DNA of 64,000 nt, from positions 2,793 through 66,792 of the forward strand of contig JBBTQY010000005.1 in NCBI GenBank assembly GCA_038065475.1. Reading direction: 5' to 3'. The DNA is from Patescibacteria group bacterium. GTDB lineage: Bacteria > Patescibacteriota > Minisyncoccia > Ryanbacterales > GWA2-47-10b. The position numbers and the translations under genes are program-made. This document shows positions 1-64,000 of the stretch, in pieces. Under the pieces are notes generated by a model, which had not been told where the DNA came from, made no database searches, and saw only the letters and a list, made by a program, of their open reading frames with translations. The stretch's first letter is position 1. Every line of letters begins with the position of its first letter.

Positions 1-572
1 TCGATGTTGTGTTTCGTAAAAAACGCATCAGAGATATCAGTGATAGCGATAACAGCCGAATCAACCTCAGGCTGAGGTTTAAAATACGTGCGCGAAACTC
101 GTTTTGCTATACGCGCTTTGCCATACACTTGTACGGAAAGACCCAAAAGATTCATGTCGGGTGGTTCGGCGGTGATACGTTTTGCTACTTCATACTGCAC
201 CATGAGCACGATAGTTTCAGGTCGCGCGACGCCAGATGGCGGTTCCAAAAAAGTGCGCAAAATTTTTGCGGTGATGTAATAGGGAATATTTGCGACGAGT
301 TTGTAGTGCGCGGGAAGTATACGCGCGAGATCAACTTTGAGAATATCACCCTCGATAACTTCGAGTTTTGTTTTTGAAAAATTATCGCGCATGTGTTGTG
401 CAAGCCGCGGATCTTTCTCAACTGCGATGATGCGTCCCGCGCGCCCCTGCAGTTTTTCAGTGAGCACTCCTTTGCCCGGACCAATCTCCAAAACGGTATC
501 GGTGGGTTTGATATCAGCGGCATCTGCAATAAATCCCGCAACCTCTCCTGAGCGCAAAAAGTGTTGTCCCAT
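1..572 (-). CDS. rsmA: 16S rRNA (adenine1518/1519-N6)-dimethyltransferase RsmA/KsgA, 3' end runs off the window
   Basis: Reverse-strand translation from ATG at 572-570 reads MGQHFLRSGEVAGFIADAADIKPTDTVLEIGPGKGVLTEKL...ANIPYYITAKILRTFLE. The GQHFL, EIGPGxGxLT and NIPYxIT motifs identify KsgA. There is no stop codon before position 1, which is why it is absent from the ORF track. Confidence 0.8.
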   Translation of the reverse strand, partial: MGQHFLRSGEVAGFIADAADIKPTDTVLEIGPGKGVLTEKLQGRAGRIIAVEKDPRLAQHMRDNFSKTKLEVIEGDILKVDLARILPAHYKLVANIPYYITAKILRTFLEPPSGVARPETIVLMVQYEVAKRITAEPPDMNLLGLSVQVYGKARIAKRVSRTYFKPQPEVDSAVIAITDISDAFFTKHNI

Positions 573-606
573 AAGGGTATTTGCCCTAAACGGTTTTTCG
601 CTACCC

Positions 607-2541
607 TCAAAAGATGTCGACAGATTCTTCTTCATATGACGAATCTTGAGGCACTTGGTGTGCAAGGTCAATGCCTGCGATAAGATGCTCGGGAATTTCT
701 GATAAAAAGCGTGATGGATCGTTAAATGAAGTCTCCCCCCACAACATACGTCTGCGTGTAAGTGTAATCATCACTTTTTCGCGCGCGCGCGTGACCGCTA
801 CATAAAAAAGTCTTCGTTCTTCTTCGATCTCACTTGGTGTTTGCGAAAGACTATGCGGAAATAATCCTTCTTCAAGTCCTGCGATGATCACCACATCAAA
901 TTCTAAGCCTTTTGCTGCGTGTGCCGTCAGTAAAATAACTTGCGAATCTTTATCTTCGACTTCGGTATCTTGTGTGGCGAGTGATGCCTCTGACAAAAGT
1001 CGTTCAATGCCCTCGGGTGGGGCAAGCGCATCAAACTTTTTGGCAACACTCAAGAGTTCCTTCACGTTTTCTTGGCGGTCAACCTCCAACTTATTGCCTT
1101 TATAATATGCTTCAAATCCTGCGCGCCCGATGACGGCGGTGAGCGCATCGGTTGTATTTTTTGTTGCCACTGCCTTTTTGATATCCTCCATGATCGCCGT
1201 AAATATATCAATCTTTTCCTGCTCTTTTTTTGAGAGTACATCACTGGCAAAGTGCTTGAGTGTGAGCACCTTGCCAATACCGCGTGCCGGAGTGTTCAAA
1301 ATACGCTTTTTAGAGAGAGAATCGTCGGGATTTAAGGCGTATTTGAGATATCCGAGCACGTCCTTGATCTCCTTGCGCTCATAAAACTTAACACCGGCTA
1401 TGAGGCGATAAGCTATATTGCGCTTTAAAAAAGCCTCTTCAATGGCGCGTGATTGGGCATTGGTACGAAAAAGTACCGCAATCTGCCCCGGTTTGACCCC
1501 TCGCTCAGCAAGAGCTTTGACATATTCGGCGATAAACATGCCTTCCTGCTTCTCATTTTCGAGTACCGTAAGGCCGATTTGCTCTCCTTCTGCCTTGGTA
1601 GAGCGCAATGTTTTTTCTCTGCGCTCGGTATTGTTGGTGATAACGGCATTTGCAGCCTCGAGAATTGCCTTGGTTGATCGATAGTTGTTCTCAAGCGTAA
1701 TAATCTTCGCGCCATGCCAATCGAGCTCAAACTGCAAGATATTGCGCCAATCAGCGCCTCGCCATGAATAAATTGCCTGATCAATATCTCCTACAACGGC
1801 GATATTACGATGTTTGCCCGCAAGTAGACGCGAAAGGATATATTGAGCCTTGTTGGTGTCTTGGTATTCATCGATATGGATGTAGTGCCAACGTTCTTCA
1901 TAAAAGGCGCGTACCTCGTCGGACGACTGCAAAAGCATGACGGTTTTCATCAAAAGATCATCAAAATCAAGACCTTTGACCTTTTGGAGGCGCGCCTCAT
2001 AGGCAGCATAAAGGTTGCGCAACGCCCTCTGAAATGGGCTATTATCTTCGGTTTGGGCAAACGTTGAGGCGTCGATCATCTCTTGTTTGAGGCTGGATAT
2101 GGCGTTTTTGATGCGCGGTGGTGTATAAGTGTCAGGATCAAGCTCAAATTCAACGATAAGGTCTTTGATGATTTGGCGCGTATCTTCCTCATCAAGAATG
2201 GTAAAAAAACGCGGAATACCAATAGCGCGGCCATGATTTTTGAGAATATATACGCCCAGCGAGTGAAAAGTGTCAATAAAAGGCTCATGACCTGTGTGCA
2301 CGCGGATATGTTCGCGCTCCAAAAGGGCATAGATGCGTTCACGCATCTCGCCCGCGGCCTTGTTGGTAAAGGTAACTGCCAAAATTTTATCGGCAGGGGT
2401 GCCCGATTGGATGATATGAGCGACGCGATGCGCAACCGTCTTAGTTTTACCTGACCCCGCGCCCGCGATAATCAGCAAAGGGCCGTCTTTTGCCAGTACG
2501 GCTTCTTTTTGAGCTTCATTGAGCCCGTCAGTGATTGCCAT
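607..2541 (-). CDS. UvrD/PcrA/Rep-family ATP-dependent DNA helicase
   Basis: Walker A motif AGAGSGKTKTVAHRVAHII, motif II DEYQDTN, and C-terminal helicase motifs (VTRAREKV). 644 aa. Confidence 0.85.
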   Translation of the reverse strand: MAITDGLNEAQKEAVLAKDGPLLIIAGAGSGKTKTVAHRVAHIIQSGTPADKILAVTFTNKAAGEMRERIYALLEREHIRVHTGHEPFIDTFHSLGVYILKNHGRAIGIPRFFTILDEEDTRQIIKDLIVEFELDPDTYTPPRIKNAISSLKQEMIDASTFAQTEDNSPFQRALRNLYAAYEARLQKVKGLDFDDLLMKTVMLLQSSDEVRAFYEERWHYIHIDEYQDTNKAQYILSRLLAGKHRNIAVVGDIDQAIYSWRGADWRNILQFELDWHGAKIITLENNYRSTKAILEAANAVITNNTERREKTLRSTKAEGEQIGLTVLENEKQEGMFIAEYVKALAERGVKPGQIAVLFRTNAQSRAIEEAFLKRNIAYRLIAGVKFYERKEIKDVLGYLKYALNPDDSLSKKRILNTPARGIGKVLTLKHFASDVLSKKEQEKIDIFTAIMEDIKKAVATKNTTDALTAVIGRAGFEAYYKGNKLEVDRQENVKELLSVAKKFDALAPPEGIERLLSEASLATQDTEVEDKDSQVILLTAHAAKGLEFDVVIIAGLEEGLFPHSLSQTPSEIEEERRLFYVAVTRAREKVMITLTRRRMLWGETSFNDPSRFLSEIPEHLIAGIDLAHQVPQDSSYEEESVDIF

Positions 2542-2772
2542 AAACCGAGTATAGGGGCCAGCGCCTCATAAAGAAAGGATGGCAAAAAGTCCTAAAAATC
2601 GTTTACTGGCAACGATAAGCTATCTCCACACTCTATCCACAAACACTTCCTAAAAGTGTCAAAATGGGGTAGAATAGCCCCACGAGCCTTACTCAAAGAC
2701 CCGATGAGTCTATGACAAGACGATTTGGGCTCGCATGCATCTCGATCGCTGCGTTTCTCTAACTTGGTATCT

Positions 2773-3804
2773 ATGAGACCTTTACTACGGCATTTTTTTC
2801 TATTTGCAGTAGCGGCCGCAGTTTTGATGCCGCTTTCTACCTCCGCGTTTAGTATCGGCGGTTTTTTTAGAAGTATATTTGGTGTCTCGCAAGCTGATGA
2901 AATAACCCGTGAGCAGCTAGAGCCGATAACCGACCCTACTCAAAAACCATTCCCCTTTTTGTCATCAGAACCGCCAGCCGACCCCCATCAGATTGACACT
3001 CAAATTGTCGATGATACGGCTATCGCATCGTCAGTAGGTCCGTTGGGTAATGTCGCAGAAGCTGCCGAGAGTAGTATTTCATATAAAATTTCTACCTATA
3101 CGGTGCGCAGTGGTGATACGCTTTCACTTGTCGCGGAAACATTCAATGTATCTACACAGACTATTCGTTGGGCCAACGATCTTCCACGAAGCGGCGTTCT
3201 TAAAGAAGGCCAGGTGCTCGTTATCTTGCCGGTTTCGGGTGTAAAGCACACAATTGCAAGGGGCGATACCGCTGCATCTATCGCTAAAAAATATGGCGGT
3301 GACCCCGACGATATTATTGACTTCAATAATCTCGATCCCAAAGAACCACTTGCTGTCGGTACCGTCGTGCTCGTGCCGGATGGTGAAGTTACTGCCCCAT
3401 CAGCACCATCATCAACAGTATCACAACCAGTCATAGTTCGTGGAAGCGGGCCCGAGCTTATTGGATACTATTTGCGGCCACTCGTGGGTGGCACCCGCTC
3501 ACGCGGCATTCACGGGTATAATGGCGTTGATATCGCAGCTCCTCGTGGCACACCTGTTCGTGCATCAGCTGCGGGTACGGTTATCGTTGCACGTGGTGCA
3601 GGTTGGAATGGTGGATATGGTAGCTACGTGGTTATCGCGCATGCAAACGGTACACAAACTCTCTATGCTCATATGAGTGCGGTAAACGTCTCGGTAGGTC
3701 AATCGGTCTCGCAAGGTCAAAGTTTGGGCGGCGTAGGATCAACGGGCAAATCAACCGGCAATCACCTGCACTTCGAAGTTCGCGGTGCCAAAAATCCATT
3801 TTAA
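2773..3804 (+). CDS. LysM-domain M23 family metallopeptidase (peptidoglycan hydrolase)
   Basis: Two LysM-like segments (YTVRSGDTLSLVAE..., HTIARGDTAASIAKKYG...). C-terminal M23 motifs HGYNGVDIAAPRGTPVRA...GYGSYVVIAHANG...GSTGKSTGNHLHFEV. N-terminal hydrophobic signal; the start is probably the MRPLL methionine at 2773 rather than 2725. Confidence 0.8.
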   Translation: MRPLLRHFFLFAVAAAVLMPLSTSAFSIGGFFRSIFGVSQADEITREQLEPITDPTQKPFPFLSSEPPADPHQIDTQIVDDTAIASSVGPLGNVAEAAESSISYKISTYTVRSGDTLSLVAETFNVSTQTIRWANDLPRSGVLKEGQVLVILPVSGVKHTIARGDTAASIAKKYGGDPDDIIDFNNLDPKEPLAVGTVVLVPDGEVTAPSAPSSTVSQPVIVRGSGPELIGYYLRPLVGGTRSRGIHGYNGVDIAAPRGTPVRASAAGTVIVARGAGWNGGYGSYVVIAHANGTQTLYAHMSAVNVSVGQSVSQGQSLGGVGSTGKSTGNHLHFEVRGAKNPF

Positions 3805-3827
3805 AAAATATTTATAAAAACAAAAAA

Positions 3828-3858
3828 CTCCCCCGCAGCTGCGGGGGAGTTTTTTTTA
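3828..3858 (+). terminator. rho-independent terminator (A-run/hairpin/T-run, potentially bidirectional)
   Basis: CTCCCCCGCAGCTGCGGGGGAG perfect hairpin followed by TTTTTTTT, and preceded by AAAAAA. Confidence 0.7.
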
Positions 3859-4122
3859 TTTCCCAAAACTTTAGAGAAACCAATAACTTGCCTAACAGAG
3901 AATCTGAACAGCCAATCGAAAAAAAATCTTGCTGGATATGTCTGAGTAAATTATTGGCTTTTCTAAAGCCTTGCGGGCCCAACTTTGGGCGAGAAATTTT
4001 CTCTATTTAGTATATGCAGTATAGCATCTCTAAAAAGATTTGTCAATAGTGCTGCATTACGAATTTTTTTATAAGTTGTTAGTTATTCTTTTCGTAACCA
4101 TTGTAAATAAATTAATAGAATA

Positions 4123-4758
4123 TCATATAAAATCTATTCCATTGTCGCGCAGATATTTTCTTGTTTTGGCATTCGCGCTATTTTCCCAATTTGGGCGGCA
4201 CACCCAAACTTCCTGTATATTCTCAGGAGGAAGCAATTCAGCGATATCCATTTTTTCTAGAAACATTTTCTTCTCTTCCAGTGCATATTCAGCGATCTCC
4301 TCACTAATACGTGTGGCAGCTATCAAAGCAAAGAATCTATGATTTCCGTCCATTATTTCATATTTTTCGATTTCATTCGGATAGAGAATTGGAGGTTTGG
4401 GAAAAATTCTGTGTTTAACTATATATTTAAGACTTCGGTGAAATCTTCTCCTCCCATTCTCTCCGAGGTCACGTGAATAAGGATTTTCTTTACCTTGAAT
4501 GTACGCTTCATGGAGGCCTTGCATTGTATCAAAGTAGCCAGGTGAATAGGGCAGCGATGGAAGATGAAGTTTTTCTTTTTTCCATGTTGCATCATTCCAA
4601 AATGCGATTGACTCTCCCCCTAATCTTAAATTCCATATGCGACCCGATGGCGGCCACCCCAGAGTCTTTACCCAAGGAAGAAGCCATAATCGTACAACTT
4701 CTTCCGGGATATTGGGCACGCTAGATTGAACTTTATTGTATGCTTCCAAATCATCCAT
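4123..4758 (-). CDS. hypothetical protein with a DGNHR motif (possible ParB/Srx-like fold), in an AT-rich segment
   Basis: 211-aa ORF in a locally AT-rich block (3860-4780) between GC-normal neighbours. Motif MDGNHRFFALIAA resembles the ParB-type DGxHR motif. No other recognisable domain. Confidence 0.45.
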   Translation of the reverse strand: MDDLEAYNKVQSSVPNIPEEVVRLWLLPWVKTLGWPPSGRIWNLRLGGESIAFWNDATWKKEKLHLPSLPYSPGYFDTMQGLHEAYIQGKENPYSRDLGENGRRRFHRSLKYIVKHRIFPKPPILYPNEIEKYEIMDGNHRFFALIAATRISEEIAEYALEEKKMFLEKMDIAELLPPENIQEVWVCRPNWENSANAKTRKYLRDNGIDFI

Positions 4759-4783
4759 GTGGTCAAGCTAGCATTTTTTATAG

Positions 4784-6310
4784 CTAGCTCAAAAACAAAT
4801 CTTTTTTGGGGCGATATTGAAGGGCTTCCAAAAGATGTTCGCGCAAAATATTTTTTGCACCAGCCAAGTCCGCAATCGTACGCGACACTTTGAGTACGCG
4901 ATGATATGCGCGTGCCGAAAGATCCAAACGCTTTGATGCATCTTCCAAAAGTTTTTTCTCCGTATCTGCAAGTGCGCAGTGTGTTTTGATATCGCGCAGT
5001 GTCATCTCACTATTCGTCGCAAACTGCGCGTCACCAAATCGCGCGCGCTGCATCTCTCGCGCTGATGTCACACGTACACGCACTGCGGTCGATGTCTCCC
5101 CCACTTCTGCATCAGAAGATAATTTTTCGTATTCTACTTGCGGCATTTCCAGCCACATATCGATGCGATCAACAATCGGGCCTGAGAGTCTTCGCGCGTA
5201 GCGTTCGAGCGCGCTGTTGCTGCACGTACAAAGTTTTGTCGAACCCTTGTTGCCACACGGGCACGGGTTCATGGCGGCGGCAAGCATGATGTGTGCGGGA
5301 AACGTCATCGAACCTTTTGCGCGTGAAATGGAAATCATACGATCTTCAAGCGGTTGGCGAAGTGTTTCAATCACACGTCTATCAAACTCAGGAAATTCAT
5401 CGAGAAACAATACGCCACCATGCGCGAGCGTCACCTCACCGGGGCGTGGCACGGTACCGCCACCTACCAGTGAAACATACGAAGATGTATGATGTGGGCT
5501 TCGAAAAGGCCGTTCGCGTACAACGCCATCACGCAAAACACCTGCCGCACTATGAATTGATGTGATATCAAGCGCTTCATCAAACGAGAGTGGAGGGAGT
5601 ATTGATGCGAGTGCTCGCGCAAGAAGTGTCTTACCGGTACCGGGCGGACCGATAAATGCTACATGATGATTGCCGGCCGCTGCAATCTCAAGGCCGCGTT
5701 TGGCAAACTCTTGGCCTTTGATGTCGCGCAAATCAAGTTCAGGATTTTCAAGCTTTGGTGAAAACAGCGCCTGTTTCACTACTTCAAGATTTTTTTCTTG
5801 CATCAAATGTTTAGTGATGTCAGAGAAATGCGATGCCGCAAAAATATTGATGCCACCCACAAGTGCCGCCTCATCACGATTCCCCTCCGGTATATAGGCC
5901 TCAGTAAATCCACGCGCGCGTGCCGAGAGTAAGAGCGAGACAACGCCGCGTACCGGTCGCAGCGATCCTTCGAGCGCGAGTTCTCCGACAAAAAATTTTT
6001 TGTCGGGATCAAATTTTATCTGACCTGATTCAGCGAGATACGCGAGCGCTATCGGCACATCAAAAAATGCTCCTTCTTTTGGTAGATCTGCGGGTGCGAG
6101 GTTTACCGTGATGCGATTATTTTTCTTTTGTGGTGGACGAAAGCCAGAATTTTTTATGGCAGCAGAAACACGTTCGCGTGCTTCTTCTACTGCTTTGTCG
6201 GGCAGGCCAACAATCGAGAGGCGATGAAGCCCCGGTACCATATCAATTTCAACTTCGATAGGAAATCCTTTGAGACCGACAATTTGTCCCGAGTGGATTT
6301 TTGTCGCCAC
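4784..6310 (-). CDS. comM: YifB/ComM family Mg-chelatase-like AAA+ ATPase
   Basis: GPPGTGKTLLARALASILPPLSFDEALDITSIHSAAG. N-terminal Lon-protease-like domain and C-terminal ChlI-like region. 508 aa. Confidence 0.85.
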   Translation of the reverse strand: MATKIHSGQIVGLKGFPIEVEIDMVPGLHRLSIVGLPDKAVEEARERVSAAIKNSGFRPPQKKNNRITVNLAPADLPKEGAFFDVPIALAYLAESGQIKFDPDKKFFVGELALEGSLRPVRGVVSLLLSARARGFTEAYIPEGNRDEAALVGGINIFAASHFSDITKHLMQEKNLEVVKQALFSPKLENPELDLRDIKGQEFAKRGLEIAAAGNHHVAFIGPPGTGKTLLARALASILPPLSFDEALDITSIHSAAGVLRDGVVRERPFRSPHHTSSYVSLVGGGTVPRPGEVTLAHGGVLFLDEFPEFDRRVIETLRQPLEDRMISISRAKGSMTFPAHIMLAAAMNPCPCGNKGSTKLCTCSNSALERYARRLSGPIVDRIDMWLEMPQVEYEKLSSDAEVGETSTAVRVRVTSAREMQRARFGDAQFATNSEMTLRDIKTHCALADTEKKLLEDASKRLDLSARAYHRVLKVSRTIADLAGAKNILREHLLEALQYRPKKDLFLS

Positions 6311-6313
6311 AGT

Positions 6314-6670
6314 TTATTGAGAAGAATGTTTGATACAAGTTGTTGCTGCAGGGTTTGCCTCGAGTCGCGCTTCATCAATCTCTTCACCATCAACCGCGCA
6401 TTTACCAAACGTACCCTCACCAATGCGACTGAGTGCCGCATCAATTTCGCGCAACTTTTCTTCAAGAGCATTTTCTACACCAAGTGCATTATCAAATTCT
6501 TCTACTTCATCAGCCATGTCGTTGCGATCTGATGGATCAACATTGAGATCGGGATAGGTTGGCTCCCAGTCACCTGGTACATTGGGATTTTTTGTTCCCA
6601 CTGACGAAAGAGTTTTTTCGATTTGCTGTTTTTCCTCGCGAAGAAGTTTTTCAAACTTTGCTGTATTCAT
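6314..6670 (-). CDS. DksA/TraR-family zinc-finger-like protein (degenerate Cys pattern)
   Basis: C-terminal GTFGKCAVDGEEIDEARLEANPAATTC matches the G.YG.C..CG..I...RL...P.A..C consensus, with two of the four Cys missing. N-terminal coiled-coil. Confidence 0.55.
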   Translation of the reverse strand: MNTAKFEKLLREEKQQIEKTLSSVGTKNPNVPGDWEPTYPDLNVDPSDRNDMADEVEEFDNALGVENALEEKLREIDAALSRIGEGTFGKCAVDGEEIDEARLEANPAATTCIKHSSQ

Positions 6671-6682
6671 ATCTCAAGTTTA

Positions 6683-7540
6683 TCATCGTACGACGAGGCG
6701 TTCAATCGCAGCTTTGAGCGATCGCTCTGAGGTGGCGATAACCAAAAGTTCTTTGCGAGCGATGCCATAACCCACTATGCGCTGCGATGCCTCCCCGTAG
6801 CGTCCGAAGCGCGCATCAGTATTTCGTATGATGGTGTCATTGAATTCAATAATGCCCGGATCACGCTCTCGCAAGAGAGATGCAAATTGCCGCATGAGGG
6901 TAGTTTCCCACGAAAACATGGTACCGCGTATCGCTCCCTCATTCTTGATGCCAAATATAAAAACAAGATCAGACCCATAGTAATAGGTATTCCACTCGCC
7001 TGTGAGATTGGTATAAAAATCACCCGACGGCGGAAAAATTTCGAGTGTTTCCAAAAATTCTTTTGGGCTCGTGAGCGCGTATTCTTTGCCCGCGTCTGCA
7101 CTCAACACTGGCAGATAGACAAACGTATTGTCTGCATTTTGTCTACCAAAGCGTTCGAGCTCTTGGAAAAGTCCGGTACGGTCTCCTCGGCGATATTGTA
7201 TGACTGATGTTGTCTGCGAATTGATGATGGGCCGTGGGTATTCGGGTCCTGCAATAGGAGCGCCTCCCCCGCCCGCATTTGGATTTTTGAGTACAAAAAA
7301 ATAATATCCGCCGCCCGCGGCTCCCAAAAGAAGCATGATAAAAAGAAAAACTCCCAAGATGCGTGGCGCGATACCGGGCGCACTTCGCCGAGGTGCTATT
7401 TGATAGTCGCCCGCCTTGATTGATTTTTGCTGCTGCGCATAAATATCAGCAAACGATACTTGATCGCGCTGCAGCAATTGCTCCGCATCGGTTTTCATCG
7501 TGCGGATAAATACATCTCTCCGCTCTTGGTTCGGAGGCAT
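6683..7540 (-). CDS. hypothetical single-pass membrane protein
   Basis: Hydrophobic segment ILGVFLFIMLLLGAAGGGYYFFVL. No recognisable domain. Confidence 0.5.
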   Translation of the reverse strand: MPPNQERRDVFIRTMKTDAEQLLQRDQVSFADIYAQQQKSIKAGDYQIAPRRSAPGIAPRILGVFLFIMLLLGAAGGGYYFFVLKNPNAGGGGAPIAGPEYPRPIINSQTTSVIQYRRGDRTGLFQELERFGRQNADNTFVYLPVLSADAGKEYALTSPKEFLETLEIFPPSGDFYTNLTGEWNTYYYGSDLVFIFGIKNEGAIRGTMFSWETTLMRQFASLLRERDPGIIEFNDTIIRNTDARFGRYGEASQRIVGYGIARKELLVIATSERSLKAAIERLVVR

Positions 7541-7564
7541 AGTTTTTTTGGAAAAGAAAAAAGA

Positions 7565-9763
7565 TTACCTGCGGGGTGGGCGGCCACCTCCACCGCGGGG
7601 GCGATCACCGTCTCGGCGCGGGCGGCGCTCTTCTTTCTCAGCTGTGCGTGCTTCAGTCTCCTCAGGAGTTTCTGTCATCGCACGGATAGAAAGATTGACG
7701 CGACCCATTTGATCAATGCCGGTGATTTTTGCTTCTACTTCGTCCCCTACATTCACTATATCGGTTACCTTGCCCACACGGAAGCCAGCAAGCTCTGAGA
7801 TATGTACGAGACCTTCTTGGCGAGGAGCATACTCAACCATGGCGCCAAATTCAAAGACACGTGATACTTTACCGCGAACAATTTCACCCGCAGTATATTC
7901 TTTGGTGATACCGGCAACGCGAGCCTGGGCTTTCTCAGCCGCTTCTTGGTTTGTGCCGGTGATGTAGACGATTCCTGTCTGTTCGATGTCGATGGTAGCG
8001 CCGGTCTCAGCGATGATTTCGTTGATAACCTTGCCGCCAGGACCGATGACGTCGCGGATTTTGTCTACGGGAATAGTCATTTTGATGACGCGAGGTGCGT
8101 GTGCAGGAAGAGTTGCGCGAGGTGCAGGCATGGCTTTGAGGATGACATCCATGATGCGCAATCGTGCATCGAGCGCGTCAGCGAGTGCATCACGCAAGAT
8201 TTGGAGCGTTACTCCACCTACTTTGACATCCATCTGTACGGCGGTTACACCCTCAGAGGTTCCGGCTGCTTTAAAGTCCATATCACCATGATGGTCTTCA
8301 GGTCCTTGAATATCGGTAAGAACTTTATACGTATTTTCGTCCTTCATCATGAGGCCCATGGCGATACCGCTGACGGGGCGTCGGATGGGAACTCCCGCAT
8401 CCATAAGTGCGAGGATTGATGCACAAACCGAACCCATCGATGATGAACCATTTGATGAGAGTGTTTCTGATACAAGGCGTACGGTGTAGGGAAACTCTTC
8501 TTTGGGAGGAATGACCGCCTCAAGTGCTTTTTCTGCGAGTGCACCATGGCCAATCTCACGTCGTCCTGGAGAGCCCATGCGGCCTGTCTCACCTACGGAA
8601 AACGGCGGGAAGTTGTAGTGATGCATGAAGTGCTTCTTGGTGCGTACATCCATACCTTCGATCAAGAGTTCGTCGCCAGGTGCGCCCAAGGTTACTACTG
8701 ACAAGATGTGTGTATCACCGCGGAAGAAAAGACCTGAGCCGTGGGTACGTGCGAGAAGTCCGGTTGATGCAAAAAGTGAGCGCAATTCTTTCATGCCTCG
8801 GCCGTCGGGGCGGCGATCTTTTTCGATCGCGTTTGTGTGTACGATATCATTGATAGCTTCCTCGTACATATCCGATGCGGTTCCTTTTGAGAGAGTTGGA
8901 AACTGTTCTTTGGTGGCAGTCATCCATTCAGTTTTTAAATCACCAAGCGTGTGACTGCGATGAATCTTATCAGGCATAAAGAGCGCGTCTTCCAAGCGCG
9001 GCATAAAATGCTTTTTCAAAAGTTTCTCAGCCTCTTCGGGGGCTTCTTCGATTTTTGGTGCAAATTTTTTCTTAGAAATTTTTGAGAAAATTTCACTCTG
9101 GAATTCGTTGAGTTCGTTAATGTGTTTGAGCGCAAGCTCTATCGCTTTGGCAAATTCTTCTTCGGGCATTTCTTTTGCTTTGCCCTCCAACATGTTTACT
9201 TTGCCGTCACATCCAGACACCACAAGATCAAGTACATGTGCTGCGCGTTCAGTGTCAGTTGGGTTGATGATAAATGAGCCGTCAGTCTTGCCTACGCGCA
9301 CTGAGCTTACAGGCCCTGCCCACGGGATATCAGAGGTGCCAAGTGCCAGGGACGCAGCCAAAACGGCCAAAATATCGGGACTATTTTCTTCGTCGAGTGA
9401 AAGGGTCGAGGTAACTACCTGTACATCATGACGAATGCGATGATCAAAAAGTGGGCGGATGGTGCGATCGATAAGGCGACCGATCAAGATCGCTTCCTCG
9501 GACGGACGTCCTTCGCGGCGCATAAAGCGTGAACCCAAAATGCGGCCTGCCGCATAATACTTTTCCTCGTAATCGACAGTGAGGGGAAAATATTCAACCG
9601 TTTCGCGTGCGTTGTGCGACATGACGGCGGTGGCAAATACCGTAGTACCGCCAACGGTTACTATCACCGAGCCATTGGCTTGGGATGCGATATTGTTAAA
9701 CTCGACAGTTATGGTTTTGCCAGCGATGTCGCGTGTGAAGATTTGTTTTTCAAGAGTTGTCAT
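7565..9763 (-). CDS. pnp: polyribonucleotide nucleotidyltransferase (PNPase)
   Basis: 732 aa with two RNase PH-like domains, KH and S1 (GEIVRGKVSRVFEFGAMVEY...), and an Arg/Gly-rich C-terminal tail RPRRDGDRPRGGGGRPPRR. Confidence 0.9.
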   Translation of the reverse strand: MTTLEKQIFTRDIAGKTITVEFNNIASQANGSVIVTVGGTTVFATAVMSHNARETVEYFPLTVDYEEKYYAAGRILGSRFMRREGRPSEEAILIGRLIDRTIRPLFDHRIRHDVQVVTSTLSLDEENSPDILAVLAASLALGTSDIPWAGPVSSVRVGKTDGSFIINPTDTERAAHVLDLVVSGCDGKVNMLEGKAKEMPEEEFAKAIELALKHINELNEFQSEIFSKISKKKFAPKIEEAPEEAEKLLKKHFMPRLEDALFMPDKIHRSHTLGDLKTEWMTATKEQFPTLSKGTASDMYEEAINDIVHTNAIEKDRRPDGRGMKELRSLFASTGLLARTHGSGLFFRGDTHILSVVTLGAPGDELLIEGMDVRTKKHFMHHYNFPPFSVGETGRMGSPGRREIGHGALAEKALEAVIPPKEEFPYTVRLVSETLSSNGSSSMGSVCASILALMDAGVPIRRPVSGIAMGLMMKDENTYKVLTDIQGPEDHHGDMDFKAAGTSEGVTAVQMDVKVGGVTLQILRDALADALDARLRIMDVILKAMPAPRATLPAHAPRVIKMTIPVDKIRDVIGPGGKVINEIIAETGATIDIEQTGIVYITGTNQEAAEKAQARVAGITKEYTAGEIVRGKVSRVFEFGAMVEYAPRQEGLVHISELAGFRVGKVTDIVNVGDEVEAKITGIDQMGRVNLSIRAMTETPEETEARTAEKEERRPRRDGDRPRGGGGRPPRR

Positions 9764-10292
9764 TTTCGTTTGTTGTAGATCGTTGTTTTCTAATTCTCAT
9801 AATATATTTATTTTCCGCGCCGAGGTCGATAAACTCGTCAGCTGATTCTTTAAGTTTGAGTGATGTGCTGCGGCCAAATGACATTACTTCAACGCGGCGG
9901 CCGTTGTTTTTCAAATATTCAACAAGTGGTACAAAATCGCCGTCACCCGAGCAGATAACAATCGTATCTACGGTGTTTGCGGTACGCACAGCGTCGATCG
10001 CGAGACCCACATCCCAATCAGCTTTTTTGGCGCCGCCATAAAATTCTTGGAGTTCTTTGGCGCGTGTTTCAATGCCGAGGGTGACAAGTGCATCAAAAAA
10101 TCCTTTTTCTTCACCGGTCTTGGTGCTGATGACGTATCCAAATGCACGGATGAGCTGGCGGCTTGCAACAGCAGTTTTCAAAACTTCTTTAAAGTTTACT
10201 CGTGCGCCGAAAAGAGAGCGCGCTGAATGATACAAATTTTGCGCGTCGATGAAAACAGCGACGCGCTGATCTTTATGCTTTCTCAAGTCCAT
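9750..10292 (-). CDS. NYN-domain (LabA-like, PIN-related) protein
   Basis: VAVFIDAQNLYHSARSLFG ... TIVICSGDGDFVPLVEYL, the typical NYN/LabA signature. Overlaps the pnp start by 14 nt. Confidence 0.75.
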   Translation of the reverse strand: MDLRKHKDQRVAVFIDAQNLYHSARSLFGARVNFKEVLKTAVASRQLIRAFGYVISTKTGEEKGFFDALVTLGIETRAKELQEFYGGAKKADWDVGLAIDAVRTANTVDTIVICSGDGDFVPLVEYLKNNGRRVEVMSFGRSTSLKLKESADEFIDLGAENKYIMRIRKQRSTTNENDNS

Positions 10293-10594
10293 TATTTTTT
10301 GATGCCGAAGTGTCGTTGGAGCTCCAAAAGCTTTTTCGAATCACCTTTGGCGAGATACTCGAGCAGCGACTTGCGCTTTGCGACCATTTTCAAAAGACCG
10401 CGGCGAGAGTGGTTGTCTTTGCGGTATTTTTTAAGATGATCGGCGAGTCGATCGATTTGCGCACACAAAAGGCCGATCTGAACTTCCGAAGAGCCCGTAT
10501 CCGTCTCATGGACGCGGTGCTTTTCAATAAGTTTTGTTTTCTTCACTGTTGTCAGCATGGAAAACATTCTAACAAACCTTTGGTCTTTTGACAA
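10292..10594 (-). CDS. rpsO: 30S ribosomal protein S15
   Basis: TGSSEVQIGLLCAQIDRLADHLKKYRKDNHSRRGLLKMVAKRKSLLEYLAK. The N-terminal extension suggests the true start may be the internal Met at ~10567. Confidence 0.9.
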   Translation of the reverse strand: MSKDQRFVRMFSMLTTVKKTKLIEKHRVHETDTGSSEVQIGLLCAQIDRLADHLKKYRKDNHSRRGLLKMVAKRKSLLEYLAKGDSKKLLELQRHFGIKK

Positions 10595-10660
10595 GTCCCC
10601 CGTTTTTTTCTATACTGCCACTGGATCGCGCTCCGCAACTGGGCGTGATGCTCCTCCAAA

Positions 10661-10748
10661 GGGTGGTTCCGGTCCGCGCATACGGCGCAGATCACCGGCT
10701 CCGGCTTCCCTCCCCGGAGCTGGTCTCTTAGGGGCCGGAACCACCCCC
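10661..10748 (-). ncRNA. candidate small SRP RNA (ffs)-like long hairpin; strand not certain
   Basis: GGGUGGUUCCGGUCC (10661-10675) pairs with GGGGCCGGAACCACCC (10731-10746), closing an ~88-nt hairpin. On the minus strand the apex reads CAGCUCCGGGGAGGGAAGCCGGAGCC, resembling SRP domain IV CAGGUCCGGAAGGAAGCAGCC, and the 5' end is GGGGG. A T-run follows on the plus strand, so the strand is ambiguous. Confidence 0.35.
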
Positions 10749-10785
10749 TTCTCAGTTTTTACCGCTCAAGCGGGCGCACTATAAA

Positions 10786-10822
10786 GGCGAGTCTGATCAC
10801 AGGCTCGCCTTTCCCATTTTTT
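10786..10822 (+). terminator. hairpin plus T-run just upstream of the recombinase gene
   Basis: GGCGAGTCTGATCACAGGCTCGCC followed by TTTCCCATTTTTT. Confidence 0.5.
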
Positions 10823-10842
10823 GCTATACTGATTGTAATATT

Positions 10843-11730
10843 GTGCGACCCATGACGATTGAAAAAATAACACGCGAATTTTTGGAAGATTTGGAGCTCG
10901 AGCGCGGGCGTTCACCAAAAACGATAGAAAACTATGATCACTACCTCAAGCGTTTTTTTATGCACGCCAAAGTTTCCAACCCCGCGCATATTTCTGACGA
11001 ATTAGTTAGATCATATCGTCTCGCACTCAACCGCACAGGACTTTCTCCTCGCACGCGCAATTATCATCTCATCGCGTTGCGTATGTTTTTAAAATATTTA
11101 GCCAAGCGCGATATCAAATCACTCGCACCCGAACGTGTGGAGTTAGCGAAACTCGGCGATCGAGACATCGATATACCGCATGAAGGAGACTTAGATCGAT
11201 TACTGGGTGCGCCAAAAACTGATGCCCTGCAAGGACTTCGCGACCGCGCGATCTTAGAACTTTTATTTTCAACTGGACTTCGTGTATCAGAACTCTGCGC
11301 GCTCAATCGCGACTCACTTGATCTGGGGCGTGATGAATTTTCCGTGCGCGGCAAGGGTTCAAAAATTCGTATCGTGTTTCTTTCAAAGGATGCCAAAGAT
11401 GCAATCCGTGCGTATCTTGCAAAACGCGGCGATATGTCAGATGCGCTTTTTGCAGGCACGCAAAAGAAAAATCCGGCGCGACTCACCTCGCGTCAGATTG
11501 AACGTCTTGTTAAACGCTACGCGATTGGCGCGGGCATTCCAGGAAAGGTGACACCCCATACATTGCGACATTTGTTTGCGACTGATCTTTTGCTCAATGG
11601 TGCTGATATCAGATCAGTACAGGCAATGCTTGGTCATTCATCGATCACGACGACGCAAATCTATACACACATGACCGACAGACAACTTCGCGAAGTACAT
11701 AAAGCTTTTCACGGGAAGCGCAGAAAATAA
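10843..11730 (+). CDS. tyrosine site-specific recombinase, XerC/XerD-like
   Basis: HTLRHLFATDLLLNGADIRSVQAMLGHSSITTTQIYTHM (R-H-R-Y catalytic region). N-terminal SAM-like core-binding domain (KTIENYDHYLKRFF). 295 aa. Confidence 0.85.
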   Translation: MRPMTIEKITREFLEDLELERGRSPKTIENYDHYLKRFFMHAKVSNPAHISDELVRSYRLALNRTGLSPRTRNYHLIALRMFLKYLAKRDIKSLAPERVELAKLGDRDIDIPHEGDLDRLLGAPKTDALQGLRDRAILELLFSTGLRVSELCALNRDSLDLGRDEFSVRGKGSKIRIVFLSKDAKDAIRAYLAKRGDMSDALFAGTQKKNPARLTSRQIERLVKRYAIGAGIPGKVTPHTLRHLFATDLLLNGADIRSVQAMLGHSSITTTQIYTHMTDRQLREVHKAFHGKRRK

Positions 11731-11762
11731 TTTTTAAAAAATATTTGAGTATAAAAACGTAT

Positions 11763-12237
11763 GGCGGGGAGCTCTGGTGAGCTCCCCGCCGTGCCTTCAT
11801 CGACGGATCTCTAGGATCTCTCCTCCTCTACGTCTGAGGACCTTCTTCGGCGCGTTCGTTTCTCTGGCAGGCGCTGTGTCTCTCCTCGGGCCGTCGAGTA
11901 CTCGGAAATGATCTCCGTCTTCGACGCCCCGTGCACAGTCCCGCGAGAAATCACTTGTAGCGGTAAGTGTCCAACCCATCTTCCCCCTCGTAGTGCTGGA
12001 TTCCCTCCGGAACCCTCTTTGAAGTGCCTTACCTTTCCCCGTGCCGTAGTGGGTACGAGACTTGCCTCTCCCCTTCACGATCGGTAGCTACTTCTTCCCT
12101 GAATTGCGGAACCCTCCCTTTGTTCCGACGTTTTTTGGGAAGTAGATCGCTACGTGCTCGCGCGAAGAGATGGCCGTTTCCTCGCCTCATGCACCCTCCT
12201 TGCGGGGTTCGCCAGCCCTGAGGGCCAGCTTGGTTTC
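11763..12237 (-). ncRNA. candidate large structured ncRNA of unknown class (GC-rich, purine-rich transcript)
   Basis: About 475 nt with no ORF longer than 93 aa on either strand, about 60% GC against a ~48% background. Strong strand asymmetry: plus is C/T-rich and minus is G/A-rich. Minus-strand promoter-like TTGCAA-16-TAGAAT (plus 12246-12273) and a minus-strand intrinsic terminator GGCGGGGAGCUC-ACCA-GAGCUCCCCGCC plus AUACGUUUUUAU (plus 11763-11790). Internal repeats GGGUUCCG (x2) and CACUACG...GGGG (x2). No match to RNase P, tmRNA or 6S consensus that I could recognise by eye. Confidence 0.3.
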
Positions 12238-12347
12238 TGTTTAGTATTCTATACCTGCCTTAAAATATTGCAACAAAGCTCAAAGTATGGTCTTTTGCGT
12301 AGTCAAGAATATGTTGAAAAATAAGGGTTTTTAGGTGCTTTCGATAC

Positions 12348-12376
12348 TTGACTTTTCTTCTATTATTTGGTATAAT
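12348..12376 (+). promoter_or_regulatory. sigma70-type consensus promoter for the three-gene operon
   Basis: TTGACT (12348-12353), 17-nt spacer, TATAAT (12371-12376). About 110-nt leader containing hairpin AAGCCC-CAAAA-GGGCTT (~12418-12437). Confidence 0.65.
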
Positions 12377-12492
12377 AGATGTAGAAATCAGTAACGACCG
12401 TTCATTGACTATGAACTCAGAAAAGCCCCAAAAGGGCTTGAAAATAAAGAAAAAAACGATAACAACGATGCGCAGATGCGCGCGGAGGAAGA

Positions 12493-13287
12493 ATGAGACA
12501 GGGAAACAGAGGCAATAGCCGTGGGCGGAGCAATCCACCCCAACTCACTGTGGATCTCAAAGTTGACTTCGAAAAAGTCGGCGATGAGGTTCATGTCACC
12601 CTTAGCGCCCTTGTTCATCAAGGGAAGGAGCTCGTATCAGGTACGAGCGTCCAGTTCTTCACCCGCGGTACGAAGGTCGGTTCACCCAAAGTGACCGATC
12701 CGCAGGGTCGTGCGAAAGCCGTCTATGCTTACTCCGGCGATTGCATTGCTGAAGTACAGATCGTGGACAAGGCAGTGTGCGATTCCGAACCTGTCCGCTT
12801 ACCCGACGAATTCAAGTCGAAGCGGGCGAAGCTCCCGAACCAGATCCATGTGAGCCCAGCAGGGCGTGGCCGAGTTTTTGTCTCGGTGGCAGTTCTCGCT
12901 CAGGACGATGCGCCTATCAATGGTGCGGCCGTCAATATCTTCGAGGCGGGAGAGTCGCGTGATCCGAAAGTGATCAAGCGAAGTATTCCACTCGAGACAT
13001 TGACGACCAATGAGCGCGGTGCGCTCGATCCGGTGCCGTACTTCGATGTAGCACTGATGCAGGGCAAGCGTCGCCTGTTCGTTCATGTGGCTGGCACGAA
13101 GCTCCAAGCTTTCGTGACCTGTCGCGCATCGAGCATTCGGCCGCCCAAGGCGCCCGCGGATCTCCCGCGGGTTGCCGCAGCTTTCAGGAGGAAACTCTTC
13201 GGTACGCGTTCGATTCGTGCGTTCTTGCACGGTATCCGTATGGGTGGCGAGGCTCTTCGTGAACAGAGAAAGGGAGGCTCAAAGTGA
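12493..13287 (+). CDS. hypothetical protein (Arg-rich N-terminus, probable beta-rich domain), GC-rich
   Basis: 264 aa, about 60% GC. RBS GGAGGA upstream. No recognisable motif. Stop overlaps the next start (ATGA). Confidence 0.55.
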   Translation: MRQGNRGNSRGRSNPPQLTVDLKVDFEKVGDEVHVTLSALVHQGKELVSGTSVQFFTRGTKVGSPKVTDPQGRAKAVYAYSGDCIAEVQIVDKAVCDSEPVRLPDEFKSKRAKLPNQIHVSPAGRGRVFVSVAVLAQDDAPINGAAVNIFEAGESRDPKVIKRSIPLETLTTNERGALDPVPYFDVALMQGKRRLFVHVAGTKLQAFVTCRASSIRPPKAPADLPRVAAAFRRKLFGTRSIRAFLHGIRMGGEALREQRKGGSK

Positions 13288-14465
13288 TTCGGATCAATCT
13301 CCTTGGCGGGAAGTTGTCTCCGGCTCATAGTGGGCCGCCTCAACCAAATCCTCTCCCCCGTGGAGAGGTGCGTTCAGTGCTTGAGCAAGGTGCCTTTCTG
13401 ATCTGCATCGCGGTCCTCTCTTTTCTGGGGGCTGTCGCTGCGATCGGTTGGTGTCTCAATTCGGTATACGTTGGGAATGGCGCGTCATGGCCTGCGATCA
13501 TTATCGCGGCCGCACTGCTGTTCTTGATGTACCGCGTCGTCGTCATCGCTGATAGGCGTTGGTGGGAGAGCAAGCGAGCAAAGGTACTTGCGGGTGCGGT
13601 CGAGGACGAAAGTCCCGAGCCGACTCTCCTCAAGCCTGAGGATCGGATATTCGATGAAGTACTCGCAGATGATGAATTGCCTCGGCGTTGGAGAAAAAAG
13701 AAGTATCCACGCTACAAGGTGTGGTGCCGAGCGAAGCGGATCCGCAAGATTCGCCGCAAGCAAAGTCTCAAGACGTGGTTTGCCAAGCAGAAGCAACGCT
13801 TCGTAAACCTCTGGGGCTGGGTAAAAGGCTCCTGGAAGAAGAAGCGGAAGAAGAGCAAGAAAAAGGAGACGCCGTCTCCCTTCCTTGCATGGTTCATGCA
13901 TCTGGGATTCACGCTCCGCGTGAGCAACAATGCACGAGCGACGCTGTTTCTACTCGTCTCCGCATTCTGGTTCTGCATCAACGTCGTCACGCTCATTGCG
14001 AGCTTCGTGTTCGCACCGAACAGGCTGACGGATACACAGGAGCAGAGCTACAACTACATGCTCCATGGTGTGCGAGCAACCGATCTCGAGATGTCATCAA
14101 CCCTCACCCAGGTTCTTACGTGGTGTTGGTCGATCGTCTCGTCTCTGTTCGTAAACCCCTGGTCATGGATTCTCTGGTTCTCCTTCGCACTCTTTAGCTT
14201 CGTCTACTTCGTAGTAGCACAGCGCGAAGAGTTCGCGGAGGTAATCGATAGTGCGCGTGAGACGGTCTCGCAGCGCGCCACAACCGACTTGCCCGACCAA
14301 CCGTCTGGGCAGCCGAGCGCTCATCCGCCGGCAGGAGCTGGTGGTGGAGCGCTCGGAAACTTCTTGAAGAATCGCGCGCGTTTCGCCGTAGAAGATCTTT
14401 CGTGGGATCTCATCACGAGGGGCTTCCAGAGAGGCATAGGCGCGCTGCGTAGAGGGGCAATATGA
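13284..14465 (+). CDS. hypothetical polytopic membrane protein with a highly basic loop
   Basis: 393 aa. N-terminal IRINLLGG (PilN-like N-terminus only). Four or more predicted TM helices. Lys/Arg-rich segment RRWRKKKYPRYKVWCRAKRIRKIRRKQ...SWKKKRKKSKKKE. Translationally coupled (ATGA) to both neighbours. Confidence 0.55.
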   Translation: MIRINLLGGKLSPAHSGPPQPNPLPRGEVRSVLEQGAFLICIAVLSFLGAVAAIGWCLNSVYVGNGASWPAIIIAAALLFLMYRVVVIADRRWWESKRAKVLAGAVEDESPEPTLLKPEDRIFDEVLADDELPRRWRKKKYPRYKVWCRAKRIRKIRRKQSLKTWFAKQKQRFVNLWGWVKGSWKKKRKKSKKKETPSPFLAWFMHLGFTLRVSNNARATLFLLVSAFWFCINVVTLIASFVFAPNRLTDTQEQSYNYMLHGVRATDLEMSSTLTQVLTWCWSIVSSLFVNPWSWILWFSFALFSFVYFVVAQREEFAEVIDSARETVSQRATTDLPDQPSGQPSAHPPAGAGGGALGNFLKNRARFAVEDLSWDLITRGFQRGIGALRRGAI

Positions 14466-15988
14466 CGATTTCGAATCGTGTTCTCTCTGGCCTCGGCGTT
14501 GCCGCGGCCCTACTTCTCTGGTTTTCCGGTCTCTTCTCGGCCTGGTTGCTTTGTCTGGCCGCGGCGGTTGTCATCATTGGCTTCCTTGCGGCGCAGCTGA
14601 CCCCGACGTTCACGCGTCCTATCCTCATCGCTACGGCAGTTATCATCGTCGTGGCGTTGGGGGTGGAGGCCTTTCGTACAAGCTTCTTCACGAACGAGGA
14701 CGACCGTTTTTCCTACACCGCACTCGGCAACTCGGAACTCGAGGCTGACATGGTGTGGGCGGAAGGGATCGATCCTCATGCTCGGGAGCTTCGCGGACGT
14801 CTTGCGACCAAGTGTCGAAATACGGAAACCGAAGTGACCGAGCAGATCGACAAGAGGATGCAGGCGATCAATGCAAAGAACTTTCTGCGTCCTGCGCAGG
14901 TCAAGCGCGTACGGCGCCAGATCACTCGCCTTCAGGAGTTTCGCGCACTGTGCCGTGAGGCTATCGTGCAGTCGGAGGCGCCAGAGGAAGTGACGCCGGC
15001 AGTCTCGGCATCAAGCGGTGCGAGTATCACGGGATGGATCCCGGCGTTCTCGTTCGCTTGGCCCAGCATGCTGGTGCTCACAGGTATCGTGTTTCTCGTG
15101 TGGTGGTTTCTGCCGCGTGGCAGTGCTACCGCGGGAATCACGAAGCTCGCCGGGTTCGCGCTACTCGTTTTATTGGTAGCGCAGGGCTGGCAGCACGTTC
15201 TTCCGGAGTATTGGAAGGATGCGCTTGCTCGCCGCGGGCTCACGACGAGCCTGCATGCGGTGACCGCGATCGATTCGCCCACAGCTCCCGCGCGAGACTA
15301 CATCCGCGATCGTTGTGAGGCGAGACTCCAAGAGAAGACGGAGGCGCTCAAGGTCACTTACCCGACGCTCTCGGATGAAGCGGCTCTCGAAGAGGCCGGC
15401 AAAGAGCTTGCCAAGATCGAGAGCTTCGGCTACGAGTGCGGTGCACTCGTAGCGCCGCGGGTCACGCCCCAGCTCGCTGAAAGCGTGCCGAGTCAGGCAA
15501 TCTTTCCGATCGCCGTCGCGGTCGGTCTGATATTGGTACTGCTCCTCGCCGCACTTTGGGGCAGGGGTAGTGCACTTGGCACCACCGTGTCGGCGATGCT
15601 CATCATCGCGGCCATGGGTGTCATCTTCTACTACGTCAGTATGAGAGTCAGCAGCCCCGAGATTGCACTACCCGAACTCAACATGGCGGAGTTCGAAGAG
15701 ACTGCCTTGAACGCTCCGCAATGGGGAATCGTATCGGTGACCTTCAGAATACCTCCTCATAAACATGTAGGAGAATTCCAAATCGGGCGTCTCAAGCTCA
15801 CGCTCAAAGACGCCAAGATCGGGGGTAAGAACTACAAGTTCATCGCTCAGGGGCCCGCTCCACGCAACGAGCAGCTCTACGCTGGCCCGTCGGCAAGTCT
15901 GCCATCAGGGACAGCTCGAATGTTCCTCACCAACGACGGCAACGAGCCGATGAAGGTCACTCTCCGTTTCCAGAAGCACACAGTCTGA
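14462..15988 (+). CDS. hypothetical polytopic membrane protein
   Basis: 508 aa, six or more hydrophobic helices, C-terminal soluble domain (LKLTLKDAKIGGKNYKFIAQGPAPRNEQLYAGPSASLPSGTARMFLTNDGNEPMKVTLRF). GC-rich. Confidence 0.55.
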   Translation: MTISNRVLSGLGVAAALLLWFSGLFSAWLLCLAAAVVIIGFLAAQLTPTFTRPILIATAVIIVVALGVEAFRTSFFTNEDDRFSYTALGNSELEADMVWAEGIDPHARELRGRLATKCRNTETEVTEQIDKRMQAINAKNFLRPAQVKRVRRQITRLQEFRALCREAIVQSEAPEEVTPAVSASSGASITGWIPAFSFAWPSMLVLTGIVFLVWWFLPRGSATAGITKLAGFALLVLLVAQGWQHVLPEYWKDALARRGLTTSLHAVTAIDSPTAPARDYIRDRCEARLQEKTEALKVTYPTLSDEAALEEAGKELAKIESFGYECGALVAPRVTPQLAESVPSQAIFPIAVAVGLILVLLLAALWGRGSALGTTVSAMLIIAAMGVIFYYVSMRVSSPEIALPELNMAEFEETALNAPQWGIVSVTFRIPPHKHVGEFQIGRLKLTLKDAKIGGKNYKFIAQGPAPRNEQLYAGPSASLPSGTARMFLTNDGNEPMKVTLRFQKHTV

Positions 15989-16048
15989 GTTCACAGAAAA
16001 ATATCGTCGCCCCTGCAGTATAGGGGCAAACCAAAAAACCGAGGCGTC

Positions 16049-16092
16049 GCATGAATCATCGTGCGGCGCCTCTTTCCTTTTTATGCGACCCT
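16049..16092 (+). terminator. operon terminator
   Basis: GAGGCGTCGCA...TGCGGCGCCTC hairpin followed by TTTCCTTTTTAT. Confidence 0.55.
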
Positions 16093-16143
16093 TTTCCCGT
16101 GCTACTATATATGGTATAAGAGTTAGGTAAATCAAGGGCACGA

Positions 16144-16215
16144 GTCCTCGTGGTGAAATGGATATCACGACTGGCTTCGAACCAGTTATTGGGGGTTCGA
16201 GTCCCTCCGAGGACA
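16144..16215 (+). tRNA. tRNA-Arg (anticodon TCG)
   Basis: Cloverleaf: acceptor GTCCTCG/CGAGGAC, D-arm GTGA-AATGGATA-TCAC, anticodon arm ACTGG-CTTCGAA-CCAGT, T-arm GGGGG-TTCGAGT-CCCTC. CCA not encoded. Confidence 0.8.
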
Positions 16216-16293
16216 CAGCTGAAAGCTGTTCTCATATAGGAGGGACGAGAACGGAGCAAAGGATTTTGCTCCGCGGGGTTTGCGAGAAGCAAA

Positions 16294-16315
16294 CGAGTCC
16301 CTCCGAGGACACAGC
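16294..16315 (+). repeat. 22-bp direct repeat of the tRNA-Arg 3' end (copy of 16198-16219)
   Basis: CGAGTCCCTCCGAGGACACAGC occurs at 16198-16219 (tRNA T-arm/acceptor plus 4 nt) and again at 16294-16315. Confidence 0.8.
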
Positions 16316-16339
16316 GATACTTTTTTATTTTTTTAATTT

Positions 16340-16412
16340 CCACTCGTAGCTCAGTTGGTAGAGCAGTCGCCTCTTAAGCGAACGGTCGTAGGTTCGATCC
16401 CTACCGAGTGGA
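16340..16412 (+). tRNA. tRNA-Lys (anticodon CTT)
   Basis: Acceptor CCACTCG/CGAGTGG, D-arm GCTC-AGTTGGTA-GAGC, anticodon loop CTCTTAA, T-arm GTAGG-TTCGATC-CCTAC. Preceded by a T-rich run and a TGGTATAAG-type extended -10 further upstream. Confidence 0.8.
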
Positions 16413-16512
16413 CAATAACCAAAGTTATTGTCCACGGCAGCTCCTCGCGCGATAGCGCGACGATATGAAAAGCTGCCGCAACAATAAGCCGGGGGCGTAG
16501 TTCTATATAAAT

Positions 16513-17970
16513 ATGTCAAAAATTCCAAAAGAAATAATCTCTATCATCCAAACTTTAGAGGGCGCCGGCTTCGAGGCGTTTGCAGTTGGCGGTTGCGTGC
16601 GCGATCTTCTCATCGAGCGCAAACCGAAAGATTGGGATGTCACCACGAGTGCGATACCCGAAGATATTTTGCGCTTGTTTCCTGATAGCAAATATGAAAA
16701 TGATTTTGGTACGGTGTGCGTATTTTCTCAAAATCCGTCTGAGGCATCGCTTGCGATGATTGAGGTGACCCCCTATCGTACCGAGGCACAGTACTCGGAC
16801 AAGCGCCACCCTGACCGCGTTGAGTTTGGTAAATCACTCGAAGAAGATTTGGCGCGGCGCGATTTTACCATCAATTCACTGGCACTTAATGTAAAAACTG
16901 ATGAGGTGATAGATTTATTTTCTGGCAAGCGCGATTTTCGTGAAGGGCTTATCCGTGCAGTTGGCAATGCCGAAGAACGCTTTTCAGAAGACGCGTTGCG
17001 CATCATGCGCGCATTGCGCTTGTCAGCCGAGCTTGGTTTTCAGATTGAAGACGCGACACTCGCCGCCATCAAAAAAACCGTAAAACTTTTACGTTTCATT
17101 GCCAAGGAACGTATTCGCGACGAGTTTTCAAAGATCATCCTCTCCCCCACTCCGCACGAAACGCTCGAGCTTATGCGCGCGTTGGGTATTTTAAAACTCG
17201 TGTTACCAGAGCTCGAAGAAGGTGTAGGCGTGGGGCAAAATAAGCATCATGTCTATACCGTGTGGGAGCATAATCTCTACGCGCTCAAATACGCGGCGTC
17301 CAAAGAATGGTCACTCGAAGTGCGTATGGCAGCCCTTCTTCATGATGTAGGTAAGCCACGCTCAAAGCGCGGTGATGGACCGGACTCTAGTTTTTATGGT
17401 CATGAAATAATTGGTGCCAAAATGACTACGACTATTTTGGGTCGTCTTAAATATTCAAAACAGTTTATCGACAAAGTATCAAAACTCGTGCGCTATCACC
17501 TCTTTTATTACAATGTCGATGAGGTTGGCGAAGCATCAGTACGCAGGCTCATACGCAAGGTAGGTCCCGAAGATATGGAAGACTTGATAAAAGTGCGCTT
17601 CTGCGACAGGATTGGTTCGGGAGTGCCCAAGGCTGAACCATATAAATTGCGTCATTTTCGTTTTGTTATCGAGAAGCTTTCACGCGATCCAATCTCGGTC
17701 AAAATGCTCAAAGTAAACGGCGGCGATATCATGAAGATTGCGAATCTCGAACCAAGCCCCAAAGTTGGCCAACTGCTCAATATCTTGCTTGAGGAAGTGC
17801 TTGATGACCCCAAGCGCAACACTAAAGATATTTTGCAGGCGCGTATAAAAGAGCTTGCGGGCATGACCGAGCGCCAGCTCAAGGCACTTGCTGATGGCGC
17901 CAAGAAAAAATCATCAGCACTCGAAGAAGAAGAAGTGACGAAAATAAAAGGAAAACACAGGGTGAAGTAA
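16513..17970 (+). CDS. cca: CCA-adding tRNA nucleotidyltransferase (PolyA polymerase/CCA family with HD domain)
   Basis: GGCVRDLLIERKPKDWDVTT head domain, RDFTINSLA, HD-domain motif HDVGKP. Consistent with seven of the eight tRNAs here lacking an encoded CCA. Confidence 0.85.
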   Translation: MSKIPKEIISIIQTLEGAGFEAFAVGGCVRDLLIERKPKDWDVTTSAIPEDILRLFPDSKYENDFGTVCVFSQNPSEASLAMIEVTPYRTEAQYSDKRHPDRVEFGKSLEEDLARRDFTINSLALNVKTDEVIDLFSGKRDFREGLIRAVGNAEERFSEDALRIMRALRLSAELGFQIEDATLAAIKKTVKLLRFIAKERIRDEFSKIILSPTPHETLELMRALGILKLVLPELEEGVGVGQNKHHVYTVWEHNLYALKYAASKEWSLEVRMAALLHDVGKPRSKRGDGPDSSFYGHEIIGAKMTTTILGRLKYSKQFIDKVSKLVRYHLFYYNVDEVGEASVRRLIRKVGPEDMEDLIKVRFCDRIGSGVPKAEPYKLRHFRFVIEKLSRDPISVKMLKVNGGDIMKIANLEPSPKVGQLLNILLEEVLDDPKRNTKDILQARIKELAGMTERQLKALADGAKKKSSALEEEEVTKIKGKHRVK

Positions 17971-17973
17971 AAA

Positions 17974-18044
17974 CGGAGCGTAGTATACCGGTAGTACGCG
18001 CCCTTCGGGAGGGCGTAGACTGGGTTCGATTCCCAGCGCTCCGA
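17974..18044 (+). tRNA. tRNA-Pro (anticodon CGG)
   Basis: Acceptor CGGAGCG/CGCTCCG, short 3-bp D-stem GTA-TACCGGTAG-TAC, anticodon arm CGCCC-TTCGGGA-GGGCG, T-arm CTGGG-TTCGATT-CCCAG. Starts 4 nt after the cca stop. Confidence 0.7.
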
Positions 18045-18117
18045 CATTTATATAAAATACCCCAGCACACGCGTGGGGCATTTTATATTTTTGTATTGAG
18101 TTATATACTGATGGCAC

Positions 18118-18651
18118 ATGAAAGGCGAAGAAGTTCCAACGACTGAGGAGGGACAAGAGATGCAACAATCCCCCGAGCGTCCTCCCGTCATCAATACTCA
18201 TGCGCCGCTCTTGCGTGCGCATTTTGAGGGTTATGCGGGCGAACAAGTCTATGAAAATGGCGAGGAGGATCTCGATCCAATTCGTAAGGAGATAGCTGCG
18301 TACTACGGCGTGCCGCTCGATGAACAGCACATGCTCATCATCGAGAACGAAATGATCGAAGATCATCGCCACCAACGGGCGTTTTGTGTCGTTCAGCATT
18401 CAGCTCCCGATGGCATCAAGGAGTCGTGGTACATTGACGGACGTACCGGCCACGCGGTCATGTTGAGGCGTTTGTATGCGTATTACAAAGTCCCCGATGA
18501 TCCAGAGCACAACGAGATTCATTTGGGGTTCTTGAGCGACGAAGCCTTCTCCGACGTACCCAAGATGCAGCAGCTCGCAGATGCCGGCAAGCCACTCAAA
18601 TGGTTTGTGCGCGACACTGCACACGGTTTAAGTCCCAGTGACTTTCTTTGA
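18118..18651 (+). CDS. hypothetical protein
   Basis: 177-aa acidic protein with no recognisable motif, followed by a strong terminator. Confidence 0.5.
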   Translation: MKGEEVPTTEEGQEMQQSPERPPVINTHAPLLRAHFEGYAGEQVYENGEEDLDPIRKEIAAYYGVPLDEQHMLIIENEMIEDHRHQRAFCVVQHSAPDGIKESWYIDGRTGHAVMLRRLYAYYKVPDDPEHNEIHLGFLSDEAFSDVPKMQQLADAGKPLKWFVRDTAHGLSPSDFL

Positions 18652-18675
18652 GTAGACCTTTTATGCTCAATGTCC

Positions 18676-18744
18676 GACCGTGTCTGTACACGGTCTTTTT
18701 CTTAAAAAAAATAAAAAGGCCGCTACGATGTTACGGTAGCGGCC
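18676..18744. terminator. pair of convergent intrinsic terminators
   Basis: Plus strand: GACCGTGT-CTGT-ACACGGTC followed by TTTTTC (18676-18702). Minus strand: GGCCGCTACCGTAACATCGTAGCGGCC followed by TTTTTATTTTTTTT (18718-18744, overlapping the stop of the minus-strand ORF). Confidence 0.7.
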
Positions 18745-19106
18745 TTGGCCTCGTAGGCCTGTTTGAAATAGCTCGCGAGATGGGCAAGCCCATCATGCAT
18801 CACAAGCACTTTCGTGGCCCACACGCTCGCGGTCTTGTTGGCGGTAAGACAGATGCGCAGACGCGATTCGATGTATGCGAGCCTCTTCTCCGGTTCGACC
18901 TGCGGATACGCAGGTGTGCGAATGGTCATGAGAACGATCTTGCGCGCAAAGGCGCTATCATCAGCACTTGGGGTTGCCAGATACATGTGTATGGGCGCAC
19001 CCGTGGCGATACTGAGTAGGATTTGAGCTATCCCCGGAATCATGGTTGTCATGGTAAGAACCTCCGTTTCTAAACAATGAATATCATATTTTATATATAA
19101 AGTCAA
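18723..19106 (-). CDS. hypothetical protein
   Basis: 127-aa ORF ending inside the terminator hairpin. No recognisable motif. Confidence 0.4.
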   Translation of the reverse strand: MTLYIKYDIHCLETEVLTMTTMIPGIAQILLSIATGAPIHMYLATPSADDSAFARKIVLMTIRTPAYPQVEPEKRLAYIESRLRICLTANKTASVWATKVLVMHDGLAHLASYFKQAYEAKAATVTS

Positions 19107-19229
19107 TAGTTCTGTTGCTCTACCGCGACAGCTAGTGTATAAAGATAAAGTTATCGGGCCAGTGGCGCTTCGCTTGCAGGCCCGGCGTTCGGAGAAAAAT
19201 TATGCAAGCACTCTTTTTGTTTCTTACTT

Positions 19230-19300
19230 GGGCCTGTAGTTAAGTGGTATAACGGCGCATTCGCATTGCGCAAGCGGGAGTTCGATTCTCCCCAGGTCCA
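19230..19300 (+). tRNA. tRNA-Ala (anticodon CGC)
   Basis: Acceptor GGGCCTG/CAGGTCC with a G3-U70 wobble pair, an alanine identity element consistent with this call. D-arm GTTA-AGTGGTA-TAAC, anticodon arm GCGCA-TTCGCAT-TGCGC, T-arm GGGAG-TTCGATT-CTCCC. Confidence 0.75.
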
Positions 19301-19358
19301 CAAATATATAACTATAAAACCGCCCAGGGAGAGGTTTTATAGTTATTGCAGAATTTCC

Positions 19359-19688
19359 ATGAAGTTTTATAATTGTCATATGTCCATAGAAAACTCATCG
19401 AAACCTGAACTATCAGAAACTGGCTTGGCCGGAATTATAGCTTTTTCCAAAAGACCCGAAGAAGACATTAAAACTTTTATGGAAACGGCCATGTCGGCGA
19501 AAATTGAAGGAAGTGCGACTGAACAATCAAAAGCTATCCTGGAAGCGTCCGAACTAGAGAGATTCATAGCCCGTGACCAATTCGAGTCCGCAATTTCTGG
19601 CCTTGCTCGACGCTTAGAAGATGGAGACGATAAATCAGCGCTTGAATATTTGGTACGTCTAGGCTTGAACATAGTTGAGAATCACTAG
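19359..19688 (+). CDS. hypothetical small protein (AT-rich segment)
   Basis: ORF downstream of tRNA-Ala. The longer upstream extension overlaps the tRNA, so the start was placed at Met 19359. No motif. Confidence 0.35.
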   Translation: MKFYNCHMSIENSSKPELSETGLAGIIAFSKRPEEDIKTFMETAMSAKIEGSATEQSKAILEASELERFIARDQFESAISGLARRLEDGDDKSALEYLVRLGLNIVENH

Positions 19689-19748
19689 AACTCGTGTCAA
19701 TTTTTGTATAATACCTAGAAAGCCGTTCTCAAAGCTTGCTAGTTTCAT

Positions 19749-19961
19749 GTGAAAAGACCAAAAATCGGGTCAGTTATCGTGTGGGGATCTAAAACATTTA
19801 AAGCAAGCGGTGAGGCGCACAAGCATATAGGGTTTTATATCGGACACAATATGGCCGTTAGCAATAACTATAGAACTGGCCGTATTTACAAGCATTCTTG
19901 GGATTTTAATGGAAAAAGGGTCGTCGATTCGTTATATTGGTACGGCTCATTCTCCTCTTAA
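19749..19961 (+). CDS. hypothetical 70-aa protein, possibly an NlpC/P60- or CHAP-like hydrolase remnant
   Basis: GTG start lying inside a TTTCATGTGAAA palindrome. HIGFYIGHNMAVSNN resembles the C-terminal His region of NlpC/P60-type hydrolases. Probably a fragment. Confidence 0.3.
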   Translation: MKRPKIGSVIVWGSKTFKASGEAHKHIGFYIGHNMAVSNNYRTGRIYKHSWDFNGKRVVDSLYWYGSFSS

Positions 19962-20046
19962 ATATGGTATTTCACGTGAAATATCGGACATTTCTGTGGA
20001 TATCTATTGGACATAGTGGATAAAAGACACGATTTAATGTCTTTTA

Positions 20047-20565
20047 GTGTCTTATATGCCTAAATACAGCGAAAAACGCCAGATTGGTAATATTGCCGAA
20101 GATATCTCGGCGATGTTTCTCGTGAAAAGCGGTCACAAGATTTTAGATAGAAACTATCTAAAGAAGTGGGGTGAGCTCGATATCGTATCGGTTGACCGAT
20201 CCGATACCATTCATTTTATAGAGGTTAAGTGTAAGACTATCTGGTTTTCACGGGAAACATTATCAGAAAACACTAATAATTTAGTTTCACAATATGTTTC
20301 ACAAAAAAGTTTCACGAAAGATAGTTTTAAAATAGAACTTTCACGTGAAAGCTATAATGAAGAAAACGACGAATATCGTCCTGAAGACAATGTCCATTAT
20401 CACAAGCAGAAGCGCATGATGCGAGCAATCGAGTCCTACATGATGGAAAATCAAGATAAAATGGGGGAAAGGGAATGGCAGATCGATGTTTTGGCTGTAG
20501 CTCTCGATTTTTCACGGGAAACAGCTATAATGAGGCATATTGAAAATGTGATATTTGATATATAG
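20047..20565 (+). CDS. YraN-family (UPF0102) endonuclease-like protein with a repeat-derived ~60-aa insertion
   Basis: GNIAEDISAMFLVKSGHKILDRNYLKKWGELDIVSVDRSDTIHFIEVKCKT plus C-terminal YHKQKRMMRAIESYMMENQ...WQIDVLAVALD match YraN. The central insertion is encoded by repeated TTTCACG(T/G)GAAA units, giving FSRET/FSRES/FTKDS repeats. Confidence 0.6.
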   Translation: MSYMPKYSEKRQIGNIAEDISAMFLVKSGHKILDRNYLKKWGELDIVSVDRSDTIHFIEVKCKTIWFSRETLSENTNNLVSQYVSQKSFTKDSFKIELSRESYNEENDEYRPEDNVHYHKQKRMMRAIESYMMENQDKMGEREWQIDVLAVALDFSRETAIMRHIENVIFDI

Positions 20566-20578
20566 GTTTCACATGAAA
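20246..20578. repeat. cluster of 12-bp palindromic repeats TTTCAC(G/A)(T/G)GAAA
   Basis: Copies at about 20246, 20339, 20510 and 20567, plus GTTTCAC x3 at 20284-20315. Further copies at 19743 and 19970. Located both inside the YraN-like CDS and in flanking DNA. Confidence 0.7.
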
Positions 20579-20672
20579 AGAAACCTTAATCAGCCGGCAT
20601 CGGTTGTACCCCAGTCGATAGGATGTCGCATTTCATGCGACGACTAGGGCGAACCATGCCCCCGGCATGGTT

Positions 20673-20743
20673 CGGAGTGTAGTATACCGGTAGTACGTCT
20701 GCTTTGGGAGCAGATAGACTGGGTTCGATTCCCAGCACTCCGA
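20673..20743 (+). tRNA. tRNA-Pro (anticodon TGG)
   Basis: Same scaffold as the 17974 tRNA (CGGAGTG...TAGTATACCGGTAGTAC...CTGGGTTCGATTCCCAG CACTCCG). Anticodon arm TCTGC-TTTGGGA-GCAGA. Confidence 0.7.
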
Positions 20744-20773
20744 CAATTTGGTTTTAGCTGCTAGTATATATGT

Positions 20774-22228
20774 ATGGCCAATAAACAGCTTTTGGATTAT
20801 GTCCAAAAATCACTCCAAAGCGGATATTCAGCTCAAGAAATAAGCCCTGCCCTTGTCGATAAAGGATGGGGGACGAGCGAGGTGCACGAGGCAGTTCTTG
20901 CTGCGCAAGAACTGATACGCCAAAAACCAGCGTTGCCACCACTTCCACCACCTCCATCAAAAGCATCAGAATGGACCATTGAGCTCAAGAGTTTGTCTGC
21001 TTCACAGATTTTACTATATCTTGGCGGACTCATTGTGGTACTCGCAGGACTTATTTATATCGGTATCAATTGGCAGCAGTGGGGATCTTTGGGGCGTATT
21101 TTTGCTATCTTTCTGCCAATGTTTATTTGCTATGCGCTCGGTACTCCACTCTTTTTTAAAGAGGAATATAAAAAACATGGCATTGTATTTGTAGTTGTTG
21201 GATCATTGTTGTTTCCGCTTTTTCTTTCGATTGTATTTGTGGAGATGAAACTTTTTGGTAAGTTTTACGGAAATAGTTTTGGTATGGCGGTTTCTTTGCC
21301 TACGTTTTTACTGTATAGCATGCTCAGTTTTGCGTTTCGGTTTCCTATTTGGGCAGGGCTTTATCAAGGTGCGGGGTTGTTTGTATATTTTTATTTTTGG
21401 AAACTATTGGGTGTTGCCGATTTTGATAAAGAGCCAGTACTCGCGTGGCTCTTTTTGATACTGGGTACTGCGTACATGGTGCTCAGTTTGTGGTATGAGC
21501 GTCTTGAGAAAAAAATAGAGGCGTGGCATTCGCATATCTTAGGGTCGCTGGTTGTCGTATGCTCGCTTGCGCGTATTTTTGTTGAAACACTTGATCGCGC
21601 GTATTTCTCATGGATCTTGATCGTGCTTGGTATTGGTTACTTTGCTTTTGGTGCGTGGGTTGAGTCAAATAAGATAAAAAAATATTGTTCGGTCGCATAT
21701 TTTATAGGCGCGGGGCTCGTGTTTTTCTCGCTGTTGCGATTAGGGCTCGACGGAACTCTTTTGAAAGATATCACTGCTACGCGGGGATTTGATCAAGATA
21801 TTATTGGTTGGTCAAATATTATTGTTGGCGTTTTGTATCTTGCACTTAGCGCGCTTTTGTCGCAACTTAGTAAATTTGGTTTGCAGGAAGGGTCTCGATA
21901 TAAAGAATTTTTTGATTTGGCAGGACCCGGACTTGTACTCAGCGCCGTTTTCTTTTTGGGGCTTGATGGATCAAAGCCGATTTATGAGACATTGTTGTTG
22001 CTTGCAAGTCTCGGATTTATCTTTGGTAGTATCCCAAAACGTTCACGTCAATTTTTGTACCTTGGTACATTGTTTTTGATTGTTTATATTTTCTCCATTG
22101 GTGGAGAATATTTTGAAAACGATGTTGGTTGGCCAATTATTTTGTTTGTGGCTGGCTTTGTCTCAATGGGTATTGGCGTGGGGATTGAAAAAGTACGACG
22201 AAAATATTTTACGGCCTCAAAAGGTTGA
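20774..22228 (+). CDS. hypothetical polytopic membrane protein with a soluble N-terminal domain and Pro-rich linker
   Basis: 484 aa. The N-terminal ~60 aa are followed by PALPPLPPPPS, then about 12 hydrophobic helices. Confidence 0.6.
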   Translation: MANKQLLDYVQKSLQSGYSAQEISPALVDKGWGTSEVHEAVLAAQELIRQKPALPPLPPPPSKASEWTIELKSLSASQILLYLGGLIVVLAGLIYIGINWQQWGSLGRIFAIFLPMFICYALGTPLFFKEEYKKHGIVFVVVGSLLFPLFLSIVFVEMKLFGKFYGNSFGMAVSLPTFLLYSMLSFAFRFPIWAGLYQGAGLFVYFYFWKLLGVADFDKEPVLAWLFLILGTAYMVLSLWYERLEKKIEAWHSHILGSLVVVCSLARIFVETLDRAYFSWILIVLGIGYFAFGAWVESNKIKKYCSVAYFIGAGLVFFSLLRLGLDGTLLKDITATRGFDQDIIGWSNIIVGVLYLALSALLSQLSKFGLQEGSRYKEFFDLAGPGLVLSAVFFLGLDGSKPIYETLLLLASLGFIFGSIPKRSRQFLYLGTLFLIVYIFSIGGEYFENDVGWPIILFVAGFVSMGIGVGIEKVRRKYFTASKG

Positions 22229-22418
22229 TGAAATAAGAAAAACACTCACTCGGCTTTCTAGAGAGGAGGTCTGCAGGATTACGCGAAGTCTTGTAAAAAG
22301 TCTGATTTTGTGCTATAGTTTCTCCGAACTTAGAACCTCGATAACATAAATTTCTAGTTGAAACACCCGCATCTAAAGCCGAAACTGCTTTTTGATGCCG
22401 AGATTAGGAGGAAGGGAA

Positions 22419-24077
22419 GTGAAGAGACTTTTAATTCTCTTGCTCGCACTTGCGAGCTTGAGCTTGCGACCGCCCGGGACGGCGGCGCAGAGTTCGATCA
22501 ACGTCCCGGACGTGACGGGCGACCAGCTCGTCATGTTCTACGACGCGCGCTCATCGCGCGTGCCGTTCATGACCATCTCGAACCCGGCGCTCGAGCGTGT
22601 CGTTCTGAGGGCTGACTTCTACAACATCGACCTCACTTTCGTCATCGCCTCCGAGACCATTGTTCTCGAAGGCGGTAGTAATGTCGTCATCGATCCGACC
22701 GGAGTCGATGGTGGCATCGTCAACGGCAACGCAGGTCTTGCGGTCATCACTCCCACGCGGAGCGAGACCGACATCCAACCGGTGGTACCTCCAGCGCCCC
22801 TCATGGGGAATTGGACCTTGGCGAATCTCGATCTCGCCTCTGCGTTCGGCGAGAACATCTTCGGGCGTCTCGCGGTGCGGCAATCGGGCGAGCGGGCGAG
22901 TGCATGGAGTACCGTCGATGGTGATGCGGTGCGCTACCAGCGCATCGATCCTCACGCCGTGGTCATCCCTGCGCACTACAATCCCCAAGACTTGGGTCCT
23001 GTGGAGTTCGATGGTAACCGCGTGGTCATTGCGGTCTTCCGTGACGTCTACGACGGCGGCTTTCGTCTCGCTCCGCAGTTCGAGCGATTCGAAGCTTCAT
23101 TCATCGAACGCTTCGGATACCAGGTGGCCAAGACCCAGATCAACGTCGATGGCGTGCTGATGAGCGATCTCGTTTCGCTCGCTGGTGCGCAGCTTCGTTC
23201 GTCTGGAAAGGTGTTCTTCCGTCGTCTCGACCGTGCAAGCGGCGGGAACGCATTCGGCGTCTTCAGTCAGTCGCTCGGCACATTCGGTGCCGGTGGCCGC
23301 ATGATCGCCGTGGAGAACGTGCCGGATTTTTCACAAGCTCCAGCGCCTACTGGGACGCCGACGCCGGAGCCTACTGATCGTCCGACTCCGCGTCCCACCC
23401 CTACCTTCACGCCTCGGCCTACGCCGAGCCCGACACCAATTCCGACTCGGACGCCACAACCTACGGCGACTCCGAAGAAAACTCCGGCACCGACCGCAAA
23501 ACCTACGCAGACCCCGCGGCCGACGGCAACACCGAAGCCGACGGTGACTGCAAAGCCAACGCCGAGTCCCACACGGACGCCGTCGCCTACGGCGATTCCG
23601 ACCAACACTCCGCGGCCTACGGAAACTCCGAGGCCGACGGTAACACCGATCAAGACTCCGACGCCTACTCCGACCAGGACACCCACTCCGTCGCCGAGTC
23701 CAACGCCTACAATGACTCCGACCCCAACGCCGTCTGCAACTCCAACGCAGACGCCAACTCCGACACCAACGCAGACTCCGTCGTGTATCGACAACGACAA
23801 CGACGAGTACTGTGCGGGAAGCGGCCCCAGCAAGGACTGCAATGACTCGAATGCATCGGTAAACCCCGGTGCGACCGAGCAATGCAACAACATCGACGAC
23901 AACTGCCGCAATGGTACTGACGAGGACTTCCCCGAGAAGGGAGGAGTGTGCTGGCGCCTCGTTGGCACTGCCTGCTGGCGTGGCGAGAAGCGCTGCGCGC
24001 AAGGAGGTGGCGGGGGAGGCAACACCATCCAGTGTCTGCCGCTCTCGATAGAGCCTGACTCAAACCAGTGCAACTAA
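22419..24077 (+). CDS. secreted protein: N-domain + Thr/Pro-rich linker + MopE-like Cys-rich (putative metal-binding) C-terminal domain
   Basis: Probable GTG start 8 nt after AGGAGG (22405-22410). Signal peptide [23 protein letters not shown]. About 140 aa of (T/P) repeats. C-terminus [49 protein letters not shown]...CWRGEKRC matches the DCDDxNxxxNPGAxExCNGxDDNC MopE-like motif. GC-rich (~62%). Confidence 0.7.
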
Positions 24078-24296
24078 AGAAACAATCATAGGAGGGCGAT
24101 CATCATCCTCCGAATCATGGCCCAGTACGCGTTCCACGCGCGCTGGGCTTTTTTAATACAATGACTTGCAAAAAAGCTGATTTTATGATATAGTTTTTCG
24201 GAACTTCAGGTCCTTGTTAATTCCTAGTTTTTGAGAAGAAAAAAATCGCACCCCAGAGATAAGGGTGCTCAACCATTCAACCGAAGGAGAGAAACC

Positions 24297-25781
24297 ATGA
24301 AGCGTTCGCTGTTTGGATTGCTGATCGTTCTCGCGCTGTTCATGCCCCTGCTGGCCTGTGCCAGCGACATGCCGCGTGAGCTCGATGACTACTGCGTCTT
24401 CGCCAACAAGAAGTTGGTGCTCGGCACCAACGCGGCCGTGCTCGATGGTAGCGCTGGCGTCAACAAGTCGAGTGCGCGTGCCTCGAAGGTCCTCATGACC
24501 ATGAGGCCGTACTCGATCGTCGATCCGGATTTCCCGACCGCCGCATCGAGCGTCAAGATGGCAACGTACGCGACAGTAGGGGAGTTGTTCCGCAACTTCC
24601 TGACTTTGTCGGGGCCTGTGAACATCGACGAGGAGTATAGTGGGACGTTCCCCGTGCTCACTCTGCCCGAGCTCCCGTTCTTCTTGCCGGAGGACGACCA
24701 CATCATCCTACAAGAAGGGACGAAGTGGCTCGGTCCCGGGCAGTACGGGTTTCTCGAGGTAGGACCTGGGGCCACCGTCATCCTGACGGGCGGCGAGTAC
24801 CACTTTCTGCAGACCTGGTTTCGCTCGGGCTCTCAGCTTTACTACGAGAGTCCAGTCGACGTTCGTGTCCAGGGAAAGTTCATGGGTGATGAAGGGATCG
24901 TGATGCGTCCGGCCCTTTGGGCTGATGTATTGCCTCACGAGGCAAGCTTCGCGATTGGTGGGCCGATGGTGACCTTCGGGCCACTCGGCTCTTACGAGGG
25001 GATGTTCTATGCTCCTCGCAGTACCGTTCGAGTTCAGAGGCAGACGACGATCACCGGCCAGTTGGTCGGCAACAAGATCCGATTTGCCGACAACGCACGG
25101 TGCGTCTGGGCTGCGGCGGAAATCACGACGACTCCAACCCCCACGCCAAGTCCAACACCAACCCCAACGAGGACTCCAAGTCCAACGCCAACGTTGACAC
25201 CGACAGCGACTCCGTCGCCAACACCGACGAAAACGCCGACCCCAACTCCGACTCGTACACCAACCCCGACCCCGTCGGCAACACCAACATCCGTTCCCAC
25301 GCTGTCGCCAACGCCAAATCCAACGGCGACCCCGACTCCTTTGCCGACGGCCACGCCAACGCCCACACCGACCAGGACGCCGACCCCCGCGCCGACGCAG
25401 ACGGCGACGCCAACCGCGATTCCCACCCCAACACCCTCGGTAGCGCCGACGGCAACTCCCACCCCGACTCCCGTGCAGTCACCCATCTGCGTCGACAACG
25501 ACAACGACGAGTACTGTTTAGGGCAAGGGCCGGGGAAGGATTGCAACGATGCGAACGCATCGGTGAACCCCGGCGTCGTCGAACAATGCAACAACATCGA
25601 CGACAACTGCATCAACGGCACCGATGAGGACTTTCCCGGCAAGGGTGCGGTGTGCTGGCGCCTCGTCGGCACTGCTTGCTGGCGCGGCGAGTCACGCTGT
25701 GCCCAGAGTGCTGGCGGGGGAGGCAACACCATCCAGTGCCTACCTCTGACGTCTGAGTCAGATTCTTCCAAATGCAACTAG
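24297..25781 (+). CDS. lipoprotein paralogue: different N-domain + Thr/Pro-rich linker + near-identical MopE-like Cys-rich C-terminal domain
   Basis: RBS AAGGAGA. Signal [21 protein letters not shown] with LLAC lipobox. C-terminal ~100 aa are about 85% identical to the 22419 protein ([41 protein letters not shown]...). Confidence 0.7.
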
Positions 25782-26038
25782 GAAAATCATAGAAGGGTAG
25801 CAATCTACCTTTCGAATCACAGCCCAGTACGCGTTCCACGCGCGCTGGGCTTTTCTTTATCTAAAACTATTGACCCCGTTAGAGTAAATTTTTACTCTAA
25901 CGGGGTTGACTTTTTATATAAAAAATGTTAAAGTTTCTCCGTTATATCGGCTCCTTAAAAACTTCATAACGACGAGCAAGATACTAAATTTCAGCTACAA
26001 AACTATTACTGGATTCAAAAAACTAAGGAACCAAAAAT

Positions 26039-28225
26039 ATGAAGAAAGGAATACTTGCTGTATTCTTTTCTCTTGTTCTTGTTTCAATGCCATTCTTTGC
26101 ACTAGCAGAAGGCGACGCGGCACCAGAGGTGCAAGCCGAACCGCAGGTTGAGACACTTGTTGAAACCGAATCTGCTCAAGCGATTGCTCAGCTTGTCGTT
26201 ACAAATCATGCACCAACTATCGAAGGACCATCTGGCGCCACTGGCGTTGTTGGGTCTTTGGTATCGTTTGTCGTGATTGTGACCGATCAAGATGGTAATC
26301 CTGACGCAAATGGCAATATCGTCACTACTACTACCAATTTGCCTGAAGGTGCTGTGTATGATCCGATTGACGGTTCATTCGCATGGGTACCGACGGCTGC
26401 TGGTAATTATGTCGCAACATTTAACGCAACTGACAGCATCGATACAACGGTGCACGAAGTTGAAATTGAAATAACAGAAGGAAATCGCTTACCCGTCATT
26501 GAAGGACCGACATACGCTTCAACAACTGTTGGATCGATGGTCGAGTTTTTCATCATCGTCACAGATCCCGACGGCAATCCGGACGCCCAGGGAAATATTG
26601 TGGCCGTGACCTCTGAACTTCCTGAAGGAGCCTTGTATGATGCCGGCGCCTCACAATTTGTGTGGGTACCGACGACAACGGGCACTACCACAGTAACGTT
26701 CTTTGCGTTTGACGGTACAGGTACGACTACTCACGAAACGATCATCGAAGTGTTTCCTGCGGATTCCGCGGCAAATCTTCCGCCGTTCTTCGTGAACTTC
26801 AACCCGCCCCTCGTGGCGACTTCAACTGAGGCTTACGCCTATGATGTTGAAGCTCAGGATCCTGAGAATGATACATTAACATTCTCGCTTGACCTTGCTC
26901 CCGTAGGTATGACGATCGCATCATCAACTGGTGTGATCTCATGGACTCCTACGTTGGCACAGGCATCAAGCACCTCGTACTCTGTAATTGTTGGCGTTTC
27001 CGACGCAACTCACACTGCAACTACAACCTATACAATTTTGGTAAACGAACCGTCTGTCGTTACAGGCAATCGATTGCCGATAATTGAAGGTCCCACGCAT
27101 GCGACTACCACGGTAGGTACACTTCTTGAACTTGTGTTCATTGTGACCGATCCCGACGGTAATCCTGACGTGTTTGGTAACGTTGTTGAAGTCTCAACTG
27201 CGTTGCCGCTTGGTGCTACCTATAGCACCAGCACCTCTTTGTTCTCGTGGACCGCGACATCTACGGGAACCTATCTCGCAAAACTCTTTGCGTTTGACGG
27301 CACGGGTACGACTACCCATGAGCTCATCATTGATGTAGTTTCAGGTAATCGTCCGCCGGTCATCGAAGGCATCACGAGTATTGAGAGAAAAGTGAATGAA
27401 GCCATCGACTTTGTGATTATCGTCAGCGATCCTGACGGAAATCCTGATGCCGAAGGTGATATCATCACTGTGACGACGATGTTACCGCATGGAGCAACGT
27501 TCGCTACCAGCACTGGACTCTTTTCTTGGTCGTCTTCTGAGGCAACAACCACAGAAGCGATCTTTAAAGCGTTTGATGGTGAGGCGACGACGACTCATAC
27601 GGTACTCATAACAGTACGCGCCGCAGATACTCCACCACCACCCCCACCGCCACCCGGCGGAGGAGGAGGCGGCGGTGGGGGAGGAGGCGGAGGTGGTGGT
27701 TGTTCAAATTGTGGTAGCAATGGTCCTCCCGGACTTATTGGCCCTACCCCAATCAACCCACCACCAACTTCACTTCCACCCCCACCTGCACCGAGTACTC
27801 CCGTAACTAATCCAGTTCCTTTACAACCTAGCCCCAGCCCACGACCCGTGCAGCCACCGCCGGTCTATCGACCAGCACCTGCACCAGATCTTGCTCTCGT
27901 GTCTACCACGACTCCAACGACAGCGCCCGCTGAAGGCCCGTCGCTTGCGTCTGTATTACTTGCGGGATTATTCAACTTCTTGGATTGGATCCGCGCAAAT
28001 TGGTGCATCCTTGGTTGGTTGCTCTGGCTTCTGACTCTTCTTGCATTCATCCTCTATGTGATCTTTACGAACACCGATGAAGATGACGAGAATAAAGAAG
28101 CAGTGCCACCCTCAGGGTTGCCCATAATGCCATTCGACGATGAGTCGGACGGAACTATCAAAGAAGCTGTATCGGAGAATACGCTCAGCGAATACTGGGA
28201 AACAACTCCACAAGAGAATAAGTAA
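26039..28225 (+). CDS. cell-surface protein with five tandem putative-Ig (He_PIG/cadherin-like) repeats, Pro/Gly stalk and C-terminal TM anchor
   Basis: Signal peptide MKKGILAVFFSLVLVSMPFFALA. Five ~100-aa repeats of the form N(R/H)xPxIEGP...VxFxxxVTDPDGNPD...FxWxPT. Then PPPPPPPP-GGGGGGGGGGGGGGG, a Pro-rich segment, a TM helix (ILGWLLWLLTLLAFILYVIF) and an acidic tail. Confidence 0.75.
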   Translation: MKKGILAVFFSLVLVSMPFFALAEGDAAPEVQAEPQVETLVETESAQAIAQLVVTNHAPTIEGPSGATGVVGSLVSFVVIVTDQDGNPDANGNIVTTTTNLPEGAVYDPIDGSFAWVPTAAGNYVATFNATDSIDTTVHEVEIEITEGNRLPVIEGPTYASTTVGSMVEFFIIVTDPDGNPDAQGNIVAVTSELPEGALYDAGASQFVWVPTTTGTTTVTFFAFDGTGTTTHETIIEVFPADSAANLPPFFVNFNPPLVATSTEAYAYDVEAQDPENDTLTFSLDLAPVGMTIASSTGVISWTPTLAQASSTSYSVIVGVSDATHTATTTYTILVNEPSVVTGNRLPIIEGPTHATTTVGTLLELVFIVTDPDGNPDVFGNVVEVSTALPLGATYSTSTSLFSWTATSTGTYLAKLFAFDGTGTTTHELIIDVVSGNRPPVIEGITSIERKVNEAIDFVIIVSDPDGNPDAEGDIITVTTMLPHGATFATSTGLFSWSSSEATTTEAIFKAFDGEATTTHTVLITVRAADTPPPPPPPPGGGGGGGGGGGGGGGCSNCGSNGPPGLIGPTPINPPPTSLPPPPAPSTPVTNPVPLQPSPSPRPVQPPPVYRPAPAPDLALVSTTTPTTAPAEGPSLASVLLAGLFNFLDWIRANWCILGWLLWLLTLLAFILYVIFTNTDEDDENKEAVPPSGLPIMPFDDESDGTIKEAVSENTLSEYWETTPQENK

Positions 28226-28239
28226 TACTCTTCCAAAAA

Positions 28240-28262
28240 CCACCCCGAGGGGTGGTTTTTGG
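28240..28262. terminator. bidirectional intrinsic terminator between convergent genes
   Basis: AAAAA-CCACCCCGAGGGGTGG-TTTTTGGTTTTT. Confidence 0.7.
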
Positions 28263-28265
28263 TTT

Positions 28266-28778
28266 TTAGTCGCTACACTTCCATCCCGGTTCACGGTTTG
28301 CTTTCCAGTAGAAGCTTCTTGTAGATTCGAGTGTTGCGCTTAGCGAGAGTGTATTGTCGGCAATATAACAATGATATCTGTATGTTAGAGACGGCGTGAT
28401 TATAGGCGGTGGGATGCACGGTTCATTTGTTGGATCGCGGGGAACTGCACCGCCAAAATAGGGTTCGAGAAATTTGAGCCAAGGATCATTTATGCCATTA
28501 TTTGCTTGATCGTTGCTATAATCCCATTGGCCACAATCAGAGTCACCACCTAAACCACCACCAAAACCATCGTTTATGGTGCGTGGGAGATATCCGTTTG
28601 TATCATAGTACAAATGCAGTGCGGTATAGATGCTGTGCAGATCTTCTTTACGCCGTGCGTCGCGCGCTTTTACGCGAGCCGAATTTACGCCTGCGAGTAC
28701 GATGGACGACAAAAGGCTGATGATCGATACTACAACCATTAGCTCAATCAGCGTAAAGCCATGTTGCTCACGGCGCAT
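28266..28778 (-). CDS. type IV pilin (prepilin with class III signal peptide); candidate major pilin
   Basis: MRREQHG|FTLIELMVVVSIISLL has the canonical GFTLIE cleavage and methylation motif. 170 aa. Isolated from the main pilus locus. Confidence 0.8.
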   Translation of the reverse strand: MRREQHGFTLIELMVVVSIISLLSSIVLAGVNSARVKARDARRKEDLHSIYTALHLYYDTNGYLPRTINDGFGGGLGGDSDCGQWDYSNDQANNGINDPWLKFLEPYFGGAVPRDPTNEPCIPPPIITPSLTYRYHCYIADNTLSLSATLESTRSFYWKANREPGWKCSD

Positions 28779-29001
28779 GAATCTAGAAAAAAAAGAAGAA
28801 ATAAAGCGAGATCAAAAAGGTGCATATCGAGAATGCAGCAAGCACCATAGCTGCTGTCGCCTCACTCTCAATTTGTAACTTATGCATTACCCAGCGCACC
28901 ATAGGAGAAGAGTTCCCTTCTGGCTCCTTTGGCGGGTGCCAGTCATTGTATACATGAAAATCGCCGCTCATTTTTCTAGCGTATCATATTTTCTTACATA
29001 G

Positions 29002-29073
29002 TGCGGTCGGCGGGAGTCGAACCCGCGTCTGCTGCTTGGAAGGCAGCCATAATAGCCGTTATACGACGACCGC
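29002..29073 (-). tRNA. tRNA-Gly (anticodon TCC)
   Basis: Reverse complement: acceptor GCGGTCG/CGACCGC, anticodon arm GCTGC-CTTCCAA-GCAGC, T-arm GCGGG-TTCGACT-CCCGC. Confidence 0.75.
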
Positions 29074-29135
29074 AAATGCCGCCTTCATCCCCTTCGGGAG
29101 AAGGGTTTACAGCGGCATCGGTATCGTAACATGCG

Positions 29136-29423
29136 TTAGCGAATTTCGAAAGATGAGTATTCGCCACTGTACTCACCCCATGCGGTTTCACACTGATCAA
29201 CCGTTGAGAACTCAGGGCCTCGTGCAACCCATACGGCTAGTTTTTCGAGTGCTGCTCGGTCTCCCTCGGCAATAATATCTACCGAGTCATCGGGGTTATT
29301 TTTCACGAAACCTACAAGATGCAGCTCGTCAGCTTTTTGCTTTGTGTAAAATCGAAACGATACCCCCTGTACGCGGCCGGTTATCTTGATCATGATGCGC
29401 CCTTGCGGTTTCATTGGTTTCAT
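29136..29423 (-). CDS. acyP: acylphosphatase
   Basis: GRVQGVSFRFYT...GFVKNNPDDSVDIIAEG signature motifs. The true start may be the MIKITG Met at 29393. Confidence 0.8.
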   Translation of the reverse strand: MKPMKPQGRIMIKITGRVQGVSFRFYTKQKADELHLVGFVKNNPDDSVDIIAEGDRAALEKLAVWVARGPEFSTVDQCETAWGEYSGEYSSFEIR

Positions 29424-29476
29424 TAAAACAAAAATACCTCGCGGGTGCGAGGTATTTTTGTATAGTGGTCGATAGT

Positions 29477-29749
29477 TTACTTGACTGCGTCTTTGAGGCC
29501 TTTGCCTGCGCGAAACTTTGGAACTTGCATTGCAGGTACTTGTACTGCAGCGCCCGTGCGCGGGTTGCGTGCGGTGCGAGCTTGGCGTTTCTTGGTAAGA
29601 AAGGTGCCAAAGCCTGATACCGCGACCTCGTCTCCCTTTGAGAGAGCCTTTGTGATTGAATCGAATACTGTGTCAACCGCTTCTTCAGCACCTTTTTTGG
29701 TGCCGCCGATCTTGTTGAAGACTGCTTCGATCAAGTCGCCTTTGTTCAT
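29477..29749 (-). CDS. hup: DNA-binding protein HU
   Basis: MNKGDLIEAVFNKIGGTKKGAEEAVDTVFDSITKALSKGDEVAVSGFGTFLTKKRQARTARNPRTGAAVQVPA. The ORF-track start at 29866 is an upstream extension, and the start was placed at MNKGDL. Confidence 0.85.
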   Translation of the reverse strand: MNKGDLIEAVFNKIGGTKKGAEEAVDTVFDSITKALSKGDEVAVSGFGTFLTKKRQARTARNPRTGAAVQVPAMQVPKFRAGKGLKDAVK

Positions 29750-29997
29750 GTGAGAAAAATTATTTGAAAACTGATATGAGGTGCCCCGAACGGTCGGGGC
29801 GCGACCTTTTTCGCTTGCATGAAATGCTAGAGATATAGTATCACAAATCGTTTGTTTGCAACACATTTTACACTTTCATTATGCACAGGGTGGGTGGGCA
29901 CAAAAAAAGCTTTTCACGACTGGTTGGAGGCCACTTTATTTTGAAATAAAGTAAGGATCTTCTCCAAAGGTCGCAAAAAGCTCTTTTCGTCTACTCC

Positions 29998-31527
29998 CTA
30001 GCGGGCGTATTCGATGGACCTGGACTCGCGGATGACGTTTACCTTGATCTCGCCAGGGTATTTGAGTTCTTGCTCAATACGATCAGCGATATTACGGGCG
30101 AGTTTCTTGGCTTCCAAGTCTGTAATCTTCTCAGGGGTGACAAACACGCGGATCTCGCGGCCTGCTTGAATAGCGTAGGATTTCTCAATACCTTCAAAGG
30201 ATCCTGCAATGCGTTCAAGGTCTTCGAGGCGCTTGAGGTAGTTTTCTACTGAGTCACGGCGCGCGCCTGGGCGTGAGGCCGAGATCGCGTCAGCGGTTTG
30301 TACAATGATCGATTCGAGTGTTTCGTACGGGTATTCTTCGTGGTGCGACTGCATGGCTTGCACCACTGAGTGATCAACGCCAAACTTTTGGAGGATACGG
30401 CGGCCAATCTCGACGTGAGTACCCTGTACTTCGTGGTCGACTGCCTTGCCGATATCGTGGAGGAGTGCACCTTTTTTGGCGATAGCGATATCAGCGCCGA
30501 GTTCAGAGGCAAGCATACCCGAGATGTGCGTCATCTCGACTGAGTGCTGGAGCACGTTTTGTCCGTAGCTCGTGCGAAAGCGCAGGCGACCCAAAAGCTG
30601 CATGAGGCGGGGGTCAAGGTCAAAGATGCCGACCTCATAGCAGGCGGCGTCTGCCGCGTCTTTCATGATTTTTTCTACTTGCGATTTTGCTTTATCGACA
30701 GCTTCCTCAATACGGGCAGGTTGAATGCGCCCATCAGTAATCAAGTCTTCGAGCGCCATCTTGGCGATGTGGCGGCGCACGGGATCAAAGCCGGAGATGA
30801 TGATGGTTCCCGGTGTGTCATCGACAATGATTTCAACGCCAGCCGCACGCTCGAGCGTGCGAATGTTGCGGCCTTCGCGACCGATGATCTTTCCCTTGAG
30901 TTCTTCAGAGGGGATTACGACGCTTGTCGTAGTAACCTCTGATGCGGTTGATGTGGCGACGCGTTGGATGATGGCTGCTAAAATATCGCGCGCTTTTTTG
31001 CCAAGGCGGTCTTCGCCTTGGAGCTCAAGCTTGTGGAGGCGGCCCATGATGTCCGACTCGTATTTCTTCTCAACGGCACCAATAAGCTGTTCTTTGGCGT
31101 CTTCTTGCGAGAGTTGTGCTACACGTTCGAGTGCGGCGCGCTGCTCTTCTTCTTTGTTTTTGAGTGCTTCCTGCGCTTGGCGGATGCGCTCTACTTTTTC
31201 GCGCAGACCTGATTTTTCATCTTCAAGGTCTTGCGACTTTTTTTCTAGAGTTTCTTCTTTGCGCAGGGTGCGTTCTTCCCATTTGTGTATTTCAGCTTCG
31301 CGTTCTTTGATTTCTTTCTGGGCTTCTTCGAGGACGGTAGTAGCTTTTGTCTTTGCCTCGAGGATTACTTGTTGACCTTCGGTCTTAGCTTCGAGAAGTT
31401 TTTTCTGAATCTCGAGCTCGATCGAGTTTTTTTGTTGTTGAGCAATGAATTTGCGCAAGACATACCCGATGCCAACGCCCGCCAGAAGCACCAAAGCCGC
31501 AACGCCGAGTTGCGAGGTGAGGTACAT
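29998..31527 (-). CDS. rny: ribonuclease Y
   Basis: N-terminal TM helix, coiled-coil, KH domain (GKIIGREGRNIRTLERAAGV) and HD domain (LLHDIGKAVDHE). 509 aa. Confidence 0.9.
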   Translation of the reverse strand: MYLTSQLGVAALVLLAGVGIGYVLRKFIAQQQKNSIELEIQKKLLEAKTEGQQVILEAKTKATTVLEEAQKEIKEREAEIHKWEERTLRKEETLEKKSQDLEDEKSGLREKVERIRQAQEALKNKEEEQRAALERVAQLSQEDAKEQLIGAVEKKYESDIMGRLHKLELQGEDRLGKKARDILAAIIQRVATSTASEVTTTSVVIPSEELKGKIIGREGRNIRTLERAAGVEIIVDDTPGTIIISGFDPVRRHIAKMALEDLITDGRIQPARIEEAVDKAKSQVEKIMKDAADAACYEVGIFDLDPRLMQLLGRLRFRTSYGQNVLQHSVEMTHISGMLASELGADIAIAKKGALLHDIGKAVDHEVQGTHVEIGRRILQKFGVDHSVVQAMQSHHEEYPYETLESIIVQTADAISASRPGARRDSVENYLKRLEDLERIAGSFEGIEKSYAIQAGREIRVFVTPEKITDLEAKKLARNIADRIEQELKYPGEIKVNVIRESRSIEYAR

Positions 31528-31650
31528 AGAAGTGAATTAATCCTTGGTTCATAAATAACGACAATATAAAGGTAGCTTCACTGTACGATTTTTTGGCGGT
31601 TTCGTCAATAAACTGTGCGCACCAAACACGCCTTGTGATACACTTGAAAT

Positions 31651-33228
31651 ATGAATTTTAAGCCCATTGTTCTTGCTGTACTCGACGGTTTTGGTATCAA
31701 TACGTTGCCAGGCGAATCGCCTTTGCAGATGGCGAAAAAACCGACTTTTGATGATATCCACCAGTTCTATCCATTTACCACATTGCAGGCATCGGGTTTG
31801 GCTGTTGGCTTGCCATGGGGCGAGGAGGGGAACTCGGAGGTAGGTCACCTCACCATCGGTTCGGGGCGTGTGCTGTACCATCATTTACCGCGCATCATCG
31901 TCTCAATTCAAGACGGTACCTTTTTTGAAAATCCTGCGTTTCTTGATGCACTCGCACACGCGCGCTCAAATAAGGGCACGCTGCACATCGTGGGGTTGTG
32001 TTCGTCAGGTTCCGTGCACGCATACATCGATCATCTCTATGCGCTTTTGAATTTTGCTCGTCGTGAAAATGCCGAGAAAGTCGCGGTGCATATTTTTGGC
32101 GATGGGCGCGATGCCGCTGCCCGTGAACTTAAGACTTTTTTGCCGCAGCTCGAAGAACGCATGCGTACCGAGTGCCCTAATGCGTTTATCGCATCTATTT
32201 TGGGGCGACATTTTACGATGGATCGTGAAGAGCGCTGGGAATTAACTGCGCAGGCATATGATTGTTTGATTGGCAAAAAAGGCGCTGCGTTTGAATTTCC
32301 AAAAAAATATATTGATGATCAATATGCGGCAGGCATTACTGATGAATTTTTCACGCCCGCGTGGCGCACCAATGAAAAAGGGGAGCCACAAGGACGCATC
32401 CGTGAGGGTGATGCGGTAATCTTTATGAATTTTCGTGAAGATAGCGAGCGGCAGATGGCGCATGCATTTGTGGATCACGATTTTACCAAGTTTGATCGCG
32501 CGTTTATACAAAATTTATTTTTTGTGACCATGACTGAGTATGAAAAAGGTTTGCCCGCGCACGTGGCGTTTCCACCCCTCAATCTCGAGTGGCCGCTCGC
32601 GCGCGTGATCTCATACGCGGGTCGCAAGCAGTTTCATATCGCCGAGACTGAAAAATATGCGCACGTGACCTATTTTTTTAACGGTGGCAAAGAACAGCCG
32701 TTTCCCGCCGAAGAGCGCAAATTGGTGCAGTCTGCGCGCGTACCGTTTGACCAAAAACCAGAAATGTCCGCGCGCGAGATTACCGACGCTGTACTCGAGA
32801 TCTTGCCCCAATATGATTTTGTGCTGATCAATTTTGCCAATGCTGACATGGTGGGTCACACCGGCAATTTTGATTCGACTGTCAAAGCCATCGAGACGCT
32901 CGATGAATGTTTGGGTAAGCTGAAGGCAAAAATTGATGAGTTGGGTGGTGCGCTGGTCGTCACCGCTGATCATGGCAATGCTGAGGAAAAACGCTACCGA
33001 CTGACCGGCGAGCCGCGCACAAAGCACTCGGCGAATCCCGTACCGTTTTACTTGGTGGCAAATCAATTTCGTAGAAAAGAGGCGCGATCGCAACAAGAAA
33101 TTGATGCCCGTCTCAACCAGATCGAAGGCGTACTCTCAGACGTTGCCCCCACGGTACTCGACCTCATGGGTCTCTCGGTACCCGCCGAGATGACGGGGAT
33201 TAACTTATTGCCAAGGTTACTCGTATGA
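31651..33228 (+). CDS. gpmI: 2,3-bisphosphoglycerate-independent phosphoglycerate mutase
   Basis: VLAVLDGFGI...SEVGHLTIGSGRV, ...ADHGNAE. 525 aa. Confidence 0.9.
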   Translation: MNFKPIVLAVLDGFGINTLPGESPLQMAKKPTFDDIHQFYPFTTLQASGLAVGLPWGEEGNSEVGHLTIGSGRVLYHHLPRIIVSIQDGTFFENPAFLDALAHARSNKGTLHIVGLCSSGSVHAYIDHLYALLNFARRENAEKVAVHIFGDGRDAAARELKTFLPQLEERMRTECPNAFIASILGRHFTMDREERWELTAQAYDCLIGKKGAAFEFPKKYIDDQYAAGITDEFFTPAWRTNEKGEPQGRIREGDAVIFMNFREDSERQMAHAFVDHDFTKFDRAFIQNLFFVTMTEYEKGLPAHVAFPPLNLEWPLARVISYAGRKQFHIAETEKYAHVTYFFNGGKEQPFPAEERKLVQSARVPFDQKPEMSAREITDAVLEILPQYDFVLINFANADMVGHTGNFDSTVKAIETLDECLGKLKAKIDELGGALVVTADHGNAEEKRYRLTGEPRTKHSANPVPFYLVANQFRRKEARSQQEIDARLNQIEGVLSDVAPTVLDLMGLSVPAEMTGINLLPRLLV

Positions 33229-33944
33229 GATTTTTTAAATCTTTATTCAAGAAGCCGAAAGTTTTATGGCTCGCGGGAGTGTTTATCGTCTTACTTATTT
33301 ATGGAGCGCCTGGGTTCTTGTTGTGCGATAAGTCATTTGAACAAAAACTTTATCTCGCTTTTAACAATATTATTGCGAAGACAGTTTTTTATATTCTTCT
33401 CATCCCGACCCCGCTTATAGTTTTGTGGTGGAGAGAGATGCGAGGTAACATTTCACTATGGAAGAAAATTATTTCCAGTATCGCGGTGCTTGTACTCATG
33501 GGGATTTCGTATTTACTTTTTTATGCGTTGGTACTTTGTCCTTATTGCAACATTGGGGGAGGTGTCGCACATGTAGCAAGTGGTGGCATTGATCGACCCC
33601 GAGTTTCTTTTATGAGTAATATGCGTATTACCATGGAGGTTTATTACGATGAAAACAATAACCGTTATCCAAGTACGCTTGACCAATTAGTACCAAAGTA
33701 TTTAGAAAAATCCCCCAAAGATCATATTACGGGGGAGCCATATGATTACAGGGTCTCCGAGGATGGGCAGCAGTATGTCATCCGTTCATTGCTGGGAGTC
33801 GCAGGATCCGGATGTAAGAGTAAACTTATTTTTGCGCCGATATCTTTATCGGTAAATCAGAGCTCACTCAAGGGTGACGCCGATGGGGAAGTATTGGGTC
33901 TCAATTGCGACGATCCCTATTATTGCCTTTCGGAAAAATGGTAA
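33225..33944 (+). CDS. hypothetical membrane protein
   Basis: 239 aa with three or more hydrophobic helices. Overlaps the gpmI stop (ATGA). Confidence 0.5.
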   Translation: MRFFKSLFKKPKVLWLAGVFIVLLIYGAPGFLLCDKSFEQKLYLAFNNIIAKTVFYILLIPTPLIVLWWREMRGNISLWKKIISSIAVLVLMGISYLLFYALVLCPYCNIGGGVAHVASGGIDRPRVSFMSNMRITMEVYYDENNNRYPSTLDQLVPKYLEKSPKDHITGEPYDYRVSEDGQQYVIRSLLGVAGSGCKSKLIFAPISLSVNQSSLKGDADGEVLGLNCDDPYYCLSEKW

Positions 33945-33952
33945 AACAAAAA

Positions 33953-33976
33953 AGCCCCGTGCGGGGCTTTTTCGTT
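33953..33976. terminator. bidirectional intrinsic terminator
   Basis: AAAAAA-GCCCCGTGCGGGGC-TTTTTCGTTTT. Confidence 0.7.
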
Positions 33977-34005
33977 TTACAAGAAAATAAAAAATCGCTT
34001 GGTAG

Positions 34006-34380
34006 CTAGTGGACTGGGTGTCTGTCGCCGCCAAGCGGAAGCAATTGATAGTCTTGCAGCGCATGCTCTCCCGAGTCGAGCTTGCTCTGTATCTCTTGGA
34101 CGAAGAGCATTGCCTCCTCGTCGTCCGAGAAGTGCTCGGGTAGAGGGGCTCTCTGTCGGCACGAGGAGCACTCGTGTTCGGATGTCGGCGAGAGCACGAG
34201 GAATGTTCCCTTGTCGGTTGTGATGTGAATAATGTAGATGTCTTTCAAGAGCGTTGCATCGCAGGAGCAAGTGAGTTCATCTGTGTGGGATATTTTCGCG
34301 CGCATCGTCACGGTTTTGTCCTCCAATACAAAAAGAATCCGTTGCCATATTAGCAACAGGTCCTTTCGGTTGTCAAGCAT
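34006..34380 (-). CDS. hypothetical protein (Cys pairs CSC...CSSC)
   Basis: 124-aa ORF downstream of clpP. No recognisable motif. Confidence 0.4.
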   Translation of the reverse strand: MLDNRKDLLLIWQRILFVLEDKTVTMRAKISHTDELTCSCDATLLKDIYIIHITTDKGTFLVLSPTSEHECSSCRQRAPLPEHFSDDEEAMLFVQEIQSKLDSGEHALQDYQLLPLGGDRHPVH

Positions 34381-34382
34381 AC

Positions 34383-34961
34383 TTATTTTTTCTTGACTAC
34401 TTCGTCGATGATGCCATATTTTTTTGCTTCATCAGGATCCATGTAAAAGTCGCGGTCGGCATCTTTTTCAATCTTGTCGAGTGATTGGCCGGTATGTTTT
34501 GCCAGGATTTTGTTGAGACGATCTTTGACTTTGAGAATATGACGCGCATTGATCTCAATATCAGATGCCTGACCTTCCGTCCCACCCAATACTTGGTGGA
34601 TCATGATATCAGCATTGGGAAGTGCGTAGCGTTTGCCTTTTTGTCCTCCGGCAAGGAGTATCGCACCAGCAGACGCTGCCATGCCCACACAAATGGTAGC
34701 CACATCAGGCTTGATGTGCTGCATGGTGTCATAGATAGCGAGCGCTGAGGTGACGGACCCACCCGGTGAGTTTATATAAAATGAAATATCTTCTTTGGGG
34801 TTTTGTAGTTCCAAGAACAAGAGCTGCGCGATAATCGCGTTTGCTACTTGGTCATTGATTGGGCTGCCCAAGAAAATAATGCGGTCTTTTAAGAGACGCG
34901 AGTAAATATCGTAGGCGCGTTCGCCGTAGCTTGTTTTTTCGATGACGGTTGGTATAAGCAT
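34383..34961 (-). CDS. clpP: ATP-dependent Clp protease proteolytic subunit
   Basis: [24 protein letters not shown]...[14 protein letters not shown]...MIHQVLGG (Ser-His-Asp catalytic context). Confidence 0.9.
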
Positions 34962-34962
34962 A

Positions 34963-35976
34963 TTATTGAATCTCCAAGAGTTCTATTACTTTTTCATTTC
35001 GTAAGACGCCTTTAGCGTACTCCTCCACTCGACCGCGGTCAATCTGAGCTCGGTCCTTTTCTTCGTAGGGTCTGAGCATTACCTCGACTCGCCTGGCGAC
35101 TTCGTCTGCGGTTGCTTCGGTCGCCTCAGTGCGTGCAATCTCACGGAGTGTGAGTGATACGCGTACACGACGCGCCGCATCTTCTTTAAATCCAGTGCGG
35201 ATTTCGGCTTCAGGCTTTTTGAGGTGAGCGAGATATTCGTCCCACACGAGGCCCATCTCCTCAATACTATGACGCAGCTCATCGAGCATTTTGGTCTGCT
35301 CAGCATCAATCATGATGTCGGGAATTTCAACGGTGGCAGCCTTAGCTACTTCTTCGATGAGAAGCATGCGGTGCGCATCACGTGCTTTGCCATTTTTTTC
35401 TTCCAAAATACCTTGCTTGATATTATCTTGTAATGCTGCGAGCGTCGCAAAGTTTCCAAGAGATTGCGCATAGGCATCATCGAGCGGGGGAGGTGTCTGC
35501 CCTTCGGGCGTACGAACGCGTTGAATGTAGTTAAGCGTATCGGTTATTTCTTTTTCTGTTACCTCGAGTGTGAGCGTTTCTTTTTTGCTATTTATCTCGT
35601 GTGCTATTTTGCGGAAGTCAGGCAAGGTAATATCAGGCATGACTGCTACGCGCGCCGTCCACTCAAGAGGATTGCCACGCGCAAGCTTGGTGATATGAAA
35701 TTCGGCGGGGCCAATAGCTTCAATCTTTTGTTCTTCCAAAACTTTCGGCCATTCGTTTTGCAGTGCGGCCTCTGCCGACTCCTGCAAGATTTTTTCCTCA
35801 CCAATTTTGTCGACAACCATTTTTTCAGGCGCTTTGCCTTTGCGGAAGCCATCAAGCTCTGCATCGGCTACAACCCTGGTGGTTGTCTTCAATATGTACG
35901 AGTCAAAGACATGGGTATCAATAACACCCTTTACCTCAACGCGTGAACCTTCGATTTTTGTAACCGTTGTGCTCAT
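34963..35976 (-). CDS. tig: trigger factor, short form (337 aa)
   Basis: N-terminal ribosome-binding signature DGFRKGKAP. tig-clpP synteny. About 100 aa shorter than canonical TF. Confidence 0.75.
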
Positions 35977-37950
35977 TTAGCTCAAAAACGGGATGATAAG
36001 GAGCGCTACGATGTTGACCACTTTGATCATGGGGTTGATGGCAGGGCCGGCAGTGTCTTTGTATGGGTCGCCAACTGTGTCGCCAGTGACTGCTGCCTGG
36101 TGGGCAAATGATTTTTTGCCGCCATGGTGACCGTCTTCGATATATTTCTTGGCGTTGTCCCATGCAGCACCACCCGCGGTCATGGAAAGACCCACGAAGA
36201 GTCCTGTAGTAATAACGCCGATGAGAAGACCGCCCAATGCTTCAGCACCAAGCGCAAAAGCGACGATAAGGGTGACTAAGATTGGTAAGAGCGCAGGCAC
36301 TACCATCTCGCGAAGTGCTGCCTGGGTCACAATATCTACGGTGCGAGCATAGTCGGGTTTTGCGGTACCTTCAGCCAAACCTTTGATAGTGGTCCACTGT
36401 CGGCGCACTTCGTGTACCACGGCACCCGCAGCATTGCCTACCGCACGCATAGCGATTGAAGCAAAGATATAGGGGAGAGCAGCACCGATGAAGAGACCCG
36501 CGAGTACTACGGGATCAGCCATGTTGAGAAATACCGCTTTGCCGAGGCGTGAGGCTTCATCGAGATATGCCGAGAAGAGTACGAGAGCTGCAAGACCTGC
36601 CGATGCGATGGCATAGCCTTTGGTAACTGCTTTAGTGGTGTTGCCTACTGCATCGAGAGGATCAGTGTTTGCGCGCACTGATGATGGAAGGTTTGCCATC
36701 TCAGCAATACCTCCTGCGTTGTCAGTGATAGGACCAAATGCGTCGATTGTGACGATGATGCCGGCGAGTGAAACCATGCTAAATGCAGCAATAGCTACGC
36801 CATAAAGGTCTGCGAGCGCATAGGCGCCAAGCATGCCAGCAACGATAATAATAATTGGCACAAAGGTTGCCTCAAGCCCAACAGAGAGACCAATGATGAC
36901 ATTGGTACCATGACCTGATTCTGACGCTTTGGCGATTGATTTTACCGGACGGAATTTTTTTGAAGTATAGTATTCAGTCGCGACTACCATGGCGAGTGCG
37001 ACGGCGATGCCGATAGCAGCGGAAAGAAAGATTTCCATAGCGTCACGCACGAAGAACATGCGAGTGACGGGGATGAAAAATACCGCGGTAAGAATTGATG
37101 TCGCAACAAGTGATTTATAGAGGCCCTGCATGATGGTTGCCTCGCCTTTGATCTTGGCGAAGAAAAAGCCAATGATCGATGCGATGAGTGCCGCACCACC
37201 CAAGACGAGCGGATAGAGCTGCAAAGATGTTTCGTTTGATGCGAGAAGCAAGACGGCTACAAGAGTTACCGCATAGGTCTCAAAAAGGTCAGCTGCCATA
37301 CCAGCATCATCGCCCACGTTGTCGCCAACATTGTCAGCGATAACCGCAGGGTTTCTCGGATCATCCTCAGGAATACCAAGCTCGATTTTACCTACAAGAT
37401 CAGCACCTACGTCAGCACCCTTGGTATAGATACCACCACCAAGGCGCGCAAATACTGAGATAAGTGAGCCACCAAAACCAAGACCGATGAGACCATCAGC
37501 AAGATTTACTGATCCTGCGTATGCGGCATAGAAAAGCGTTACTGCTAAGAGTGCGAGGCCCGCTACCAAAAATCCGGTAACCGCACCTCCTTTAAAGGCT
37601 ACGTTGAATGCCGGTTTGATGCCATCGCGTGCGGCCTCCGCCGTGCGAACATTTGCCATGACGGCGGTTTGCATACCGATAAATCCAGCAAACGCGGAGA
37701 AAACCGCGCCGATCAAGAATCCAAGCGCTGCGTGCACTGAGTAAACAGCTGCAAGCACTACAAAGAGTATCGCCGCTACAATGCCAACGGTGCGGTACTG
37801 GCGCTTGAGGTATGCGTACGAACCTTCGCGGATAGCAGTTGCGATCTCGCGCATGCGCTCATTGCCTTCAGGAAGTTTGGCGATCTGCATGCGAAGCAAA
37901 AATGCAAAGGCGATCGAGATAAGACTAGTGATAATTGCGAATGTAATCAT
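35977..37950 (-). CDS. hppA: membrane-bound proton/sodium-translocating pyrophosphatase
   Basis: 657 aa, polytopic. [35 protein letters not shown] and [12 protein letters not shown] motifs. Confidence 0.9.
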
Positions 37951-37982
37951 AGTTGTGTGATCAGTATACTAATAATGAATTT

Positions 37983-39191
37983 TTATGATTCTTCTTCGGT
38001 TGAAGTATCCTCAGAAGTTTCTTTGGTATTTTCAGATTCCTCGTCAGTATCGTGAGCTTCACGCCCTTCTCGGGTTGCAATATCAATCTTCCAGCTGGTA
38101 AGTTTTGCTGCCAAGCGCACGTTTTGCCCGTTGCGGCCGATGGCGAGTGAGAGTTGTGAATCGTCAACGAGTACGGTTGCGGTATGAGTTTCTTCGTCGA
38201 TAGTGACATCAAGAGCTTTAGCGGGGGAGAGTGCATTGGCGATAAACTTGGTAGGATCTTCAGACCATTCAATAATATCGATTTTTTCGCCGCCGAGCTC
38301 GGCAATAACGGTACCGACACGTACACCTTTTTGGCCGACGAGTGAACCTACAGGGTCGATGCCCGCATCATGCGAGATAACGGCAATCTTTGAGCGAGAG
38401 CCGGCCTCTCTAGCGAGACCCTTGATCTCAACGATACCTTGGCCAATTTCTGGTACTTCTATCTCGAAGAGTTTGCTAACAAAGCGTGGGTGAGAACGCG
38501 AGAGATACATAAGCGGCACGCGTGCTTGACGCTCACTCATGAGCAAAAGCCCTTTAATGCGCTCGCCGATGCGATAGCGTTCGTGTTGCACTTGCTCTTC
38601 GGCGGGAAGGAGTGCCGTTGTGCGGCCCAGATCGAGGTAGACATTGCGTCCCTCGATACGTTGGACGATACCGCTGACAACTTCGCCCTGTTTTTCTTTA
38701 AATTCTTCATAAATAGCTTCGCGCTCAGCCTCACGGATGCGCTGGATGATAACCTGTTTTGCGGTTTGGGCGGCGATACGACCATAATCAGCATGTAGCT
38801 CAAGAGGGAAGACGAGCTCTTCACCTGGCTGGGCGTCTTTTTTGATTTTTTGCGCTTCGTCTACCATTATATGGCGCTCAGGGTTGAAGCGGACGCGTTT
38901 TTGCTCACCTTCCACCTCTTCTTCTCGTTCGGGGCGCAGAGAAGCTTCTTCAGCGGCTACTTCTTCTTCTGATTTGAGCATTGATTCATCGACAACGATT
39001 TTGACCTGCGAGAATGAGATTCCACCTGAATCGAGATCAAAAGTGGCGCGTACAATTTGCCCGCGCTTACCATAGTCACGTTTGTAGGCGGCGGCGAGAG
39101 CCATCTCAATAGTTTCGATGACCTTGTCTTTTGATATTCCCTTTTCTTCGGCGAGCTCTTCGAGCGTCGCTTTGATGATCTTCAGATCCAT
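37983..39191 (-). CDS. nusA: transcription termination/antitermination factor NusA (with acidic C-terminal tail)
   Basis: N-terminal domain, S1 and two KH domains. C-terminal EESENTKETSEDTSTEEES. Confidence 0.9.
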   Translation of the reverse strand: MDLKIIKATLEELAEEKGISKDKVIETIEMALAAAYKRDYGKRGQIVRATFDLDSGGISFSQVKIVVDESMLKSEEEVAAEEASLRPEREEEVEGEQKRVRFNPERHIMVDEAQKIKKDAQPGEELVFPLELHADYGRIAAQTAKQVIIQRIREAEREAIYEEFKEKQGEVVSGIVQRIEGRNVYLDLGRTTALLPAEEQVQHERYRIGERIKGLLLMSERQARVPLMYLSRSHPRFVSKLFEIEVPEIGQGIVEIKGLAREAGSRSKIAVISHDAGIDPVGSLVGQKGVRVGTVIAELGGEKIDIIEWSEDPTKFIANALSPAKALDVTIDEETHTATVLVDDSQLSLAIGRNGQNVRLAAKLTSWKIDIATREGREAHDTDEESENTKETSEDTSTEEES

Positions 39192-39317
39192 AGATATTTA
39201 GTTGTTTTTGGATAAAAAATGGCCCGTTTCAGACGGACCACCATAACAATCACATTGACTCTTCTATTATAGCAGTTTTCTTTTCACAGTCAAGCACCCT
39301 CCACGCGCCCGCCCGCA

Positions 39318-39335
39318 GGGTGTATACTAAAAGCA
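39318..39335 (+). promoter_or_regulatory. extended -10 promoter element GGGTGTATACTAAAAGCA upstream of the histidine kinase (near-identical copy at 53371)
   Basis: TGTATACT (TGn plus TATACT) lies 17 nt before the ATG. The same 17-mer with one extra A precedes pilM. Confidence 0.5.
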
Positions 39336-39344
39336 CCAGTTCTT

Positions 39345-40298
39345 ATGAATACTTTTCACGTCATCTCACAATGTCGCAAATATAACGTTTCGTTGTGGAC
39401 TTGCCCGCCTTTTCTCTTTATTGTCATGGGGTTCGTCAATATCGCAGGTATGTTCACAACGGCTATTGCCGCTCAGCGCTTTTCTGATGATCCTGCGATA
39501 GTTATTATCTCGGTTTCGATGATGGCAGCCTTTCTCTTTGTCGTTGGCAATGCGGTAGTTTCGTCATTTCAACGCTTGGCAGATGCCTCTCGCATCAAGT
39601 CAGAGTTCGTCAACATCGTCTCTCACCAATTGCGCTCGCCACTCTCAGCTATCAAGTGGCAGCTCGAACTTATGCTCGACCAGATGAAGTCGGTGACAGG
39701 AGACGTGGCGGTTACTATGGGTACGATTAGCCGGCAAAATGAGCGCATGATCGCGCTCGTCAATGATTTGCTCGAGGTTAATCGCATTGAAGATGATCGT
39801 GTCATCTTGCGTCCGACAAAAATAGCTATCGATAGTTTTGTCGAACAGATTGCCAATGGTTATAAGCCGCTTGCAGAGCAGACAAACGAAAAACTGACGT
39901 TTGTGAGCGAGGCCAGGCCCCTCATAGTATTTGCCGATGAGACAAAGTTGCGCTGGGTAACCGAAAATCTTATCGATAATGCTATACGCTATACAAAGGC
40001 GGGTGGAGATGTGACGGTGAAAGTATTGCGCGCCAAAAATATGGCACGTGTTGAAGTGACCGATTCGGGTATCGGTATCCCGGTAGGCGATCAAGCTATG
40101 ATCTTCCAGAAATTTTTCCGATCAGAAAATGCCGTACGAGCGCGCGCAGAAGGTACAGGTCTCGGGCTCTACCTTGTGCGTTCGCTGGTAGGTGCTATGG
40201 GCGGCAAAGCAGGTTTTGCCTCTATGGAAGGTAAAGGGTCGACATTCTGGTATACGCTCCCGCTCGTCGAGAACAGCGAGCCACCCCAGAAAAAATAA
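39345..40298 (+). CDS. membrane-anchored sensor histidine kinase (no extracytoplasmic sensor domain)
   Basis: Two TM helices, then the HisKA H-box VSHQLRSPLSAIKWQLELM, followed by HATPase_c N, G1 and G2 boxes (NLIDNAIRYT, DSGIGIP, GTGLGL). Confidence 0.8.
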   Translation: MNTFHVISQCRKYNVSLWTCPPFLFIVMGFVNIAGMFTTAIAAQRFSDDPAIVIISVSMMAAFLFVVGNAVVSSFQRLADASRIKSEFVNIVSHQLRSPLSAIKWQLELMLDQMKSVTGDVAVTMGTISRQNERMIALVNDLLEVNRIEDDRVILRPTKIAIDSFVEQIANGYKPLAEQTNEKLTFVSEARPLIVFADETKLRWVTENLIDNAIRYTKAGGDVTVKVLRAKNMARVEVTDSGIGIPVGDQAMIFQKFFRSENAVRARAEGTGLGLYLVRSLVGAMGGKAGFASMEGKGSTFWYTLPLVENSEPPQKK

Positions 40299-40319
40299 TT
40301 ATAAGGTTATATATTTTGT

Positions 40320-40685
40320 ATGAAAAAACTTCTCATTGTTGAAGACGAAGCAGCACTCCAAGACGCTCTTCAAAAAGTATTTACCACAGAAGGCTACGAG
40401 GTATCGCAGGCGTTCGACGGCGAAGAAGGCATTAAACTCGCAAAAGAAAAGAAGCCAGATATGATTTTACTCGATCTCATTTTGCCAAAAAAACACGGCT
40501 TTGAGGTACTCCAGGAAATCAAAGCTGATGCATCGCTCAAAGATGTCCCGGTATTGGTACTCACCAATCTTGAAGAAAGCACTGAGGTGATGAAAGCAAT
40601 CGAGCTTGGCGCACGCGGATATTTGGTCAAAGCAAACTACGCACTCAAGGAAGTTCTTGCAAAGGTAAAAGACATTCTCGGATAA
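40320..40685 (+). CDS. stand-alone response regulator receiver (CheY/PilH-like)
   Basis: LLIVEDE...DMILLDLILP...K; 121 aa, no output domain. Confidence 0.85.
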   Translation: MKKLLIVEDEAALQDALQKVFTTEGYEVSQAFDGEEGIKLAKEKKPDMILLDLILPKKHGFEVLQEIKADASLKDVPVLVLTNLEESTEVMKAIELGARGYLVKANYALKEVLAKVKDILG

Positions 40686-40698
40686 GGATTATTCCAGG

Positions 40699-42453
40699 AT
40701 GAGAATCGATTCGGGGCAACTCAAGGCGTTTCTGTTAGATTCGGGGCTTGTCTCCGAAAAAGACATTGACGCCGCACTTAAAAAATCCAAAGAGCAGGAT
40801 TCGCGTCCCGGCGATATTCTTGTCGCTCAAGGGAAGATAACTCAAAAAGACCTCGAGCGTGTATACGGCTACATCCTCGGGATTCCTTTTGTAAATCTTG
40901 AAGGGGAGAAGATTGAGCCCGAAGTGTTGCATATGGTGCCGGAACCCATCGCGCGAGCTCATAACGTTGTCGCCTATAAAAAAACCGGTAAAGATTTGGA
41001 GGTAGCCATGCTTGATCCGGAGGATCTCGAGACTATTGAGTTCATTCACAAAAAATCAGGGCTGACCATCAAGCCGCGCATGACCAACGAGAGCTCGATG
41101 AAATATCTTCTCTCGCTCTATCAAAAGAGTTTGGAGGCGGAGTTCGGCGAGATTATCAAGGGCGAGTCTGATGGTCTCGTCACCAGCGCTGCAGTTGTTA
41201 CAGAGGCGGGAGAGAGTGGTGAAGATCTTGAAAAAGTTGCTCAAGAGTTGCCTATCATCAAGATCGTCGATACTCTCATACGTCACGCGATTTTGCAGAA
41301 AGCGTCCGATATCCATATCGAACCGCTTGAAAACGAATTGTTGGTACGTTATCGCATTGACGGTTTGTTGCGTGATGCGATGGTGTTGCCAAAAAAAATT
41401 GCCTCAGCAGTTATCGCGCGTGTCAAGGTGCTCTCGAGTCTCAAACTCGATGAAAAGCGTTTGCCGCAGGATGGTCGTTTTAAAATCGAATCACCCGAAT
41501 ATAAGTTTTCAACTCGTGTATCGGTGTTGCCGGTTTACGATGGTGAAAAGATCGTCATGCGTTTGTTGCCTGAGAACGCGCGCGGGTTTACTCTCGAATC
41601 GTTGGGTTTTCATGGTGAAGGCCTCGAACTCTTGCATCAGAGCATAAAAAAATCCGTTGGTATGATTTTGGCGACCGGTCCTACGGGTTCGGGTAAGACA
41701 ACGACGCTCTATACTATGATGGATTTGATTAATACTCCCGATGTAAATATTTCTACTGTCGAAGATCCTATTGAGTATCGCATGCCGCGTATCAATCAGA
41801 CACAGGTACGCCCCGACATCGGGTTTACCTTTGCCAACGGGCTTCGTAGTCTCTTGCGTCAAGATCCCGATGTGTTAATGGTAGGTGAAATCCGTGATGC
41901 CGAAACCGCAGGGCTCGCTATCAACGCAGCACTCACTGGTCACCTTGTACTCTCAACACTTCATACGAACTCTGCGGCGGGCGCTCTGCCCCGCCTCATC
42001 GATCTTGGTATTGAACCGTTTCTTATCGCATCAACCGTCAATATTATCATCGCCCAGCGTTTGGTGCGCACGCTCTATAAATCGCGCGAAGAGTATCATC
42101 TCAATAAAGATCAGATAGCTCAGCTCGAAAAGATTATTGATATGGAGCGCATGCTTAAATTTTTGCGTGACGAAAAGATTATCCCACCTCAAGCGAAGAT
42201 AGAAGAGGTTCCCTTTTACAAACCTGTGCCAACGCCCGATGTGCCAGATGGCTATCAGGGGCGTATCGGTGTGCATGAGGTAATGATTGTCACGCCCGCG
42301 ATGCGTGAGATGGTGATAAAGAATGCGAGTGCAGGCGAACTTGATGCGATTGCGCGCAAATCGGGCATGATGAGCATGCTCGAAGACGGCATCTTCAAAG
42401 CGGTACAGGGTATCACGACGGTCGAAGAAGTGCTGCGTGTGACACAAGAATAA
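40699..42453 (+). CDS. pilB: type IV pilus assembly ATPase PilB (GspE family)
   Basis: N-terminal GSPII_E_N domain. Walker A ILATGPTGSGKTTTLY. Asp box, His box, Walker B. Confidence 0.9.
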   Translation: MRIDSGQLKAFLLDSGLVSEKDIDAALKKSKEQDSRPGDILVAQGKITQKDLERVYGYILGIPFVNLEGEKIEPEVLHMVPEPIARAHNVVAYKKTGKDLEVAMLDPEDLETIEFIHKKSGLTIKPRMTNESSMKYLLSLYQKSLEAEFGEIIKGESDGLVTSAAVVTEAGESGEDLEKVAQELPIIKIVDTLIRHAILQKASDIHIEPLENELLVRYRIDGLLRDAMVLPKKIASAVIARVKVLSSLKLDEKRLPQDGRFKIESPEYKFSTRVSVLPVYDGEKIVMRLLPENARGFTLESLGFHGEGLELLHQSIKKSVGMILATGPTGSGKTTTLYTMMDLINTPDVNISTVEDPIEYRMPRINQTQVRPDIGFTFANGLRSLLRQDPDVLMVGEIRDAETAGLAINAALTGHLVLSTLHTNSAAGALPRLIDLGIEPFLIASTVNIIIAQRLVRTLYKSREEYHLNKDQIAQLEKIIDMERMLKFLRDEKIIPPQAKIEEVPFYKPVPTPDVPDGYQGRIGVHEVMIVTPAMREMVIKNASAGELDAIARKSGMMSMLEDGIFKAVQGITTVEEVLRVTQE

Positions 42454-42456
42454 GCC

Positions 42457-43704
42457 ATGGCACGATTTCAATTTCGCGCACGCGATCGCCAAGGTGTCGA
42501 ACAGTCGGGTCTTCGTGAGGCAAATGATCGCTTTGAGCTTGCGCGCTTCTTGCGCACCGAAGGACTTTTGATGCTTGAAGCAAATGAAATAGGATCCGGA
42601 GGTACCGGTTCAGCACCATCAAAGGGGCTCAAAAAAGATATTTCTTTTGATGTCAATAAATATTTACGCCGCGTCACGCTTTCAGATAAGATTGTATTTT
42701 CAAAAAACCTTGCAGTCATGATTGGCGCGGGTTTGCCGCTCACGCGTGCGCTCGATGCACTCTCACGCGAATCTCACAATCCCAAATTTAAGACCGCTAT
42801 TTTAGACATTGAAGATCAGATCAGGCAGGGTAAGACATTTGCTGAATCTCTCAATAAGCATCCAAAAATTTTCCCGCCACTCTATATTTCAATGGTTGAA
42901 GCGGGTGAAAAATCAGGAAAACTCAGAGAATCACTTACTATCTTGGCGTCGCAGATGCAGGCAGATTATGACTTGGTACATAAGGTGAGGGGGGCGATGA
43001 TGTACCCATCGATCATTTTGGCGGCGATGCTCCTCATCGGTACGCTTATGATTATCTATGTTGTGCCGACGCTCAGCGCCGTGTTTAAAGAGCTTAACGT
43101 TGAGCTACCTGCTTCCACGCAGTTTATTATCAGTCTCTCTGATTTTTTTATTAATCATTTTATTTTGGTGATTACTGGGTTTATAGCTTTTGTTATAGGT
43201 ATTATTGCGTTTTTGCGCACCACTTTCGGCAAGCATTTGATGGATAATGTAATCATTCGCATCCCAGTGATCGGCCCACTCGCCAAAAAATTCAATGCCG
43301 CCCGCGCTTCACGTACCCTTTCCTCTCTTTTGTCATCAGGTGTACAGGTCATGGAAGCGCTCGAAATCTCTGCGCGTGTTGTGCAAAATCATTTGTACGC
43401 GTCTACGCTCATTGATGCGAAAAAATCGATCCAAAAAGGCGAGACCATATCAAAAGTTTTTTTGGCAAACGAACAATTATATCCGTCGCTGGTAGGCGAG
43501 ATGCTCTCAGTGGGTGAAGAGACAGGTGAGAGCTCGCGCATGTTGGGAGAGGTCGCGTCATTCTACGAACAACAGGTAGCCGATGCCACAAAAGATCTCT
43601 CAACGATCATTGAGCCAGTGCTCATGATTGTTATTGGCGCCGTTGTAGGCTTTTTTGCTGTTTCAATGATTACGCCGATGTATTCTCTGGTGGGAGCTAT
43701 CTGA
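42457..43704 (+). CDS. pilC: type IV pilus platform protein PilC (GspF family)
   Basis: Two GspF repeats and three TM segments. 415 aa. Confidence 0.9.
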   Translation: MARFQFRARDRQGVEQSGLREANDRFELARFLRTEGLLMLEANEIGSGGTGSAPSKGLKKDISFDVNKYLRRVTLSDKIVFSKNLAVMIGAGLPLTRALDALSRESHNPKFKTAILDIEDQIRQGKTFAESLNKHPKIFPPLYISMVEAGEKSGKLRESLTILASQMQADYDLVHKVRGAMMYPSIILAAMLLIGTLMIIYVVPTLSAVFKELNVELPASTQFIISLSDFFINHFILVITGFIAFVIGIIAFLRTTFGKHLMDNVIIRIPVIGPLAKKFNAARASRTLSSLLSSGVQVMEALEISARVVQNHLYASTLIDAKKSIQKGETISKVFLANEQLYPSLVGEMLSVGEETGESSRMLGEVASFYEQQVADATKDLSTIIEPVLMIVIGAVVGFFAVSMITPMYSLVGAI

Positions 43705-43705
43705 T

Positions 43706-44302
43706 ATGCGTCGCGCATTTACCATAGTAGAGCTTCTTATCGTAGTCGGCATCGTAGGTCTTTTGGCAGCACTTCTCATACCGGTTTTTGGGACGTGGCG
43801 TGAACGGAGTGTTGTGCGATCTGCCGCACGCGATATCGAAAGTATTTTAAAGCTCGCACGTTCAAAGTCTCTTGCGTCTGAGGGAGGTGCAAAATATGGA
43901 GTGCTTTTTTATGATGGTGCTGCAAACTTTTCTCTTTGTAAGAATCCTGCCTATATTCCCGATCCGGTTGTTCCCAGTTCTTACAATGTGTATTCGTGTG
44001 GCACGCTTATCAATAGCCATACTCTCGGTAGCTCGCTTTCTTTTTGTGCTCCTTACACATCGAGTACCGAGCTTAAAAGTCTTGCTCCCGGTTGGGCGGT
44101 TGTACCCGGAGTTTTTTTCTCAAAACTAACAGGTGAGTATGAAAATATCGATCCTGCCTCTACCGAAGGTGTGATTTACTTCTATAATAAGAATAAGATT
44201 GCGAGTCCCTGCGGTGATCAACCCGCACTTGATGCGTGTCTTGCTGCAAAAACATGTGGGGGAGTCGTCATCACCAAGTCAGGCGTGATTTATGAAAAGT
44301 AA
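43706..44302 (+). CDS. prepilin-type minor pilin/pseudopilin
   Basis: MRRAFTIVELLIVVGIVGLLAALLIPVF N-terminal cleavage/methylation motif. 198 aa. Confidence 0.7.
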   Translation: MRRAFTIVELLIVVGIVGLLAALLIPVFGTWRERSVVRSAARDIESILKLARSKSLASEGGAKYGVLFYDGAANFSLCKNPAYIPDPVVPSSYNVYSCGTLINSHTLGSSLSFCAPYTSSTELKSLAPGWAVVPGVFFSKLTGEYENIDPASTEGVIYFYNKNKIASPCGDQPALDACLAAKTCGGVVITKSGVIYEK

Positions 44303-44789
44303 TATACAACGCGGATTTTTATTTCTCGAACTTTTAGTAGCGGTAGCGCTTATCTCTACTGTTTTTGTGACGCTCTTTTTTTTGCAGTCAAAACTTTTGC
44401 AGATCAAGCAAGATGGCATCATGAAAGTACGCGCAACATACTACGCAGAAGAAGCTATCGAGGCGCTTCGGTATGCGCGCAACGCTAACGGATGGAATGC
44501 GATCTCAAGTCTTTCCAATAATCCTACGACATATTATGTGTCGCTCGTCAGTAATGTTTGGGTAATCAATACAACGGCCGTATCACCTGATGCACCTGCC
44601 AATCTTTTTGCGCGAACCATTCAGCTTGAAGCCGTCAATCGTCAGGGCGATCAGCAAGGGGCGATCGATCCCGCAGGTAGTTATGCTGACTCGGGTACAC
44701 GTAAAGTGACTGTGACGGTGAGCTGGGATAGTGGTGCCAAGCAGGTCGTGCTTGATACGTATCTTACTGACTGGGCATCAAGTCTATGA
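44292..44789 (+). CDS. prepilin-type minor pilin/pseudopilin
   Basis: QRGFLFLELLVAVALISTVFVTLFF N-terminal motif. 165 aa. Confidence 0.65.
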   Translation: MKSNIQRGFLFLELLVAVALISTVFVTLFFLQSKLLQIKQDGIMKVRATYYAEEAIEALRYARNANGWNAISSLSNNPTTYYVSLVSNVWVINTTAVSPDAPANLFARTIQLEAVNRQGDQQGAIDPAGSYADSGTRKVTVTVSWDSGAKQVVLDTYLTDWASSL

Positions 44790-45319
44790 AGAATCGCGCC
44801 TTTACTCTTATTGAGCTTTTGGTATACGTAGGAGTGCTCATATTGGTGCTCGGAACTATTTTCTTTTTTATCGTTAATATTGTAAGCAACGAACGATCGA
44901 TCGGAGATCGTGTACGCATGATGGATGAAGCAGATTTTGTTATGCGCCAAGTGATCGACCAAACGCGCGGAGCAAAATCAATCGACCGGTCAACACAATT
45001 TGCGGCCGGTGGTAATGGAGGTCAACTCGCACTCATCAAAACCAGCTCAACGGTAAATTTTTATGTTGATGTCTCCGATCCGTTACAGCCAAAGTTGATG
45101 ATGGTGGACAGCGTAGATCCCAGCTACATACGCACTCTTACCTCTCCGCGTGTAGCAGTTGATATATTTGCGCTCACCTGTGTTGGTAGTCCGAGCTCCG
45201 CGTGTGCCGCCCTACCGACCTCCGATCCGCAAGGTGTACGCATCACCCTTGGTCTTCGCGATGTTACTACAAATCAGTCCACGGTTATTACTACCAGTGC
45301 TACACCACGCGGCTATTGA
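44786..45319 (+). CDS. prepilin-type minor pilin/pseudopilin
   Basis: MKNRAFTLIELLVYVGVLILVLG. 177 aa. Confidence 0.7.
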   Translation: MKNRAFTLIELLVYVGVLILVLGTIFFFIVNIVSNERSIGDRVRMMDEADFVMRQVIDQTRGAKSIDRSTQFAAGGNGGQLALIKTSSTVNFYVDVSDPLQPKLMMVDSVDPSYIRTLTSPRVAVDIFALTCVGSPSSACAALPTSDPQGVRITLGLRDVTTNQSTVITTSATPRGY

Positions 45320-45321
45320 TC

Positions 45322-48150
45322 ATGAAATATAACGGATACAACAAAGGACTTGCAGCACTGACGACAACCGTTATCGTGCTTGTTGTTTTGGTCATACTTA
45401 TCGCAAGCTACGGGCTTATTACTTCGAGTGCCGCGCGACAATTTTCAAACGTATATCAATCAGCAAAATCGTTTTATGTCTCTGAGGCAGGTATTGAAGA
45501 TGGTCTCGCGCGATATCTGCGCTCAGGCGGCACGGTTACTGGTAGCTGGACACTCGCGAGTCTTTCATCGGGTACGACCGATGTTGCGATCAACGTAAGC
45601 ACACAGGCGACCCTCACGAGTGCAGGTGATGTAGGTACGCGCCAGCGCAGTATTCAGGTAACGATCAACCAAAACCCTATCTATACTTACGCGGGCATTA
45701 TAGGAGACGGTGGTCTTTGGATGTCAGATAGAACCGATATCAAGTGTGTGAGTGGTTCAGGTTGTAAGGGGGTTGATGAGGCGGGAGACGCCGGTACCAT
45801 TTGGGTCAACGGCCCGATTTGGGCCAACGGTACCGATGCGAGCGGCAAGTACGGATCTGGATCTGGTGACGCTCGTATCGTTGGACATGCGTATACTATT
45901 GGCAAAGTAGATATCCGACCATCTGAGAAAAAAGAGCCAAGCCCAAATACTGCCGAGCATAAGTTTGTATGTTTGGGGGTCGGTATTACCGATAGTGCAT
46001 GTACCATCAAAGCAACGGCTATCGCTCAAAAAGTTCGTATCCATGAAGGTGACAATATAACAAAGCGTTTTGGGTTTCGTATTGCGTATCATGGCAATGC
46101 GCATCAATTGCCAGGTACAAAGGCCTATCCAGTGCGACAGTCAGGGAGTGTTTGGGAATTTCCTCAGCGCATAAAACTTGATGCTGATATTGGAACCACA
46201 GCGCAAGATGAACGGCTATTTGCAAAATTTAAGATTGATACCAACCACGATGGTGTAGGGGAGACATTGCCAGCTGATACTCCCGATTGGGTATATTTCA
46301 GTGTACCGAGCGGCGGGCTTGCAGAAGTCGATGATGATGAGTCGGTATATATCGTGTTGCAGGCAGAGTCGTCGGGCGGTGACGCAAATAGTTATTATAA
46401 AATTTATTATGATGACAGCTCAGCGCCCGGATATATTCATACCGGCGGACAAGGGCAGTATATTACCAGCGGTACTTTTTGTCCGCCATCAGGTGCTTCT
46501 GATGATTGCTATTCAACATTGACGAGTGCGAGTACGCCAAAATTGCAAGATGACCAAGGAAATGACCGCGCCGATTTTCATTTTCGTCTTTACTCGCTTG
46601 GTTCGGAAGATGATGATTACGAACATTCATTGCAAGTGTTTGGTGAGCTTCATGCTGATGAGGCGATCGGCGCAACGGTTGTGGGTGAAGGATCTTCAGC
46701 TTCAAATAAAGATATAGCTTTTGTTGGGCGTCGTTTCGCATCTGCCTTTTGGAAAGATCGTAATGCAAACCATATGATTTGGGGATATAGTTTTGTCCAA
46801 CAGCTTGATAATTGTGATTTGGGTGGTGCGGGCACCGAGACCGTGGGAGACGATCTGGAGACGCGCCGTGGGTATCGCACGTTTTGTGATTCACAGGTAC
46901 GCAACGTACAAGATCCATCAAGTTTAAAATATGGTGGTTCTAATCAACGTCGTTTCTCAAACGGTGCCGCCTACCCAGTGCTGACTGGTTTTTATTGCAA
47001 TCCGTATAAAAATGCAAACAATGTCGAGTACGGTGGCAATCAAAATTCTTGCGTTCAAGATACCAATGGCGCGAGCGGGCTCGATCCCAACGGCCGCACC
47101 CCGTACCAGTTCAATGCACTTGCCAATTCAAGCGGTCGTGGGTGTTATGTCGCATGCGGATCCGGATTAAATAGTAGCTGCGGCGCACAAGATATTTTTA
47201 AAACACATTATGTATATCCCAGCCCCGATGCAGGTGCGTATGGTGAGCATCCATATAATTTTTGTAAGTATGCGGGCGGCACGCTCGATGAAGGATACGC
47301 GAGCGAGGCAGCTTTTAAATCTATGCTTGCGAGTGTGTATGGCATTGCAGCTGATGTACAAGATCTTTATCTTCCCAAGGCGCCGCCGCCAAAGGGCCCA
47401 TGGCCAATTTCTGATACAAAGATCAATGGGTGGGTTAGTTCTCTTTTTACCAATACTGCTCTCACAGACGGAAGCGCGGGAGATGATACTATTGGAGACA
47501 ATGCTTATACAATTAGGTCTTCACGCTCATGGCCTCCCGCAGGACAATCGACAGCGCCTGTAAAGATTACCGGTAATCTCGTCATTCGCAACGGTGCAAA
47601 ATTAACTCTCAACAAGGGCGCACATATTTATGTGACGGGTAACTTGCATCTTGTTGACGACCCTAACAAACTAGGAGGTACCATAGAAATGAACAATTCA
47701 AGTGGTGCGTCTGGTTGGGATGCTAATAATGTTGGTTTGGTAATAGTCGACGGTTTTGTAGATACCGAGAGTGATACTCAGCTTCTTGGTGGTAGTAAGT
47801 CACAAGATGAATATATGCTGGTTATTTCGCGCTCGACCAATATGGGCGAATTTGATCCTTATGATTGGGCGGCAGGAGGTGTACCGGCTGCGACTGAGTA
47901 CGACAAGGCAGCGATTTATGCACTGAGTCATCAAGACGATGGGGCCACGGTATCGTATTATGCTCCCTACGGTTCGGTGGTACTAGAGAATGACAGCAGC
48001 AGACCAAATGCTATGCAGATTGCAGCACGTAAATTGGTAATGCGAAGAGACACAGAGATATCATATGATTATGGTGTGCTCGATATGGTTTTCCCTGGGG
48101 GACCCGCGAGCGCTACCGGAATAAGTGACTATGATGAAATCGCGCCATAA
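45322..48150 (+). CDS. giant PilX_N-domain minor pilin / putative tip adhesin (~942 aa)
   Basis: Start reassigned to the ATG at 45322 (TGATCATG junction). N-terminus NKGLAALTTTVIVLVVLVILIASYGLITSSAARQFSNVYQSAKSFYVSEAGIEDGLARY matches the PilX N-terminal pattern. Long Gly/Asp/Ser-rich beta-type body. Confidence 0.7.
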   Translation: MKYNGYNKGLAALTTTVIVLVVLVILIASYGLITSSAARQFSNVYQSAKSFYVSEAGIEDGLARYLRSGGTVTGSWTLASLSSGTTDVAINVSTQATLTSAGDVGTRQRSIQVTINQNPIYTYAGIIGDGGLWMSDRTDIKCVSGSGCKGVDEAGDAGTIWVNGPIWANGTDASGKYGSGSGDARIVGHAYTIGKVDIRPSEKKEPSPNTAEHKFVCLGVGITDSACTIKATAIAQKVRIHEGDNITKRFGFRIAYHGNAHQLPGTKAYPVRQSGSVWEFPQRIKLDADIGTTAQDERLFAKFKIDTNHDGVGETLPADTPDWVYFSVPSGGLAEVDDDESVYIVLQAESSGGDANSYYKIYYDDSSAPGYIHTGGQGQYITSGTFCPPSGASDDCYSTLTSASTPKLQDDQGNDRADFHFRLYSLGSEDDDYEHSLQVFGELHADEAIGATVVGEGSSASNKDIAFVGRRFASAFWKDRNANHMIWGYSFVQQLDNCDLGGAGTETVGDDLETRRGYRTFCDSQVRNVQDPSSLKYGGSNQRRFSNGAAYPVLTGFYCNPYKNANNVEYGGNQNSCVQDTNGASGLDPNGRTPYQFNALANSSGRGCYVACGSGLNSSCGAQDIFKTHYVYPSPDAGAYGEHPYNFCKYAGGTLDEGYASEAAFKSMLASVYGIAADVQDLYLPKAPPPKGPWPISDTKINGWVSSLFTNTALTDGSAGDDTIGDNAYTIRSSRSWPPAGQSTAPVKITGNLVIRNGAKLTLNKGAHIYVTGNLHLVDDPNKLGGTIEMNNSSGASGWDANNVGLVIVDGFVDTESDTQLLGGSKSQDEYMLVISRSTNMGEFDPYDWAAGGVPAATEYDKAAIYALSHQDDGATVSYYAPYGSVVLENDSSRPNAMQIAARKLVMRRDTEISYDYGVLDMVFPGGPASATGISDYDEIAP

Positions 48151-48700
48151 TTATTATCTCGCAAAAGGCGTTTCTCTTATGGAGGCTGTAGTTGTGATGG
48201 CAATTTTTGCCGTTATCGTGGGTATCGTTGTTGTATCATATAGAAATTTTCTTGATGCCCAGCGATTGAACGCGGGGGTGGAGGGGACGATCTCAATGAT
48301 TCAAAAGGCTCGAGAACGAACACTTTCTTCTCGTGATGAAAGTGTTGGTGGTACTGGCAGACAGTATGGCGTGAGGTTTAATGCATATACGGTTGGTACC
48401 TTGCCAAACACGGTACAACTTCTCGATAAGACTACCGGGCTCGAGGCGGAAGACTCCGGAAGCCCGGGTCCCAAGGAAGAGACAAGATTTGCTATGCCGG
48501 CGGGAGTAAACATACAGACGGTATCCATCTTTCCCGCAGTAGTAGGAAATTTTGATATTTACTTCAAGCGTATTAGTGGTGATGTTACCAATTCTGCCAA
48601 CTCAGCGCTGTTTGCTGCAATTATCCAAATTCAGTCGAAAAATTCTGGTAAGTATAAAAGTATTACCGTTTATTCGACAGGTGTCGTCGAGGTTCAGTAA
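48125..48700 (+). CDS. prepilin-like protein
   Basis: LAKG|VSLMEAVVVMAIFAVIVGIVVV (Gly then Glu at +5). 191 aa. Several in-frame Met starts within the first 4 codons. Confidence 0.6.
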   Translation: MTMMKSRHNYYLAKGVSLMEAVVVMAIFAVIVGIVVVSYRNFLDAQRLNAGVEGTISMIQKARERTLSSRDESVGGTGRQYGVRFNAYTVGTLPNTVQLLDKTTGLEAEDSGSPGPKEETRFAMPAGVNIQTVSIFPAVVGNFDIYFKRISGDVTNSANSALFAAIIQIQSKNSGKYKSITVYSTGVVEVQ

Positions 48701-48741
48701 TATACCATTCTCAGAAGGGGCACAGCTGGTATAATAAAACC

Positions 48742-50007
48742 ATGCAAAGCTTGCGTGGTTTTTCTTTGGTAGAGGTTCTGGTTGCGATAGGTATTTTTGT
48801 TGCAGTTGCTATTTCATTTTTTGGAGCGACCGTTATCGCATTTGACGCCGCTTCACAAGCGGGAGACAAGATTGAGGCAGCTTTTCTTCTTGAAGAAGGT
48901 GTTGAGGCAGTAAAATTTATGCGCGATTCAAGTTGGCTGACCAATATTGCTCCGCAAGATATTTTTTATGAACAATGCCTCCGGGTAGAAAATACGACGC
49001 CCCCGGCCGCTCCAGGTGTGCAATTCACAACCAAACCCGTTGGGCTCAAGTTTTTGATGCATATGGATGCGACAGGAGGAACTGCGACTGTGGCGAGCGA
49101 CTCTTCGGGGGGCAATCATCACGGTATTATTCATCCTTCTGTTATCGTCAATGGTACTTTTGTTGGCCCTCGATACACAGCATTTAATTTCAACGGGGTG
49201 CAATCTATAGAGATCCCAGCTCATACTGATTTTACAAACCTCGGTTCTTTTACTGTTTCTGCATGGGTGAAGACTGCCAATGCAGGCTCAGGGTTGAGGC
49301 GAATTGTCTCTCAACAGTTTCTAACTAACTACTGGTATCTTGGTTTAAGAGATAACATTATCGAATTTGGTTCTTCCAACGATGCTCTCCAAATAACTAA
49401 AGGGTCTGCAATCAGTAGCAATCCTCCTGTCTGGCACCATGTTGCCGTCATCAGAGATATCGCGAGTCCATCCAAGAAGCTTTATTGGTATTTGGACGGT
49501 GTTTTAATAGGTTCCGAAGATATTTCAAGTACAGCGGTTTACAATATGAGTACCGCGCAGATTTTTATTGGAGGCAGAAATTTTGTGGGAAATAACTGTA
49601 CATTGAATTGTTACAACGGAGATTTGGATGAAGTTTCTCTCTATGATCGCGCACTCAGCTCTCTCGAGATTGAGTTATTGGCAAAACACAATATTCCCGC
49701 ATGTGGTTCTGAGCTCGGTTCTTTTATTCGTTCTGTACGCTTTACCAATGTATGCCGCACTGAGAGCGCGCAATCTATCCACGGCATTGCATACGCTGTT
49801 GATGATATTGTTGGTACAACGACTGCCACAACACTCGGCGATAATCTTTGTGGTTTTCCGGGGGCTCTCGCAAATAGCACGACGCTCGATCTCGATACGA
49901 AATATGCGCGTGTACGCACCGCATGGAAAAGAAAAGATAAATTCTTTGAAGAGGCAACAGAGTTCTATTTTGCTAATCTTTTTTCAGAAAGCAATGGAAA
50001 CAATTAA
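48742..50007 (+). CDS. prepilin-type protein with LamG/concanavalin-A-like lectin domain
   Basis: MQSLRGFSLVEVLVAIGIFVAV N-terminal motif. LamG-like segments GSFTVSAWVKTANAG...YWYLGL...LDEVSLYDRALSSLEI. Confidence 0.7.
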   Translation: MQSLRGFSLVEVLVAIGIFVAVAISFFGATVIAFDAASQAGDKIEAAFLLEEGVEAVKFMRDSSWLTNIAPQDIFYEQCLRVENTTPPAAPGVQFTTKPVGLKFLMHMDATGGTATVASDSSGGNHHGIIHPSVIVNGTFVGPRYTAFNFNGVQSIEIPAHTDFTNLGSFTVSAWVKTANAGSGLRRIVSQQFLTNYWYLGLRDNIIEFGSSNDALQITKGSAISSNPPVWHHVAVIRDIASPSKKLYWYLDGVLIGSEDISSTAVYNMSTAQIFIGGRNFVGNNCTLNCYNGDLDEVSLYDRALSSLEIELLAKHNIPACGSELGSFIRSVRFTNVCRTESAQSIHGIAYAVDDIVGTTTATTLGDNLCGFPGALANSTTLDLDTKYARVRTAWKRKDKFFEEATEFYFANLFSESNGNN

Positions 50008-50548
50008 GCTCCTCCCCGTAAAGTCTTTGCGGATAAAAAGCGGGCAAGCGGGATCTACGTTGTTTGAGGTTCTGGTATACGTCGCTATTTTTGTTCTCAT
50101 GAGTATCGCCGTCGCTCGAGGGTTTGGGCAGGCAGGAAGTCTTTTTACGGTATCGCGCAATGAACGCCGCGCGTCGAGTGTTGCTCAGGTGACGCTCGAT
50201 CGAATTGTCCGCGAGATACGTCTTGCCTGTGACGTCGAGAGTGTTACGCCGACGAGCATTCAACTGCGTTCCTATAGTGATTTTGAGCCCGCCACAGGGC
50301 AGGCTTGTAATACTTCAAAAACCATTAGCCTTGCGTCCCAGCGAATCTCACTCAATGGAGTACCGTTGACGCCTCTCGGAGGCGTCAGTATCAATGCGCT
50401 TCAGTTCCAATCAGTCGTGATGCCCGCGAATTTTGCGGGGTCACAAGCGGTACGTGTCGGTATTTCGGTGATTGCAGGATCGGGAAGCGGGCAGATTTCT
50501 CGGATGTATTATGCGACAGCGGTTTTGCGCCAAAGCTATGCTCAATAA
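49994..50548 (+). CDS. prepilin-type pseudopilin (184 aa)
   Basis: Start reassigned to METIKLL (49994). The ORF-track 49628 start overlaps the previous gene out of frame for 380 nt. GSTLFEVLVYVAIFVLMSIAVA motif. Confidence 0.55.
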   Translation: METIKLLPVKSLRIKSGQAGSTLFEVLVYVAIFVLMSIAVARGFGQAGSLFTVSRNERRASSVAQVTLDRIVREIRLACDVESVTPTSIQLRSYSDFEPATGQACNTSKTISLASQRISLNGVPLTPLGGVSINALQFQSVVMPANFAGSQAVRVGISVIAGSGSGQISRMYYATAVLRQSYAQ

Positions 50549-53339
50549 CACAAGAAAAAATAGGGCAGAAAACAGGGGTCACGTAGCAATTTTTACGGTT
50601 ATTCTTTTTCTTGCTGTTTCTCTGGTCATGATGGGCACCTTTAGCACGTTGGCGTTTTCTCAGTTGCGAGCGGCGCGAGAGATGATCAAAGGAAAGGCTT
50701 CATTTGCTACAGCCGAGTCGGGAGCCGAAGATCTTTCATATCGAGCACTCAAGGCTTTAAGTTTGCCGGTCAATGGGTCAGGTAAAAAACAGGCGATCGT
50801 GAGGCTCAATGGGGGAAGCGCTACTGCGGTCATGGATATTGATGGTTCGGCGAGTTCCAATTATCCGAAAAACTTTGAACTGTCTTCTTCTGGCAACGTT
50901 TCAAGTCGCTTTAGAAATATAAAATTACGATTTGAGATTCCCGACCCCAATCTTTCAGTAACCATTCGAGGTGCTATTGAGGCGGGTTACTTAGGTCTGG
51001 TGCTCGGAGGTGACGCGCAAATTCATGGTACCGGCGGATATGGCAAAGGTGATGTATTTTCAAATGGCAATATTGTGAGCTTGGGTGGTCGCCCTGTGAT
51101 CAACGGTACCGCCACAGTCGCGGAAGGTATCGGAGCCATTCCCCAACAGATTCATAATAATACTCTCGCTACCGCACCTACGTGTGCGGGATGTAAATTT
51201 CAAATTAGAGGTAATGATTTAGCCCAGGCGTTTCTTTCCAATACTACCGCTGAGATTTTGAAAATAAGGCTTTTTATGCAAAGAGTACAAACCCCAGCAG
51301 CTGGTATCGAAATAAAAATTCGTAGAAATATGCGGGTCAGAAAATCTGATGGCGCGACGTGTATACGTAAGGAGAATGCTAGCGGGGTGATGGTTGATTA
51401 TGTTGGAGGCGCTGAGCAGGTAGCTGGAGTATGCCAAGACTTTCCTGCGACGACAGGCAATGATGTCGCAAGTGCAAATTTCGCCGCAGGTGTTATGAAT
51501 GGTGCTACAAAATTACCTAATCCAAATGAATGGCGATGGGTTAATTTTGACATTACCTCCCCGGGTGCTCAGGACAATATGACGATGGATGAAAAGTTTT
51601 GGATCGTTATAGATGGGCAGTGTTTAGGATGTACCACGGCATACTATGAGATCGGCGGAGTTGACGGGGGTTACGGGTATGGAGGCGCAGACAAAGATGG
51701 TTTGGTGAATGTTGATTACGACACAGATCAAGGTGATGCCCCAGTGCTTTATTCGATGACTGCTTGGTCTCTTTTCCCCGCTCCCTATCCTACAGCTGTT
51801 ACTCCAGCTGCTGTAGACCTTGCGTTTGAGGTGTATATGGGGAATGTTGATACGGAGATTAATGCTGGGAATATTACTGACAATAATCTGCCTCTGCAGC
51901 GAGGAGTGGCAAATACGGGAGGTAACTCTTTGCAAATTGTTGGGAATGCGTTTGCTGAGAAATTACGAGCTGTGGCTGTTGGCGGATATGCGTGGTATAA
52001 ATTTCTCGATCCCGCTCAACCCACAGGTGAGGTAAAAGCCGGGGGTGATTATAATCTTGTGAGTGGGATAATCACGCCTCATGTGTCGCCTCCAAATCCC
52101 TATCCTAGAAGTACGTGGGTTGATGCGCTGGTTTTAGGGAAGGCCTATCATGATTTGGATGCTAACCAATATGTTTGTCATGATGAGTTTAACCATATAA
52201 ATGCGCAACCCTTGAGTAATCCGCCGGGTATCGGCGTATCTAATCAGGCGTATAAAAAACCGTGGGCGTCTACAGCGGGTGCTTGTAATCAGCCTCGCTA
52301 TACAACAGATGCACGCTGGTACTGTTGGGATTTTTATTGCTCGTGCAATTGGGCGGGTTCAAATACTGTCGCCGATGGACCAAGCGACACAGATGGCATC
52401 GATGATCCTTTTTGTCAGTATATTCCAACGTCACCTATAGATGATCCAGACGACAAAATCCCAGCCCCCACCGAACCTTTTGGTATCAAAGGCAAGAGAC
52501 TTCATGTCGACGAATTAAATAAATGGCGCGCTATGGCAAAGAGTATGGGAGTAGTTAATGTTGCAGCGGAGGCTCCGGGTGGGGGCACGCTTACTCTCAA
52601 TACACCAGCCGGCGTGCCTACCCTTACCGAAATACCGGGCACCACTCCTCTTACTATGACCCCCAATAATTGGCCCATTAAGGGCGCATATCTCGATGGT
52701 AATTTGACATTGGGAACTTCTGCTGAAATTCGGCTTACAGGATATTTAGACGATGCGACAAGAGTTAAATTGGGCTTGGGTCCACAATATACAGGCAAAT
52801 GCCCCTATATGTATGATACGTACCCTGTGGGCGACTCTCGGCGTGATAAACCATGCTATGTGCTATGGATTACGGGAGATCTTATCTTAAATGGAGAAGC
52901 AAACAGAATCACCGTAAAGCTCCCTTCAGGTAATAGCCCACAAATATCACCCTGGGCATTAGGGCAGGATTTTAATTCAAGTGTCGCGATTGTTGTAGAG
53001 GGAAAGGTAGTTATTAGTGGAGATACCACCATTATGGAGCCGCCTCCATCTATCGATAACGATAACGCTTTTTACATCGTATCTCTTAGTCCGAAAACTG
53101 GAGATACCGATCCCGCTATTTCTCTGAGCGGAGACCCAGAAGGATCTACGTTCTTTGCATATCGTGGTGGCATTAAACTTCTCGAAACCGTAAAGGTAAA
53201 GGCGCTCGCAGGGCAGGAGATACGCGCTACCGGTAACGTAAAGATATTCTTTGATGAAGGATTGCGTCAGCCAAACGAGGTAAATGGGACTAAATCTATC
53301 AGTGGGGCAAATATTACCCAGTATTACGAGAAGCAGTAG
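50538..53339 (+). CDS. second giant PilX_N-domain minor pilin / putative tip adhesin (~933 aa)
   Basis: Start placed at MLNNTRKNRAENRGHVAIFTVILFLAVSLVMMGTFSTLAFSQLRAAREMIKGKASFATAESGAEDLSYRAL, a PilX_N-like region. Overlaps the previous stop. Long beta-rich body. Confidence 0.7.
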   Translation: MLNNTRKNRAENRGHVAIFTVILFLAVSLVMMGTFSTLAFSQLRAAREMIKGKASFATAESGAEDLSYRALKALSLPVNGSGKKQAIVRLNGGSATAVMDIDGSASSNYPKNFELSSSGNVSSRFRNIKLRFEIPDPNLSVTIRGAIEAGYLGLVLGGDAQIHGTGGYGKGDVFSNGNIVSLGGRPVINGTATVAEGIGAIPQQIHNNTLATAPTCAGCKFQIRGNDLAQAFLSNTTAEILKIRLFMQRVQTPAAGIEIKIRRNMRVRKSDGATCIRKENASGVMVDYVGGAEQVAGVCQDFPATTGNDVASANFAAGVMNGATKLPNPNEWRWVNFDITSPGAQDNMTMDEKFWIVIDGQCLGCTTAYYEIGGVDGGYGYGGADKDGLVNVDYDTDQGDAPVLYSMTAWSLFPAPYPTAVTPAAVDLAFEVYMGNVDTEINAGNITDNNLPLQRGVANTGGNSLQIVGNAFAEKLRAVAVGGYAWYKFLDPAQPTGEVKAGGDYNLVSGIITPHVSPPNPYPRSTWVDALVLGKAYHDLDANQYVCHDEFNHINAQPLSNPPGIGVSNQAYKKPWASTAGACNQPRYTTDARWYCWDFYCSCNWAGSNTVADGPSDTDGIDDPFCQYIPTSPIDDPDDKIPAPTEPFGIKGKRLHVDELNKWRAMAKSMGVVNVAAEAPGGGTLTLNTPAGVPTLTEIPGTTPLTMTPNNWPIKGAYLDGNLTLGTSAEIRLTGYLDDATRVKLGLGPQYTGKCPYMYDTYPVGDSRRDKPCYVLWITGDLILNGEANRITVKLPSGNSPQISPWALGQDFNSSVAIVVEGKVVISGDTTIMEPPPSIDNDNAFYIVSLSPKTGDTDPAISLSGDPEGSTFFAYRGGIKLLETVKVKALAGQEIRATGNVKIFFDEGLRQPNEVNGTKSISGANITQYYEKQ

Positions 53340-53370
53340 ATCTTTTTATACTACGAAGGGTGGCAAGACT

Positions 53371-53388
53371 GGTGTATACTAAAAAGCA
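53371..53388 (+). promoter_or_regulatory. extended -10 element GGTGTATACTAAAAAGCA immediately upstream of the pilM ATG (likely a leaderless or near-leaderless start)
   Basis: TATACT at 53376-53381. The ATG at 53389 is 7 nt downstream, with no Shine-Dalgarno sequence. Confidence 0.5.
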
Positions 53389-54453
53389 ATGAAGCCGTTT
53401 TCATTTCCGGCAATTGGTGTCGATATATCTGACGAATCATTTAAATATATGCGATTTGCGGATATAGAGAAGCGTCGTGCTATCGGATTTTTTGGCGATC
53501 ATGATTTGCCAAGCGGATTGATTGTGGAAGGTGAGATCAAGGATGTACCCGGAGTCGCTAAAATCTTAAAAGATACCCTTCGCCCATTTCATCGCCATAC
53601 GCCTTACCTTATTTGCTCGCTGCCCGAAGAAAAGGGATTTTTGCGTCTTGTACGCATGCAGAAGCTGCCTGCCTCCGAGGTGCGCCAAGCACTCGAGTTT
53701 CAACTCGAAGAGCATGTGCCCTATCCACCCGGCGATTTGTATTTTGACTATCAGGTTTTACCGCAGGGTGCCGTACCCAAAAATGATATGCAGGTGGTGG
53801 TGACGGCATACCCAAAGGCTCTTATCGAGTCATATATTCAAGTGGTCGAACAGGCGGGTTTTATCCCTGTTGTCTTTGAGCTGGAATCGCAGGCGGTTGC
53901 ACGCGCCGTCTCGCCTCGCGGGAGTGCCGAGGCGATTTTGGTGGGTGATATTGGTCGCACGCGTACTACTTTTTCTATCGTGTATCACGGCAATGTACTT
54001 TTTACCTCAACTGTAAAAATGGGCGGCCGCGATCTTGATGCGACACTTCGCGATTCTCTCCATATCACTGAAGAGCAAGCGCGTGAGATCAAGATTGGCC
54101 GCGGTATCGATTTTTCATCAGAAGAAATTATAAAATCAATGTCACCCGCGCTTGCCGTACTCAAGACAGAGGCAGAGCGGCAGATTCATTTTTGGGAGAG
54201 GCGCCGCGAAGAGGGGGAGCCTGCAATCACCACGGCATATCTTTGCGGGGGAGATGCGCATCTCAAAGGGTTACCTGAGTTTCTCGCTCGCGATCTTGGT
54301 GTGACGGTTGAACGTGCCAAAATTTGGGAAAATCTATTTGATCTTACTCACTATGTGCCTCCGATGCGTGCGCACACCACGATGCGTTATGCGACCGCTT
54401 TCGGTCTTGCGATGCGGGGTGATGATGATTTGTTTTCCGACATACATATATAG
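53389..54453 (+). CDS. pilM: type IV pilus assembly protein PilM (actin-like ATPase fold)
   Basis: IGVDISDESFKYMRF..., 354 aa, actin-like fold typical of PilM. Confidence 0.85.
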   Translation: MKPFSFPAIGVDISDESFKYMRFADIEKRRAIGFFGDHDLPSGLIVEGEIKDVPGVAKILKDTLRPFHRHTPYLICSLPEEKGFLRLVRMQKLPASEVRQALEFQLEEHVPYPPGDLYFDYQVLPQGAVPKNDMQVVVTAYPKALIESYIQVVEQAGFIPVVFELESQAVARAVSPRGSAEAILVGDIGRTRTTFSIVYHGNVLFTSTVKMGGRDLDATLRDSLHITEEQAREIKIGRGIDFSSEEIIKSMSPALAVLKTEAERQIHFWERRREEGEPAITTAYLCGGDAHLKGLPEFLARDLGVTVERAKIWENLFDLTHYVPPMRAHTTMRYATAFGLAMRGDDDLFSDIHI

Positions 54454-54455
54454 AT

Positions 54456-55007
54456 ATGAATTTACTCCCTCCCCATTACAAAGCAGGTTTGCGCCTCGAG
54501 GCATGGAGACGGTTTTTGGTATTTTTCGGCATATATCTATCTGTTATTGGTGTTGCTGCGGTCATGCTGCTTTTGCCTTCATATTTTTTCTTGCAGTTCC
54601 AAATCGATGAGCTCAAGGCACTTGAGGAAACTACCAAAGCTTCTCCCGATTACAAGAGTATGGAAGAGGGCAAAAAGACAGTTAGTCGCGTCGGGCGGCT
54701 TCTTTCTACTACCAATCAGTTTTTTGTGAGCGATACCGAGGCGACCCCACTGATCGAAGATATTGTCTCCCGCATGCCTGCTTCAGTATCATTGTCAGAT
54801 TTTTCCTATTCGCGCGCCGAGGGTGCGCCTGCCACTCTCAAGTTGACTGGTATCGCGGGGCATCGTGATGATCTTACAAAATTTGCAGAAGATTTGCAGA
54901 AGAGCCCGTATATAAAAGAAAAAATATCTGTACCCGAGTCTAGTTACTTGCGAGAGTTTGATACACCGTTTGCGCTTTCGATTACCATCAGCCCTGCAAA
55001 ACAATGA
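54456..55007 (+). CDS. pilN: type IV pilus assembly protein PilN
   Basis: MNLLPPHYK N-terminus (INLLP-type), single TM, coiled-coil. Confidence 0.75.
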   Translation: MNLLPPHYKAGLRLEAWRRFLVFFGIYLSVIGVAAVMLLLPSYFFLQFQIDELKALEETTKASPDYKSMEEGKKTVSRVGRLLSTTNQFFVSDTEATPLIEDIVSRMPASVSLSDFSYSRAEGAPATLKLTGIAGHRDDLTKFAEDLQKSPYIKEKISVPESSYLREFDTPFALSITISPAKQ

Positions 55008-55528
55008 GCGATTTCCGAAAAAACTTTTTTATAACATTAGGAGTAGTCATCTTAGCCGCGTGTGTTTTCTTGGGTGTATTTTTGTATTTATTTTTGGGCA
55101 TTATATCACCGCTTTCCGGCGAGTTTCGTTTGGTGCAAGAAAATATTAAGATTGCAGAAGAGCGCATTGCCGATTTTAAAGGTCGCGTAGCGCCCGCATT
55201 GCTGCGCGAAGAGGCAGATATGGTAAAGATCGAAAAATCATTTTTTGTCTATTCTCCCGATACTGCAAAAGAGTTTATTATTTTTCTTGAAAATGCCTCA
55301 GCCAGAAATAATTTAAAGGGCGATATAGGAAGTCTTCCGCAGGCGACCTCGCCCATTGTCACCATGAATCTTTCTGGTAGTTTTCGCGACATTATTACGT
55401 TTTTGCGAGAGATTGAAAATGGGCCGCTTTTGCTGGCGATCAATAGTGTTTCTCTTCGTGGCGCGGGAGAGTCGATTGCGCTTTCTATCCAGATGCGCCT
55501 ACCCGTTCCTCCGCAGGGTTCGCAATAA
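55004..55528 (+). CDS. pilO: type IV pilus assembly protein PilO-like
   Basis: Single TM (ITLGVVILAACVFLGVFLYLFLGII), then a coiled-coil and an alpha/beta domain. Position follows pilN, with an overlapping stop and start. Confidence 0.6.
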   Translation: MSDFRKNFFITLGVVILAACVFLGVFLYLFLGIISPLSGEFRLVQENIKIAEERIADFKGRVAPALLREEADMVKIEKSFFVYSPDTAKEFIIFLENASARNNLKGDIGSLPQATSPIVTMNLSGSFRDIITFLREIENGPLLLAINSVSLRGAGESIALSIQMRLPVPPQGSQ

Positions 55529-55536
55529 TATTTTAT

Positions 55537-55878
55537 ATGGCAATAAATTTAAACATAGATTTCAACTCGCTTTTTAAAAAAAGAAAGGCAACCGCCCATT
55601 CTTCCGATGCTCTCATACCGGCGACAAAAAAAGTATGGCGTTTTTCTATTATGTTTCTTGCCATTTTTGCCATATTGATTGTGGCCTATGACGGCTATAT
55701 TTTTTGGGAGTATGTCTATAACCAGCAAGATGTTGATATCGGTGGTCAGGGTACGGTAGAGGGTATCAACCGCGCGCTTTTTGACAACGTATCAAAATCA
55801 ATTGATGAGCGCGCATCGAAGTTTAGAGAAGCAAGGGGAGCAGAGGTATTTAAAAACCCTTTTCATACGAGCAAGTAG
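55537..55878 (+). CDS. hypothetical single-TM protein at the end of the pilMNO operon
   Basis: 113 aa with a TM helix (FSIMFLAIFAILIVAYDGYIFW). Possible PilP analogue. Confidence 0.45.
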   Translation: MAINLNIDFNSLFKKRKATAHSSDALIPATKKVWRFSIMFLAIFAILIVAYDGYIFWEYVYNQQDVDIGGQGTVEGINRALFDNVSKSIDERASKFREARGAEVFKNPFHTSK

Positions 55879-55894
55879 TTTTAACCTTTAGCTG

Positions 55895-55966
55895 TGCCCC
55901 GGGAGGGAATCGAACCCCCATCAACGGCTTAGAAGTCCGCTGCACTATCCATTGTGCTACCAGGGC
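55895..55966 (-). tRNA. tRNA-Arg (anticodon TCT), with one mismatch in the anticodon stem
   Basis: Reverse complement: GCCCTGG-TA-GCAC-AATGGATA-GTGC-A-GCGGA-CTTCTAA-GCCGT-TGAT-GGGGG-TTCGATT-CCCTC-CCGGGGC-A. Confidence 0.6.
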
Positions 55967-56049
55967 TTAAAATGCTGGGAGCATTTTAAGCAGTTGGTGA
56001 CCGTGCGACAGCACGGCATATAACCACCAACTGTACCTTATCATATATC

Positions 56050-56580
56050 CTAGAGTGCTCTCAATTTTTTGTATACCTTGTATACAGTACGCGCACCATT
56101 AATGGCGCGGTGGGGCATCGGTTCTTTTTCAATGCCTAGTCGTTTGCAGAGACCCGTGAGTTTGAGGGTAAGGTCTGCTTCATGTCGCAATTTTTCGTAG
56201 GCAATGCCCACTACGTCGAGCGTATGGTAGTCCAAAGGATTTTTGATGCCGAGGCGGCGGTAGGTTTCCATAAGAAAGCTCCAGTCAGATGGTGTATTCC
56301 AAGCGGCAAACATAGCGCCTTGCGTGAGTGCTGAGTATTCGGCGAGCGCTTCTTGTATTGATATGGCGTCTTTCCAGAGCTCATCGCGATATCCCAAAAA
56401 TACAAGCGATTCACCATCAGCGTTCTCAGGGCGCTCCATGCGCACCTTTTTATCCATCTCCGCAATTACTTCAAGAGTTTCGGCATCAGCAACCACCGCA
56501 CCAAATTCAACAATGTCGTGACGCAAAGGGTCGAGGCCTGACATTTCAAAATCAGTAAATGCTATTTTAGAAAAACTCAT
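56050..56580 (-). CDS. DEDD-family 3'-5' exonuclease (DnaQ/oligoribonuclease-like)
   Basis: FTDFEMSGLDP...EFGAV (Exo I), H...DV (Exo III HTLDVVG). 176 aa. Confidence 0.75.
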   Translation of the reverse strand: MSFSKIAFTDFEMSGLDPLRHDIVEFGAVVADAETLEVIAEMDKKVRMERPENADGESLVFLGYRDELWKDAISIQEALAEYSALTQGAMFAAWNTPSDWSFLMETYRRLGIKNPLDYHTLDVVGIAYEKLRHEADLTLKLTGLCKRLGIEKEPMPHRAINGARTVYKVYKKLRAL

Positions 56581-57188
56581 ATGCCAATGATAAGCTTGAT
56601 GATAAATTCACTCACCGTGCTGACAATGCCTGAGAAAAAGAAAATAAAGATAAGGAGCAATACAAAGCCGTATTGTTCGAGGAGCGCTTCATATCGATGC
56701 CAGTAATAGGGGAAGAAGCTAAAGAGTACTTTGGAGCCGTCGAGCGGAGGGATGGGTACCATGTTAAATACCGCGAGTACCACGTTGACGACAGTAATCA
56801 TGCCGCAAATCTGTAAAAATGCGATTGGTAGCGCGCCATCACCAAAGCGCAAGATAAGGCCAAATACGAGCGCGAGCAAAATATTTGAGAGGGGACCCGC
56901 CGCACCCACAATCGCTGAGCCCCACTGTTGGTTGCGCAGGTTGTAGGGGTTATATGGTACGGGCCGAGCCCAGCCGATTAAAAACGGACTGCCCGTTGCT
57001 ACCAAAAGGAGTGGCAGGGCAATCGAGCCGATGGGATCGAGGTGCGGTATGGGGTTGAGGGTGAGGCGCCCTGCATATTGCGCGGTCTTGTCACCCTGCG
57101 CATAGGCGGCCACGCCATGAGAAACCTCGTGGATGACGACCGACATCACAAGAATGGCTACCTGAAAGAGAATATCTATTGCGTCCAT
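56577..57188 (-). CDS. site-2 protease family (M50) zinc metalloprotease
   Basis: HEVSHGVAAY HExxH motif inside a TM helix. Polytopic. LDGS motif (IPPLDGSKVLFSFF). Confidence 0.75.
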   Translation of the reverse strand: MDAIDILFQVAILVMSVVIHEVSHGVAAYAQGDKTAQYAGRLTLNPIPHLDPIGSIALPLLLVATGSPFLIGWARPVPYNPYNLRNQQWGSAIVGAAGPLSNILLALVFGLILRFGDGALPIAFLQICGMITVVNVVLAVFNMVPIPPLDGSKVLFSFFPYYWHRYEALLEQYGFVLLLIFIFFFSGIVSTVSEFIIKLIIGI

Positions 57189-57228
57189 AAGGAGAATATG
57201 ATATACATAATATGTTTTCTAGTGACTT

Positions 57229-57417
57229 ATGGCAACTAAAACTTGTACAATTTGCGGCAAAGGATCGATGATGGGCGGCAAGCGCAAGCTTCTTCGCGGT
57301 CACTACAATCCTGTAAAATGGGAGCGCAAGCACCCAAATCTCCAATGGCTCCGCGTGGGTAAGACTCCGCGTGTTTTGGCGTGCACGACGTGCATCCGTA
57401 AACGCAAAACTGCGTAA
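57229..57417 (+). CDS. rpmB: 50S ribosomal protein L28
   Basis: MATKTCTICGKGSMMGGKRK...PNLQWLRV...CTTCIRK. 62 aa. Confidence 0.8.
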   Translation: MATKTCTICGKGSMMGGKRKLLRGHYNPVKWERKHPNLQWLRVGKTPRVLACTTCIRKRKTA

Positions 57418-57446
57418 TAAAAGCGAATTATGCTCCCAGCATAATT

Positions 57447-57520
57447 CGGAGTATGGGGTAGTGGTAGCCCGCGTCCATGGGGTGGATGCAGCCTCAGTTC
57501 GATTCTGAGTACTCCGACCA
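57447..57520 (+). tRNA. tRNA-Pro (anticodon GGG), 3' CCA encoded
   Basis: Acceptor CGGAGTA/TACTCCG, D-arm GGGT-AGTGGTA-GCCC, anticodon arm CGTCC-ATGGGGT-GGATG, T-arm CTCAG-TTCGATT-CTGAG, followed by ACCA. Confidence 0.65.
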
Positions 57521-57889
57521 ATGAAAAAGAAACTTTGGTTTCGGGCAAAAGATTACGGATGGGGGTGGCAGCCGTGCTCATGGCAGGGCTGGCTCATTAT
57601 CGCCGCATATATTGCGGGTATGTTTTTTATCGCTTTGCGTATTGATACACGTTCACACTCGGCGAGTGATGCGCTCATAAGTTTTATACCACTATCAATC
57701 ATTCTGACAGCGATTGTTATCTGGATTTCTTCGGCATACGGTGAACGCCCCGAGTGGCGCTGGGCGGGTAAACACGTGCCCGCGCACGTAGTGCTTTTTA
57801 AGTCAGTGATTTTGGTAGCAATTTTTTCCATACTCATAGCAGGTATCATACTGGTGCTCAACGCACTTGGCCTAACTATTTCAAAATAA
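57521..57889 (+). CDS. hypothetical membrane protein
   Basis: 122 aa, three or four TM helices, Trp-rich N-terminus. Confidence 0.5.
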   Translation: MKKKLWFRAKDYGWGWQPCSWQGWLIIAAYIAGMFFIALRIDTRSHSASDALISFIPLSIILTAIVIWISSAYGERPEWRWAGKHVPAHVVLFKSVILVAIFSILIAGIILVLNALGLTISK

Positions 57890-57900
57890 TTTTATACTGA

Positions 57901-58416
57901 TTGCATAAACATGTAGAGACAGGCATAGTATTTGCAGACTTTGTGTTGTTTGCTATGCGCCACCGGCGCAGTGGAGGCGATATGGCCGCAGAACCCTTCG
58001 AACTCAAGCCTGAAGACATCGGGTACTGGACGACAAAGGGGCACAGAAGTGTACGTGCCCTGGTCAAACTCTCGCGCGGCGGTCTCCCTGCCGAGGGAAA
58101 TGCCGAGGCCGATGATCTTGAGTCGGCTGTGATTGCCGCGATCATGAAGGCTCTCGGAAGATGGTACGACACGGTACCGTTTACGTACCAAGGCTATCAG
58201 CACGGGAGTCGAGACATCGGCGCTGGGAGATGGATCTTCGTACACGCATCAGATGGCAAGCGCATGATGAGCGGCCGTGCGGAACGCAAAGACCTCTTCA
58301 AGGCCGTAGGTCAGGCGTTCATTGCTGCTATCAACGGCCTCTGTGGCGTGGACAATCATGCCGCAGTTCCCACCGGTGATGGACGCGTGCGCCCGTTTCC
58401 TCCAGTCACAATGTGA
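57901..58416 (+). CDS. hypothetical protein (GC-rich); likely start at the MAAEPF Met (57979)
   Basis: Protein-like composition, GC-rich block, strong terminator downstream. Confidence 0.45.
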   Translation: MHKHVETGIVFADFVLFAMRHRRSGGDMAAEPFELKPEDIGYWTTKGHRSVRALVKLSRGGLPAEGNAEADDLESAVIAAIMKALGRWYDTVPFTYQGYQHGSRDIGAGRWIFVHASDGKRMMSGRAERKDLFKAVGQAFIAAINGLCGVDNHAAVPTGDGRVRPFPPVTM

Positions 58417-58427
58417 TCACATCCACC

Positions 58428-58456
58428 GCCTAGAGCAACCCTCTAGGCGATTTTTT
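58428..58456 (+). terminator. intrinsic terminator
   Basis: GCCTAGAG-CAACC-CTCTAGGC followed by GATTTTTTT. Confidence 0.7.
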
Positions 58457-58495
58457 TATGTAAATTTTATTGACTGGGTGTTATAATGATGAGGT

Positions 58496-59098
58496 ATGTA
58501 TAAGAGTCTCGCAATCTTGCTATTGTGTTTCATTGGTATCGTATTCGCAATGCCAGTTCATGCGCACTATTCACCTCAGAATCCATACGGAGGCTATTCG
58601 ATATTGCCCGCACCAGATTTTATGACGGAGACGAATCTAAGATTGGGGGCGCAGTCTTTGTATTTTGCCGGAATACCTTTGTTGGCTTTTGTCGTTTCCT
58701 TGTTTTACTTTTTTGCCGCACTGCGCGCTCAAGGATACAGGGCAGGTATTGGCGTACGCATTTCTATTTTAATTTGGCATATTGTTGCCGGTATAGCCGG
58801 CTTCGTCGCAGGTTTCATGGTGACAGCAGACATTGGCGGATCACTCACACCTCCATTTTTTGAAATATTCTTTTTTGATGTAGGTTTGCTTATCGTATTT
58901 TTCATACGGGCTATTATCAGTATTGTCATCCCGTGTTTCTTTGGTTTTGTTGCTCTTACAACAATAAAAAACCTTACATGGTCACAGCGCAAAAATATTC
59001 TCTCTACGTACTGTCTTGCATTTAGTCCGTTTTTCTTTCCTATCGGCTTCGTGATTGGTTTTATGCGTATTCGTTTTGCGCAGCGAACACGGCGTTAA
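58496..59098 (+). CDS. hypothetical polytopic membrane protein
   Basis: 200 aa, five or six TM helices. Confidence 0.5.
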   Translation: MYKSLAILLLCFIGIVFAMPVHAHYSPQNPYGGYSILPAPDFMTETNLRLGAQSLYFAGIPLLAFVVSLFYFFAALRAQGYRAGIGVRISILIWHIVAGIAGFVAGFMVTADIGGSLTPPFFEIFFFDVGLLIVFFIRAIISIVIPCFFGFVALTTIKNLTWSQRKNILSTYCLAFSPFFFPIGFVIGFMRIRFAQRTRR

Positions 59099-59504
59099 AT
59101 TGATACAAGCAAAAATTCTCTCCATTTGCGACGGGTTGCTATTGATCTCGGGTAGCCTTTTCGCGGCACATGTTTTCGGCTTGAATCAATTTATATATTT
59201 TATATTTGATGATTACTTTTTTGGATATACAATAAAATATCTTTATTTATTGTACGTTGTAGATATTTTGATAATATTCTTAGTCATTTGGCTTATGAAG
59301 CGCGCTGAGAAGTTAGCAAATAAACTTTTAATGTTCTGGGCCGTTTTTAATATTGTTGAGGCACTCTTTGATATTTTCCACTTTTCGTATGACCCCCATT
59401 TTCTTTTTGAAGAGGTCTTTTTTCTAGGGCTCTATATATATCTTTTCAGACTTTCAGAGCGAAGCTGTGCGGTCAGCAGACGTGTTTCAGTCTCAATGCC
59501 CTAG
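59055..59504 (+). CDS. hypothetical membrane protein
   Basis: 149 aa, AT-rich, hydrophobic. Start uncertain. Confidence 0.4.
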   Translation: MVLCVFVLRSEHGVKLIQAKILSICDGLLLISGSLFAAHVFGLNQFIYFIFDDYFFGYTIKYLYLLYVVDILIIFLVIWLMKRAEKLANKLLMFWAVFNIVEALFDIFHFSYDPHFLFEEVFFLGLYIYLFRLSERSCAVSRRVSVSMP

Positions 59505-59900
59505 GTGATTTTTCTTTTTCGTTTATCAGTAATATGTTTTAATAAAAAATGTATGGATCAAGCAATATTTTTAAGAAGGCAATTTATTTCAGTTTTTTTT
59601 CTGATATTTCCCGGAATTATACAATTGTTTTCCTATCCTTTTCGTGAATTTTTAGTCTCAGACCTTGTAGGTGTAAATATTCTTATTGCACTTGGGTTTC
59701 TTGGTTTTCTTTCCAGTCTTATCGCTCTCAAGCGTTTTATAACAGACTATAGAAGAGAATTAGGTTTTTCCCGCTCGATCTTTGCAATATTTATTGTGTT
59801 GGCTGTCGGCGGTGTGTATTGGACGGGATCTCAATTTCTTGCGTATTCAGGGCTTGTATTCTTCTTCGCTGCTTGGCTTTTCGGCTCATCAGGGTTTTAA
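59505..59900 (+). CDS. hypothetical membrane protein
   Basis: 131 aa and hydrophobic. Possible start at MDQAIF (59553). Confidence 0.4.
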   Translation: MIFLFRLSVICFNKKCMDQAIFLRRQFISVFFLIFPGIIQLFSYPFREFLVSDLVGVNILIALGFLGFLSSLIALKRFITDYRRELGFSRSIFAIFIVLAVGGVYWTGSQFLAYSGLVFFFAAWLFGSSGF

Positions 59901-59943
59901 ATAAAAAATCCGCCTGGCTCATGTCGAGCAGGCGGGGTGGTGG

Positions 59944-60273
59944 TCACGAGGTGGCGCGGAAGGCCTCGCAAATCTCGTCTTTGCTGGCGAAATCGCGCTC
60001 CTCCCAGTCGAAGTGGATGCGCTCGGTGAGTAGGACGCTACAGGCAAACATGAAGCCATGGTCGCTTGCCCAGATGGTCTTGCCTTTCATGCGAAGCGTG
60101 AAGGAGGTTGTGGGGATCCCACCGATTCGGACGAAGGTAAGCGCTCCATCTTCATCCGGCTCTTCACGCAGCGTGTGGCCGCCGTAGGCACCCTCGTGTG
60201 TTGCCGCTGCACGCAGCAACGCCTTGAGCCCTTCCTCGTTCTTGTCGCGTGCCGTGATGATATTCATCCGCAT
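59944..60273 (-). CDS. hypothetical protein (GC-rich) with its own minus-strand terminator
   Basis: 109 aa. Minus-strand terminator CCGCCTGCTCGACATGAGCCAGGCGG followed by ATTTTTTATTT at 59904-59935. Confidence 0.5.
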   Translation of the reverse strand: MRMNIITARDKNEEGLKALLRAAATHEGAYGGHTLREEPDEDGALTFVRIGGIPTTSFTLRMKGKTIWASDHGFMFACSVLLTERIHFDWEERDFASKDEICEAFRATS

Positions 60274-60452
60274 CAGCGTTCTCCTCCTTTTCTGTAAAGA
60301 GGGTAGCGAAAAGTTTCCTCTTTTTCAACTCAAACTAGGCGATTTCTCTTTTATACAGTACTTTATGAGGTGGACTTGGATAAACAAAAAAACCGCGGTC
60401 CATGCGGTTTTGGTTACGGCACTTTGAAAACTAAGTGATACTTCTTAGGATA

Positions 60453-60722
60453 TTACCATGGACCCATTCCGAGAAGAGCTAGAGTTGCTACGCCAAAAAC
60501 AATCATCCAGAAGCTAGCAACAAGTCCAATGGGTATTGCAACCCAACGATGCCATCCAGAATGTTTAATGACAGTCCAAAGACTAAAGATAAAACCAAAA
60601 GCACCAGCTATCGACAAGAGGAGGACGATTGTTAAGTCATTAAGCGGCCTTTGTAAAAACAGAGGCAAACTCGAAAGGATAAGGAAGATGAAGGCGATGA
60701 AAAGTTTGGTATTTGCGTTCAT
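60453..60722 (-). CDS. possible small membrane protein (divergently overlaps the start of the next gene by ~25 nt)
   Basis: 89 aa, three TM-like segments, plausible protein composition. Confidence 0.35.
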   Translation of the reverse strand: MNANTKLFIAFIFLILSSLPLFLQRPLNDLTIVLLLSIAGAFGFIFSLWTVIKHSGWHRWVAIPIGLVASFWMIVFGVATLALLGMGPW

Positions 60723-62655
60723 GGTGTTGATTGGCGCGTGCTCGTCGAGCTACGCGTATAGCATCATGGCTCACCGGTATTTTGCCTGCAAAGCTCTCGC
60801 TGGGCTTGGTGGGTATCCAGATGCCGAGGCCGAGCTGCGCGCCCATGCCTACTGCAATGATTGTACTATCTTCGGCGCATGTAGTCGATATCCGCTCAGG
60901 CGCGACCCTTTCCCGCAGTATTACAAGTATCTGAGTGAGAGTCAGTCTTCGCTGTCCGCAACAGTAGATGCTGTCTGCAAGGGGGCTGATGTTGCAAACT
61001 ACTCACCCCCCGAACAAACTTCTTACAAGGCAATACATATTGATTATCCAGGTGATGATATTCTTATGGGCGCAATCGAAGAAGATGGTGGATCAGTGGT
61101 TGATCATATAATGGGTATGCGCATCCCACGGTATCTGACTCATTTTTGGGATCCCGATCTTGATCCAACCGGTGCTCAAGGAGGGCTTTCACTTGGATTG
61201 CGGCCGGGTAAAAATCTAAACGACATTCTCAAAAAACTAGGGTCCCCACTCTGTCCAGAGGCAGACCAGCCATCTTGCGAAGAACGAGAAACGGCGCTCA
61301 GTCGCGCTAGGTCTCTCTGGAGTCACGCCTTAAATCTCTATCGGGCGGGCAACAAACGCGAAGCTTACTATGTCTTGGGGCGAGTTGCTCATCTTCTCTC
61401 AGATCTCACGGTACCCGCGCATGTGCATAGTGATGTGCACGGCGGGGCGATCGCGGGTGCACTGATTGCCGACGCGTGCTGCGGAGGCAAGCAACACGCC
61501 GAGAAAGATAAAGACACGCTTGAGCTGCGCACAAAGAATGCCGCGCTTCTCAAGAGCTTTGATGACATAGACGTGATGCCTTATCATCACGAGACTCTTC
61601 TCGACGACGCGCTCTGGGCGAGTGTCACTGACAATCCATCCGACGGACTCTTTCGTCTTTTCTGGTTCACCGCCCAGAAGACGCAGTATTGGGCAAGCGA
61701 TGGCGACAAAGATCCATCGCCTCCTATTACCGTGTCCGGTGGGCGCTGCGAGGCTCCTGATTTTCTGAAGGATGCCAAGCAAATCTGTATCGAGTATGCC
61801 AAACAGAGCCCCGCATTCTATCGCGCAAAAGATGGTTCCCCAGGTTTCCTCCCAGCTGATCTCTGGGCCGCAGAAGGGATGCCGCTCCATCAACCGTGCG
61901 AGATTAGGTCTCTCACCGCCAATGAAGAAAAAGTCATGGCGCGAGCACTCGCGACTCATGCACTCTCAGCGGTTTCCGGCCTCTATCGGCTCTTCTGGGA
62001 TCAGACGCATGATCAGGACGGCGATGGGTACGGCGTAGTCACTGACTGTGATGATGCCAACCCCGCCATGTTCCCCGGCAATACCGAGGTGTGCACTGAC
62101 GCGCTCGACAACGATTGCGACGGCGAGGCCAACGAAAACTGCGCGTCGTTTGCAATCACCCACAGCCCCTACGCCCATGATCCTGATGGTGATGGCGACC
62201 ACGACCCTCACCAACTCTCTGACATTCGAGTCGCTGAATCGTCAGGCGGTGTCTCGTCTCTCGTCACATTAAGTCTCGAGGTTACAGGAGGTTTTGCAGA
62301 AAACGTTCTTCTGCGGGTTGCAGGTATTGCCCCAGATGACAGTCCGGTGCACATGCCCGACGGTCCAGACGATGACCTGCTGCCAGATGACTATGGTGAT
62401 GGCGTGGCAGATGGCCCGTACAATGCTGATTTCACGCTACTTTTCAGCCCGCGCTTTGGTCCGGGTGCGGGCACAACAACAAGAACCATCCCCGCAGGGG
62501 GTTCTACCGAGTTCAAGCTTCGTAGGCTCGCCACACTCGCGCCCGGGCGGTACATGCTCAAGATTGAGGGCGTGAGCGCGGTGACCTCACTGACACGCTC
62601 TGCCGAACTCGTGCTGGTGATCGGTGAGAATACGCCGGGGTACACTCCCCGCTAG
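60697..62655 (+). CDS. secreted zinc-dependent phospholipase C / P1-nuclease-superfamily-like protein with MopE-like Cys motif and C-terminal beta domain
   Basis: Start placed at MKSLVFAFMVLIGACSSSYAYS (signal peptide, RBS AAGGAAG 9 nt upstream). HFWDPDLDP and GRVAHLLSDLTVPAHVH resemble Zn-PLC metal-binding motifs. DGYGVVTDCDDANPAMFPGNTEVCTDALDNDCDGEANENC is a MopE-like motif. GC-rich. Confidence 0.6.
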   Translation: MKSLVFAFMVLIGACSSSYAYSIMAHRYFACKALAGLGGYPDAEAELRAHAYCNDCTIFGACSRYPLRRDPFPQYYKYLSESQSSLSATVDAVCKGADVANYSPPEQTSYKAIHIDYPGDDILMGAIEEDGGSVVDHIMGMRIPRYLTHFWDPDLDPTGAQGGLSLGLRPGKNLNDILKKLGSPLCPEADQPSCEERETALSRARSLWSHALNLYRAGNKREAYYVLGRVAHLLSDLTVPAHVHSDVHGGAIAGALIADACCGGKQHAEKDKDTLELRTKNAALLKSFDDIDVMPYHHETLLDDALWASVTDNPSDGLFRLFWFTAQKTQYWASDGDKDPSPPITVSGGRCEAPDFLKDAKQICIEYAKQSPAFYRAKDGSPGFLPADLWAAEGMPLHQPCEIRSLTANEEKVMARALATHALSAVSGLYRLFWDQTHDQDGDGYGVVTDCDDANPAMFPGNTEVCTDALDNDCDGEANENCASFAITHSPYAHDPDGDGDHDPHQLSDIRVAESSGGVSSLVTLSLEVTGGFAENVLLRVAGIAPDDSPVHMPDGPDDDLLPDDYGDGVADGPYNADFTLLFSPRFGPGAGTTTRTIPAGGSTEFKLRRLATLAPGRYMLKIEGVSAVTSLTRSAELVLVIGENTPGYTPR

Positions 62656-62696
62656 TTTCATTGTCCAGAGATTCACTCTCTGGGCATTTTTCTTTT

Positions 62697-62727
62697 TATA
62701 GTGTAAAGTATACTTAACATGTCGAAA
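62697..62727 (+). promoter_or_regulatory. promoter/operator of the XRE gene: near-palindrome TGTAAAGTATACTTAACA containing -10 TATACT, 5 nt before the ATG (leaderless)
   Basis: AAGTATACTT is a perfect palindrome. Shares the 14-mer TGTAAAGTATACTT with the 24-bp palindrome at 63266-63289. Confidence 0.55.
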
Positions 62728-62922
62728 GAAGTACTCAAAAACCGTGTGTATGATCTGCGCACAGCAGCCGAGGCGACCCAAGAAGAATTGGGTGATGCGG
62801 TGGGCGTGACGCGGCAGACTATCATCGCCATCGAGCGGGGCAACTATACACCCTCGGTAACATTGGCGCTCAAGCTCGCGCGGTTTTTCAAAAAATCAGT
62901 AGAAGATATTTTTAAATTATGA
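62719..62922 (+). CDS. XRE-family (Cro/CI-type) helix-turn-helix transcriptional regulator
   Basis: LRTAAEATQEELGDAVGVTRQTIIAIERGNYTPSVTLALKLARFF. 67 aa. Confidence 0.85.
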   Translation: MSKEVLKNRVYDLRTAAEATQEELGDAVGVTRQTIIAIERGNYTPSVTLALKLARFFKKSVEDIFKL

Positions 62923-63269
62923 AAGAGATTGTCGTAGGTATTGCCGTATTTATTCTTCTCGTAGCGGTTGTAAATCCGTTTGAGATTTGGATGCCTGATA
63001 TGTTTGTTATGACGCTTGTGGCATTGCTTGCCGCAGCCACCGCGCTTTTCGCAGTATTCATACTCTCCGAGCGTGGGGGAGACGAGCGTGATGCGTTTCA
63101 TCGCATGCTGGCTGATCGCTATGCGTTTTTAGCGGGTGCAGGCGTGCTCGTAGTAGGTATTGTTGTTGAGAGTTTTCGACATTCGCTCGATATATGGCTG
63201 CCACTCGCGCTTGGCGCGATGGTGCTTGTAAAGATTGCGAGCCTGCTTTACGGCAGGCGAAATTATTAA
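62919..63269 (+). CDS. small membrane protein co-transcribed with the XRE regulator
   Basis: 116 aa, three or four TM helices. Start overlaps the XRE stop (ATGA). Confidence 0.6.
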   Translation: MKEIVVGIAVFILLVAVVNPFEIWMPDMFVMTLVALLAAATALFAVFILSERGGDERDAFHRMLADRYAFLAGAGVLVVGIVVESFRHSLDIWLPLALGAMVLVKIASLLYGRRNY

Positions 63270-63289
63270 CAACAATATGTAAAGTATAC
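63266..63289. promoter_or_regulatory. 24-bp perfect palindrome ATATGTAAAGTATACTTTACATAT (operator-like; embeds TATACT)
   Basis: Perfect inverted repeat immediately after the membrane-protein stop, about 40 nt upstream of the thioredoxin-like gene. Confidence 0.6.
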
Positions 63290-63325
63290 TTTACATATTT
63301 TATATTATTCGTTAGTCTGATACTT

Positions 63326-64000
63326 ATGATGTACTCAATTCACACGTCACGCGGCATAGCTCTTCCCGCTGTGCTTATCGTCATCGCAACCCTGCTTGTG
63401 GTGGGAGGCGGTTATTATTATTTTGCTGGTAGTGCACTCGAGCAAGCGCAATGTCCTGCCGATGCAAAGCTCTGCTCTGACGGCTCAGCAGTGGGTCGCA
63501 CGGGCCCCAACTGCGAATTTGCTGCGTGTCCGGGTGACGACGCCATGAAAAAAGATGATGCCATGATGAAGGACGACGAGGCCATGATGAAAGAAGATGG
63601 CGCCATGATGGACACAAAGGATGATGCAATGATGCAAGAAGGCGATTCCATAATGCTTCAGCTCTCAGGCACGGTTCTTGCAGGATCAAAAGCGCCGCTC
63701 ATTGATTTCAATAAAGCTGACTATGACAAGGCGATTGCGTCTGACAAGCTTGTGGTGCTGTATTTTTACGCTGATTGGTGCCCGATTTGCCGCGCTGAAT
63801 TTCCAAAGATGCAACAGGCATTCCATGAACTCTCGACTGACAAGGTAGTAGGTTTCCGCGTGAACTACAAAGACGACTTTACCGATGCTGACGAGATGGC
63901 TCTTGCCCGTCAGTTTGGTGTTGCCTACCAGCATACAAAAATATTTTTGAAGGGAGGTCAGCAGATACTCAAAGCTCCCGATTCGTGGGAGAAGGCACGC
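63326..64000 (+). CDS. membrane-anchored thioredoxin-fold protein (WCPIC active site) with (D/E)DAMMK tandem repeats; 3' end beyond the window
   Basis: Manual translation: MMYSIHTSRGIALPAVLIVIATLLVVGGG...CPADAKLC...DDAMKKDDAMMKDDEAMMKEDGAMMDTKDDAMMQEGDS...VVLYFYADWCPICRAEFPKMQQAF. Absent from the ORF track because there is no stop codon within the window. Confidence 0.7.
   Translation, partial: MMYSIHTSRGIALPAVLIVIATLLVVGGGYYYFAGSALEQAQCPADAKLCSDGSAVGRTGPNCEFAACPGDDAMKKDDAMMKDDEAMMKEDGAMMDTKDDAMMQEGDSIMLQLSGTVLAGSKAPLIDFNKADYDKAIASDKLVVLYFYADWCPICRAEFPKMQQAFHELSTDKVVGFRVNYKDDFTDADEMALARQFGVAYQHTKIFLKGGQQILKAPDSWEKAR

Follow-up and report, generated by a model that had tools for sequence, protein, structure and literature searches.

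Probable independence of an Xer-type recombinase gene, a GC-rich gene block and a putative tRNA-trailer element at one locus of a Ryanbacteria-like bacterium

Introduction

Replacement-type flexible islands, or hypervariable loci, include O-antigen and surface-structure clusters at fixed positions and the staphylococcal "oriC environ". Integron attC sites and the folded attP of CTX phage are single-stranded hairpin substrates of Xer-family recombinases, and CIMEs (cis-mobilizable elements) are what remains of integrative elements, flanked by att sites and accreted in tandem. Xer recombinases, comprising XerC/XerD and the single-recombinase XerA, XerS and XerH, combine SAM-like core-binding and catalytic domains with the residues R-H-R-Y. 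Islands and prophages integrated at tRNA genes carry a tyrosine integrase, regenerate the target tRNA and leave a displaced 3' fragment of it at the far end; they have been mapped by Islander (PMC4383910). In addition, mascRNA, the tRNA-like domain of YrlA Y RNAs and viral tRNA-like structures are tRNA-like RNAs processed by tRNA enzymes (e.g., PMC10870377).

Here, we describe a locus in a 64-kb stretch of DNA (the window) of a Ca. Ryanbacteria-like CPR bacterium that the original prediction had read as an island-like arrangement of a recombinase gene, a GC-rich block and two tRNA genes, with a duplicated tRNA 3' end at the right boundary of the block. The recombinase gene (10843-11730), the GC-rich block, tRNA-Arg/tRNA-Lys and the 22-bp repeat were all found to be real. 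As in tRNA-integrated islands, a gene for a tyrosine recombinase stands together with a tRNA, a segment of deviant composition and a repeat that copies the tRNA 3' end exactly from the T loop onward. The locus differs from such islands in that the repeats enclose only 74 bp, the tRNA has the block on its 5' side, conservation of the recombinase does not depend on the block, and the block occurs in all close relatives. We consider it probable (about 0.7) that three separate things are present, an ordinary Xer, an inherited fast-changing block and a trailer element, rather than an island integrated at a tRNA by the recombinase.

Results

The left-hand part of the locus contains the following features:

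7565..9763, minus strand, pnp
9750..10292, minus strand, NYN-domain gene (Pfam NYN)
10292..10594, minus strand, rpsO
7565..10594, minus strand, conserved left context formed by these three genes, reading away from the recombinase gene (ORFs, Pfam NYN, source-contig gene calls)
10843..11730, plus strand, Xer-type tyrosine recombinase, 295 aa (Pfam Phage_integrase 1.3e-42, Phage_int_SAM_1 5e-15)

The recombinase resembles Xer proteins in both domains, and its R...HxxR...Y residues are readable in GLRVSEL, HTLRH and QIYTH. It matched the NCBIfam XerD, XerC and XerA models at full length with ~235 bits each, but its score was too low for the curated equivalog cut-offs of XerC and XerD; only that of the archaeal XerA (220) was passed. 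Relatives numbered 298 in GTDB species genomes and 406 in metagenomes, and a phmmer search against all window ORFs found no second tyrosine recombinase in the 64 kb. Like known Xer genes, it appears to be a single-copy gene in a conserved syntenic position across the whole class: a divergent rpsO lay within 5 kb of xer in 93 of 108 non-redundant related Paceibacteria loci and the NYN gene was present in 94 of 108. The rpsO-NYN-pnp neighborhood was found irrespective of the presence of the block, and xer was retained whether the interval downstream of it was 195 bp (L007) or 4.4 kb. It departs from known systems in that no dif site was found and in that the GC skew and the orientation of genes at the xer locus suggest an origin rather than a terminus; the neighborhood also looks close to the replication origin. 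We call the recombinase "housekeeping" because of its synteny and family membership, in agreement with a caveat of the original prediction; it most likely serves this organism as its own Xer-type enzyme of chromosome maintenance. It would sit in an ancestral neighborhood, pnp-NYN-rpsO / xer ... tRNA-Arg ... cca, common to Paceibacteria; in 52 of 66 loci, cca followed xer at a distance of no more than 10 kb.

Next to xer lies the block, which was delimited as follows:

11744..16097, no strand assigned, hypervariable GC-rich segment, 4354 bp non-homologous to the relative L001 (blastn breakpoints)

In the blastn comparison of the window with L001, the flanks showed 76-82% nucleotide identity with no match in between; homology ended 13 nt past the xer stop codon and restarted 46 nt ahead of tRNA-Arg. 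The GC content was 0.55-0.62 in all 500-nt windows of 12501-16000 versus ~0.45-0.51 on either side, an excess of 10-12 points that bears out the ~12 points estimated earlier. Tetranucleotides, one of the suggested checks, and GC3 also marked the block as deviant. GC3 was 0.60-0.69 in the block genes versus 0.47 +/- 0.10 in the window's 55 other ORFs, and the tetranucleotide deviation of 12001-16000 (z = 2.75) ranked third among overlapping 4-kb windows, the two more deviant ones both covering the 22-27 kb region. Strong GC3 and tetranucleotide deviation of this kind is a classical foreign-DNA signature and counts against an ancestral reading.

Block GC3 exceeded flank GC3 by 0.13 to 0.24 in 10/10 lineages, and the two values were correlated (r = 0.90 across ~10 lineages of metagenome-assembled genomes (MAGs), uncorrected for shared ancestry). 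The GC3 excess thus appears to be local, persistent and scaling with host genome GC3, and recombination-associated GC-biased gene conversion may fit it better than recent import.

Within the block, we annotated five genes and their putative signals:

11763..11790, minus strand, intrinsic-terminator-like hairpin and T run ending the small-ORF unit (12-bp stem, 10 GC pairs, tail ATACGTTTTT)
11797..11979, minus strand, sORF2, 60 aa; N-terminus (MGWNP../MGWT..) and Shine-Dalgarno GAGGGGGAAG both conserved
12029..12190, minus strand, sORF1, 53 aa, rich in arginine (net charge of +8); AAGGAGG and ATG conserved
12246..12273, minus strand, promoter-like site of the sORF1-sORF2 unit (TTGCAA-16-TAGAAT)
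12348..12376, plus strand, predicted promoter of the B1-B2-B3 operon (TTGACT-17-TATAAT, extended TG; 11/12 matches)
12377..12492, plus strand, conserved leader of ~115 nt with palindrome GTTCATTGACTATGAAC (12400-12416) and ribosome-binding site GGAGGA
12493..13287, plus strand, B1, 264 aa, two predicted beta-sandwich domains behind an N-terminus rich in Arg, Gly and Asn
13284..14465, plus strand, B2, 393 aa, 4 predicted transmembrane helices and a Lys-rich loop; 4-bp overlap of its start with the B1 stop
14462..15988, plus strand, B3, 508 aa, three hairpins made up of 6 predicted transmembrane helices; 4-bp overlap of its start with the B2 stop
16041..16072, plus strand, terminator-like hairpin ending the B operon (14-bp stem, tail TTTCCTTTTT)

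The block would represent a five-gene module that is specific to Ryanbacteria and inherited vertically, and in which two small arginine-rich, basic ORFs are read leftward and the overlapping B1-B2-B3 operon is read rightward from its own consensus promoter. Conservation of the leader was seen at the nucleotide level, in columns 1-200 of the alignment of relatives (A4). In the same alignment the hairpin at 11763..11790 was kept with compensatory changes, and the TTGCAATATT...TATAGAAT block at the promoter-like site of the small ORFs was almost invariant. The B-operon promoter was conserved in five lineages, and the leader palindrome may act as an operator. Orthologues of sORF2 (63-71 aa) begin at the same aligned ATG in L084, L085, L086, L087 and L001, and those of sORF1 (55-66 aa in five relatives) share the motif MRR..(I/V)..RAR..L..R..R(L/V/I)P, with alignment gaps in multiples of three.

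No recognisable domain and no signal peptide was found in the block proteins. B1 had no predicted transmembrane segment and no family in Pfam, PHROG, NCBIfam or PADLOC; its AlphaFold2 model was all-beta with low confidence (pLDDT 49.9), as was the confidence of the other model made for the block proteins, and Foldseek returned only weak generic matches (CarboxypepD_reg, Big_1 and transthyretin-like folds). In L085 and L092, B1 is fused to the B2 membrane module. The C-terminal segment of B2 is conserved (REEFAE..DLPDQPSG..), and B3 also has two soluble helical regions with Cys residues and, at its C-terminus, a variable beta domain.

All comparisons of the block draw on ~10 lineages of MAGs. 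Between xer and tRNA-Arg, 2.5-4.4 kb of genes were found in L001, L002, L004/L089/L090, L005, L084-L088 and L092, and every Ryanbacteria-clade relative examined (70-96% Xer identity) held a homologous or same-position block. Profile iteration tied the B1, B2 and B3 families together across the window, L084-L087, L001, L092 and L004/L090; among 164 loci, they were confined to the xer-to-tRNA-Arg interval. An exhaustive search of 1.84 billion representative proteins gave four matches for B3, all from the same clade, and the B1 search also gave four. No PHROG, PADLOC or phage tblastn match was found for the block. Xer and Cca were 92-97% identical among the window, L084, L085 and L086, while the block proteins were 18-63% identical, and blastn of the coding block of the window versus L001, L002, L004 and L005 gave no match. 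The closest partner of the block proteins switched segment by segment: the B3 N-terminus was 61% identical to P0002, while its C-terminus matched L001 only (40%). The architecture, promoters and leader would thus be kept as the proteins diverge extremely fast, as mosaics with different closest relatives. Fast divergence and mosaicism under a fixed architecture point to recombinational exchange among lineages together with diversifying or relaxed selection.

In more distant Paceibacteria without the block, the interval was either empty (195 bp in L007) or occupied by unrelated genes (L013 and L014, including a RAYT-like transposase). The block must therefore have been gained, or have arisen, in this interval at some point, and the interval is a variable hotspot at a deeper scale. 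The block resembles replacement-type islands in its fixed position between conserved flanks, the sharp drop of identity at its borders, its lineage-specific divergent versions, atypical composition and mosaicism, and the origin-like region nearby. It differs in encoding ORFan putative membrane proteins without a biosynthetic or surface domain, and in a GC content above rather than below that of the genome.

To the right of the block are the following features:

16144..16216, plus strand, tRNA-Arg(TCG) (ARAGORN; Rfam tRNA 65.7 bits; no encoded CCA)
16220..16315, plus strand, putative tRNA-trailer element of 96 bp (74 bp and a second copy, 16294-16315, of the 22 nt from 16198-16219)
16340..16413, plus strand, tRNA-Lys(CTT), 24 nt past the trailer element
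16513..17970, plus strand, CCA-adding tRNA nucleotidyltransferase (cca), conserved right context (Pfam PolyA_pol, PolyA_pol_RNAbd, HD)

The exact 22-nt direct repeat CGAGTCCCTCCGAGGACACAGC occurs at 16198-16219 and 16294-16315, with no third copy in the 64-kb window. The two copies enclose 74 bp to the right of the tRNA and do not bound the block. Recurrence of a tRNA's own 3' 16-mer was directional: of 299 tRNAs in related loci, 42 had it downstream but only 2 upstream. The repeat would form the 3' arm of an insert, 96 bp long and non-coding, that follows tRNA-Arg; this insert was missing in L001 (where the gap between tRNA-Arg and tRNA-Lys is only 27 nt), L085 and L084 and present in L086, L002, L088 and L005. 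The empty sites were precise, with a single repeat copy, and separated close relatives.

The predicted fold of the element is a three-way junction (-47.1 kcal/mol, z = -6.6), whose outer helix (GUUCUC..GGAGGGAC / GUCCCUCC-GAGGAC) copies the tRNA-Arg acceptor and T stems and whose two inner hairpins occupy 16253-16272 and 16278-16294. A search of 2.1 Mb with a covariance model made from 18 copies gave 48 copies, 47 of them just downstream of a same-strand tRNA; the window copy matched at 16240-16305 (35.3 bits, E = 3e-7). The arms copy the stems of whichever tRNA is upstream. In the alignment, 87.6% of cells were paired versus 66% in shuffles and 32-48% in slid controls, and compensatory changes occurred in 17 of 21 pairs, including helices unrelated to tRNA sequence. 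The sense strand folded better in 29 of 36 copies, G-U pairs (21 cells) exceeded A-C mismatches (13), and the internal loops held conserved unpaired purines (GGAG../..GAG), which suggests an RNA motif. No promoter-like site was found between tRNA-Arg and tRNA-Lys, and tRNA-Lys is probably co-transcribed with tRNA-Arg. The unit has no room for a promoter, and the window copy is therefore probably transcribed. The insert would accordingly belong to a structured tRNA-trailer family within tRNA transcription units.

The elements span 80-270 nt and vary in number: the single copy of the window corresponds to three in L086, and tandem arrays with identical units occur in L021, L100 and L117. The tRNA 3' end was copied exactly (0 mismatches/16 nt) in most of the units listed, and in L103 a 130-nt internal module was 128/130 identical behind tRNA-Arg and tRNA-Pro, with differing arms. 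Decayed copies also exist. Between close relatives, trailer elements thus appear to arise, multiply in tandem, decay and disappear. No Rfam 15 family matched the element, even at E <= 1, and full-text literature searches gave no description of it; the family is apparently undescribed so far.

Trailer elements resemble attC and attP in their conserved structure with variable sequence, imperfect inverted repeats with bulges, one better-folding strand, and tandem arrays of units bounded by the same core sequence; they differ in having no IntI-type integrase and no GTTRRRY core, in arms that copy adjacent tRNA stems, in their location inside tRNA transcription units and in the conserved loop purines. 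Like CIMEs, they are non-coding DNA at the 3' end of a tRNA, enclosed by a directly repeated attachment sequence, and accrete in tandem, but they are ten- to hundredfold smaller and have a conserved, covarying secondary structure. With tRNA-like RNAs they share a predicted helix of acceptor on T stem, a discriminator-base end and a place beside genuine tRNAs in one transcript. Unlike these RNAs, they lack a T loop, D arm and anticodon arm, a junction with two hairpins replacing the T loop, and their stems are taken from the upstream tRNA.

Discussion

The island reading of the original prediction rested on the joint occurrence of a recombinase gene, a GC-rich block, a tRNA and a repeat of its 3' end. 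A recent island put into tRNA-Arg by the adjacent recombinase, with the 22-bp repeat as att site, is nevertheless very improbable, as the left edge of the block has no copy of the repeat, genomes that lack the block keep the recombinase in the same context, and Ryanbacteria-clade relatives hold a corresponding block with the same GC excess, the very finding named in advance as a refutation. The block also lies 5' of the tRNA, whose 3' end faces away from it, an orientation wrong for integration that had been correctly noted. Its abrupt change in composition could also recall an assembly or binning chimera of GC-rich foreign DNA and a CPR contig; this is scarcely conceivable, since the xer-block junction was identical in the ENA assembly (304-kb contig), the NCBI record (535 kb) and two independent Logan assemblies, and the same architecture recurred in ~10 other MAGs and metagenomes. 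The identical block including its flanks was present in the ENA and both Logan assemblies. An ancient mobile element, either small and virus- or plasmid-like or an IMEX-type hitchhiker using the adjacent Xer, might instead have been acquired by the ancestor of Ryanbacteria and, once its mobility genes were lost, been passed on vertically while evolving fast. Its persistent compositional deviation, direct contact with xer, self-contained layout with divergent promoters and terminators, and small basic proteins and Arg-rich N-termini reminiscent of nucleic-acid-binding virion proteins would agree with this origin, as would the empty or otherwise filled interval in L007, L013 and L014. We consider it unlikely, because the block has no replication, packaging, integrase or ATPase gene and no PHROG or phage match, no direct or dif-like repeats were found at its edges, its site and gene order are constant in the clade relatives examined, its GC3 tracks that of the host, and the B1 fold matches are generic Ig-like domains rather than capsid jelly rolls.

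A stronger contender, though still a doubtful one, concerns the 96-bp insert, which could be a cargo-less miniature integrative element or scar, moved in trans by a tyrosine recombinase, rather than a functional RNA. Equally doubtful is its mechanistic form, in which the hairpin arms in folded single-stranded DNA mimic a tRNA T-stem/acceptor attachment site, like integron attC or CTX phage attP. Precise empty sites between close relatives, the extra copies in L086, identical tandem units, exact copying of tRNA 3' ends, the module shared behind two tRNAs in L103, decayed copies and strand-biased folding all speak for mobility. Against it, there is no dedicated integrase nearby, the window copy is probably transcribed, the loop purines are conserved, G-U pairs outnumber A-C mismatches, and gene conversion between resident copies could equally account for shared modules. 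No parental integrative element was identified. Matches of the 16-mers in viral contigs were chance.

Taken together, these data favor the reading of an ordinary Xer, an inherited fast-changing block and a trailer element. The caveats of the original prediction held, whereas its headline island did not: insertion at the tRNA by the recombinase is not supported, but the xer-to-tRNA-Arg interval does hold a deviant mosaic module at a deeper-scale hotspot, and the repeat does look like the footprint of a small insertion. As for the function of the block, we suggest tentatively, with the odds leaning slightly against it, that its proteins might form a membrane-anchored envelope complex at an interface where an episymbiotic cell faces host or phage.

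Recombinase, GC-Rich Block and tRNA Genes

The original prediction described a recombinase, a GC-rich block and a tRNA cluster as an island-like arrangement. The features found in this region are as follows.

Features from the recombinase gene to tRNA-Lys
10843-11730, plus: tyrosine recombinase gene (xer), 295 aa
11744-16097: GC-rich block between xer and tRNA-Arg
11790-11763, minus: terminator of the sORF unit
11979-11797, minus: sORF2, small gene, 60 aa
12190-12029, minus: sORF1, small gene, 53 aa, net charge +8
12273-12246, minus: promoter-like site of the sORF unit
12348-12376, plus, divergent from the sORFs: near-consensus promoter of B1-B2-B3 (TTGACT-17-TATAAT with TG)
12377-12492, plus: leader of the B operon, ~115 nt, with the palindrome GTTCATTGACTATGAAC at 12400-12416
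12493-13287, plus: block gene B1
13284-14465, plus: block gene B2
14462-15988, plus: block gene B3
16041-16072, plus: terminator after the B operon
16144-16216: tRNA-Arg(TCG)
16220-16315: 96-bp insert (tRNA-trailer element) ending in a second copy of the tRNA-Arg 3' end
16240-16305: covariance-model copy of the element, 35.3 bits, the sole copy in the window
16340-16413: tRNA-Lys(CTT)

The individual observations behind the prediction were borne out. A SAM-like domain forms the N-terminal part of the recombinase (Pfam Phage_int_SAM_1, 5e-15; Phage_integrase, 1.3e-42), both tRNA genes are located as predicted, and the 22-bp duplication of the tRNA-Arg 3' end was recovered as an exact 22-mer, CGAGTCCCTCCGAGGACACAGC, present only at 16198-16219 and 16294-16315. 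All 500-nt windows from 12501 to 16000 had a GC content of 0.55–0.62, compared with ~0.45–0.51 in the surroundings. The GC3 of the three B genes was 0.60–0.69 versus 0.47 ± 0.10 for the other ORFs, indicating that the compositional deviation involves more than amino-acid usage, and the tetranucleotide distance of the 12–16 kb region (z = 2.75) was exceeded only in windows covering 22–27 kb.

The proposal of an island integrated at tRNA-Arg did not hold, as relatives with 70–96% Xer identity all carried a module in the same interval. The distribution of the block among relatives was not patchy, and absence of the module was limited to loci with at most 63% Xer identity. A tRNA-integrated island lies between its target tRNA and a displaced tRNA 3' fragment; no copy of the tRNA-Arg 3' end was found at 11.7–12.5 kb, and both copies lie 74 bp apart to the right of the block. 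Nor was the recombinase lost together with the module, as would be expected of an island integrase: it stands beside rpsO and the NYN-domain gene in 93–94 of 108 loci, and was kept in the related locus L007, where just 195 bp part xer from tRNA-Arg. Flanking dif or dif-like sites, as in IMEX, were likewise not observed, no direct repeat of at least 14 nt linking the two block borders. We assign a probability of about 0.7 to the view that no integrated island, mobilised by this recombinase, is present here. Three separate parts make up the arrangement instead: an Xer gene that is probably housekeeping, a hypervariable membrane module of five genes that is specific to the clade and occupies a hotspot of long-term variability, and a small tRNA-trailer element whose family is apparently undescribed. 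With a recombinase, GC-rich DNA and a repeated tRNA end side by side, the locus invites mis-annotation as an island, which is corrected here; since this Xer neighbourhood is shared by many CPR genomes, automated island finders will probably repeat the error.

Conserved Position of the Xer Gene

Relatives of the recombinase were found in GTDB species genomes (298) and metagenomes (406), the closest belonging to Candidatus Ryanbacteria. Among 108 non-redundant loci with enough upstream sequence, xer was preceded by a divergent rpsO in 93 and by an NYN-domain gene, usually with pnp too, in 94, and a CCA-adding enzyme gene followed within 10 kb downstream of xer in 52 of 66 loci. The protein matched the NCBIfam models of XerD and XerC (TIGR02225, 235.9 bits; TIGR02224, 235.5 bits) and of archaeal XerA (NF040815, 234.3 bits) over their full length, passing the XerA cut-off of 220 and falling short of the XerC and XerD equivalog cut-offs; this full-length similarity, together with the catalytic R-H-R-Y motifs read in the translation, places it among Xer proteins. 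It is the sole tyrosine recombinase in the 64-kb window. The source contig's gene call begins three codons later than the 295-aa ORF, which is why the 295-aa form had no exact database match. No conserved dif-like motif emerged in the first 150 nt after the xer stop codon across 133 loci. From synteny and family membership, we infer that the recombinase is probably the lineage's own Xer-type enzyme in its ancestral position.

The cumulative GC skew of the window reaches its minimum at ~12–12.5 kb, and gene orientation flips from minus to plus at 10.6–10.8 kb, an origin-like pattern. Of the 89 perfect DnaA boxes (TTATCCACA) in related loci, ~70 fall in the 4.5 kb that follow the xer stop codon, and the window contains two near-perfect boxes (TGTGGATAT and AGTGGATAA) 20 nt apart at 19995-20023, upstream of a UPF0102 gene. 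The Xer gene may thus adjoin oriC in Paceibacteria. CCA is encoded by none of the tRNA genes of this region (16144-16413, 17974-18045, 19230-19301 and 20673-20744), and the gene for the enzyme that adds it (cca) lies right in their midst; the clade preserves the order tRNA-Arg, tRNA-Lys, cca, tRNA-Pro.

An Ancestral and Hypervariable Block

The B3 sequence was identical in a Hainich groundwater contig of 304 kb in ENA, in a 535-kb NCBI record and in two independent Logan assemblies, demonstrating that the block junctions are not an assembly artefact. In comparison with the related locus L001, whose flanks show 76–82% nucleotide identity to the window, homology ends at 11743, 13 nt past the xer stop codon, and restarts at 16098, 46 nt before tRNA-Arg. 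The L001 interval holds three co-oriented genes, of 261, 189 and 350 aa, in the same architecture as in the window, and this architecture was also observed in L084, L085, L086, L087, L092 and L004/L089/L090. Local profile iteration linked the B1, B2 and B3 families across these loci and nowhere else in the 164 loci. An exhaustive HMMER search of 1.84 billion representative proteins with B3 yielded four matches, all from this clade, and B1 likewise gave four matches.

In the window, L084, L085 and L086, the Xer and Cca proteins are 92–97% identical, whereas the block proteins are 18–63% identical. The closest partner also shifts along the locus: B1, B2 and the B3 N-terminus of the window are nearest to L084 (58–63%), while the C-terminal domain of its B3 matches L001 alone (40%) and that of L084 matches L085 (56%). 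A constant position, an abrupt drop of identity at 11743 and 16098 and incongruent partners are the marks of a replacement-type hypervariable locus, and on these comparisons the block is ancestral to the clade yet hypervariable. In L001, the closest GTDB relative, an extra partial duplicate of the B2-like gene (119 aa; 7297-7656) follows B3, which again points to rearrangement within the module.

In distant relatives, the xer-to-tRNA-Arg interval is 195 bp long in L007 and occupied by other genes in L013 and L014, all with normal GC. Both of the latter loci are Giovannonibacteria-like; a DUF559/Vsr-like endonuclease gene (L013, 10923-11303) and a RAYT/IS200-like Y1 transposase (L014, 10868-11539) lie in their intervals. 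These varied contents mark the interval as a long-term hotspot, and the Ryanbacteria module was acquired, or originated, there on a single occasion. Such a history is what speaks for regarding the block as an ancient, domesticated mobile element, but the block has no mobility gene, flanking repeat or patchy distribution, and we consider this explanation unlikely.

Genes and Signals of the Block

The ~750 bp after xer seemed ORF-free, but alignment with five relatives revealed two small genes, sORF1 and sORF2, both with conserved Shine-Dalgarno and start codons and with gaps in multiples of three. A large non-coding RNA on the minus strand of this spacer (11745-12245), at first backed by a fold z of -4.7, a promoter and a terminator, was ruled out by the conservation of the two ORFs. 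Both products are arginine-rich, matched no known family, and are absent from the source contig's gene calls.

On the plus strand, the starts and stops of B1, B2 and B3 overlap by 4 bp. The leader of the operon gave a good alignment over five lineages, whereas blastn returned no match for the coding block between the window and L001, which suggests a regulatory site in the leader, acting as an operator or through its structure. The N-terminus of B1 is Arg/Gly/Asn-rich, and the protein, for which an all-beta fold is predicted, looks like a beta-sandwich. The AlphaFold2 pLDDT values of B1 (49.9) and B3 (48.9) were too poor for fold assignment, and Foldseek returned only weak, generic Ig-like matches for B1 (CarboxypepD_reg, Big_1 and transthyretin-like). 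Four transmembrane helices were predicted for B2 and six for B3; no signal peptide was predicted in the block proteins. B1 and the B2 membrane module form a single fused protein in L085 and L092, which suggests a joint function of the proteins. B1–B3 matched no known family in Pfam, PHROGs, NCBIfam or PADLOC, and B3 had no match among PDB sequences or in a phage tblastn search. The block was also considered as the target of a diversity-generating retroelement, and this was rejected: 10–19 kb holds no template/variable repeat pair and no long direct repeat, and no reverse transcriptase was found among the ORFs of the block region.

A fixed-position, mosaic locus of ORFan membrane proteins differs almost wholly between genomes whose housekeeping proteins are 92–97% identical, and such loci in episymbiotic bacteria with tiny genomes are candidate determinants of host or phage specificity. 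Our guess is that the module forms an envelope interface under diversifying selection.

Origin of the GC Excess

The GC3 of the block was above that of the flanks by 0.13–0.24 in all ten lineages and rose with it (r = 0.90, a correlation uncorrected for shared ancestry). Import from a common GC-rich donor would give alike block GC3 values in any host; the constant offset points to a local process, so that the GC excess would be no sign of recent import. We infer frequent recombination at the locus with GC-biased gene conversion as its cause.

A second block at 22392-25781 (together with 26039-28225) is even more GC-rich, with a GC content of 0.60–0.64, a GC3 of ~0.7 and a tetranucleotide z of 3.5. 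At 22.4–25.8 kb, it encodes two paralogous proteins of ~520–560 aa that carry a metal-binding motif of the MopE type and match phrog_15511 weakly, followed by a multi-Ig-domain protein. This genome may have a general class of such ORFan proteins: GC-rich, poorly conserved and probably exported.

A Family of tRNA-Trailer Elements

Alignment of the tRNA-Arg to tRNA-Lys region in eight lineages showed that the 96-bp insert, consisting of 74 bp plus the repeat, is common to the window and L086. The insert is precisely missing from L001, L085 and L084, which keep one copy of the repeated sequence, while L002, L088 and L005 carry inserts of the same design whose repeat part tracks their own acceptor sequence (GAGGAC, GAGCGC and GGGGC). 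The insert of the window folds at -47.1 kcal/mol (z = -6.6). Two hairpins lie inside an outer helix, in which the repeat pairs with an imperfect inverted copy of the tRNA 3' end. In L086, both tRNA-Pro genes also have a trailer element of their own, at an offset of 79 nt and with Pro-specific arms (16871-16965 and 19446-19540), making three copies versus one in the window, where the orthologous tRNA-Pro genes (17974-18045 and 20673-20744) are without it. Element content therefore differs between genomes with 92–97% identical housekeeping proteins.

In a survey of 299 tRNA genes of the fetched related loci, the last 16 nt of the tRNA recurred within 600 nt (at most two mismatches) downstream in 42 cases and upstream in two; an internal 16-mer recurred downstream in one. 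Some tRNAs are followed by two or three tandem units, which in L021 are identical. The longer elements begin with a copy of the tRNA 5' acceptor strand, a hairpin with the conserved loop AACUGCUU and the T-stem 5' strand, continue with a junction bearing two hairpins with conserved purine-rich internal loops, and are closed by the T-stem and acceptor 3' strands. The alignment of 18 sequences supported a three-way junction with compensatory changes in 17 of 21 pairs, including both inner helices, which are independent of the tRNA sequence. Paired cells amounted to 87.6%, compared with 66% in shuffles (0/500 reaching the observed value) and 32–48% with slid partners. On the predicted helix, the element would be a tRNA-like mimic of the acceptor and T stems.

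A covariance model built from this alignment detected 48 copies at E < 0.003 over 2.1 Mb, 47 of which were downstream of a same-strand tRNA at a distance of 6–84 nt (200–370 nt for later tandem units); the tRNAs concerned were Arg-TCG, Pro-TGG, Gly-GCC, Gly-TCC and Tyr. Rfam 15 gave no hit over 16217-16339 at E ≤ 5 and none on the larger copies in L021, L055, L100 and L117 at E ≤ 1, and a full-text literature search found nothing comparable described. Integron attC sites would show a GTTRRRY core and an adjacent IntI; the arms of the element are instead tRNA-derived, and the recombinase of the window reached 126.8 bits where the integron-integrase cut-off is 265. The 16-mer AWTCGAAAGSCGGAGC at 43 loci on viral contigs was attributed to chance, as none fits the covariance model. 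By eye, the junction strands did not fit a hammerhead-like junction.

RNA or Mobile DNA

A role as RNA is supported by the strict orientation of the elements behind tRNAs, by the position of the window copy, which two tRNAs flank too closely for a promoter to fit, by the better folding of the sense strand in 29 of 36 units (p = 4e-6), and by conserved unpaired purines. The elements are not simply intrinsic terminators, since T runs followed 11 of 45 copies against a background of 31%, without enrichment. Mobility or dispensability is supported by presence that varies between close relatives, by identical tandem units and decayed copies, and by two elements of L103, behind tRNA-Arg (8755-8899) and tRNA-Pro (11452-11596), which share an internal 130-nt module with 128/130 identities. 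The identity stops exactly at the tRNA-specific arms, which indicates a recent transfer or gene conversion between tRNA loci. The element may be either a processed RNA mimicking the tRNA end or an integrative element without cargo, with a fold that is used in recombination.

The most novel account, to which we give even odds, is that the insert belongs to a hitherto undescribed family of Paceibacteria (CPR) in which ornate three-way junctions of 80–270 nt, with an outer helix copying the acceptor and T stems of the upstream tRNA, are co-transcribed with that tRNA and spread from one tRNA locus to another, the arms being re-matched to the new tRNA; they would represent a new class of RNA that mimics tRNA ends, or else a new kind of cargo-less mobile element with tRNA 3' ends as its attachment sites; the block would separately be a recombination-driven hypervariable envelope module by the replication origin. 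Both readings of the element are unusual, and the family, covariation-backed, structured, tied to tRNA 3' ends and apparently undescribed, is the most novel part of the locus. If the elements are RNAs, they would be a new form of tRNA mimicry in organisms that rely on adding CCA after transcription; as mobile DNA, they would be the smallest known tRNA-targeting integrative elements and would show re-templating of attachment-site specificity.

Follow-up and report, generated by a model that had tools for sequence, protein, structure and literature searches.

OLE RNA and OapA constitute a membrane ribonucleoprotein of Firmicutes. Invasin and intimin are inverse autotransporter adhesins with Big_1 (PF02369) domains, and VARTIG of Thermococcales is a hypervariable module built around a large Ig-domain protein (Makarova et al. 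2021, PMC8416519). VirB2-like pilin arrays and T4SS are chromosomal, evolve fast and are specific to Patescibacteria or typical of them (Quinonero-Coronel et al. 2025, PMC12102498; Wang et al. 2023 in PMC12857230); the pilins are reported to be hypervariable and, in one Saccharibacterium, essential (PMC12102498, PMC12857230), and for several classes VirB6 and VirB8 are described as 'missing or extremely divergent' (PMC12102498). The A-B-C operon described here has points of likeness with these systems and lies in a window (the whole stretch of DNA that was analysed, 64 kb) from a Ryanbacteria-like Patescibacteria MAG originating from Hainich groundwater. The main new result, overlooked in the first-pass annotation of the window, is that the operon belongs to a hypervariable mosaic island amid almost invariant housekeeping genes.

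Operon features

The operon contains three genes on the forward strand, A (12493-13287, 264 aa), B (13284-14465, 393 aa) and C (14462-15988, 508 aa), each with a Shine-Dalgarno sequence at its start. The ATGA overlaps reported previously were found at the B/C junction only; at the A/B junction the GTG start of B overlaps the stop of A as GTGA. A consensus scan located a sigma-70-type promoter, TTGACT-17-TATAAT with a TG-extended -10, at 12348-12376 (+). The site, formerly described as perfect, is present but matches 11 of 12 positions, because its -35 element reads TTGACT and not TTGACA. In 11 of 12 related loci a promoter matching 11 or 12 positions is located 90-270 nt 5' of gene A; the match is complete (12/12) in L017, L018 and L019. 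The claimed structured leader of ~110 nt (12383-12492, +) was borne out, with three hairpins, the last of which abuts the Shine-Dalgarno sequence GGAGGAAG, and a minimum free energy of -23.7 kcal/mol (z = -3.49) that was equalled by none of 200 shuffled sequences. In a four-genome alignment the mean column identity of the leader is 78 %, above that of the coding region, and hairpin 2 carries compensatory changes. An intrinsic terminator, identified by a terminator scan and sequence reading, follows the operon at 16041-16082 (+) and consists of a 14-bp GC-rich stem and then TTTCCTTTTT.

The GC content, stated earlier as about 60 %, was measured at 57, 56 and 59 % for A, B and C, compared with 47 % in both flanking genes. 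GC3 is 0.60-0.69 in the three genes and 0.43-0.48 in the flanking genes, and almost all loci show such an excess of the module over its flanks. The dN/dS ratios of the module genes against their orthologues are 0.2-0.6, values that are rough because dS is saturated. A-B-C, or AB-C where A and B are fused, is adjacent and coupled in L004, L005, L007, L015 and L017-L023, and one or other arrangement recurs in every related locus read, within two syntenic contexts. Judged from its open reading frames, Shine-Dalgarno sequences, overlaps, terminator, dN/dS below 1, the AlphaFold2 (AF2) fold of A and its recurrence in relatives, A-B-C is a real operon, and the earlier observation as a whole is confirmed in part.

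Encoded proteins and predicted topology

Protein A is a tandem beta-sandwich protein without a signal peptide. It comprises a basic N-tail (aa 1-17), Arg-rich as had been noted, a Big_1-like Ig domain, D1 (aa 18-105; nt 12544-12807, +), a prealbumin/CarboxypepD_reg-like domain, D2 (aa 115-212; nt 12835-13128, +), and a basic C-terminal helical hairpin (aa 224-262; nt 13162-13278, +). The AF2 model has a pLDDT of 89.7, and its nearest folds are intimin and invasin, with SdrD-like folds also matched. The domain assignment becomes visible only through the A family, which at E<=1e-3 contains 83 representative clusters, some 60 of which share the small architecture of A, with sizes of 200-320 aa and with Big_1 and CarboxypepD_reg domains detected among the members. 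Basic, RGG-like N-tails are kept across the family, and a signal peptide or N-terminal TM was found in 0 of 48 members. Most source names of the family bear no taxon; those that do are all Patescibacteria or Ryanbacteria, and on these names the module is found only in Patescibacteria. None of the three proteins had been considered to carry an assignable motif. This holds for B and C, which match no family in Pfam, NCBIfam, PADLOC, PHROGs or PDB, but not for A, the model of which shows invasin/intimin-like Ig folds, at the domain level only.

The conserved core of B (aa 196-393; nt 13869-14462, +), delimited by alignment with L004 and L005, contains in order an NNARA motif, a TM, an acidic outer loop of ~55-56 aa with YN(Y) and TDLEM motifs, a second TM, REEF, LPDQP and a C-terminal amphipathic helix. 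In A-B fusion proteins the C-terminal half is homologous to this core (hhalign 98.9 %, E 2.5e-17). The conserved part of B is a two-TM hairpin, which several lineages carry fused to the C-terminus of A. Since such fusions occur in at least eight relatives, A and B probably function jointly. The remainder of window B is an extension (13293-13868, +) made of two insertions (aa ~4-93 and ~120-180), with an extra TM hairpin (aa ~35-88) and a K/R-rich core (aa 134-195, RRWRKKK...KKKRKKSKKKE; 39 K/R in a 130-aa loop). The extremely basic loop emphasized in the first-pass annotation is therefore present but is not a trait of the module, since both insertions are missing from the closest orthologues in L004 and L005. 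The supposedly PilN-like IRINLLGG start of B lies within the same inserted sequence and B has no PilN Pfam match; the genuine PilM and PilN of the window are encoded at 53389-55007 (PilN at 54456-55007).

Protein C, as first described, is polytopic with a C-terminal soluble domain. A seven-sequence alignment resolved three N-terminal TMs (aa 5-70), a helical domain with an ADxxWAExIDPH motif and a Cys pair (aa 71-200), a TM pair (aa 201-242), a second soluble domain (aa 243-347), another TM pair (aa 348-391) and a C-terminal beta-rich domain (aa 392-508; nt 15635-15985), all on the forward strand. Identity to P0002 is 61 % over the N-terminal 200 aa, beyond which no alignment is possible.

Topology was predicted by simple hydropathy and charge analysis, using eight homologues for C. 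The hairpin of B has K/R-rich flanks and an acidic loop, a charge distribution that obeys the positive-inside rule, and the Ig domains of the A-B fusions are placed inside because they precede this hairpin. The number of N-terminal TMs in C is odd, being three in six of eight homologues and one in L021 (a crude picker gave two for L023), and a short, positively charged loop separates TM4 from TM5; TM parity and loop charge together predict that the two large domains of C are external. On this charge and parity pattern A would be cytoplasmic, with its basic C-terminal helices docked on the cytoplasmic tails of B, the ~55-aa acidic loop would be the only outside part of B, and C would present its helical domain and beta-rich C-terminal domain at the cell surface. 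Big_1 and prealbumin-like domains are as a rule extracellular; a cytoplasmic site is uncommon for them.

Hypervariability and mosaic structure

The variable island (11750-16000) contains a non-coding RNA unit and the operon, and lies between the 3' end of xer and a tRNA-Arg/tRNA-Lys/CCA-enzyme block. The flanking genes have 75-92 % nucleotide identity to L004, L005 and L015 in nearly all 200-nt bins, and identity drops to 4-60 % inside the island, apart from conserved patches at flank level at 12200-12400, 13000-13200 and 14200-14500. In the same genomes Xer, CCA enzyme, NYN, S15 and PNPase are 88-97 % identical to the window proteins (dN 0.02-0.06), against 20-61 % (dN 0.28-1.2) for A, B and C in sister genomes. 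L015 carries a fused AB between flanks 92-95 % identical to those of the window, and tblastn of A, B and C against it gave no match. In the second context the flanks are 68-88 %, AB 23-24 % and C 21-32 % identical. D1 of window A resembles that of the distant L007 (45 % over 86 aa) and not L004/L005; D2 and the C-terminus resemble L004/L005 (54-71 %) and not L007. Compared with its flanks the module thus evolves 10-30 times faster, with mosaicism at the level of domains. Replacement of alleles and domains, rather than drift, is indicated because D1 of A is swapped, as is the C-terminal half of C, and the patches remain at flank level.

Interpretation

The locus is the most unusual of its neighbourhood, as first thought, and the proposal of an undescribed, membrane-associated and co-transcribed module agrees with the absence of family matches for B and C and the domain-level likeness of A; the earlier interpretation as a whole is partly supported. 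A, B and C are tentatively proposed to make up a single membrane-spanning complex specific to Patescibacteria, strongly promoted and diversified by recombination. The module is best read, likewise provisionally, as a new system of trans-membrane recognition or conflict that recombination diversifies. C, with its external domains, and B, with its loop, may touch a variable outside partner, either the surface of the bacterial host that carries these epibionts or a phage, and B would relay the contact to the Ig module A in the cytoplasm. The variable D1 of A and its basic tail might bind a ligand there, possibly a protein, a nucleic acid or an anionic lipid. Selection of a frequency-dependent or arms-race kind would favour swapping of alleles and domains among lineages by homologous recombination via the conserved flanks and internal patches, and the raised GC3 may stem from such recombination through GC-biased gene conversion. 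Against this reading, the high divergence could partly reflect relaxed constraint, the strong constitutive promoter and fixed synteny resemble a core function more than an accessory conflict system, and the module has no PADLOC match.

These last features would suit a housekeeping envelope or scaffold complex, for instance one of membrane organisation or a scaffold for division or the envelope, with no conflict or recognition role, in which fast drift would be expected because beta-sandwich and loop regions are loosely constrained. The fixed position in two deep contexts, the presence of the module in every related locus examined, the near-consensus promoter, the conserved leader and an average dN/dS below 1 fit this explanation, but it is considered unlikely because the divergence is uneven, with outright replacement of D1 in A and of the C-terminal half of C between genomes with flanks 88-97 % identical, and the AB of L015 lacks tblastn-detectable similarity despite its conserved flanks.

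The second context (L017-L021, L023 and L024, the sequence of which ends early) bears on whether the module is an accessory of the patescibacterial T4SS/VirB2-like pilus, such as a divergent base, anchor or pilin-handling factor co-evolving with pilin arrays. In all seven loci the module is directly beside a convergent array of two to three T4SS_pilin/TrbC genes, and these pilins likewise evolve fast, if more slowly than AB and C. The seven loci amount to about one evolutionary observation because all share the downstream synteny of SBP, methyltransferase and GyrA. No T4SS gene occurs within the 64 kb of the window, no Pfam match to VirB3, VirB6/TrbL or VirB8 was obtained at E<=0.1, and a VirB4 gene is absent from all loci read, which makes a pilus accessory rather improbable.

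The Big_1 domain and the intimin, invasin and SdrD-like folds of A are typical of surface adhesins, and an exported invasin-like adhesin, with B and C as its export or anchoring machinery, would account for the hypervariability as surface-antigen variation and for the pilin arrays adjoining the module in other lineages. The lack of a signal peptide or N-terminal TM across the A-family members screened, the charge pattern placing the Ig domains of the fusions inside and the absence of a beta-barrel or sortase signal make this doubtful.

Adjacent non-coding RNA

The divergent non-coding transcription unit (11763-12273, -) specifies a ~480-nt GC-rich RNA, with a promoter, TTGCAA-16-TAGAAT (12273-12246, -), and a terminator (11790-11763, -) that are kept in four genomes. 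The RNA is structured (z = -4.84), contains no coding frame and has no match in Rfam, OLE included. The covariance model R1, in a scan that included the Ryanbacteria loci but not L023 and L024, matched only the window, L004, L005 and L015, and gave no match in L007, L011 and L022 or in the module-bearing L017-L021; the RNA thus accompanies the operon within one syntenic clade only. The tie between RNA and operon that had been suggested was not upheld; the RNA is probably not required by the module and is an island co-resident in one clade. Divergent units with conserved promoters in the window, L004, L005 and L015, a promoter pair in L022 and the conserved RGG-like tails would fit a single OLE/OapA-like ribonucleoprotein module in which the A tail and B loop bind RNA, but this is very improbable given the four-genome range of the RNA, the different upstream genes and gap of only 370-520 nt in L017-L019, the restriction of the basic B loop to the window and the absence of RNA:mRNA complementarity of >= 18 nt.

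Comparison with known systems

The window locus and OLE/OapA both place a large structured RNA beside genes for membrane proteins with basic regions; the window RNA differs in being confined to one clade of module loci, and the A-B-C proteins, the Ig-like domains of A aside, have no detectable similarity to named families. With invasin and intimin A has in common the domain fold alone and not the system, as it lacks the signal peptide, LysM, beta-barrel translocator and C-type lectin tip domain, and is predicted to be cytoplasmic and membrane-tethered via B. The VirB2-like pilin arrays resemble A-B-C in being chromosomal, fast-evolving and specific to Patescibacteria or typical of them, and physically adjoin it in the second context, but A, B and C have no detected homology to T4SS components, none of which lies near the window module, and even the pilins evolve more slowly than AB and C. 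With VARTIG (PMC8416519) the comparison was one of module-level traits, in which no sequence relationship emerged: both are hypervariable modules in which an Ig-domain protein is followed by variable partners that include membrane proteins, with variability arising through between-lineage recombination, and both are discussed as conflict or self/non-self systems. Unlike the large Ig protein of VARTIG, A is small, lacks a signal peptide and is predicted to be cytoplasmic and tethered by a TM hairpin, and unlike VARTIG, A-B-C is bacterial, has a fixed three-gene architecture and is preceded by a strong promoter.

Operon organization and expression signals

The three genes lie on the plus strand at the positions given by the first-pass annotation, with gene A at 12493-13287 (264 aa, ATG start), gene B at 13284-14465 (393 aa, GTG start) and gene C at 14462-15988 (508 aa, ATG start), and an intrinsic terminator rated as good is found 3' of C (16041-16082, plus strand). 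The gene order is PNPase, NYN and S15 (minus strand), xer, a non-coding gap of ~760 nt, A-B-C, tRNA-Arg, tRNA-Lys and the CCA-adding enzyme. The exact A, B and C proteins were also found on a 304-kb Hainich groundwater contig (ERZ1292624), and are annotated by NCBI as hypothetical proteins of 'Patescibacteria group bacterium'.

A promoter-like site (12348-12376, plus strand) reads TTGACT-17-TATAAT with a TG before the -10 element; it had been called a perfect consensus, and is near-consensus but not perfect, with 11/12 positions matched. Sigma-70 promoters scoring 11-12/12 were located 90-270 nt 5' of A in 11 of the 12 loci. The ~110-nt leader, earlier described as structured, does fold into three hairpins (-23.7 kcal/mol, z = -3.49), and its mean column identity in an alignment of the four closest genomes (78%) is above that of the coding sequence. 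Coupling through ATGA overlaps had been reported for all of the ORFs; it holds for B/C, where AGAGGGG stands ahead of the overlap, but not for A/B, where the junction AAGTGA forms a GTGA overlap with AGGGAGG ahead of it.

The leader hairpin AAGCCCCAAAAGGGCTT (12422-12438) is conserved, with compensatory changes in the sister genome L005, and on the minus strand a T-run follows the hairpin; it could also act as a terminator or insulator for antisense transcription. The weak Rfam match of this hairpin to CRISPR-DR17 (E 0.95) was judged to be due to chance. Downstream of the operon, the exact 22-nt direct repeat CGAGTCCCTCCGAGGACACAGC forms the 3' end of tRNA-Arg(TCG) at 16198-16219 and has a second copy 96 nt downstream at 16294-16315, ahead of tRNA-Lys. 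Its appearance is that of an att-type scar left by integration or excision, or of a tRNA that was partly duplicated.

Distribution and synteny

Comparison of gene neighbourhoods showed a conserved operon with a strong predicted promoter, recurring as a module in two syntenic contexts. Context I (xer, gap, A-B-C, tRNAs and CCA enzyme) is carried by the window, by three sister genomes (L004, L005 and L015, the last with A and B fused), and by the Ryanbacteria loci L007-L011 and L022. Context II, carried by L017-L021 and L023, consists of A-B-C or AB-C, sometimes with an additional B'-C' pair, a convergent array of 2-3 T4SS_pilin/TrbC genes, SBP, methyltransferase and GyrA. VirB2-like arrays of 2-3 divergent T4SS_pilin/TrbC genes adjoin the module at 9530-12323 and 14696-15073 in L018, 11809-14112 in L021 and 5462-7246 in L023; those of L018 and L021 are interspersed with 23S_rRNA_IVP/bAvd-like four-helix-bundle genes, and no reverse transcriptase or VirB4 was present near the arrays in the stretches read.

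Hypervariability and mosaicism

The main new finding is the hypervariability of the module, which sequence comparison shows to be accompanied by mosaicism at the level of domains. Proteins encoded in the flanks are 88-97% identical between the window and L004, L005 and L015 (dN 0.02-0.06, dN/dS 0.02-0.05). Identity of A, B and C is 20-61%, with dN 0.28-1.2 and dN/dS 0.2-0.6, these values coming from few alleles with saturated dS, and tblastn of the three proteins against L015 gave no match at all. Nucleotide identity is ~80-90% for the flanking genes; exactly from the xer stop (~11750) to ~16000 it drops to 4-60%, and patches of flank-level identity occur within this island at 12200-12400 (promoters and leader), 13000-13200 and 14200-14500. 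Domain 1 of A is nearest to that of the distant locus L007 (45% over 86 aa) and cannot be aligned with L004 and L005, while domain 2 and the C-terminus are 54-71% identical to L004/L005 and ~24% identical to L007. By these alignments A is a domain-level mosaic.

The same holds in context II, where the flanks of L021 and those of L020 or L023 are 68-88% identical, AB 23-24% and C 21-32%. In these comparisons AB and C evolve faster than the adjoining VirB2-like pilins (22-51% identical), which have already been described as hypervariable (PMC12102498).

The GC content of A, B and C is 57, 56 and 59%, with GC3 of 0.60, 0.65 and 0.69; the Xer and CCA-adding enzyme genes flanking the module have 47% GC and GC3 of 0.43-0.48. 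Module GC3 exceeds flank GC3 in almost every locus. Recent horizontal acquisition was therefore rejected as the source of the high GC, which, being raised in orthologous modules of all related genomes, is a lasting property of the module and not a mark of recent import. One possible cause is a recombination hot spot at which gene conversion is GC-biased.

Elsewhere in the window there are three large proteins with the Cu-binding_MopE motif (22392-24077, 24231-25781 and 60529-62655). The genes for the first two are 61% GC (GC3 0.68-0.71), and ~60% of the length of their products aligns with L005, at 75-77% identity, where most neighbouring housekeeping proteins reach 85-97%; high GC3 accompanies fast-evolving, lineage-specific genes in this genome.

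Protein A

The window's A alone gave no match in Pfam, the nearest being Big_1 (PF02369) at E 0.092 and 13.3 bits, below the cut-off of 34.9. A word-indexed homologue search returned three relatives for A, none for B and one for C, and scans with the A alignment located one locus in GTDB and three in metagenomes. The A family came to light because of an exhaustive profile search, in which A and three relatives were the query and 83 representative clusters were recovered at E<=1e-3. About 60 of these are small proteins (200-260 aa) of identical layout; the remainder are large multi-Ig proteins that match through Big_1-like repeats only. The small proteins open with an N-terminal tail rich in R, K, Q, N and G, continue with an Ig-like domain bearing the motif VQFF..G....TD.NGRA and a further beta domain, and end in a basic 'GP(P)RWRKPP' segment followed by a C-terminal helix that is also basic.

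Individual Pfam scans of the family found Big_1 in 24 of 48 members (best 1.3e-14), CarboxypepD_reg in 15/48 and MG4 in 11/48, and the family profile matched intimin in the PDB at 6.8e-6, with SdrD and invasin also matched. An AF2 model of A built from a 48-sequence alignment was confident (pLDDT 89.7; 49.9 with four sequences only) and contains two beta-sandwiches (18-101 and 117-211) ahead of a helical hairpin (224-262), with no additional domain in the 264 aa beyond these modelled parts. Domain 1 has an Ig-like beta-sandwich fold resembling the domains of invasin and intimin. The structure modelling suggested for the operon, run here for A, shows Ig-like folds in that protein. The basic N-terminal tail and the two modelled sandwiches agree with the Arg-rich N-terminus and beta-rich body first described, and the statement that none of the three proteins carries an assignable motif stands for B and C but not for A, whose Ig-like domains were recognized through its family.

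Protein B and its partnership with A

When aligned with its closest orthologues (L004 and L005), the conserved part of B is the C-terminal half (residues ~196-393), made up in order of NNARA, a TM segment, an acidic loop of ~56 aa (YN.., TDLEM), a second TM segment, REEF, LPDQPSGQPS and an amphipathic C-terminal helix. Two insertions, at residues ~4-93 and ~120-180, are confined to the window; they bring in an additional TM hairpin and the RRWRKKK...KKKRKKSKKKE loop as well as the 'IRINLLGG' start. The two orthologues begin MIRSIESWEP or MTRPIERWES, and their R-rich juxtamembrane segment is shorter. The very basic loop that had drawn attention is therefore present, but is not a feature of the family, and is a lineage-specific elaboration. 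At the nucleotide level, 13293-13868 amounts to a gained TM hairpin plus a predicted cytoplasmic loop of 130 aa with 39 Lys/Arg, and is missing from the sister genomes despite flanking genes whose products are 88-97% identical.

The N-terminus of B had also been called PilN-like. The PilN profile (PF05137) did not match B at E<=1, the 'MIRINLLGG' start (compare the conserved INLLP-type PilN motif) occurs in the window's B only and not in its orthologues, and the real PilM (PF11104, 2.1e-37) and PilN (PF05137, 28.2 bits against a cut-off of 22.8) sit at 53389-55007, so the resemblance is attributed to chance. These two genes (PilM, 53389-54453; PilN, 54456-55007) belong to a type IV pilus set at 39345-55528 and 28266-28778, which also has a PilB-like ATPase (40699-42453), PilC (42457-43704) and several N-methyl pseudopilins. 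Two ORFs of ~950-980 aa inside the pilus cluster (45202-48150 and 50472-53339) have no Pfam match.

At least eight A-B fusions of 370-500 aa were found among the homologues (P0020, P0026, P0030, P0045, P0063, P0066, P0069 and P0070), and split B cores matched the C-terminal halves of the fusions in profile-profile comparison with 98.9% probability (E 2.5e-17). This shows that A and B function together and, at the level of gene fusion, a probable physical partnership. The topology of B, the fusions and C was assessed by simple hydropathy and charge counts. B and the fusions are K/R-rich before TM1 and after TM2 and have an acidic inter-TM loop, and under the positive-inside rule the Ig domains of A and both tails of B would be cytoplasmic. 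It is unusual in its own right for a tandem-Ig protein to be cytoplasmic and anchored through a membrane hairpin, as is predicted here.

Protein C and the B'-C' pair

The word search returned one close relative of C (P0002), with 61% identity in the N-terminal 205 residues and no alignable sequence beyond. Proteins encoded at the syntenic site of other loci are built alike: TM segments in odd number at the N-terminus (three; one in L021), a helical domain of ~120-140 aa with a conserved (A/S)D(L/M)xxAE(K/R)IxPH motif, a TM pair with a short, positively charged loop, and a beta-rich C-terminal domain of ~110-135 aa. C is thus polytopic with a C-terminal soluble domain, as originally described, and in the topology predicted from TM parity and the charge of the short loop, both large domains lie outside the cell. 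The window's C has an additional soluble domain and an additional TM pair, weakly resembling the first helical domain, which suggests that a 'TM pair + helical domain' unit was internally duplicated in this lineage. In one pairwise comparison, residues 253-337 had weak similarity (E 0.012) to residues 86-175 of the first helical domain of an orthologue. C had no explanatory match in Pfam, NCBIfam, PADLOC or the PDB.

Three context II loci have a second pair after the module (L020, 9096-11076; L021, 10386-11709; L023, 3936-5382), in which B' is a soluble helical protein of ~140-176 aa and C' a polytopic protein of ~281-310 aa. The C-terminal domains of C and C' in L021 are, by sequence similarity, paralogous, matching at 43% over 68 aa (E 4e-13). 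Genes 2 and 3 of loci with an A-B'-C' layout (L007/L011 and L019) resemble B' and C' more; the B'/C' genes of L007, L019 and L021 are tentatively placed in one 'variant 2' group, in which significant similarity is confined to the C/C' domain of L021.

Interpretation and alternatives

Read most economically, the module would serve in trans-membrane recognition or conflict and would be diversified by recombination, and its outside partner could be a host cell surface or a phage. We infer that A is cytoplasmic, that the hairpin protein B is an adaptor and that C is surface-exposed. A bolder and rather unlikely reading is that A-B-C, with paralogous B'-C' in some lineages, represents a new trans-envelope recognition/immunity class of ultrasmall epibiotic bacteria. 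In that case the surface-exposed variable domains of C and the cytoplasmic, membrane-tethered Ig-like pair of A would form a two-sided sensor or adaptor, diversification would proceed by domain shuffling, akin to antigen-recognition loci, and the module would set host range or phage resistance, possibly jointly with the VirB2-like pilin arrays.

Patescibacteria, which live attached to other microbes, account for much of bacterial diversity, and to our knowledge almost nothing is known of their host recognition and phage resistance. The module is the fastest-evolving locus in every neighbourhood examined, its promoter is among the strongest matches in the regions examined, and its parts come from no described family. 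Were it to serve in recognising hosts or phages, its alleles would mark host range and give experiments a handle; even with no recognition role, it is a clean case of recombination-driven allele replacement in a reduced, highly syntenic genome.

A structural complex that drifts fast is a doubtful alternative. An accessory role in a T4SS or pilus is unlikely. VirB2-like pilin arrays adjoin the module in L017-L021 and L023, loci which share ancestry, so that the adjacency counts as about one observation. No virB4 occurs in any of the loci and no T4SS genes within the 64-kb window, and Pfam models of T4SS families (VirB3, VirB6/TrbL, VirB8 and VirB2) at E<=0.1 matched neither the window proteins nor the B, B', C and C' proteins scanned from L004, L005, L007, L015 and L017-L022.

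Export of A as part of an adhesin system is improbable. A is related to the intimin/invasin adhesins through Big_1 domains only, and lacks their defining features, a Sec signal peptide and, for export of the Ig array, a beta-barrel translocator at the N-terminus; a signal peptide, hydrophobic N-terminus or N-terminal TM segment is absent in all 48 of the A-family members.

Neighbouring non-coding RNA

Divergent from the operon, a minus-strand unit at 11763-12273 consists of a promoter (TTGCAA-16-TAGAAT, 12273-12246), ~480 nt of transcript and a terminator (11790-11763). It is 59% GC and more stable than shuffles (MFE z = -4.84), has no coding frame, and its promoter and terminator are conserved in four genomes, which make it a real feature of the island in one clade. 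Relatives of the RNA are ~150-200 nt longer at the 3' end. Rfam searches with it and five homologous loci (at gathering thresholds and at E<=10) found only tRNAs, no RNase P or tmRNA hallmarks were seen by eye, and ARAGORN reported no tmRNA. From four sequences RNAalifold gave a weak consensus structure (covariation term -1.12).

The operon and this RNA had been proposed to form one module. A covariance model (R1) built from the 5' 300 nt recovered only its four training loci, all from closely related genomes, and had no match in L007, L011, L022 or L017-L021, all of which carry the module; presence of the module without a detectable homologue of the RNA does not support a joint unit. The RNA and the operon mRNA have no complementary stretch of 18 nt or more. 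An RNP of the operon's products with this RNA is very improbable, and an OLE-type membrane RNP differs in that no Rfam match was obtained at E<=10 and the RNA is not co-inherited with the module (none in L017-L021 by R1).

Comparison with known systems

Searches of the three proteins and their relatives against Pfam, NCBIfam, PADLOC and PHROGs found only Ig-like domains, all in A, and by these searches B and C belong to no described family. Ten module proteins from four loci had no match in PADLOC-DB v2 at E<=0.1, the 48 A-family members gave just three marginal single-member matches in PHROGs, and a tblastn search of 50,697 phage records with A and C as queries gave none. A diversity-generating retroelement was rejected, as 10500-16600 has no direct repeats >22 nt and none of TR/VR type, and there is no RT gene at the locus. 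An element integrated at the tRNA is not supported, xer being 92-96% conserved and syntenic and the module lying 5' of tRNA-Arg.

In concept, the module comes closest to VARTIG of Thermococcales, whose function is unknown (PMC8416519). Both are hypervariable, recombining and Ig-centred, and A-B-C shares the VARTIG-type trait of an Ig protein whose domains are replaced between lineages inside a conserved module. The two differ in architecture, predicted localisation and phylum, and the likeness to VARTIG (arCOG07710 and its partners) is a conceptual one. We therefore class the module as a kind of hypervariable Ig-centred phenomenon that is already known, built here from undescribed families.

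Follow-up and report, generated by a model that had tools for sequence, protein, structure and literature searches.

A tight cluster of probable chromosomal parS and half-parS sites in and around yraN of a Patescibacteria genome

parS is the near-universal chromosome-partition site of bacteria and is bound by ParB. The sites usually lie near parB, and most of those in B. subtilis are intragenic, one of them within spo0J itself; in plasmid centromere arrays, such as F sopC, a dense local array of ParB-family sites serves as one centromere. The ParB/Spo0J centromere site has the consensus TGTTNCACGTGAAACA (PMC7022226, PMC7383237), and the heptamer GTTTCAC is a published half-parS, at which ChIP-seq detects ParB from P. 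aeruginosa and from several further species (PMC7022226). The absolutely conserved R173 of Caulobacter ParB specifies parS, and the R173Q substitution shifts its preference to adenine at position 1; Noc is known in Firmicutes only (PMC7383237). In the 64-kb stretch of Patescibacteria DNA analysed here (hereinafter the window), a set of short palindromes in and around yraN probably represents chromosomal parS sites, and the accompanying GTTTCAC heptamers half-parS sites; the type of element is known, while its arrangement is new and specific to the lineage.

With a criterion of at most one mismatch to the 12-bp core TTTCACGTGAAA, seven sites are packed together with three GTTTCAC heptamers into 840 bp (19741-20580; Table 1). 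The six 12-mers described in the earlier note lie where it placed them, at 19743, 19970, 20246, 20339, 20510 and 20567, as do its three heptamers, and a seventh, one-mismatch copy (TTTCTCGTGAAA at 20116) had been missed. Three of the six (20246, 20339 and 20510), rather than four, fall within the yraN coding sequence; the number reaches four only with the unlisted 20116, and the copy at 20567 begins 2 bases past the stop codon. The stretch between the two flanking tRNA genes is AT-rich, as had been observed (39.5% GC versus 48.8% for the window), and what had been taken for a 70-aa hydrolase-like open reading frame with its GTG start in a palindrome does not begin at that GTG but is the C-terminal remnant of an NlpC/P60-like gene with three in-frame stops, a gene that lies intact upstream of yraN in relatives (153-158 aa). 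No further one-mismatch site occurs elsewhere in the window, for which dinucleotide shuffles give a chance expectation of 0.23 sites (maximum 2), and none in 9.4 kb of additional sequence from that contig; with all seven sites confined to 0.84 kb out of the 73 kb covered, the motif is not uniformly distributed.

Table 1 Features of the yraN locus, in coordinates of the window
Feature	Position	Strand	Description
tRNA-Ala(cgc)	19230-19301	+	left boundary; content of the DNA after it varies between genomes
Decayed NlpC/P60-like gene	19380..19961	+	in-frame stops at 19686, 19713 and 19740
parS-like site 1	19741..19756		AGTTTCATGTGAAAAG; core 11/12; 4 mismatches to 16-mer
parS-like site 2	19968..19983		TATTTCACGTGAAATA; perfect 16-bp palindrome; core 12/12; non-coding, 86 nt 5' of yraN ATG
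Conserved non-coding block, parS-like site 2 to yraN start	19982..20050	-	DnaA-box-like 9-mers and inverted repeat
yraN (UPF0102, PD-(D/E)XK nuclease fold)	20056..20565	+	169 aa; identical to P0001, 'YraN family protein [Patescibacteria group bacterium]'
parS-like site 3	20114..20129		TGTTTCTCGTGAAAAG; core 11/12; encodes M-F-L-V-K-S, YraN N-terminal helix
parS-like site 4	20244..20259		GTTTTCACGGGAAACA; core 11/12; encodes F-S-R-E-T right after catalytic E-V-K
Clade-specific YraN insertion	20245..20376	+	residues ~64-107; 2 full sites and 3 half-sites
Half-parS-like heptamers GTTTCAC x3, direct	20284..20315	+	starts 20284, 20296, 20309; spacing 12 and 13 bp
parS-like site 5	20337..20352		ACTTTCACGTGAAAGC; core 12/12; encodes L-S-R-E-S
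parS-like site 6	20508..20523		TTTTTCACGGGAAACA; core 11/12; 2 mismatches to 16-mer on minus strand
parS-like site 7	20565..20580		GGTTTCACATGAAAAG; core 11/12; overlaps last stop-codon base, otherwise non-coding
tRNA-Pro(tgg)	20673-20744	+	right boundary; after yraN in 9/9 loci examined

The identity of the sites emerges from comparison with 80 GTDB yraN loci of other Patescibacteria. The flanks of exact cores over these loci give (T)GTTTCACGTGAAAC(A), matching the published parS consensus (PMC7022226, PMC7383237), and the perfect TGTTTCACGTGAAACA is present in many of them. Mismatches are tolerated at half-site positions 3, 5 and 6 and not at 1, 2 or 4, position 3 being the N of TGTTNCACGTGAAACA, and the half-site variants GTTCCAC and GTTACAC recur. 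The window cores agree with parS at 12 of 12 positions twice and at 11 of 12 five times, and none of the seven sites is a perfect parS 16-mer (2-4 mismatches each). The CACGTG core, previously called unusual, is simply the centre of parS; the proposal of a dense binding-site array for an unknown regulator stands as far as the array is concerned, while the regulator has an obvious candidate, ParB/Spo0J, through the parS and half-parS match.

Like the chromosomal parS sites of B. subtilis (Spo0J sites TGTTNCACGTGAAACA) and the clusters of Caulobacter, Streptomyces and Myxococcus, the yraN sites are 16-bp palindromes with a degenerate position that occur in several copies in one region, some inside coding sequences. 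Unlike those systems, the cluster is unusually tight, with seven full and three half-sites in 0.84 kb, is centred on yraN rather than parB with no parAB within reach, contains only imperfect copies in the window, and is in part written into protein as an in-frame insertion. The heptamers are identical to the half-parS (GTTTCAC/GTTCCAC) of P. aeruginosa ParB and several other ParB proteins and likewise lack the palindromic partner; whereas known half-parS sites are dispersed in their hundreds over the genome, the three at yraN are direct repeats spaced by 12-13 bp within a putative centromere cluster (PMC7022226). Plasmid arrays such as F sopC consist of a longer unit repeated regularly in tandem in non-coding DNA, in contrast to the irregularly spaced and mostly intragenic yraN sites. 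Some likeness also exists to the Noc-binding sites (NBS, TATTTCCCGGGAAATA) of Firmicutes, since half-site position 1 of site 2 is the A typical of NBS, and position 6 in one half of sites 4 and 6 is the NBS-type C. No window site combines A at position 1 with C at position 6 in both halves, and an NBS identity was rejected (PMC7383237); NBS are, moreover, dispersed along the chromosome with avoidance of the terminus, unlike the yraN cluster.

The association of the sites with yraN is conserved across genomes. In the 80 loci, site density is 1.33 per kb in yraN ±300 bp compared with 0.055 per kb elsewhere (~24-fold), and the palindrome cluster spans -2.5 to +0.5 kb relative to yraN, with at least one site between -2500 and +300 in 75 of the 80 loci, hardly any beyond these limits up to ±10 kb, and one copy typically 20-190 nt 5' of the start codon. 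Eight orthologous loci, at 50-86% protein identity, have the site map of the window. The orthologues of site 1 in L084 and L086 (-305/-285) encode W-F-H-V-K within the intact NlpC/P60-like gene, and the site is retained in the window although the surrounding gene has decayed. Site 2 departs from the consensus by two symmetric mismatches (A for G at half-site position 1), a variant (ATTTCACGTGAAAT) that recurs at -87/-96/-62 in L084, L085 and L090, and other Patescibacteria often have a perfect TGTTTCACGTGAAACA at this position. Site 3 (TTTCTCGTGAAA) is identical in seven of nine orthologues, the Leu codon CTC included; site 4 is a perfect core TTTCACGTGAAA in L085 and L086 (Arg CGT versus CGG). 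The first and third heptamers read GTTTCAC in 9/9 orthologues and the middle one in six, being TTTTCAC in L089, L090 and L001; their offsets are +228/+240/+253 in the window clade, with equivalent offsets in the other orthologues. Site 6, which encodes F-S-R-E-T in the YraN C-terminal block, is limited to the four closest genomes (the window and L084-L086), and a site directly 3' of the yraN stop, as site 7, is also present in L084, L085, L087, L089, L090 and L001.

Binding by ParB and a role in segregation are what these sequences predict for the yraN locus. The seven degenerate full sites and three half-sites within 840 bp would jointly nucleate one ParB-DNA partition complex, which presumably would also load SMC and engage ParA, and the centromere of Paceibacteria-type Patescibacteria would then be located in and just 5' of yraN. 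We searched all open reading frames for partition genes with regular expressions for the CTP-binding GERRxRA box, N-terminal in ParB, and for the KGGxGK box, and with phmmer using Spo0J and Soj queries, and found no ParB or ParA gene in the window, L081, the ~10 kb to the left or the 80 related loci (~1.2 Mb); the 10 kb left of the window hold a T4SS-like cluster without par genes. A search of conserved neighbours of yraN for a candidate binding protein returned just cca, exonuclease III, HU, XerC/D and RNase Y. In the literature searched we found no statement on ParB in Patescibacteria and no paper linking YraN, parS and Patescibacteria/CPR. Further points against the assignment to parS are the 2-4 mismatches to the 16-mer in every window site, the A that replaces G at half-site position 1 of the best of them, site 2, and, as regards closeness to the origin, the absence of dnaA from the window and of a GC-skew switch between -9 kb and +64 kb; a promoter-proximal position and exclusive association with a single gene would suit an ordinary operator as well.

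Between site 2 and the yraN start lies a conserved non-coding block that contains two minus-strand DnaA-box-like 9-mers, each matching at 8/9 positions (19995-20003 and 20015-20023), with a third, weaker box in between, as well as the inverted repeat AGACA-N8-TGTCT. L085 and L087 have perfect TTATCCACA boxes here, and over the 80 loci perfect boxes reach 1.44 per kb in -250..+10 of yraN compared with 0.087 per kb overall. As in DnaA-box clusters and DnaA-regulated promoters, these are TTATCCACA-type direct boxes about one helical turn apart and just 5' of a gene; unlike the known clusters, they adjoin parS, and many Patescibacteria retain them 5' of yraN. The conservation of such a DnaA-box-like array beside the upstream parS is a new side observation.

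The arrays might instead mark the locus as oriC or a part of it, with the DnaA boxes primary and parS accessory. Such an origin would explain why arrays of three boxes at ~10-bp spacing are conserved beside the upstream parS, why a pair of boxes stands 19-21 bp apart in 24 loci, and why ~70 of 100 perfect boxes (in 1.15 Mb) fall within 3 kb upstream of yraN; dnaA, absent from the 64-kb window, lies 8-10 kb from yraN in L013 and L020 (2/80 loci). GC skew pooled over 79 loci (L010 was left out as a duplicate of L009) flips at yraN, being negative to the left and positive to the right in 17 loci and the opposite in 5, a signal that is only suggestive. However, the pooled skew has fallen to zero at +6 kb, much as with a local gene effect, the skew of this genome does not switch anywhere between -9 kb and +64 kb, no DnaA-trio or unwinding element was recognised, and the window's clade has boxes and parS in the inverse order. 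On balance we regard an origin with accessory parS as rather unlikely, although it is the strongest of the competing explanations. Somewhat less likely still is a combined DnaA-box and parS chromosome control region, a centromere and possibly part-origin, with YraN as a dedicated origin/centromere factor; under this reading the yraN gene may be used as scaffolding for extra ParB sites, and the reader protein of the window's clade, given the recurrent ATTTCACGTGAAAT, may have a shifted specificity or may even be something else than a canonical ParB.

Another explanation, which we consider improbable, holds that the sites are operators through which a transcription factor other than ParB, either YraN itself by autoregulation or an unknown HTH protein, controls yraN. 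It accommodates the tie to a single gene in 75/80 genomes, the copy usually found 20-190 nt 5' of the start codon, the DnaA-box array adjoining the upstream site, as at regulated promoters, and the failure to find ParB in the DNA sampled. It does not account for a 16-mer consensus and degeneracy pattern that are those of parS or for half-sites that equal the published half-parS, and sites within the gene, downstream of it and up to 2.4 kb upstream exceed the needs of a simple operator. We know of no sequence-specific DNA-binding role for UPF0102, which also counts against regulation by YraN.

Assignment of the gene to the YraN family, made earlier from the sequence, is borne out by a PF02021 match of 56.6 bits (cut-off 23.6). 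In the alignment E40, D42, E56 and K58 are invariant and the D...E-V-K nuclease motif is present, and the predicted structure of the core is compact alpha/beta (pLDDT >=90). The insertion that had been described as ~60 aa made by four copies is real, but it comprises ~43 residues and holds just 20246, 20339 and the three half-sites, the copies at 20510 and 20116 lying outside it in the conserved C-terminal block and N-terminal helix, respectively. It is conserved within a Ryanbacteria-like clade and made largely of the sites, orthologues that have the insertion also have the nucleotide palindromes, and its residues 64-88 and 97-107 are predicted to be disordered (pLDDT <50). Selection for extra sites would have acted on DNA within a YraN surface loop tolerant of almost any peptide, with the clade-specific disordered FSRET/VSQ/SFT/LSRES insertion as the outcome.

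The opposite direction of causality, in which YraN needs a repeated peptide (VSR/VSQ/SRE) and selection on it yielded the DNA motif incidentally, might be read from the conservation of the insertion and of V-S-x-E after E-V-K at the protein level across the family. Such a peptide would not explain the three of seven sites outside the coding sequence, the site that survives in the decayed pseudogene, or the third heptamer, which lies in another frame (S-F-T) from the first two (both V-S-Q), and the predicted disorder of the insertion speaks against it. In a codon alignment, motif columns show 87% synonymous codon identity versus 54% elsewhere, and Ser is encoded by TCA in 36/53 versus 9/60 cases (p = 9e-9), a test that largely refutes the peptide-repeat reading and leaves it very unlikely. 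Because the sites occur in non-coding DNA, a decayed pseudogene and two reading frames, and their synonymous codons are frozen, the constraint is on DNA: the sites are maintained independent of coding context, and the ~43-residue insertion is conserved across the clade for the encoded sites, not for the peptide.

Least credible of all is the proposal, raised for a MITE-like element in the earlier note, that a MITE- or REP-like mobile palindrome spread into the locus and in frame into yraN: although an AT-rich, tRNA-bounded segment does contain several short palindromes and the DNA beside tRNA-Ala differs in content between genomes, the copies share no sequence beyond ~16 bp, have no terminal repeats or target duplications and no further copies elsewhere in the 64 kb or the further 9.4 kb, their positions are conserved across orthologous loci at 50-86% protein identity, which refutes this reading, and the gene order tRNA-Arg/Lys-cca-tRNA-Pro-tRNA-Ala-yraN-tRNA-Pro is kept, so that the segment is not a mobile island. 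A structured RNA was likewise rejected, as Rfam yields tRNAs only, both in the region and across the window, and a loopless 12-nt palindrome would form a very weak hairpin at most.

Understanding of parS itself is unchanged by the arrangement at yraN. The locus does provide a clean example of a DNA-binding-site code laid over a protein code, and the combination of yraN, parS and DnaA boxes would readily mark the chromosomal centromere in a bacterial group that is very large and uncultured, which would be of use in orienting and closing metagenome-assembled genomes, in origin searches and in choosing sites for ParB-based chromosome labelling. For the uncharacterised UPF0102/YraN family, the link to DnaA and ParB sites is a testable clue to function.

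The DNA between tRNA-Ala and tRNA-Pro is AT-rich, as the earlier note stated (39.5% GC vs 48.8% for the window), and carries all six of the 12-bp palindromes listed there, together with a further one-mismatch copy, TTTCTCGTGAAA at 20116, for a total of seven within one mismatch of TTTCACGTGAAA. A motif scan at the same threshold finds no further copy elsewhere in the 64 kb, and 100 dinucleotide-preserving shuffles of the window contain 0.23 copies on average and two at most. The three GTTTCAC heptamers in succession are likewise present. Four palindromes had been placed within the YraN-like coding sequence; three of the six listed lie there, four if the copy at 20116 is counted, and the one at 20567 follows the stop codon.

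Coordinates of motifs and genes at the yraN locus (window positions) and of the sites shared by orthologous loci (nt relative to the yraN start)
Feature	Position	Strand	Location or remark
tRNA-Ala(cgc)	19230-19301		ARAGORN
Decayed gene	19380-19961		
In-frame stops of the decayed gene	19686, 19713, 19740		
Palindrome	19743		upstream of yraN, within decayed gene
Palindrome	19970		upstream of yraN, non-coding
Non-coding block	19982-20050		between upstream parS and yraN start
DnaA-box-like 9-mers	19995-20003 and 20015-20023	minus	8/9 in window
yraN	20056-20565	plus	
Palindrome	20116		within yraN CDS
Palindrome	20246		within yraN CDS
GTTTCAC heptamers	20284, 20296, 20309		
Palindrome	20339		within yraN CDS
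Palindrome	20510		within yraN CDS
Palindrome	20567		begins two bases past yraN stop codon
tRNA-Pro(tgg)	20673-20744		ARAGORN
Orthologue site	~45-100 nt upstream of yraN		
Orthologue site	+60 to +84		encodes F-L-V-K
Orthologue site	+184 to +211		
Orthologue site			three heptamers, all loci
Orthologue site	+265 to +316		
Orthologue site	right after stop codon		most loci

By sequence, TTTCACGTGAAA matches the middle 12 bp of parS, the centromere-like site that ParB/Spo0J binds, for which TGTTNCACGTGAAACA is the published consensus (PMC7022226) and TGTTTCAC-GTGAAACA the idealised form (PMC7383237). GTTTCAC is the 'half-parS' heptamer, for which ChIP-seq has shown ParB occupancy in P. aeruginosa and in several further species (PMC7022226). 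We examined 80 yraN loci taken from GTDB with one genome per species, all from Patescibacteria and mostly of the Paceibacteria type. Among the exact 12-mers in these loci, the next base out is G/C in 46/70 and the one beyond is T/A in 34/70, and many loci contain a perfect TGTTTCACGTGAAACA. Sites with one mismatch are changed mostly at half-site positions 3, 5 and 6 and rarely at 1, 2 and 4, and the variants GTTCCAC and GTTACAC recur across the loci; the published consensus has its 'N' at the mismatch-tolerant position 3. None of the window's own sites is perfect: they differ from the parS 16-mer at 2-4 positions, and in the best of them, TATTTCACGTGAAATA, both half-sites have A at position 1, a variant that recurs in the clade (L084, L085, L089 and L090, loci of orthologues of the window gene). 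In the ParB/Noc family, the base at this position separates parS from NBS, and specificity follows residue 173, which is R in ParB and Q in Noc (PMC7383237); the cognate protein of the window's clade may therefore have a shifted specificity.

The motif is tied to yraN. Within 300 bp of the gene on either side, it occurs (≤1 mismatch) at 1.33/kb vs 0.055/kb in the other 1.07 Mb of the 80 loci, and the nine exact cores found farther out all lie ≤2.4 kb upstream. Binned by distance, sites occupy -2.5 kb to +0.5 kb, where 75 of the 80 loci have at least one, and otherwise stay at chance level within ±10 kb; over this span the distribution is not the uniform one that would have refuted the earlier note's reading. 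A typical locus has one exact site 20-190 nt before the start codon and a second ~165-180 nt into yraN, encoding V-S-[H/C/R]-E-T right after the catalytic E-V-K.

The window's site map is kept in the seven orthologous loci (L084-L090) and in L001; their 4-kb flanks contain no more copies, and a site at +454 is present only in the four closest genomes. Gene order is also kept: tRNA-Arg(tcg), tRNA-Lys(ctt), cca, tRNA-Pro, tRNA-Ala(cgc), yraN and tRNA-Pro follow one another in the window (16144-20744), L084, L086, L088 and L001. Because both are conserved, the segment is no mobile island, nor are its palindromes mobile repeats, and we reject the MITE-like element suggested earlier. Only the stretch from tRNA-Ala to yraN varies in content, from nothing in L088 to 5 kb in L001, and is a possible hot spot for insertions. 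In L085, where no tRNA-Ala was detected, yraN is preceded by a NUDIX gene and hicAB. Directly past tRNA-Ala, the window has a perfect 14-bp inverted repeat, ATAACTATAAAACC / GGTTTTATAGTTAT (19308-19346), probably a terminator-like hairpin.

The yraN ORF is confirmed as YraN/UPF0102 (PF02021, 56.6 bits); its product is identical to the database 'YraN family protein [Patescibacteria group bacterium]', and the source is a 304-kb contig from a groundwater metagenome (Hainich). Alignment of homologues supports the insertion; compared with short YraN proteins it adds ~43 residues (~64-107) instead of the ~60 first estimated, and two full sites plus all three heptamers fall inside it. Insertion-bearing proteins form one clade, down to ~50% identity, some labelled Ryanbacteria. 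An 86%-identical database protein, P0002, is labelled 'Methylomonas sp.' in NCBI and probably derives from a mis-binned Patescibacteria contig; L009 and L010 are two contigs of one assembly with the same yraN region. AlphaFold2 on the YraN protein alignment gives a confident core (pLDDT ≥90) and pLDDT <50 for insertion residues 64-88 and 97-107, the profile of what is probably a disordered, tolerated loop carrying DNA sites.

Selection on the DNA sites is the simplest reading of a codon alignment of nine yraN genes, four of them close relatives and not phylogenetically independent. At conserved amino acids, codon use is identical in 87% of pairwise comparisons in motif columns vs 54% elsewhere, and serine is encoded by TCA in 36/53 cases in motif columns vs 9/60 outside (Fisher p = 9e-9, a descriptive value since the sequences are related). 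The third heptamer is read in another frame (aGT TTC ACg, S-F-T) and is identical in nine of nine, and three sites are non-coding or within a pseudogene. That pseudogene replaces the supposed 70-aa hydrolase-like fragment with a GTG start inside a palindrome: no such gene exists, and the segment belongs to a decayed frame whose homologue in L084 and L086 is an intact gene of 153-158 aa with weak, sub-threshold similarity to NlpC/P60 and CHAP. The N-terminal part of the decayed frame is unrelated to the intact relatives' gene. Its palindrome, encoding W-F-H-V-K in those relatives, is kept in the window despite the decay.

The yraN array shows the consensus, clustering and DNA-level conservation of parS; by sequence, the element is a chromosomal parS cluster, and it would work like one. 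The earlier idea of a binding-site array was right, and its unnamed regulator gives way to ParB/Spo0J as the probable binding protein.

The non-coding block before yraN is conserved across the clade and holds DnaA-box-like 9-mers, which in L085 and L087 are perfect TTATCCACA boxes. The 80 loci together contain 100 perfect boxes, ~70 of them in the 3 kb upstream of yraN; their density is 1.44/kb in -250..+10 vs 0.087/kb overall (~16 times enriched). In 24 loci, two boxes 19-21 bp apart lie on the opposite strand from yraN, usually with a third, weaker box in between (spacing ~10 bp), and a palindromic GGACA-N-TGTCC-type inverted repeat flanks the array. Pooled GC skew changes sign at yraN and decays within 6 kb; on the window's contig, positive skew predominates between -9 kb and +64 kb and no switch is seen. 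No unwinding element was recognised. As to origin proximity, the window has no dnaA, and only 2/80 loci have dnaA 8-10 kb from yraN. The array could act as a promoter under DnaA control or belong to oriC.

Other features surround the locus. The neighbourhood includes a ComM/YifB-type Mg-chelatase-like ATPase (4784-6310, minus), a XerC/D-type recombinase (10843-11730, plus) and yraN, resembling the actinobacterial grouping rnhB-yraN-comM-dprA-xerC. A ~480-nt stretch, C-rich on the plus strand (11760-12240), has no ORF ≥110 aa and no Rfam match, contains a GC-rich hairpin (11765-11795) and might represent a minus-strand RNA gene that is missing from the annotation. Downstream of yraN, DNA of raised GC (56-62%) encodes several large proteins that carry a MopE-type metal-binding motif at the C-terminus (22392-25781 and 60529-62655), and homologues also follow yraN in L084, L085, L086 and L090. 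In L081, the same contig left of the window, positions 17352-20921 (~5-9.4 kb left of the window start) hold a PrgI-like, TraC-like and VirB4/TraG-like cluster of the type IV secretion/conjugation type.

No ParB or ParA homologue was found in the window, in the 9.4 kb left of it or in ~1.2 Mb of related loci, a sample too small to argue for absence because one gene is expected per ~1 Mb genome. parB is not adjacent to the parS cluster, which is unusual. A literature search found no paper on a yraN-centred parS array paired with DnaA boxes.

By analogy with other bacteria (PMC7022226), the array sites would be where ParB dimers load before closing as CTP-dependent clamps and spreading. This would build a single partition complex serving ParA-driven segregation and the loading of SMC; a few perfect sites may be replaced here by many weak ones packed into 0.84 kb. 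The arrangement itself is unusual: in a lineage that is large and uncultured, the sites crowd into a very tight array around yraN, part of which is encoded within YraN as a probably disordered insertion in frame, and DnaA boxes accompany the array.
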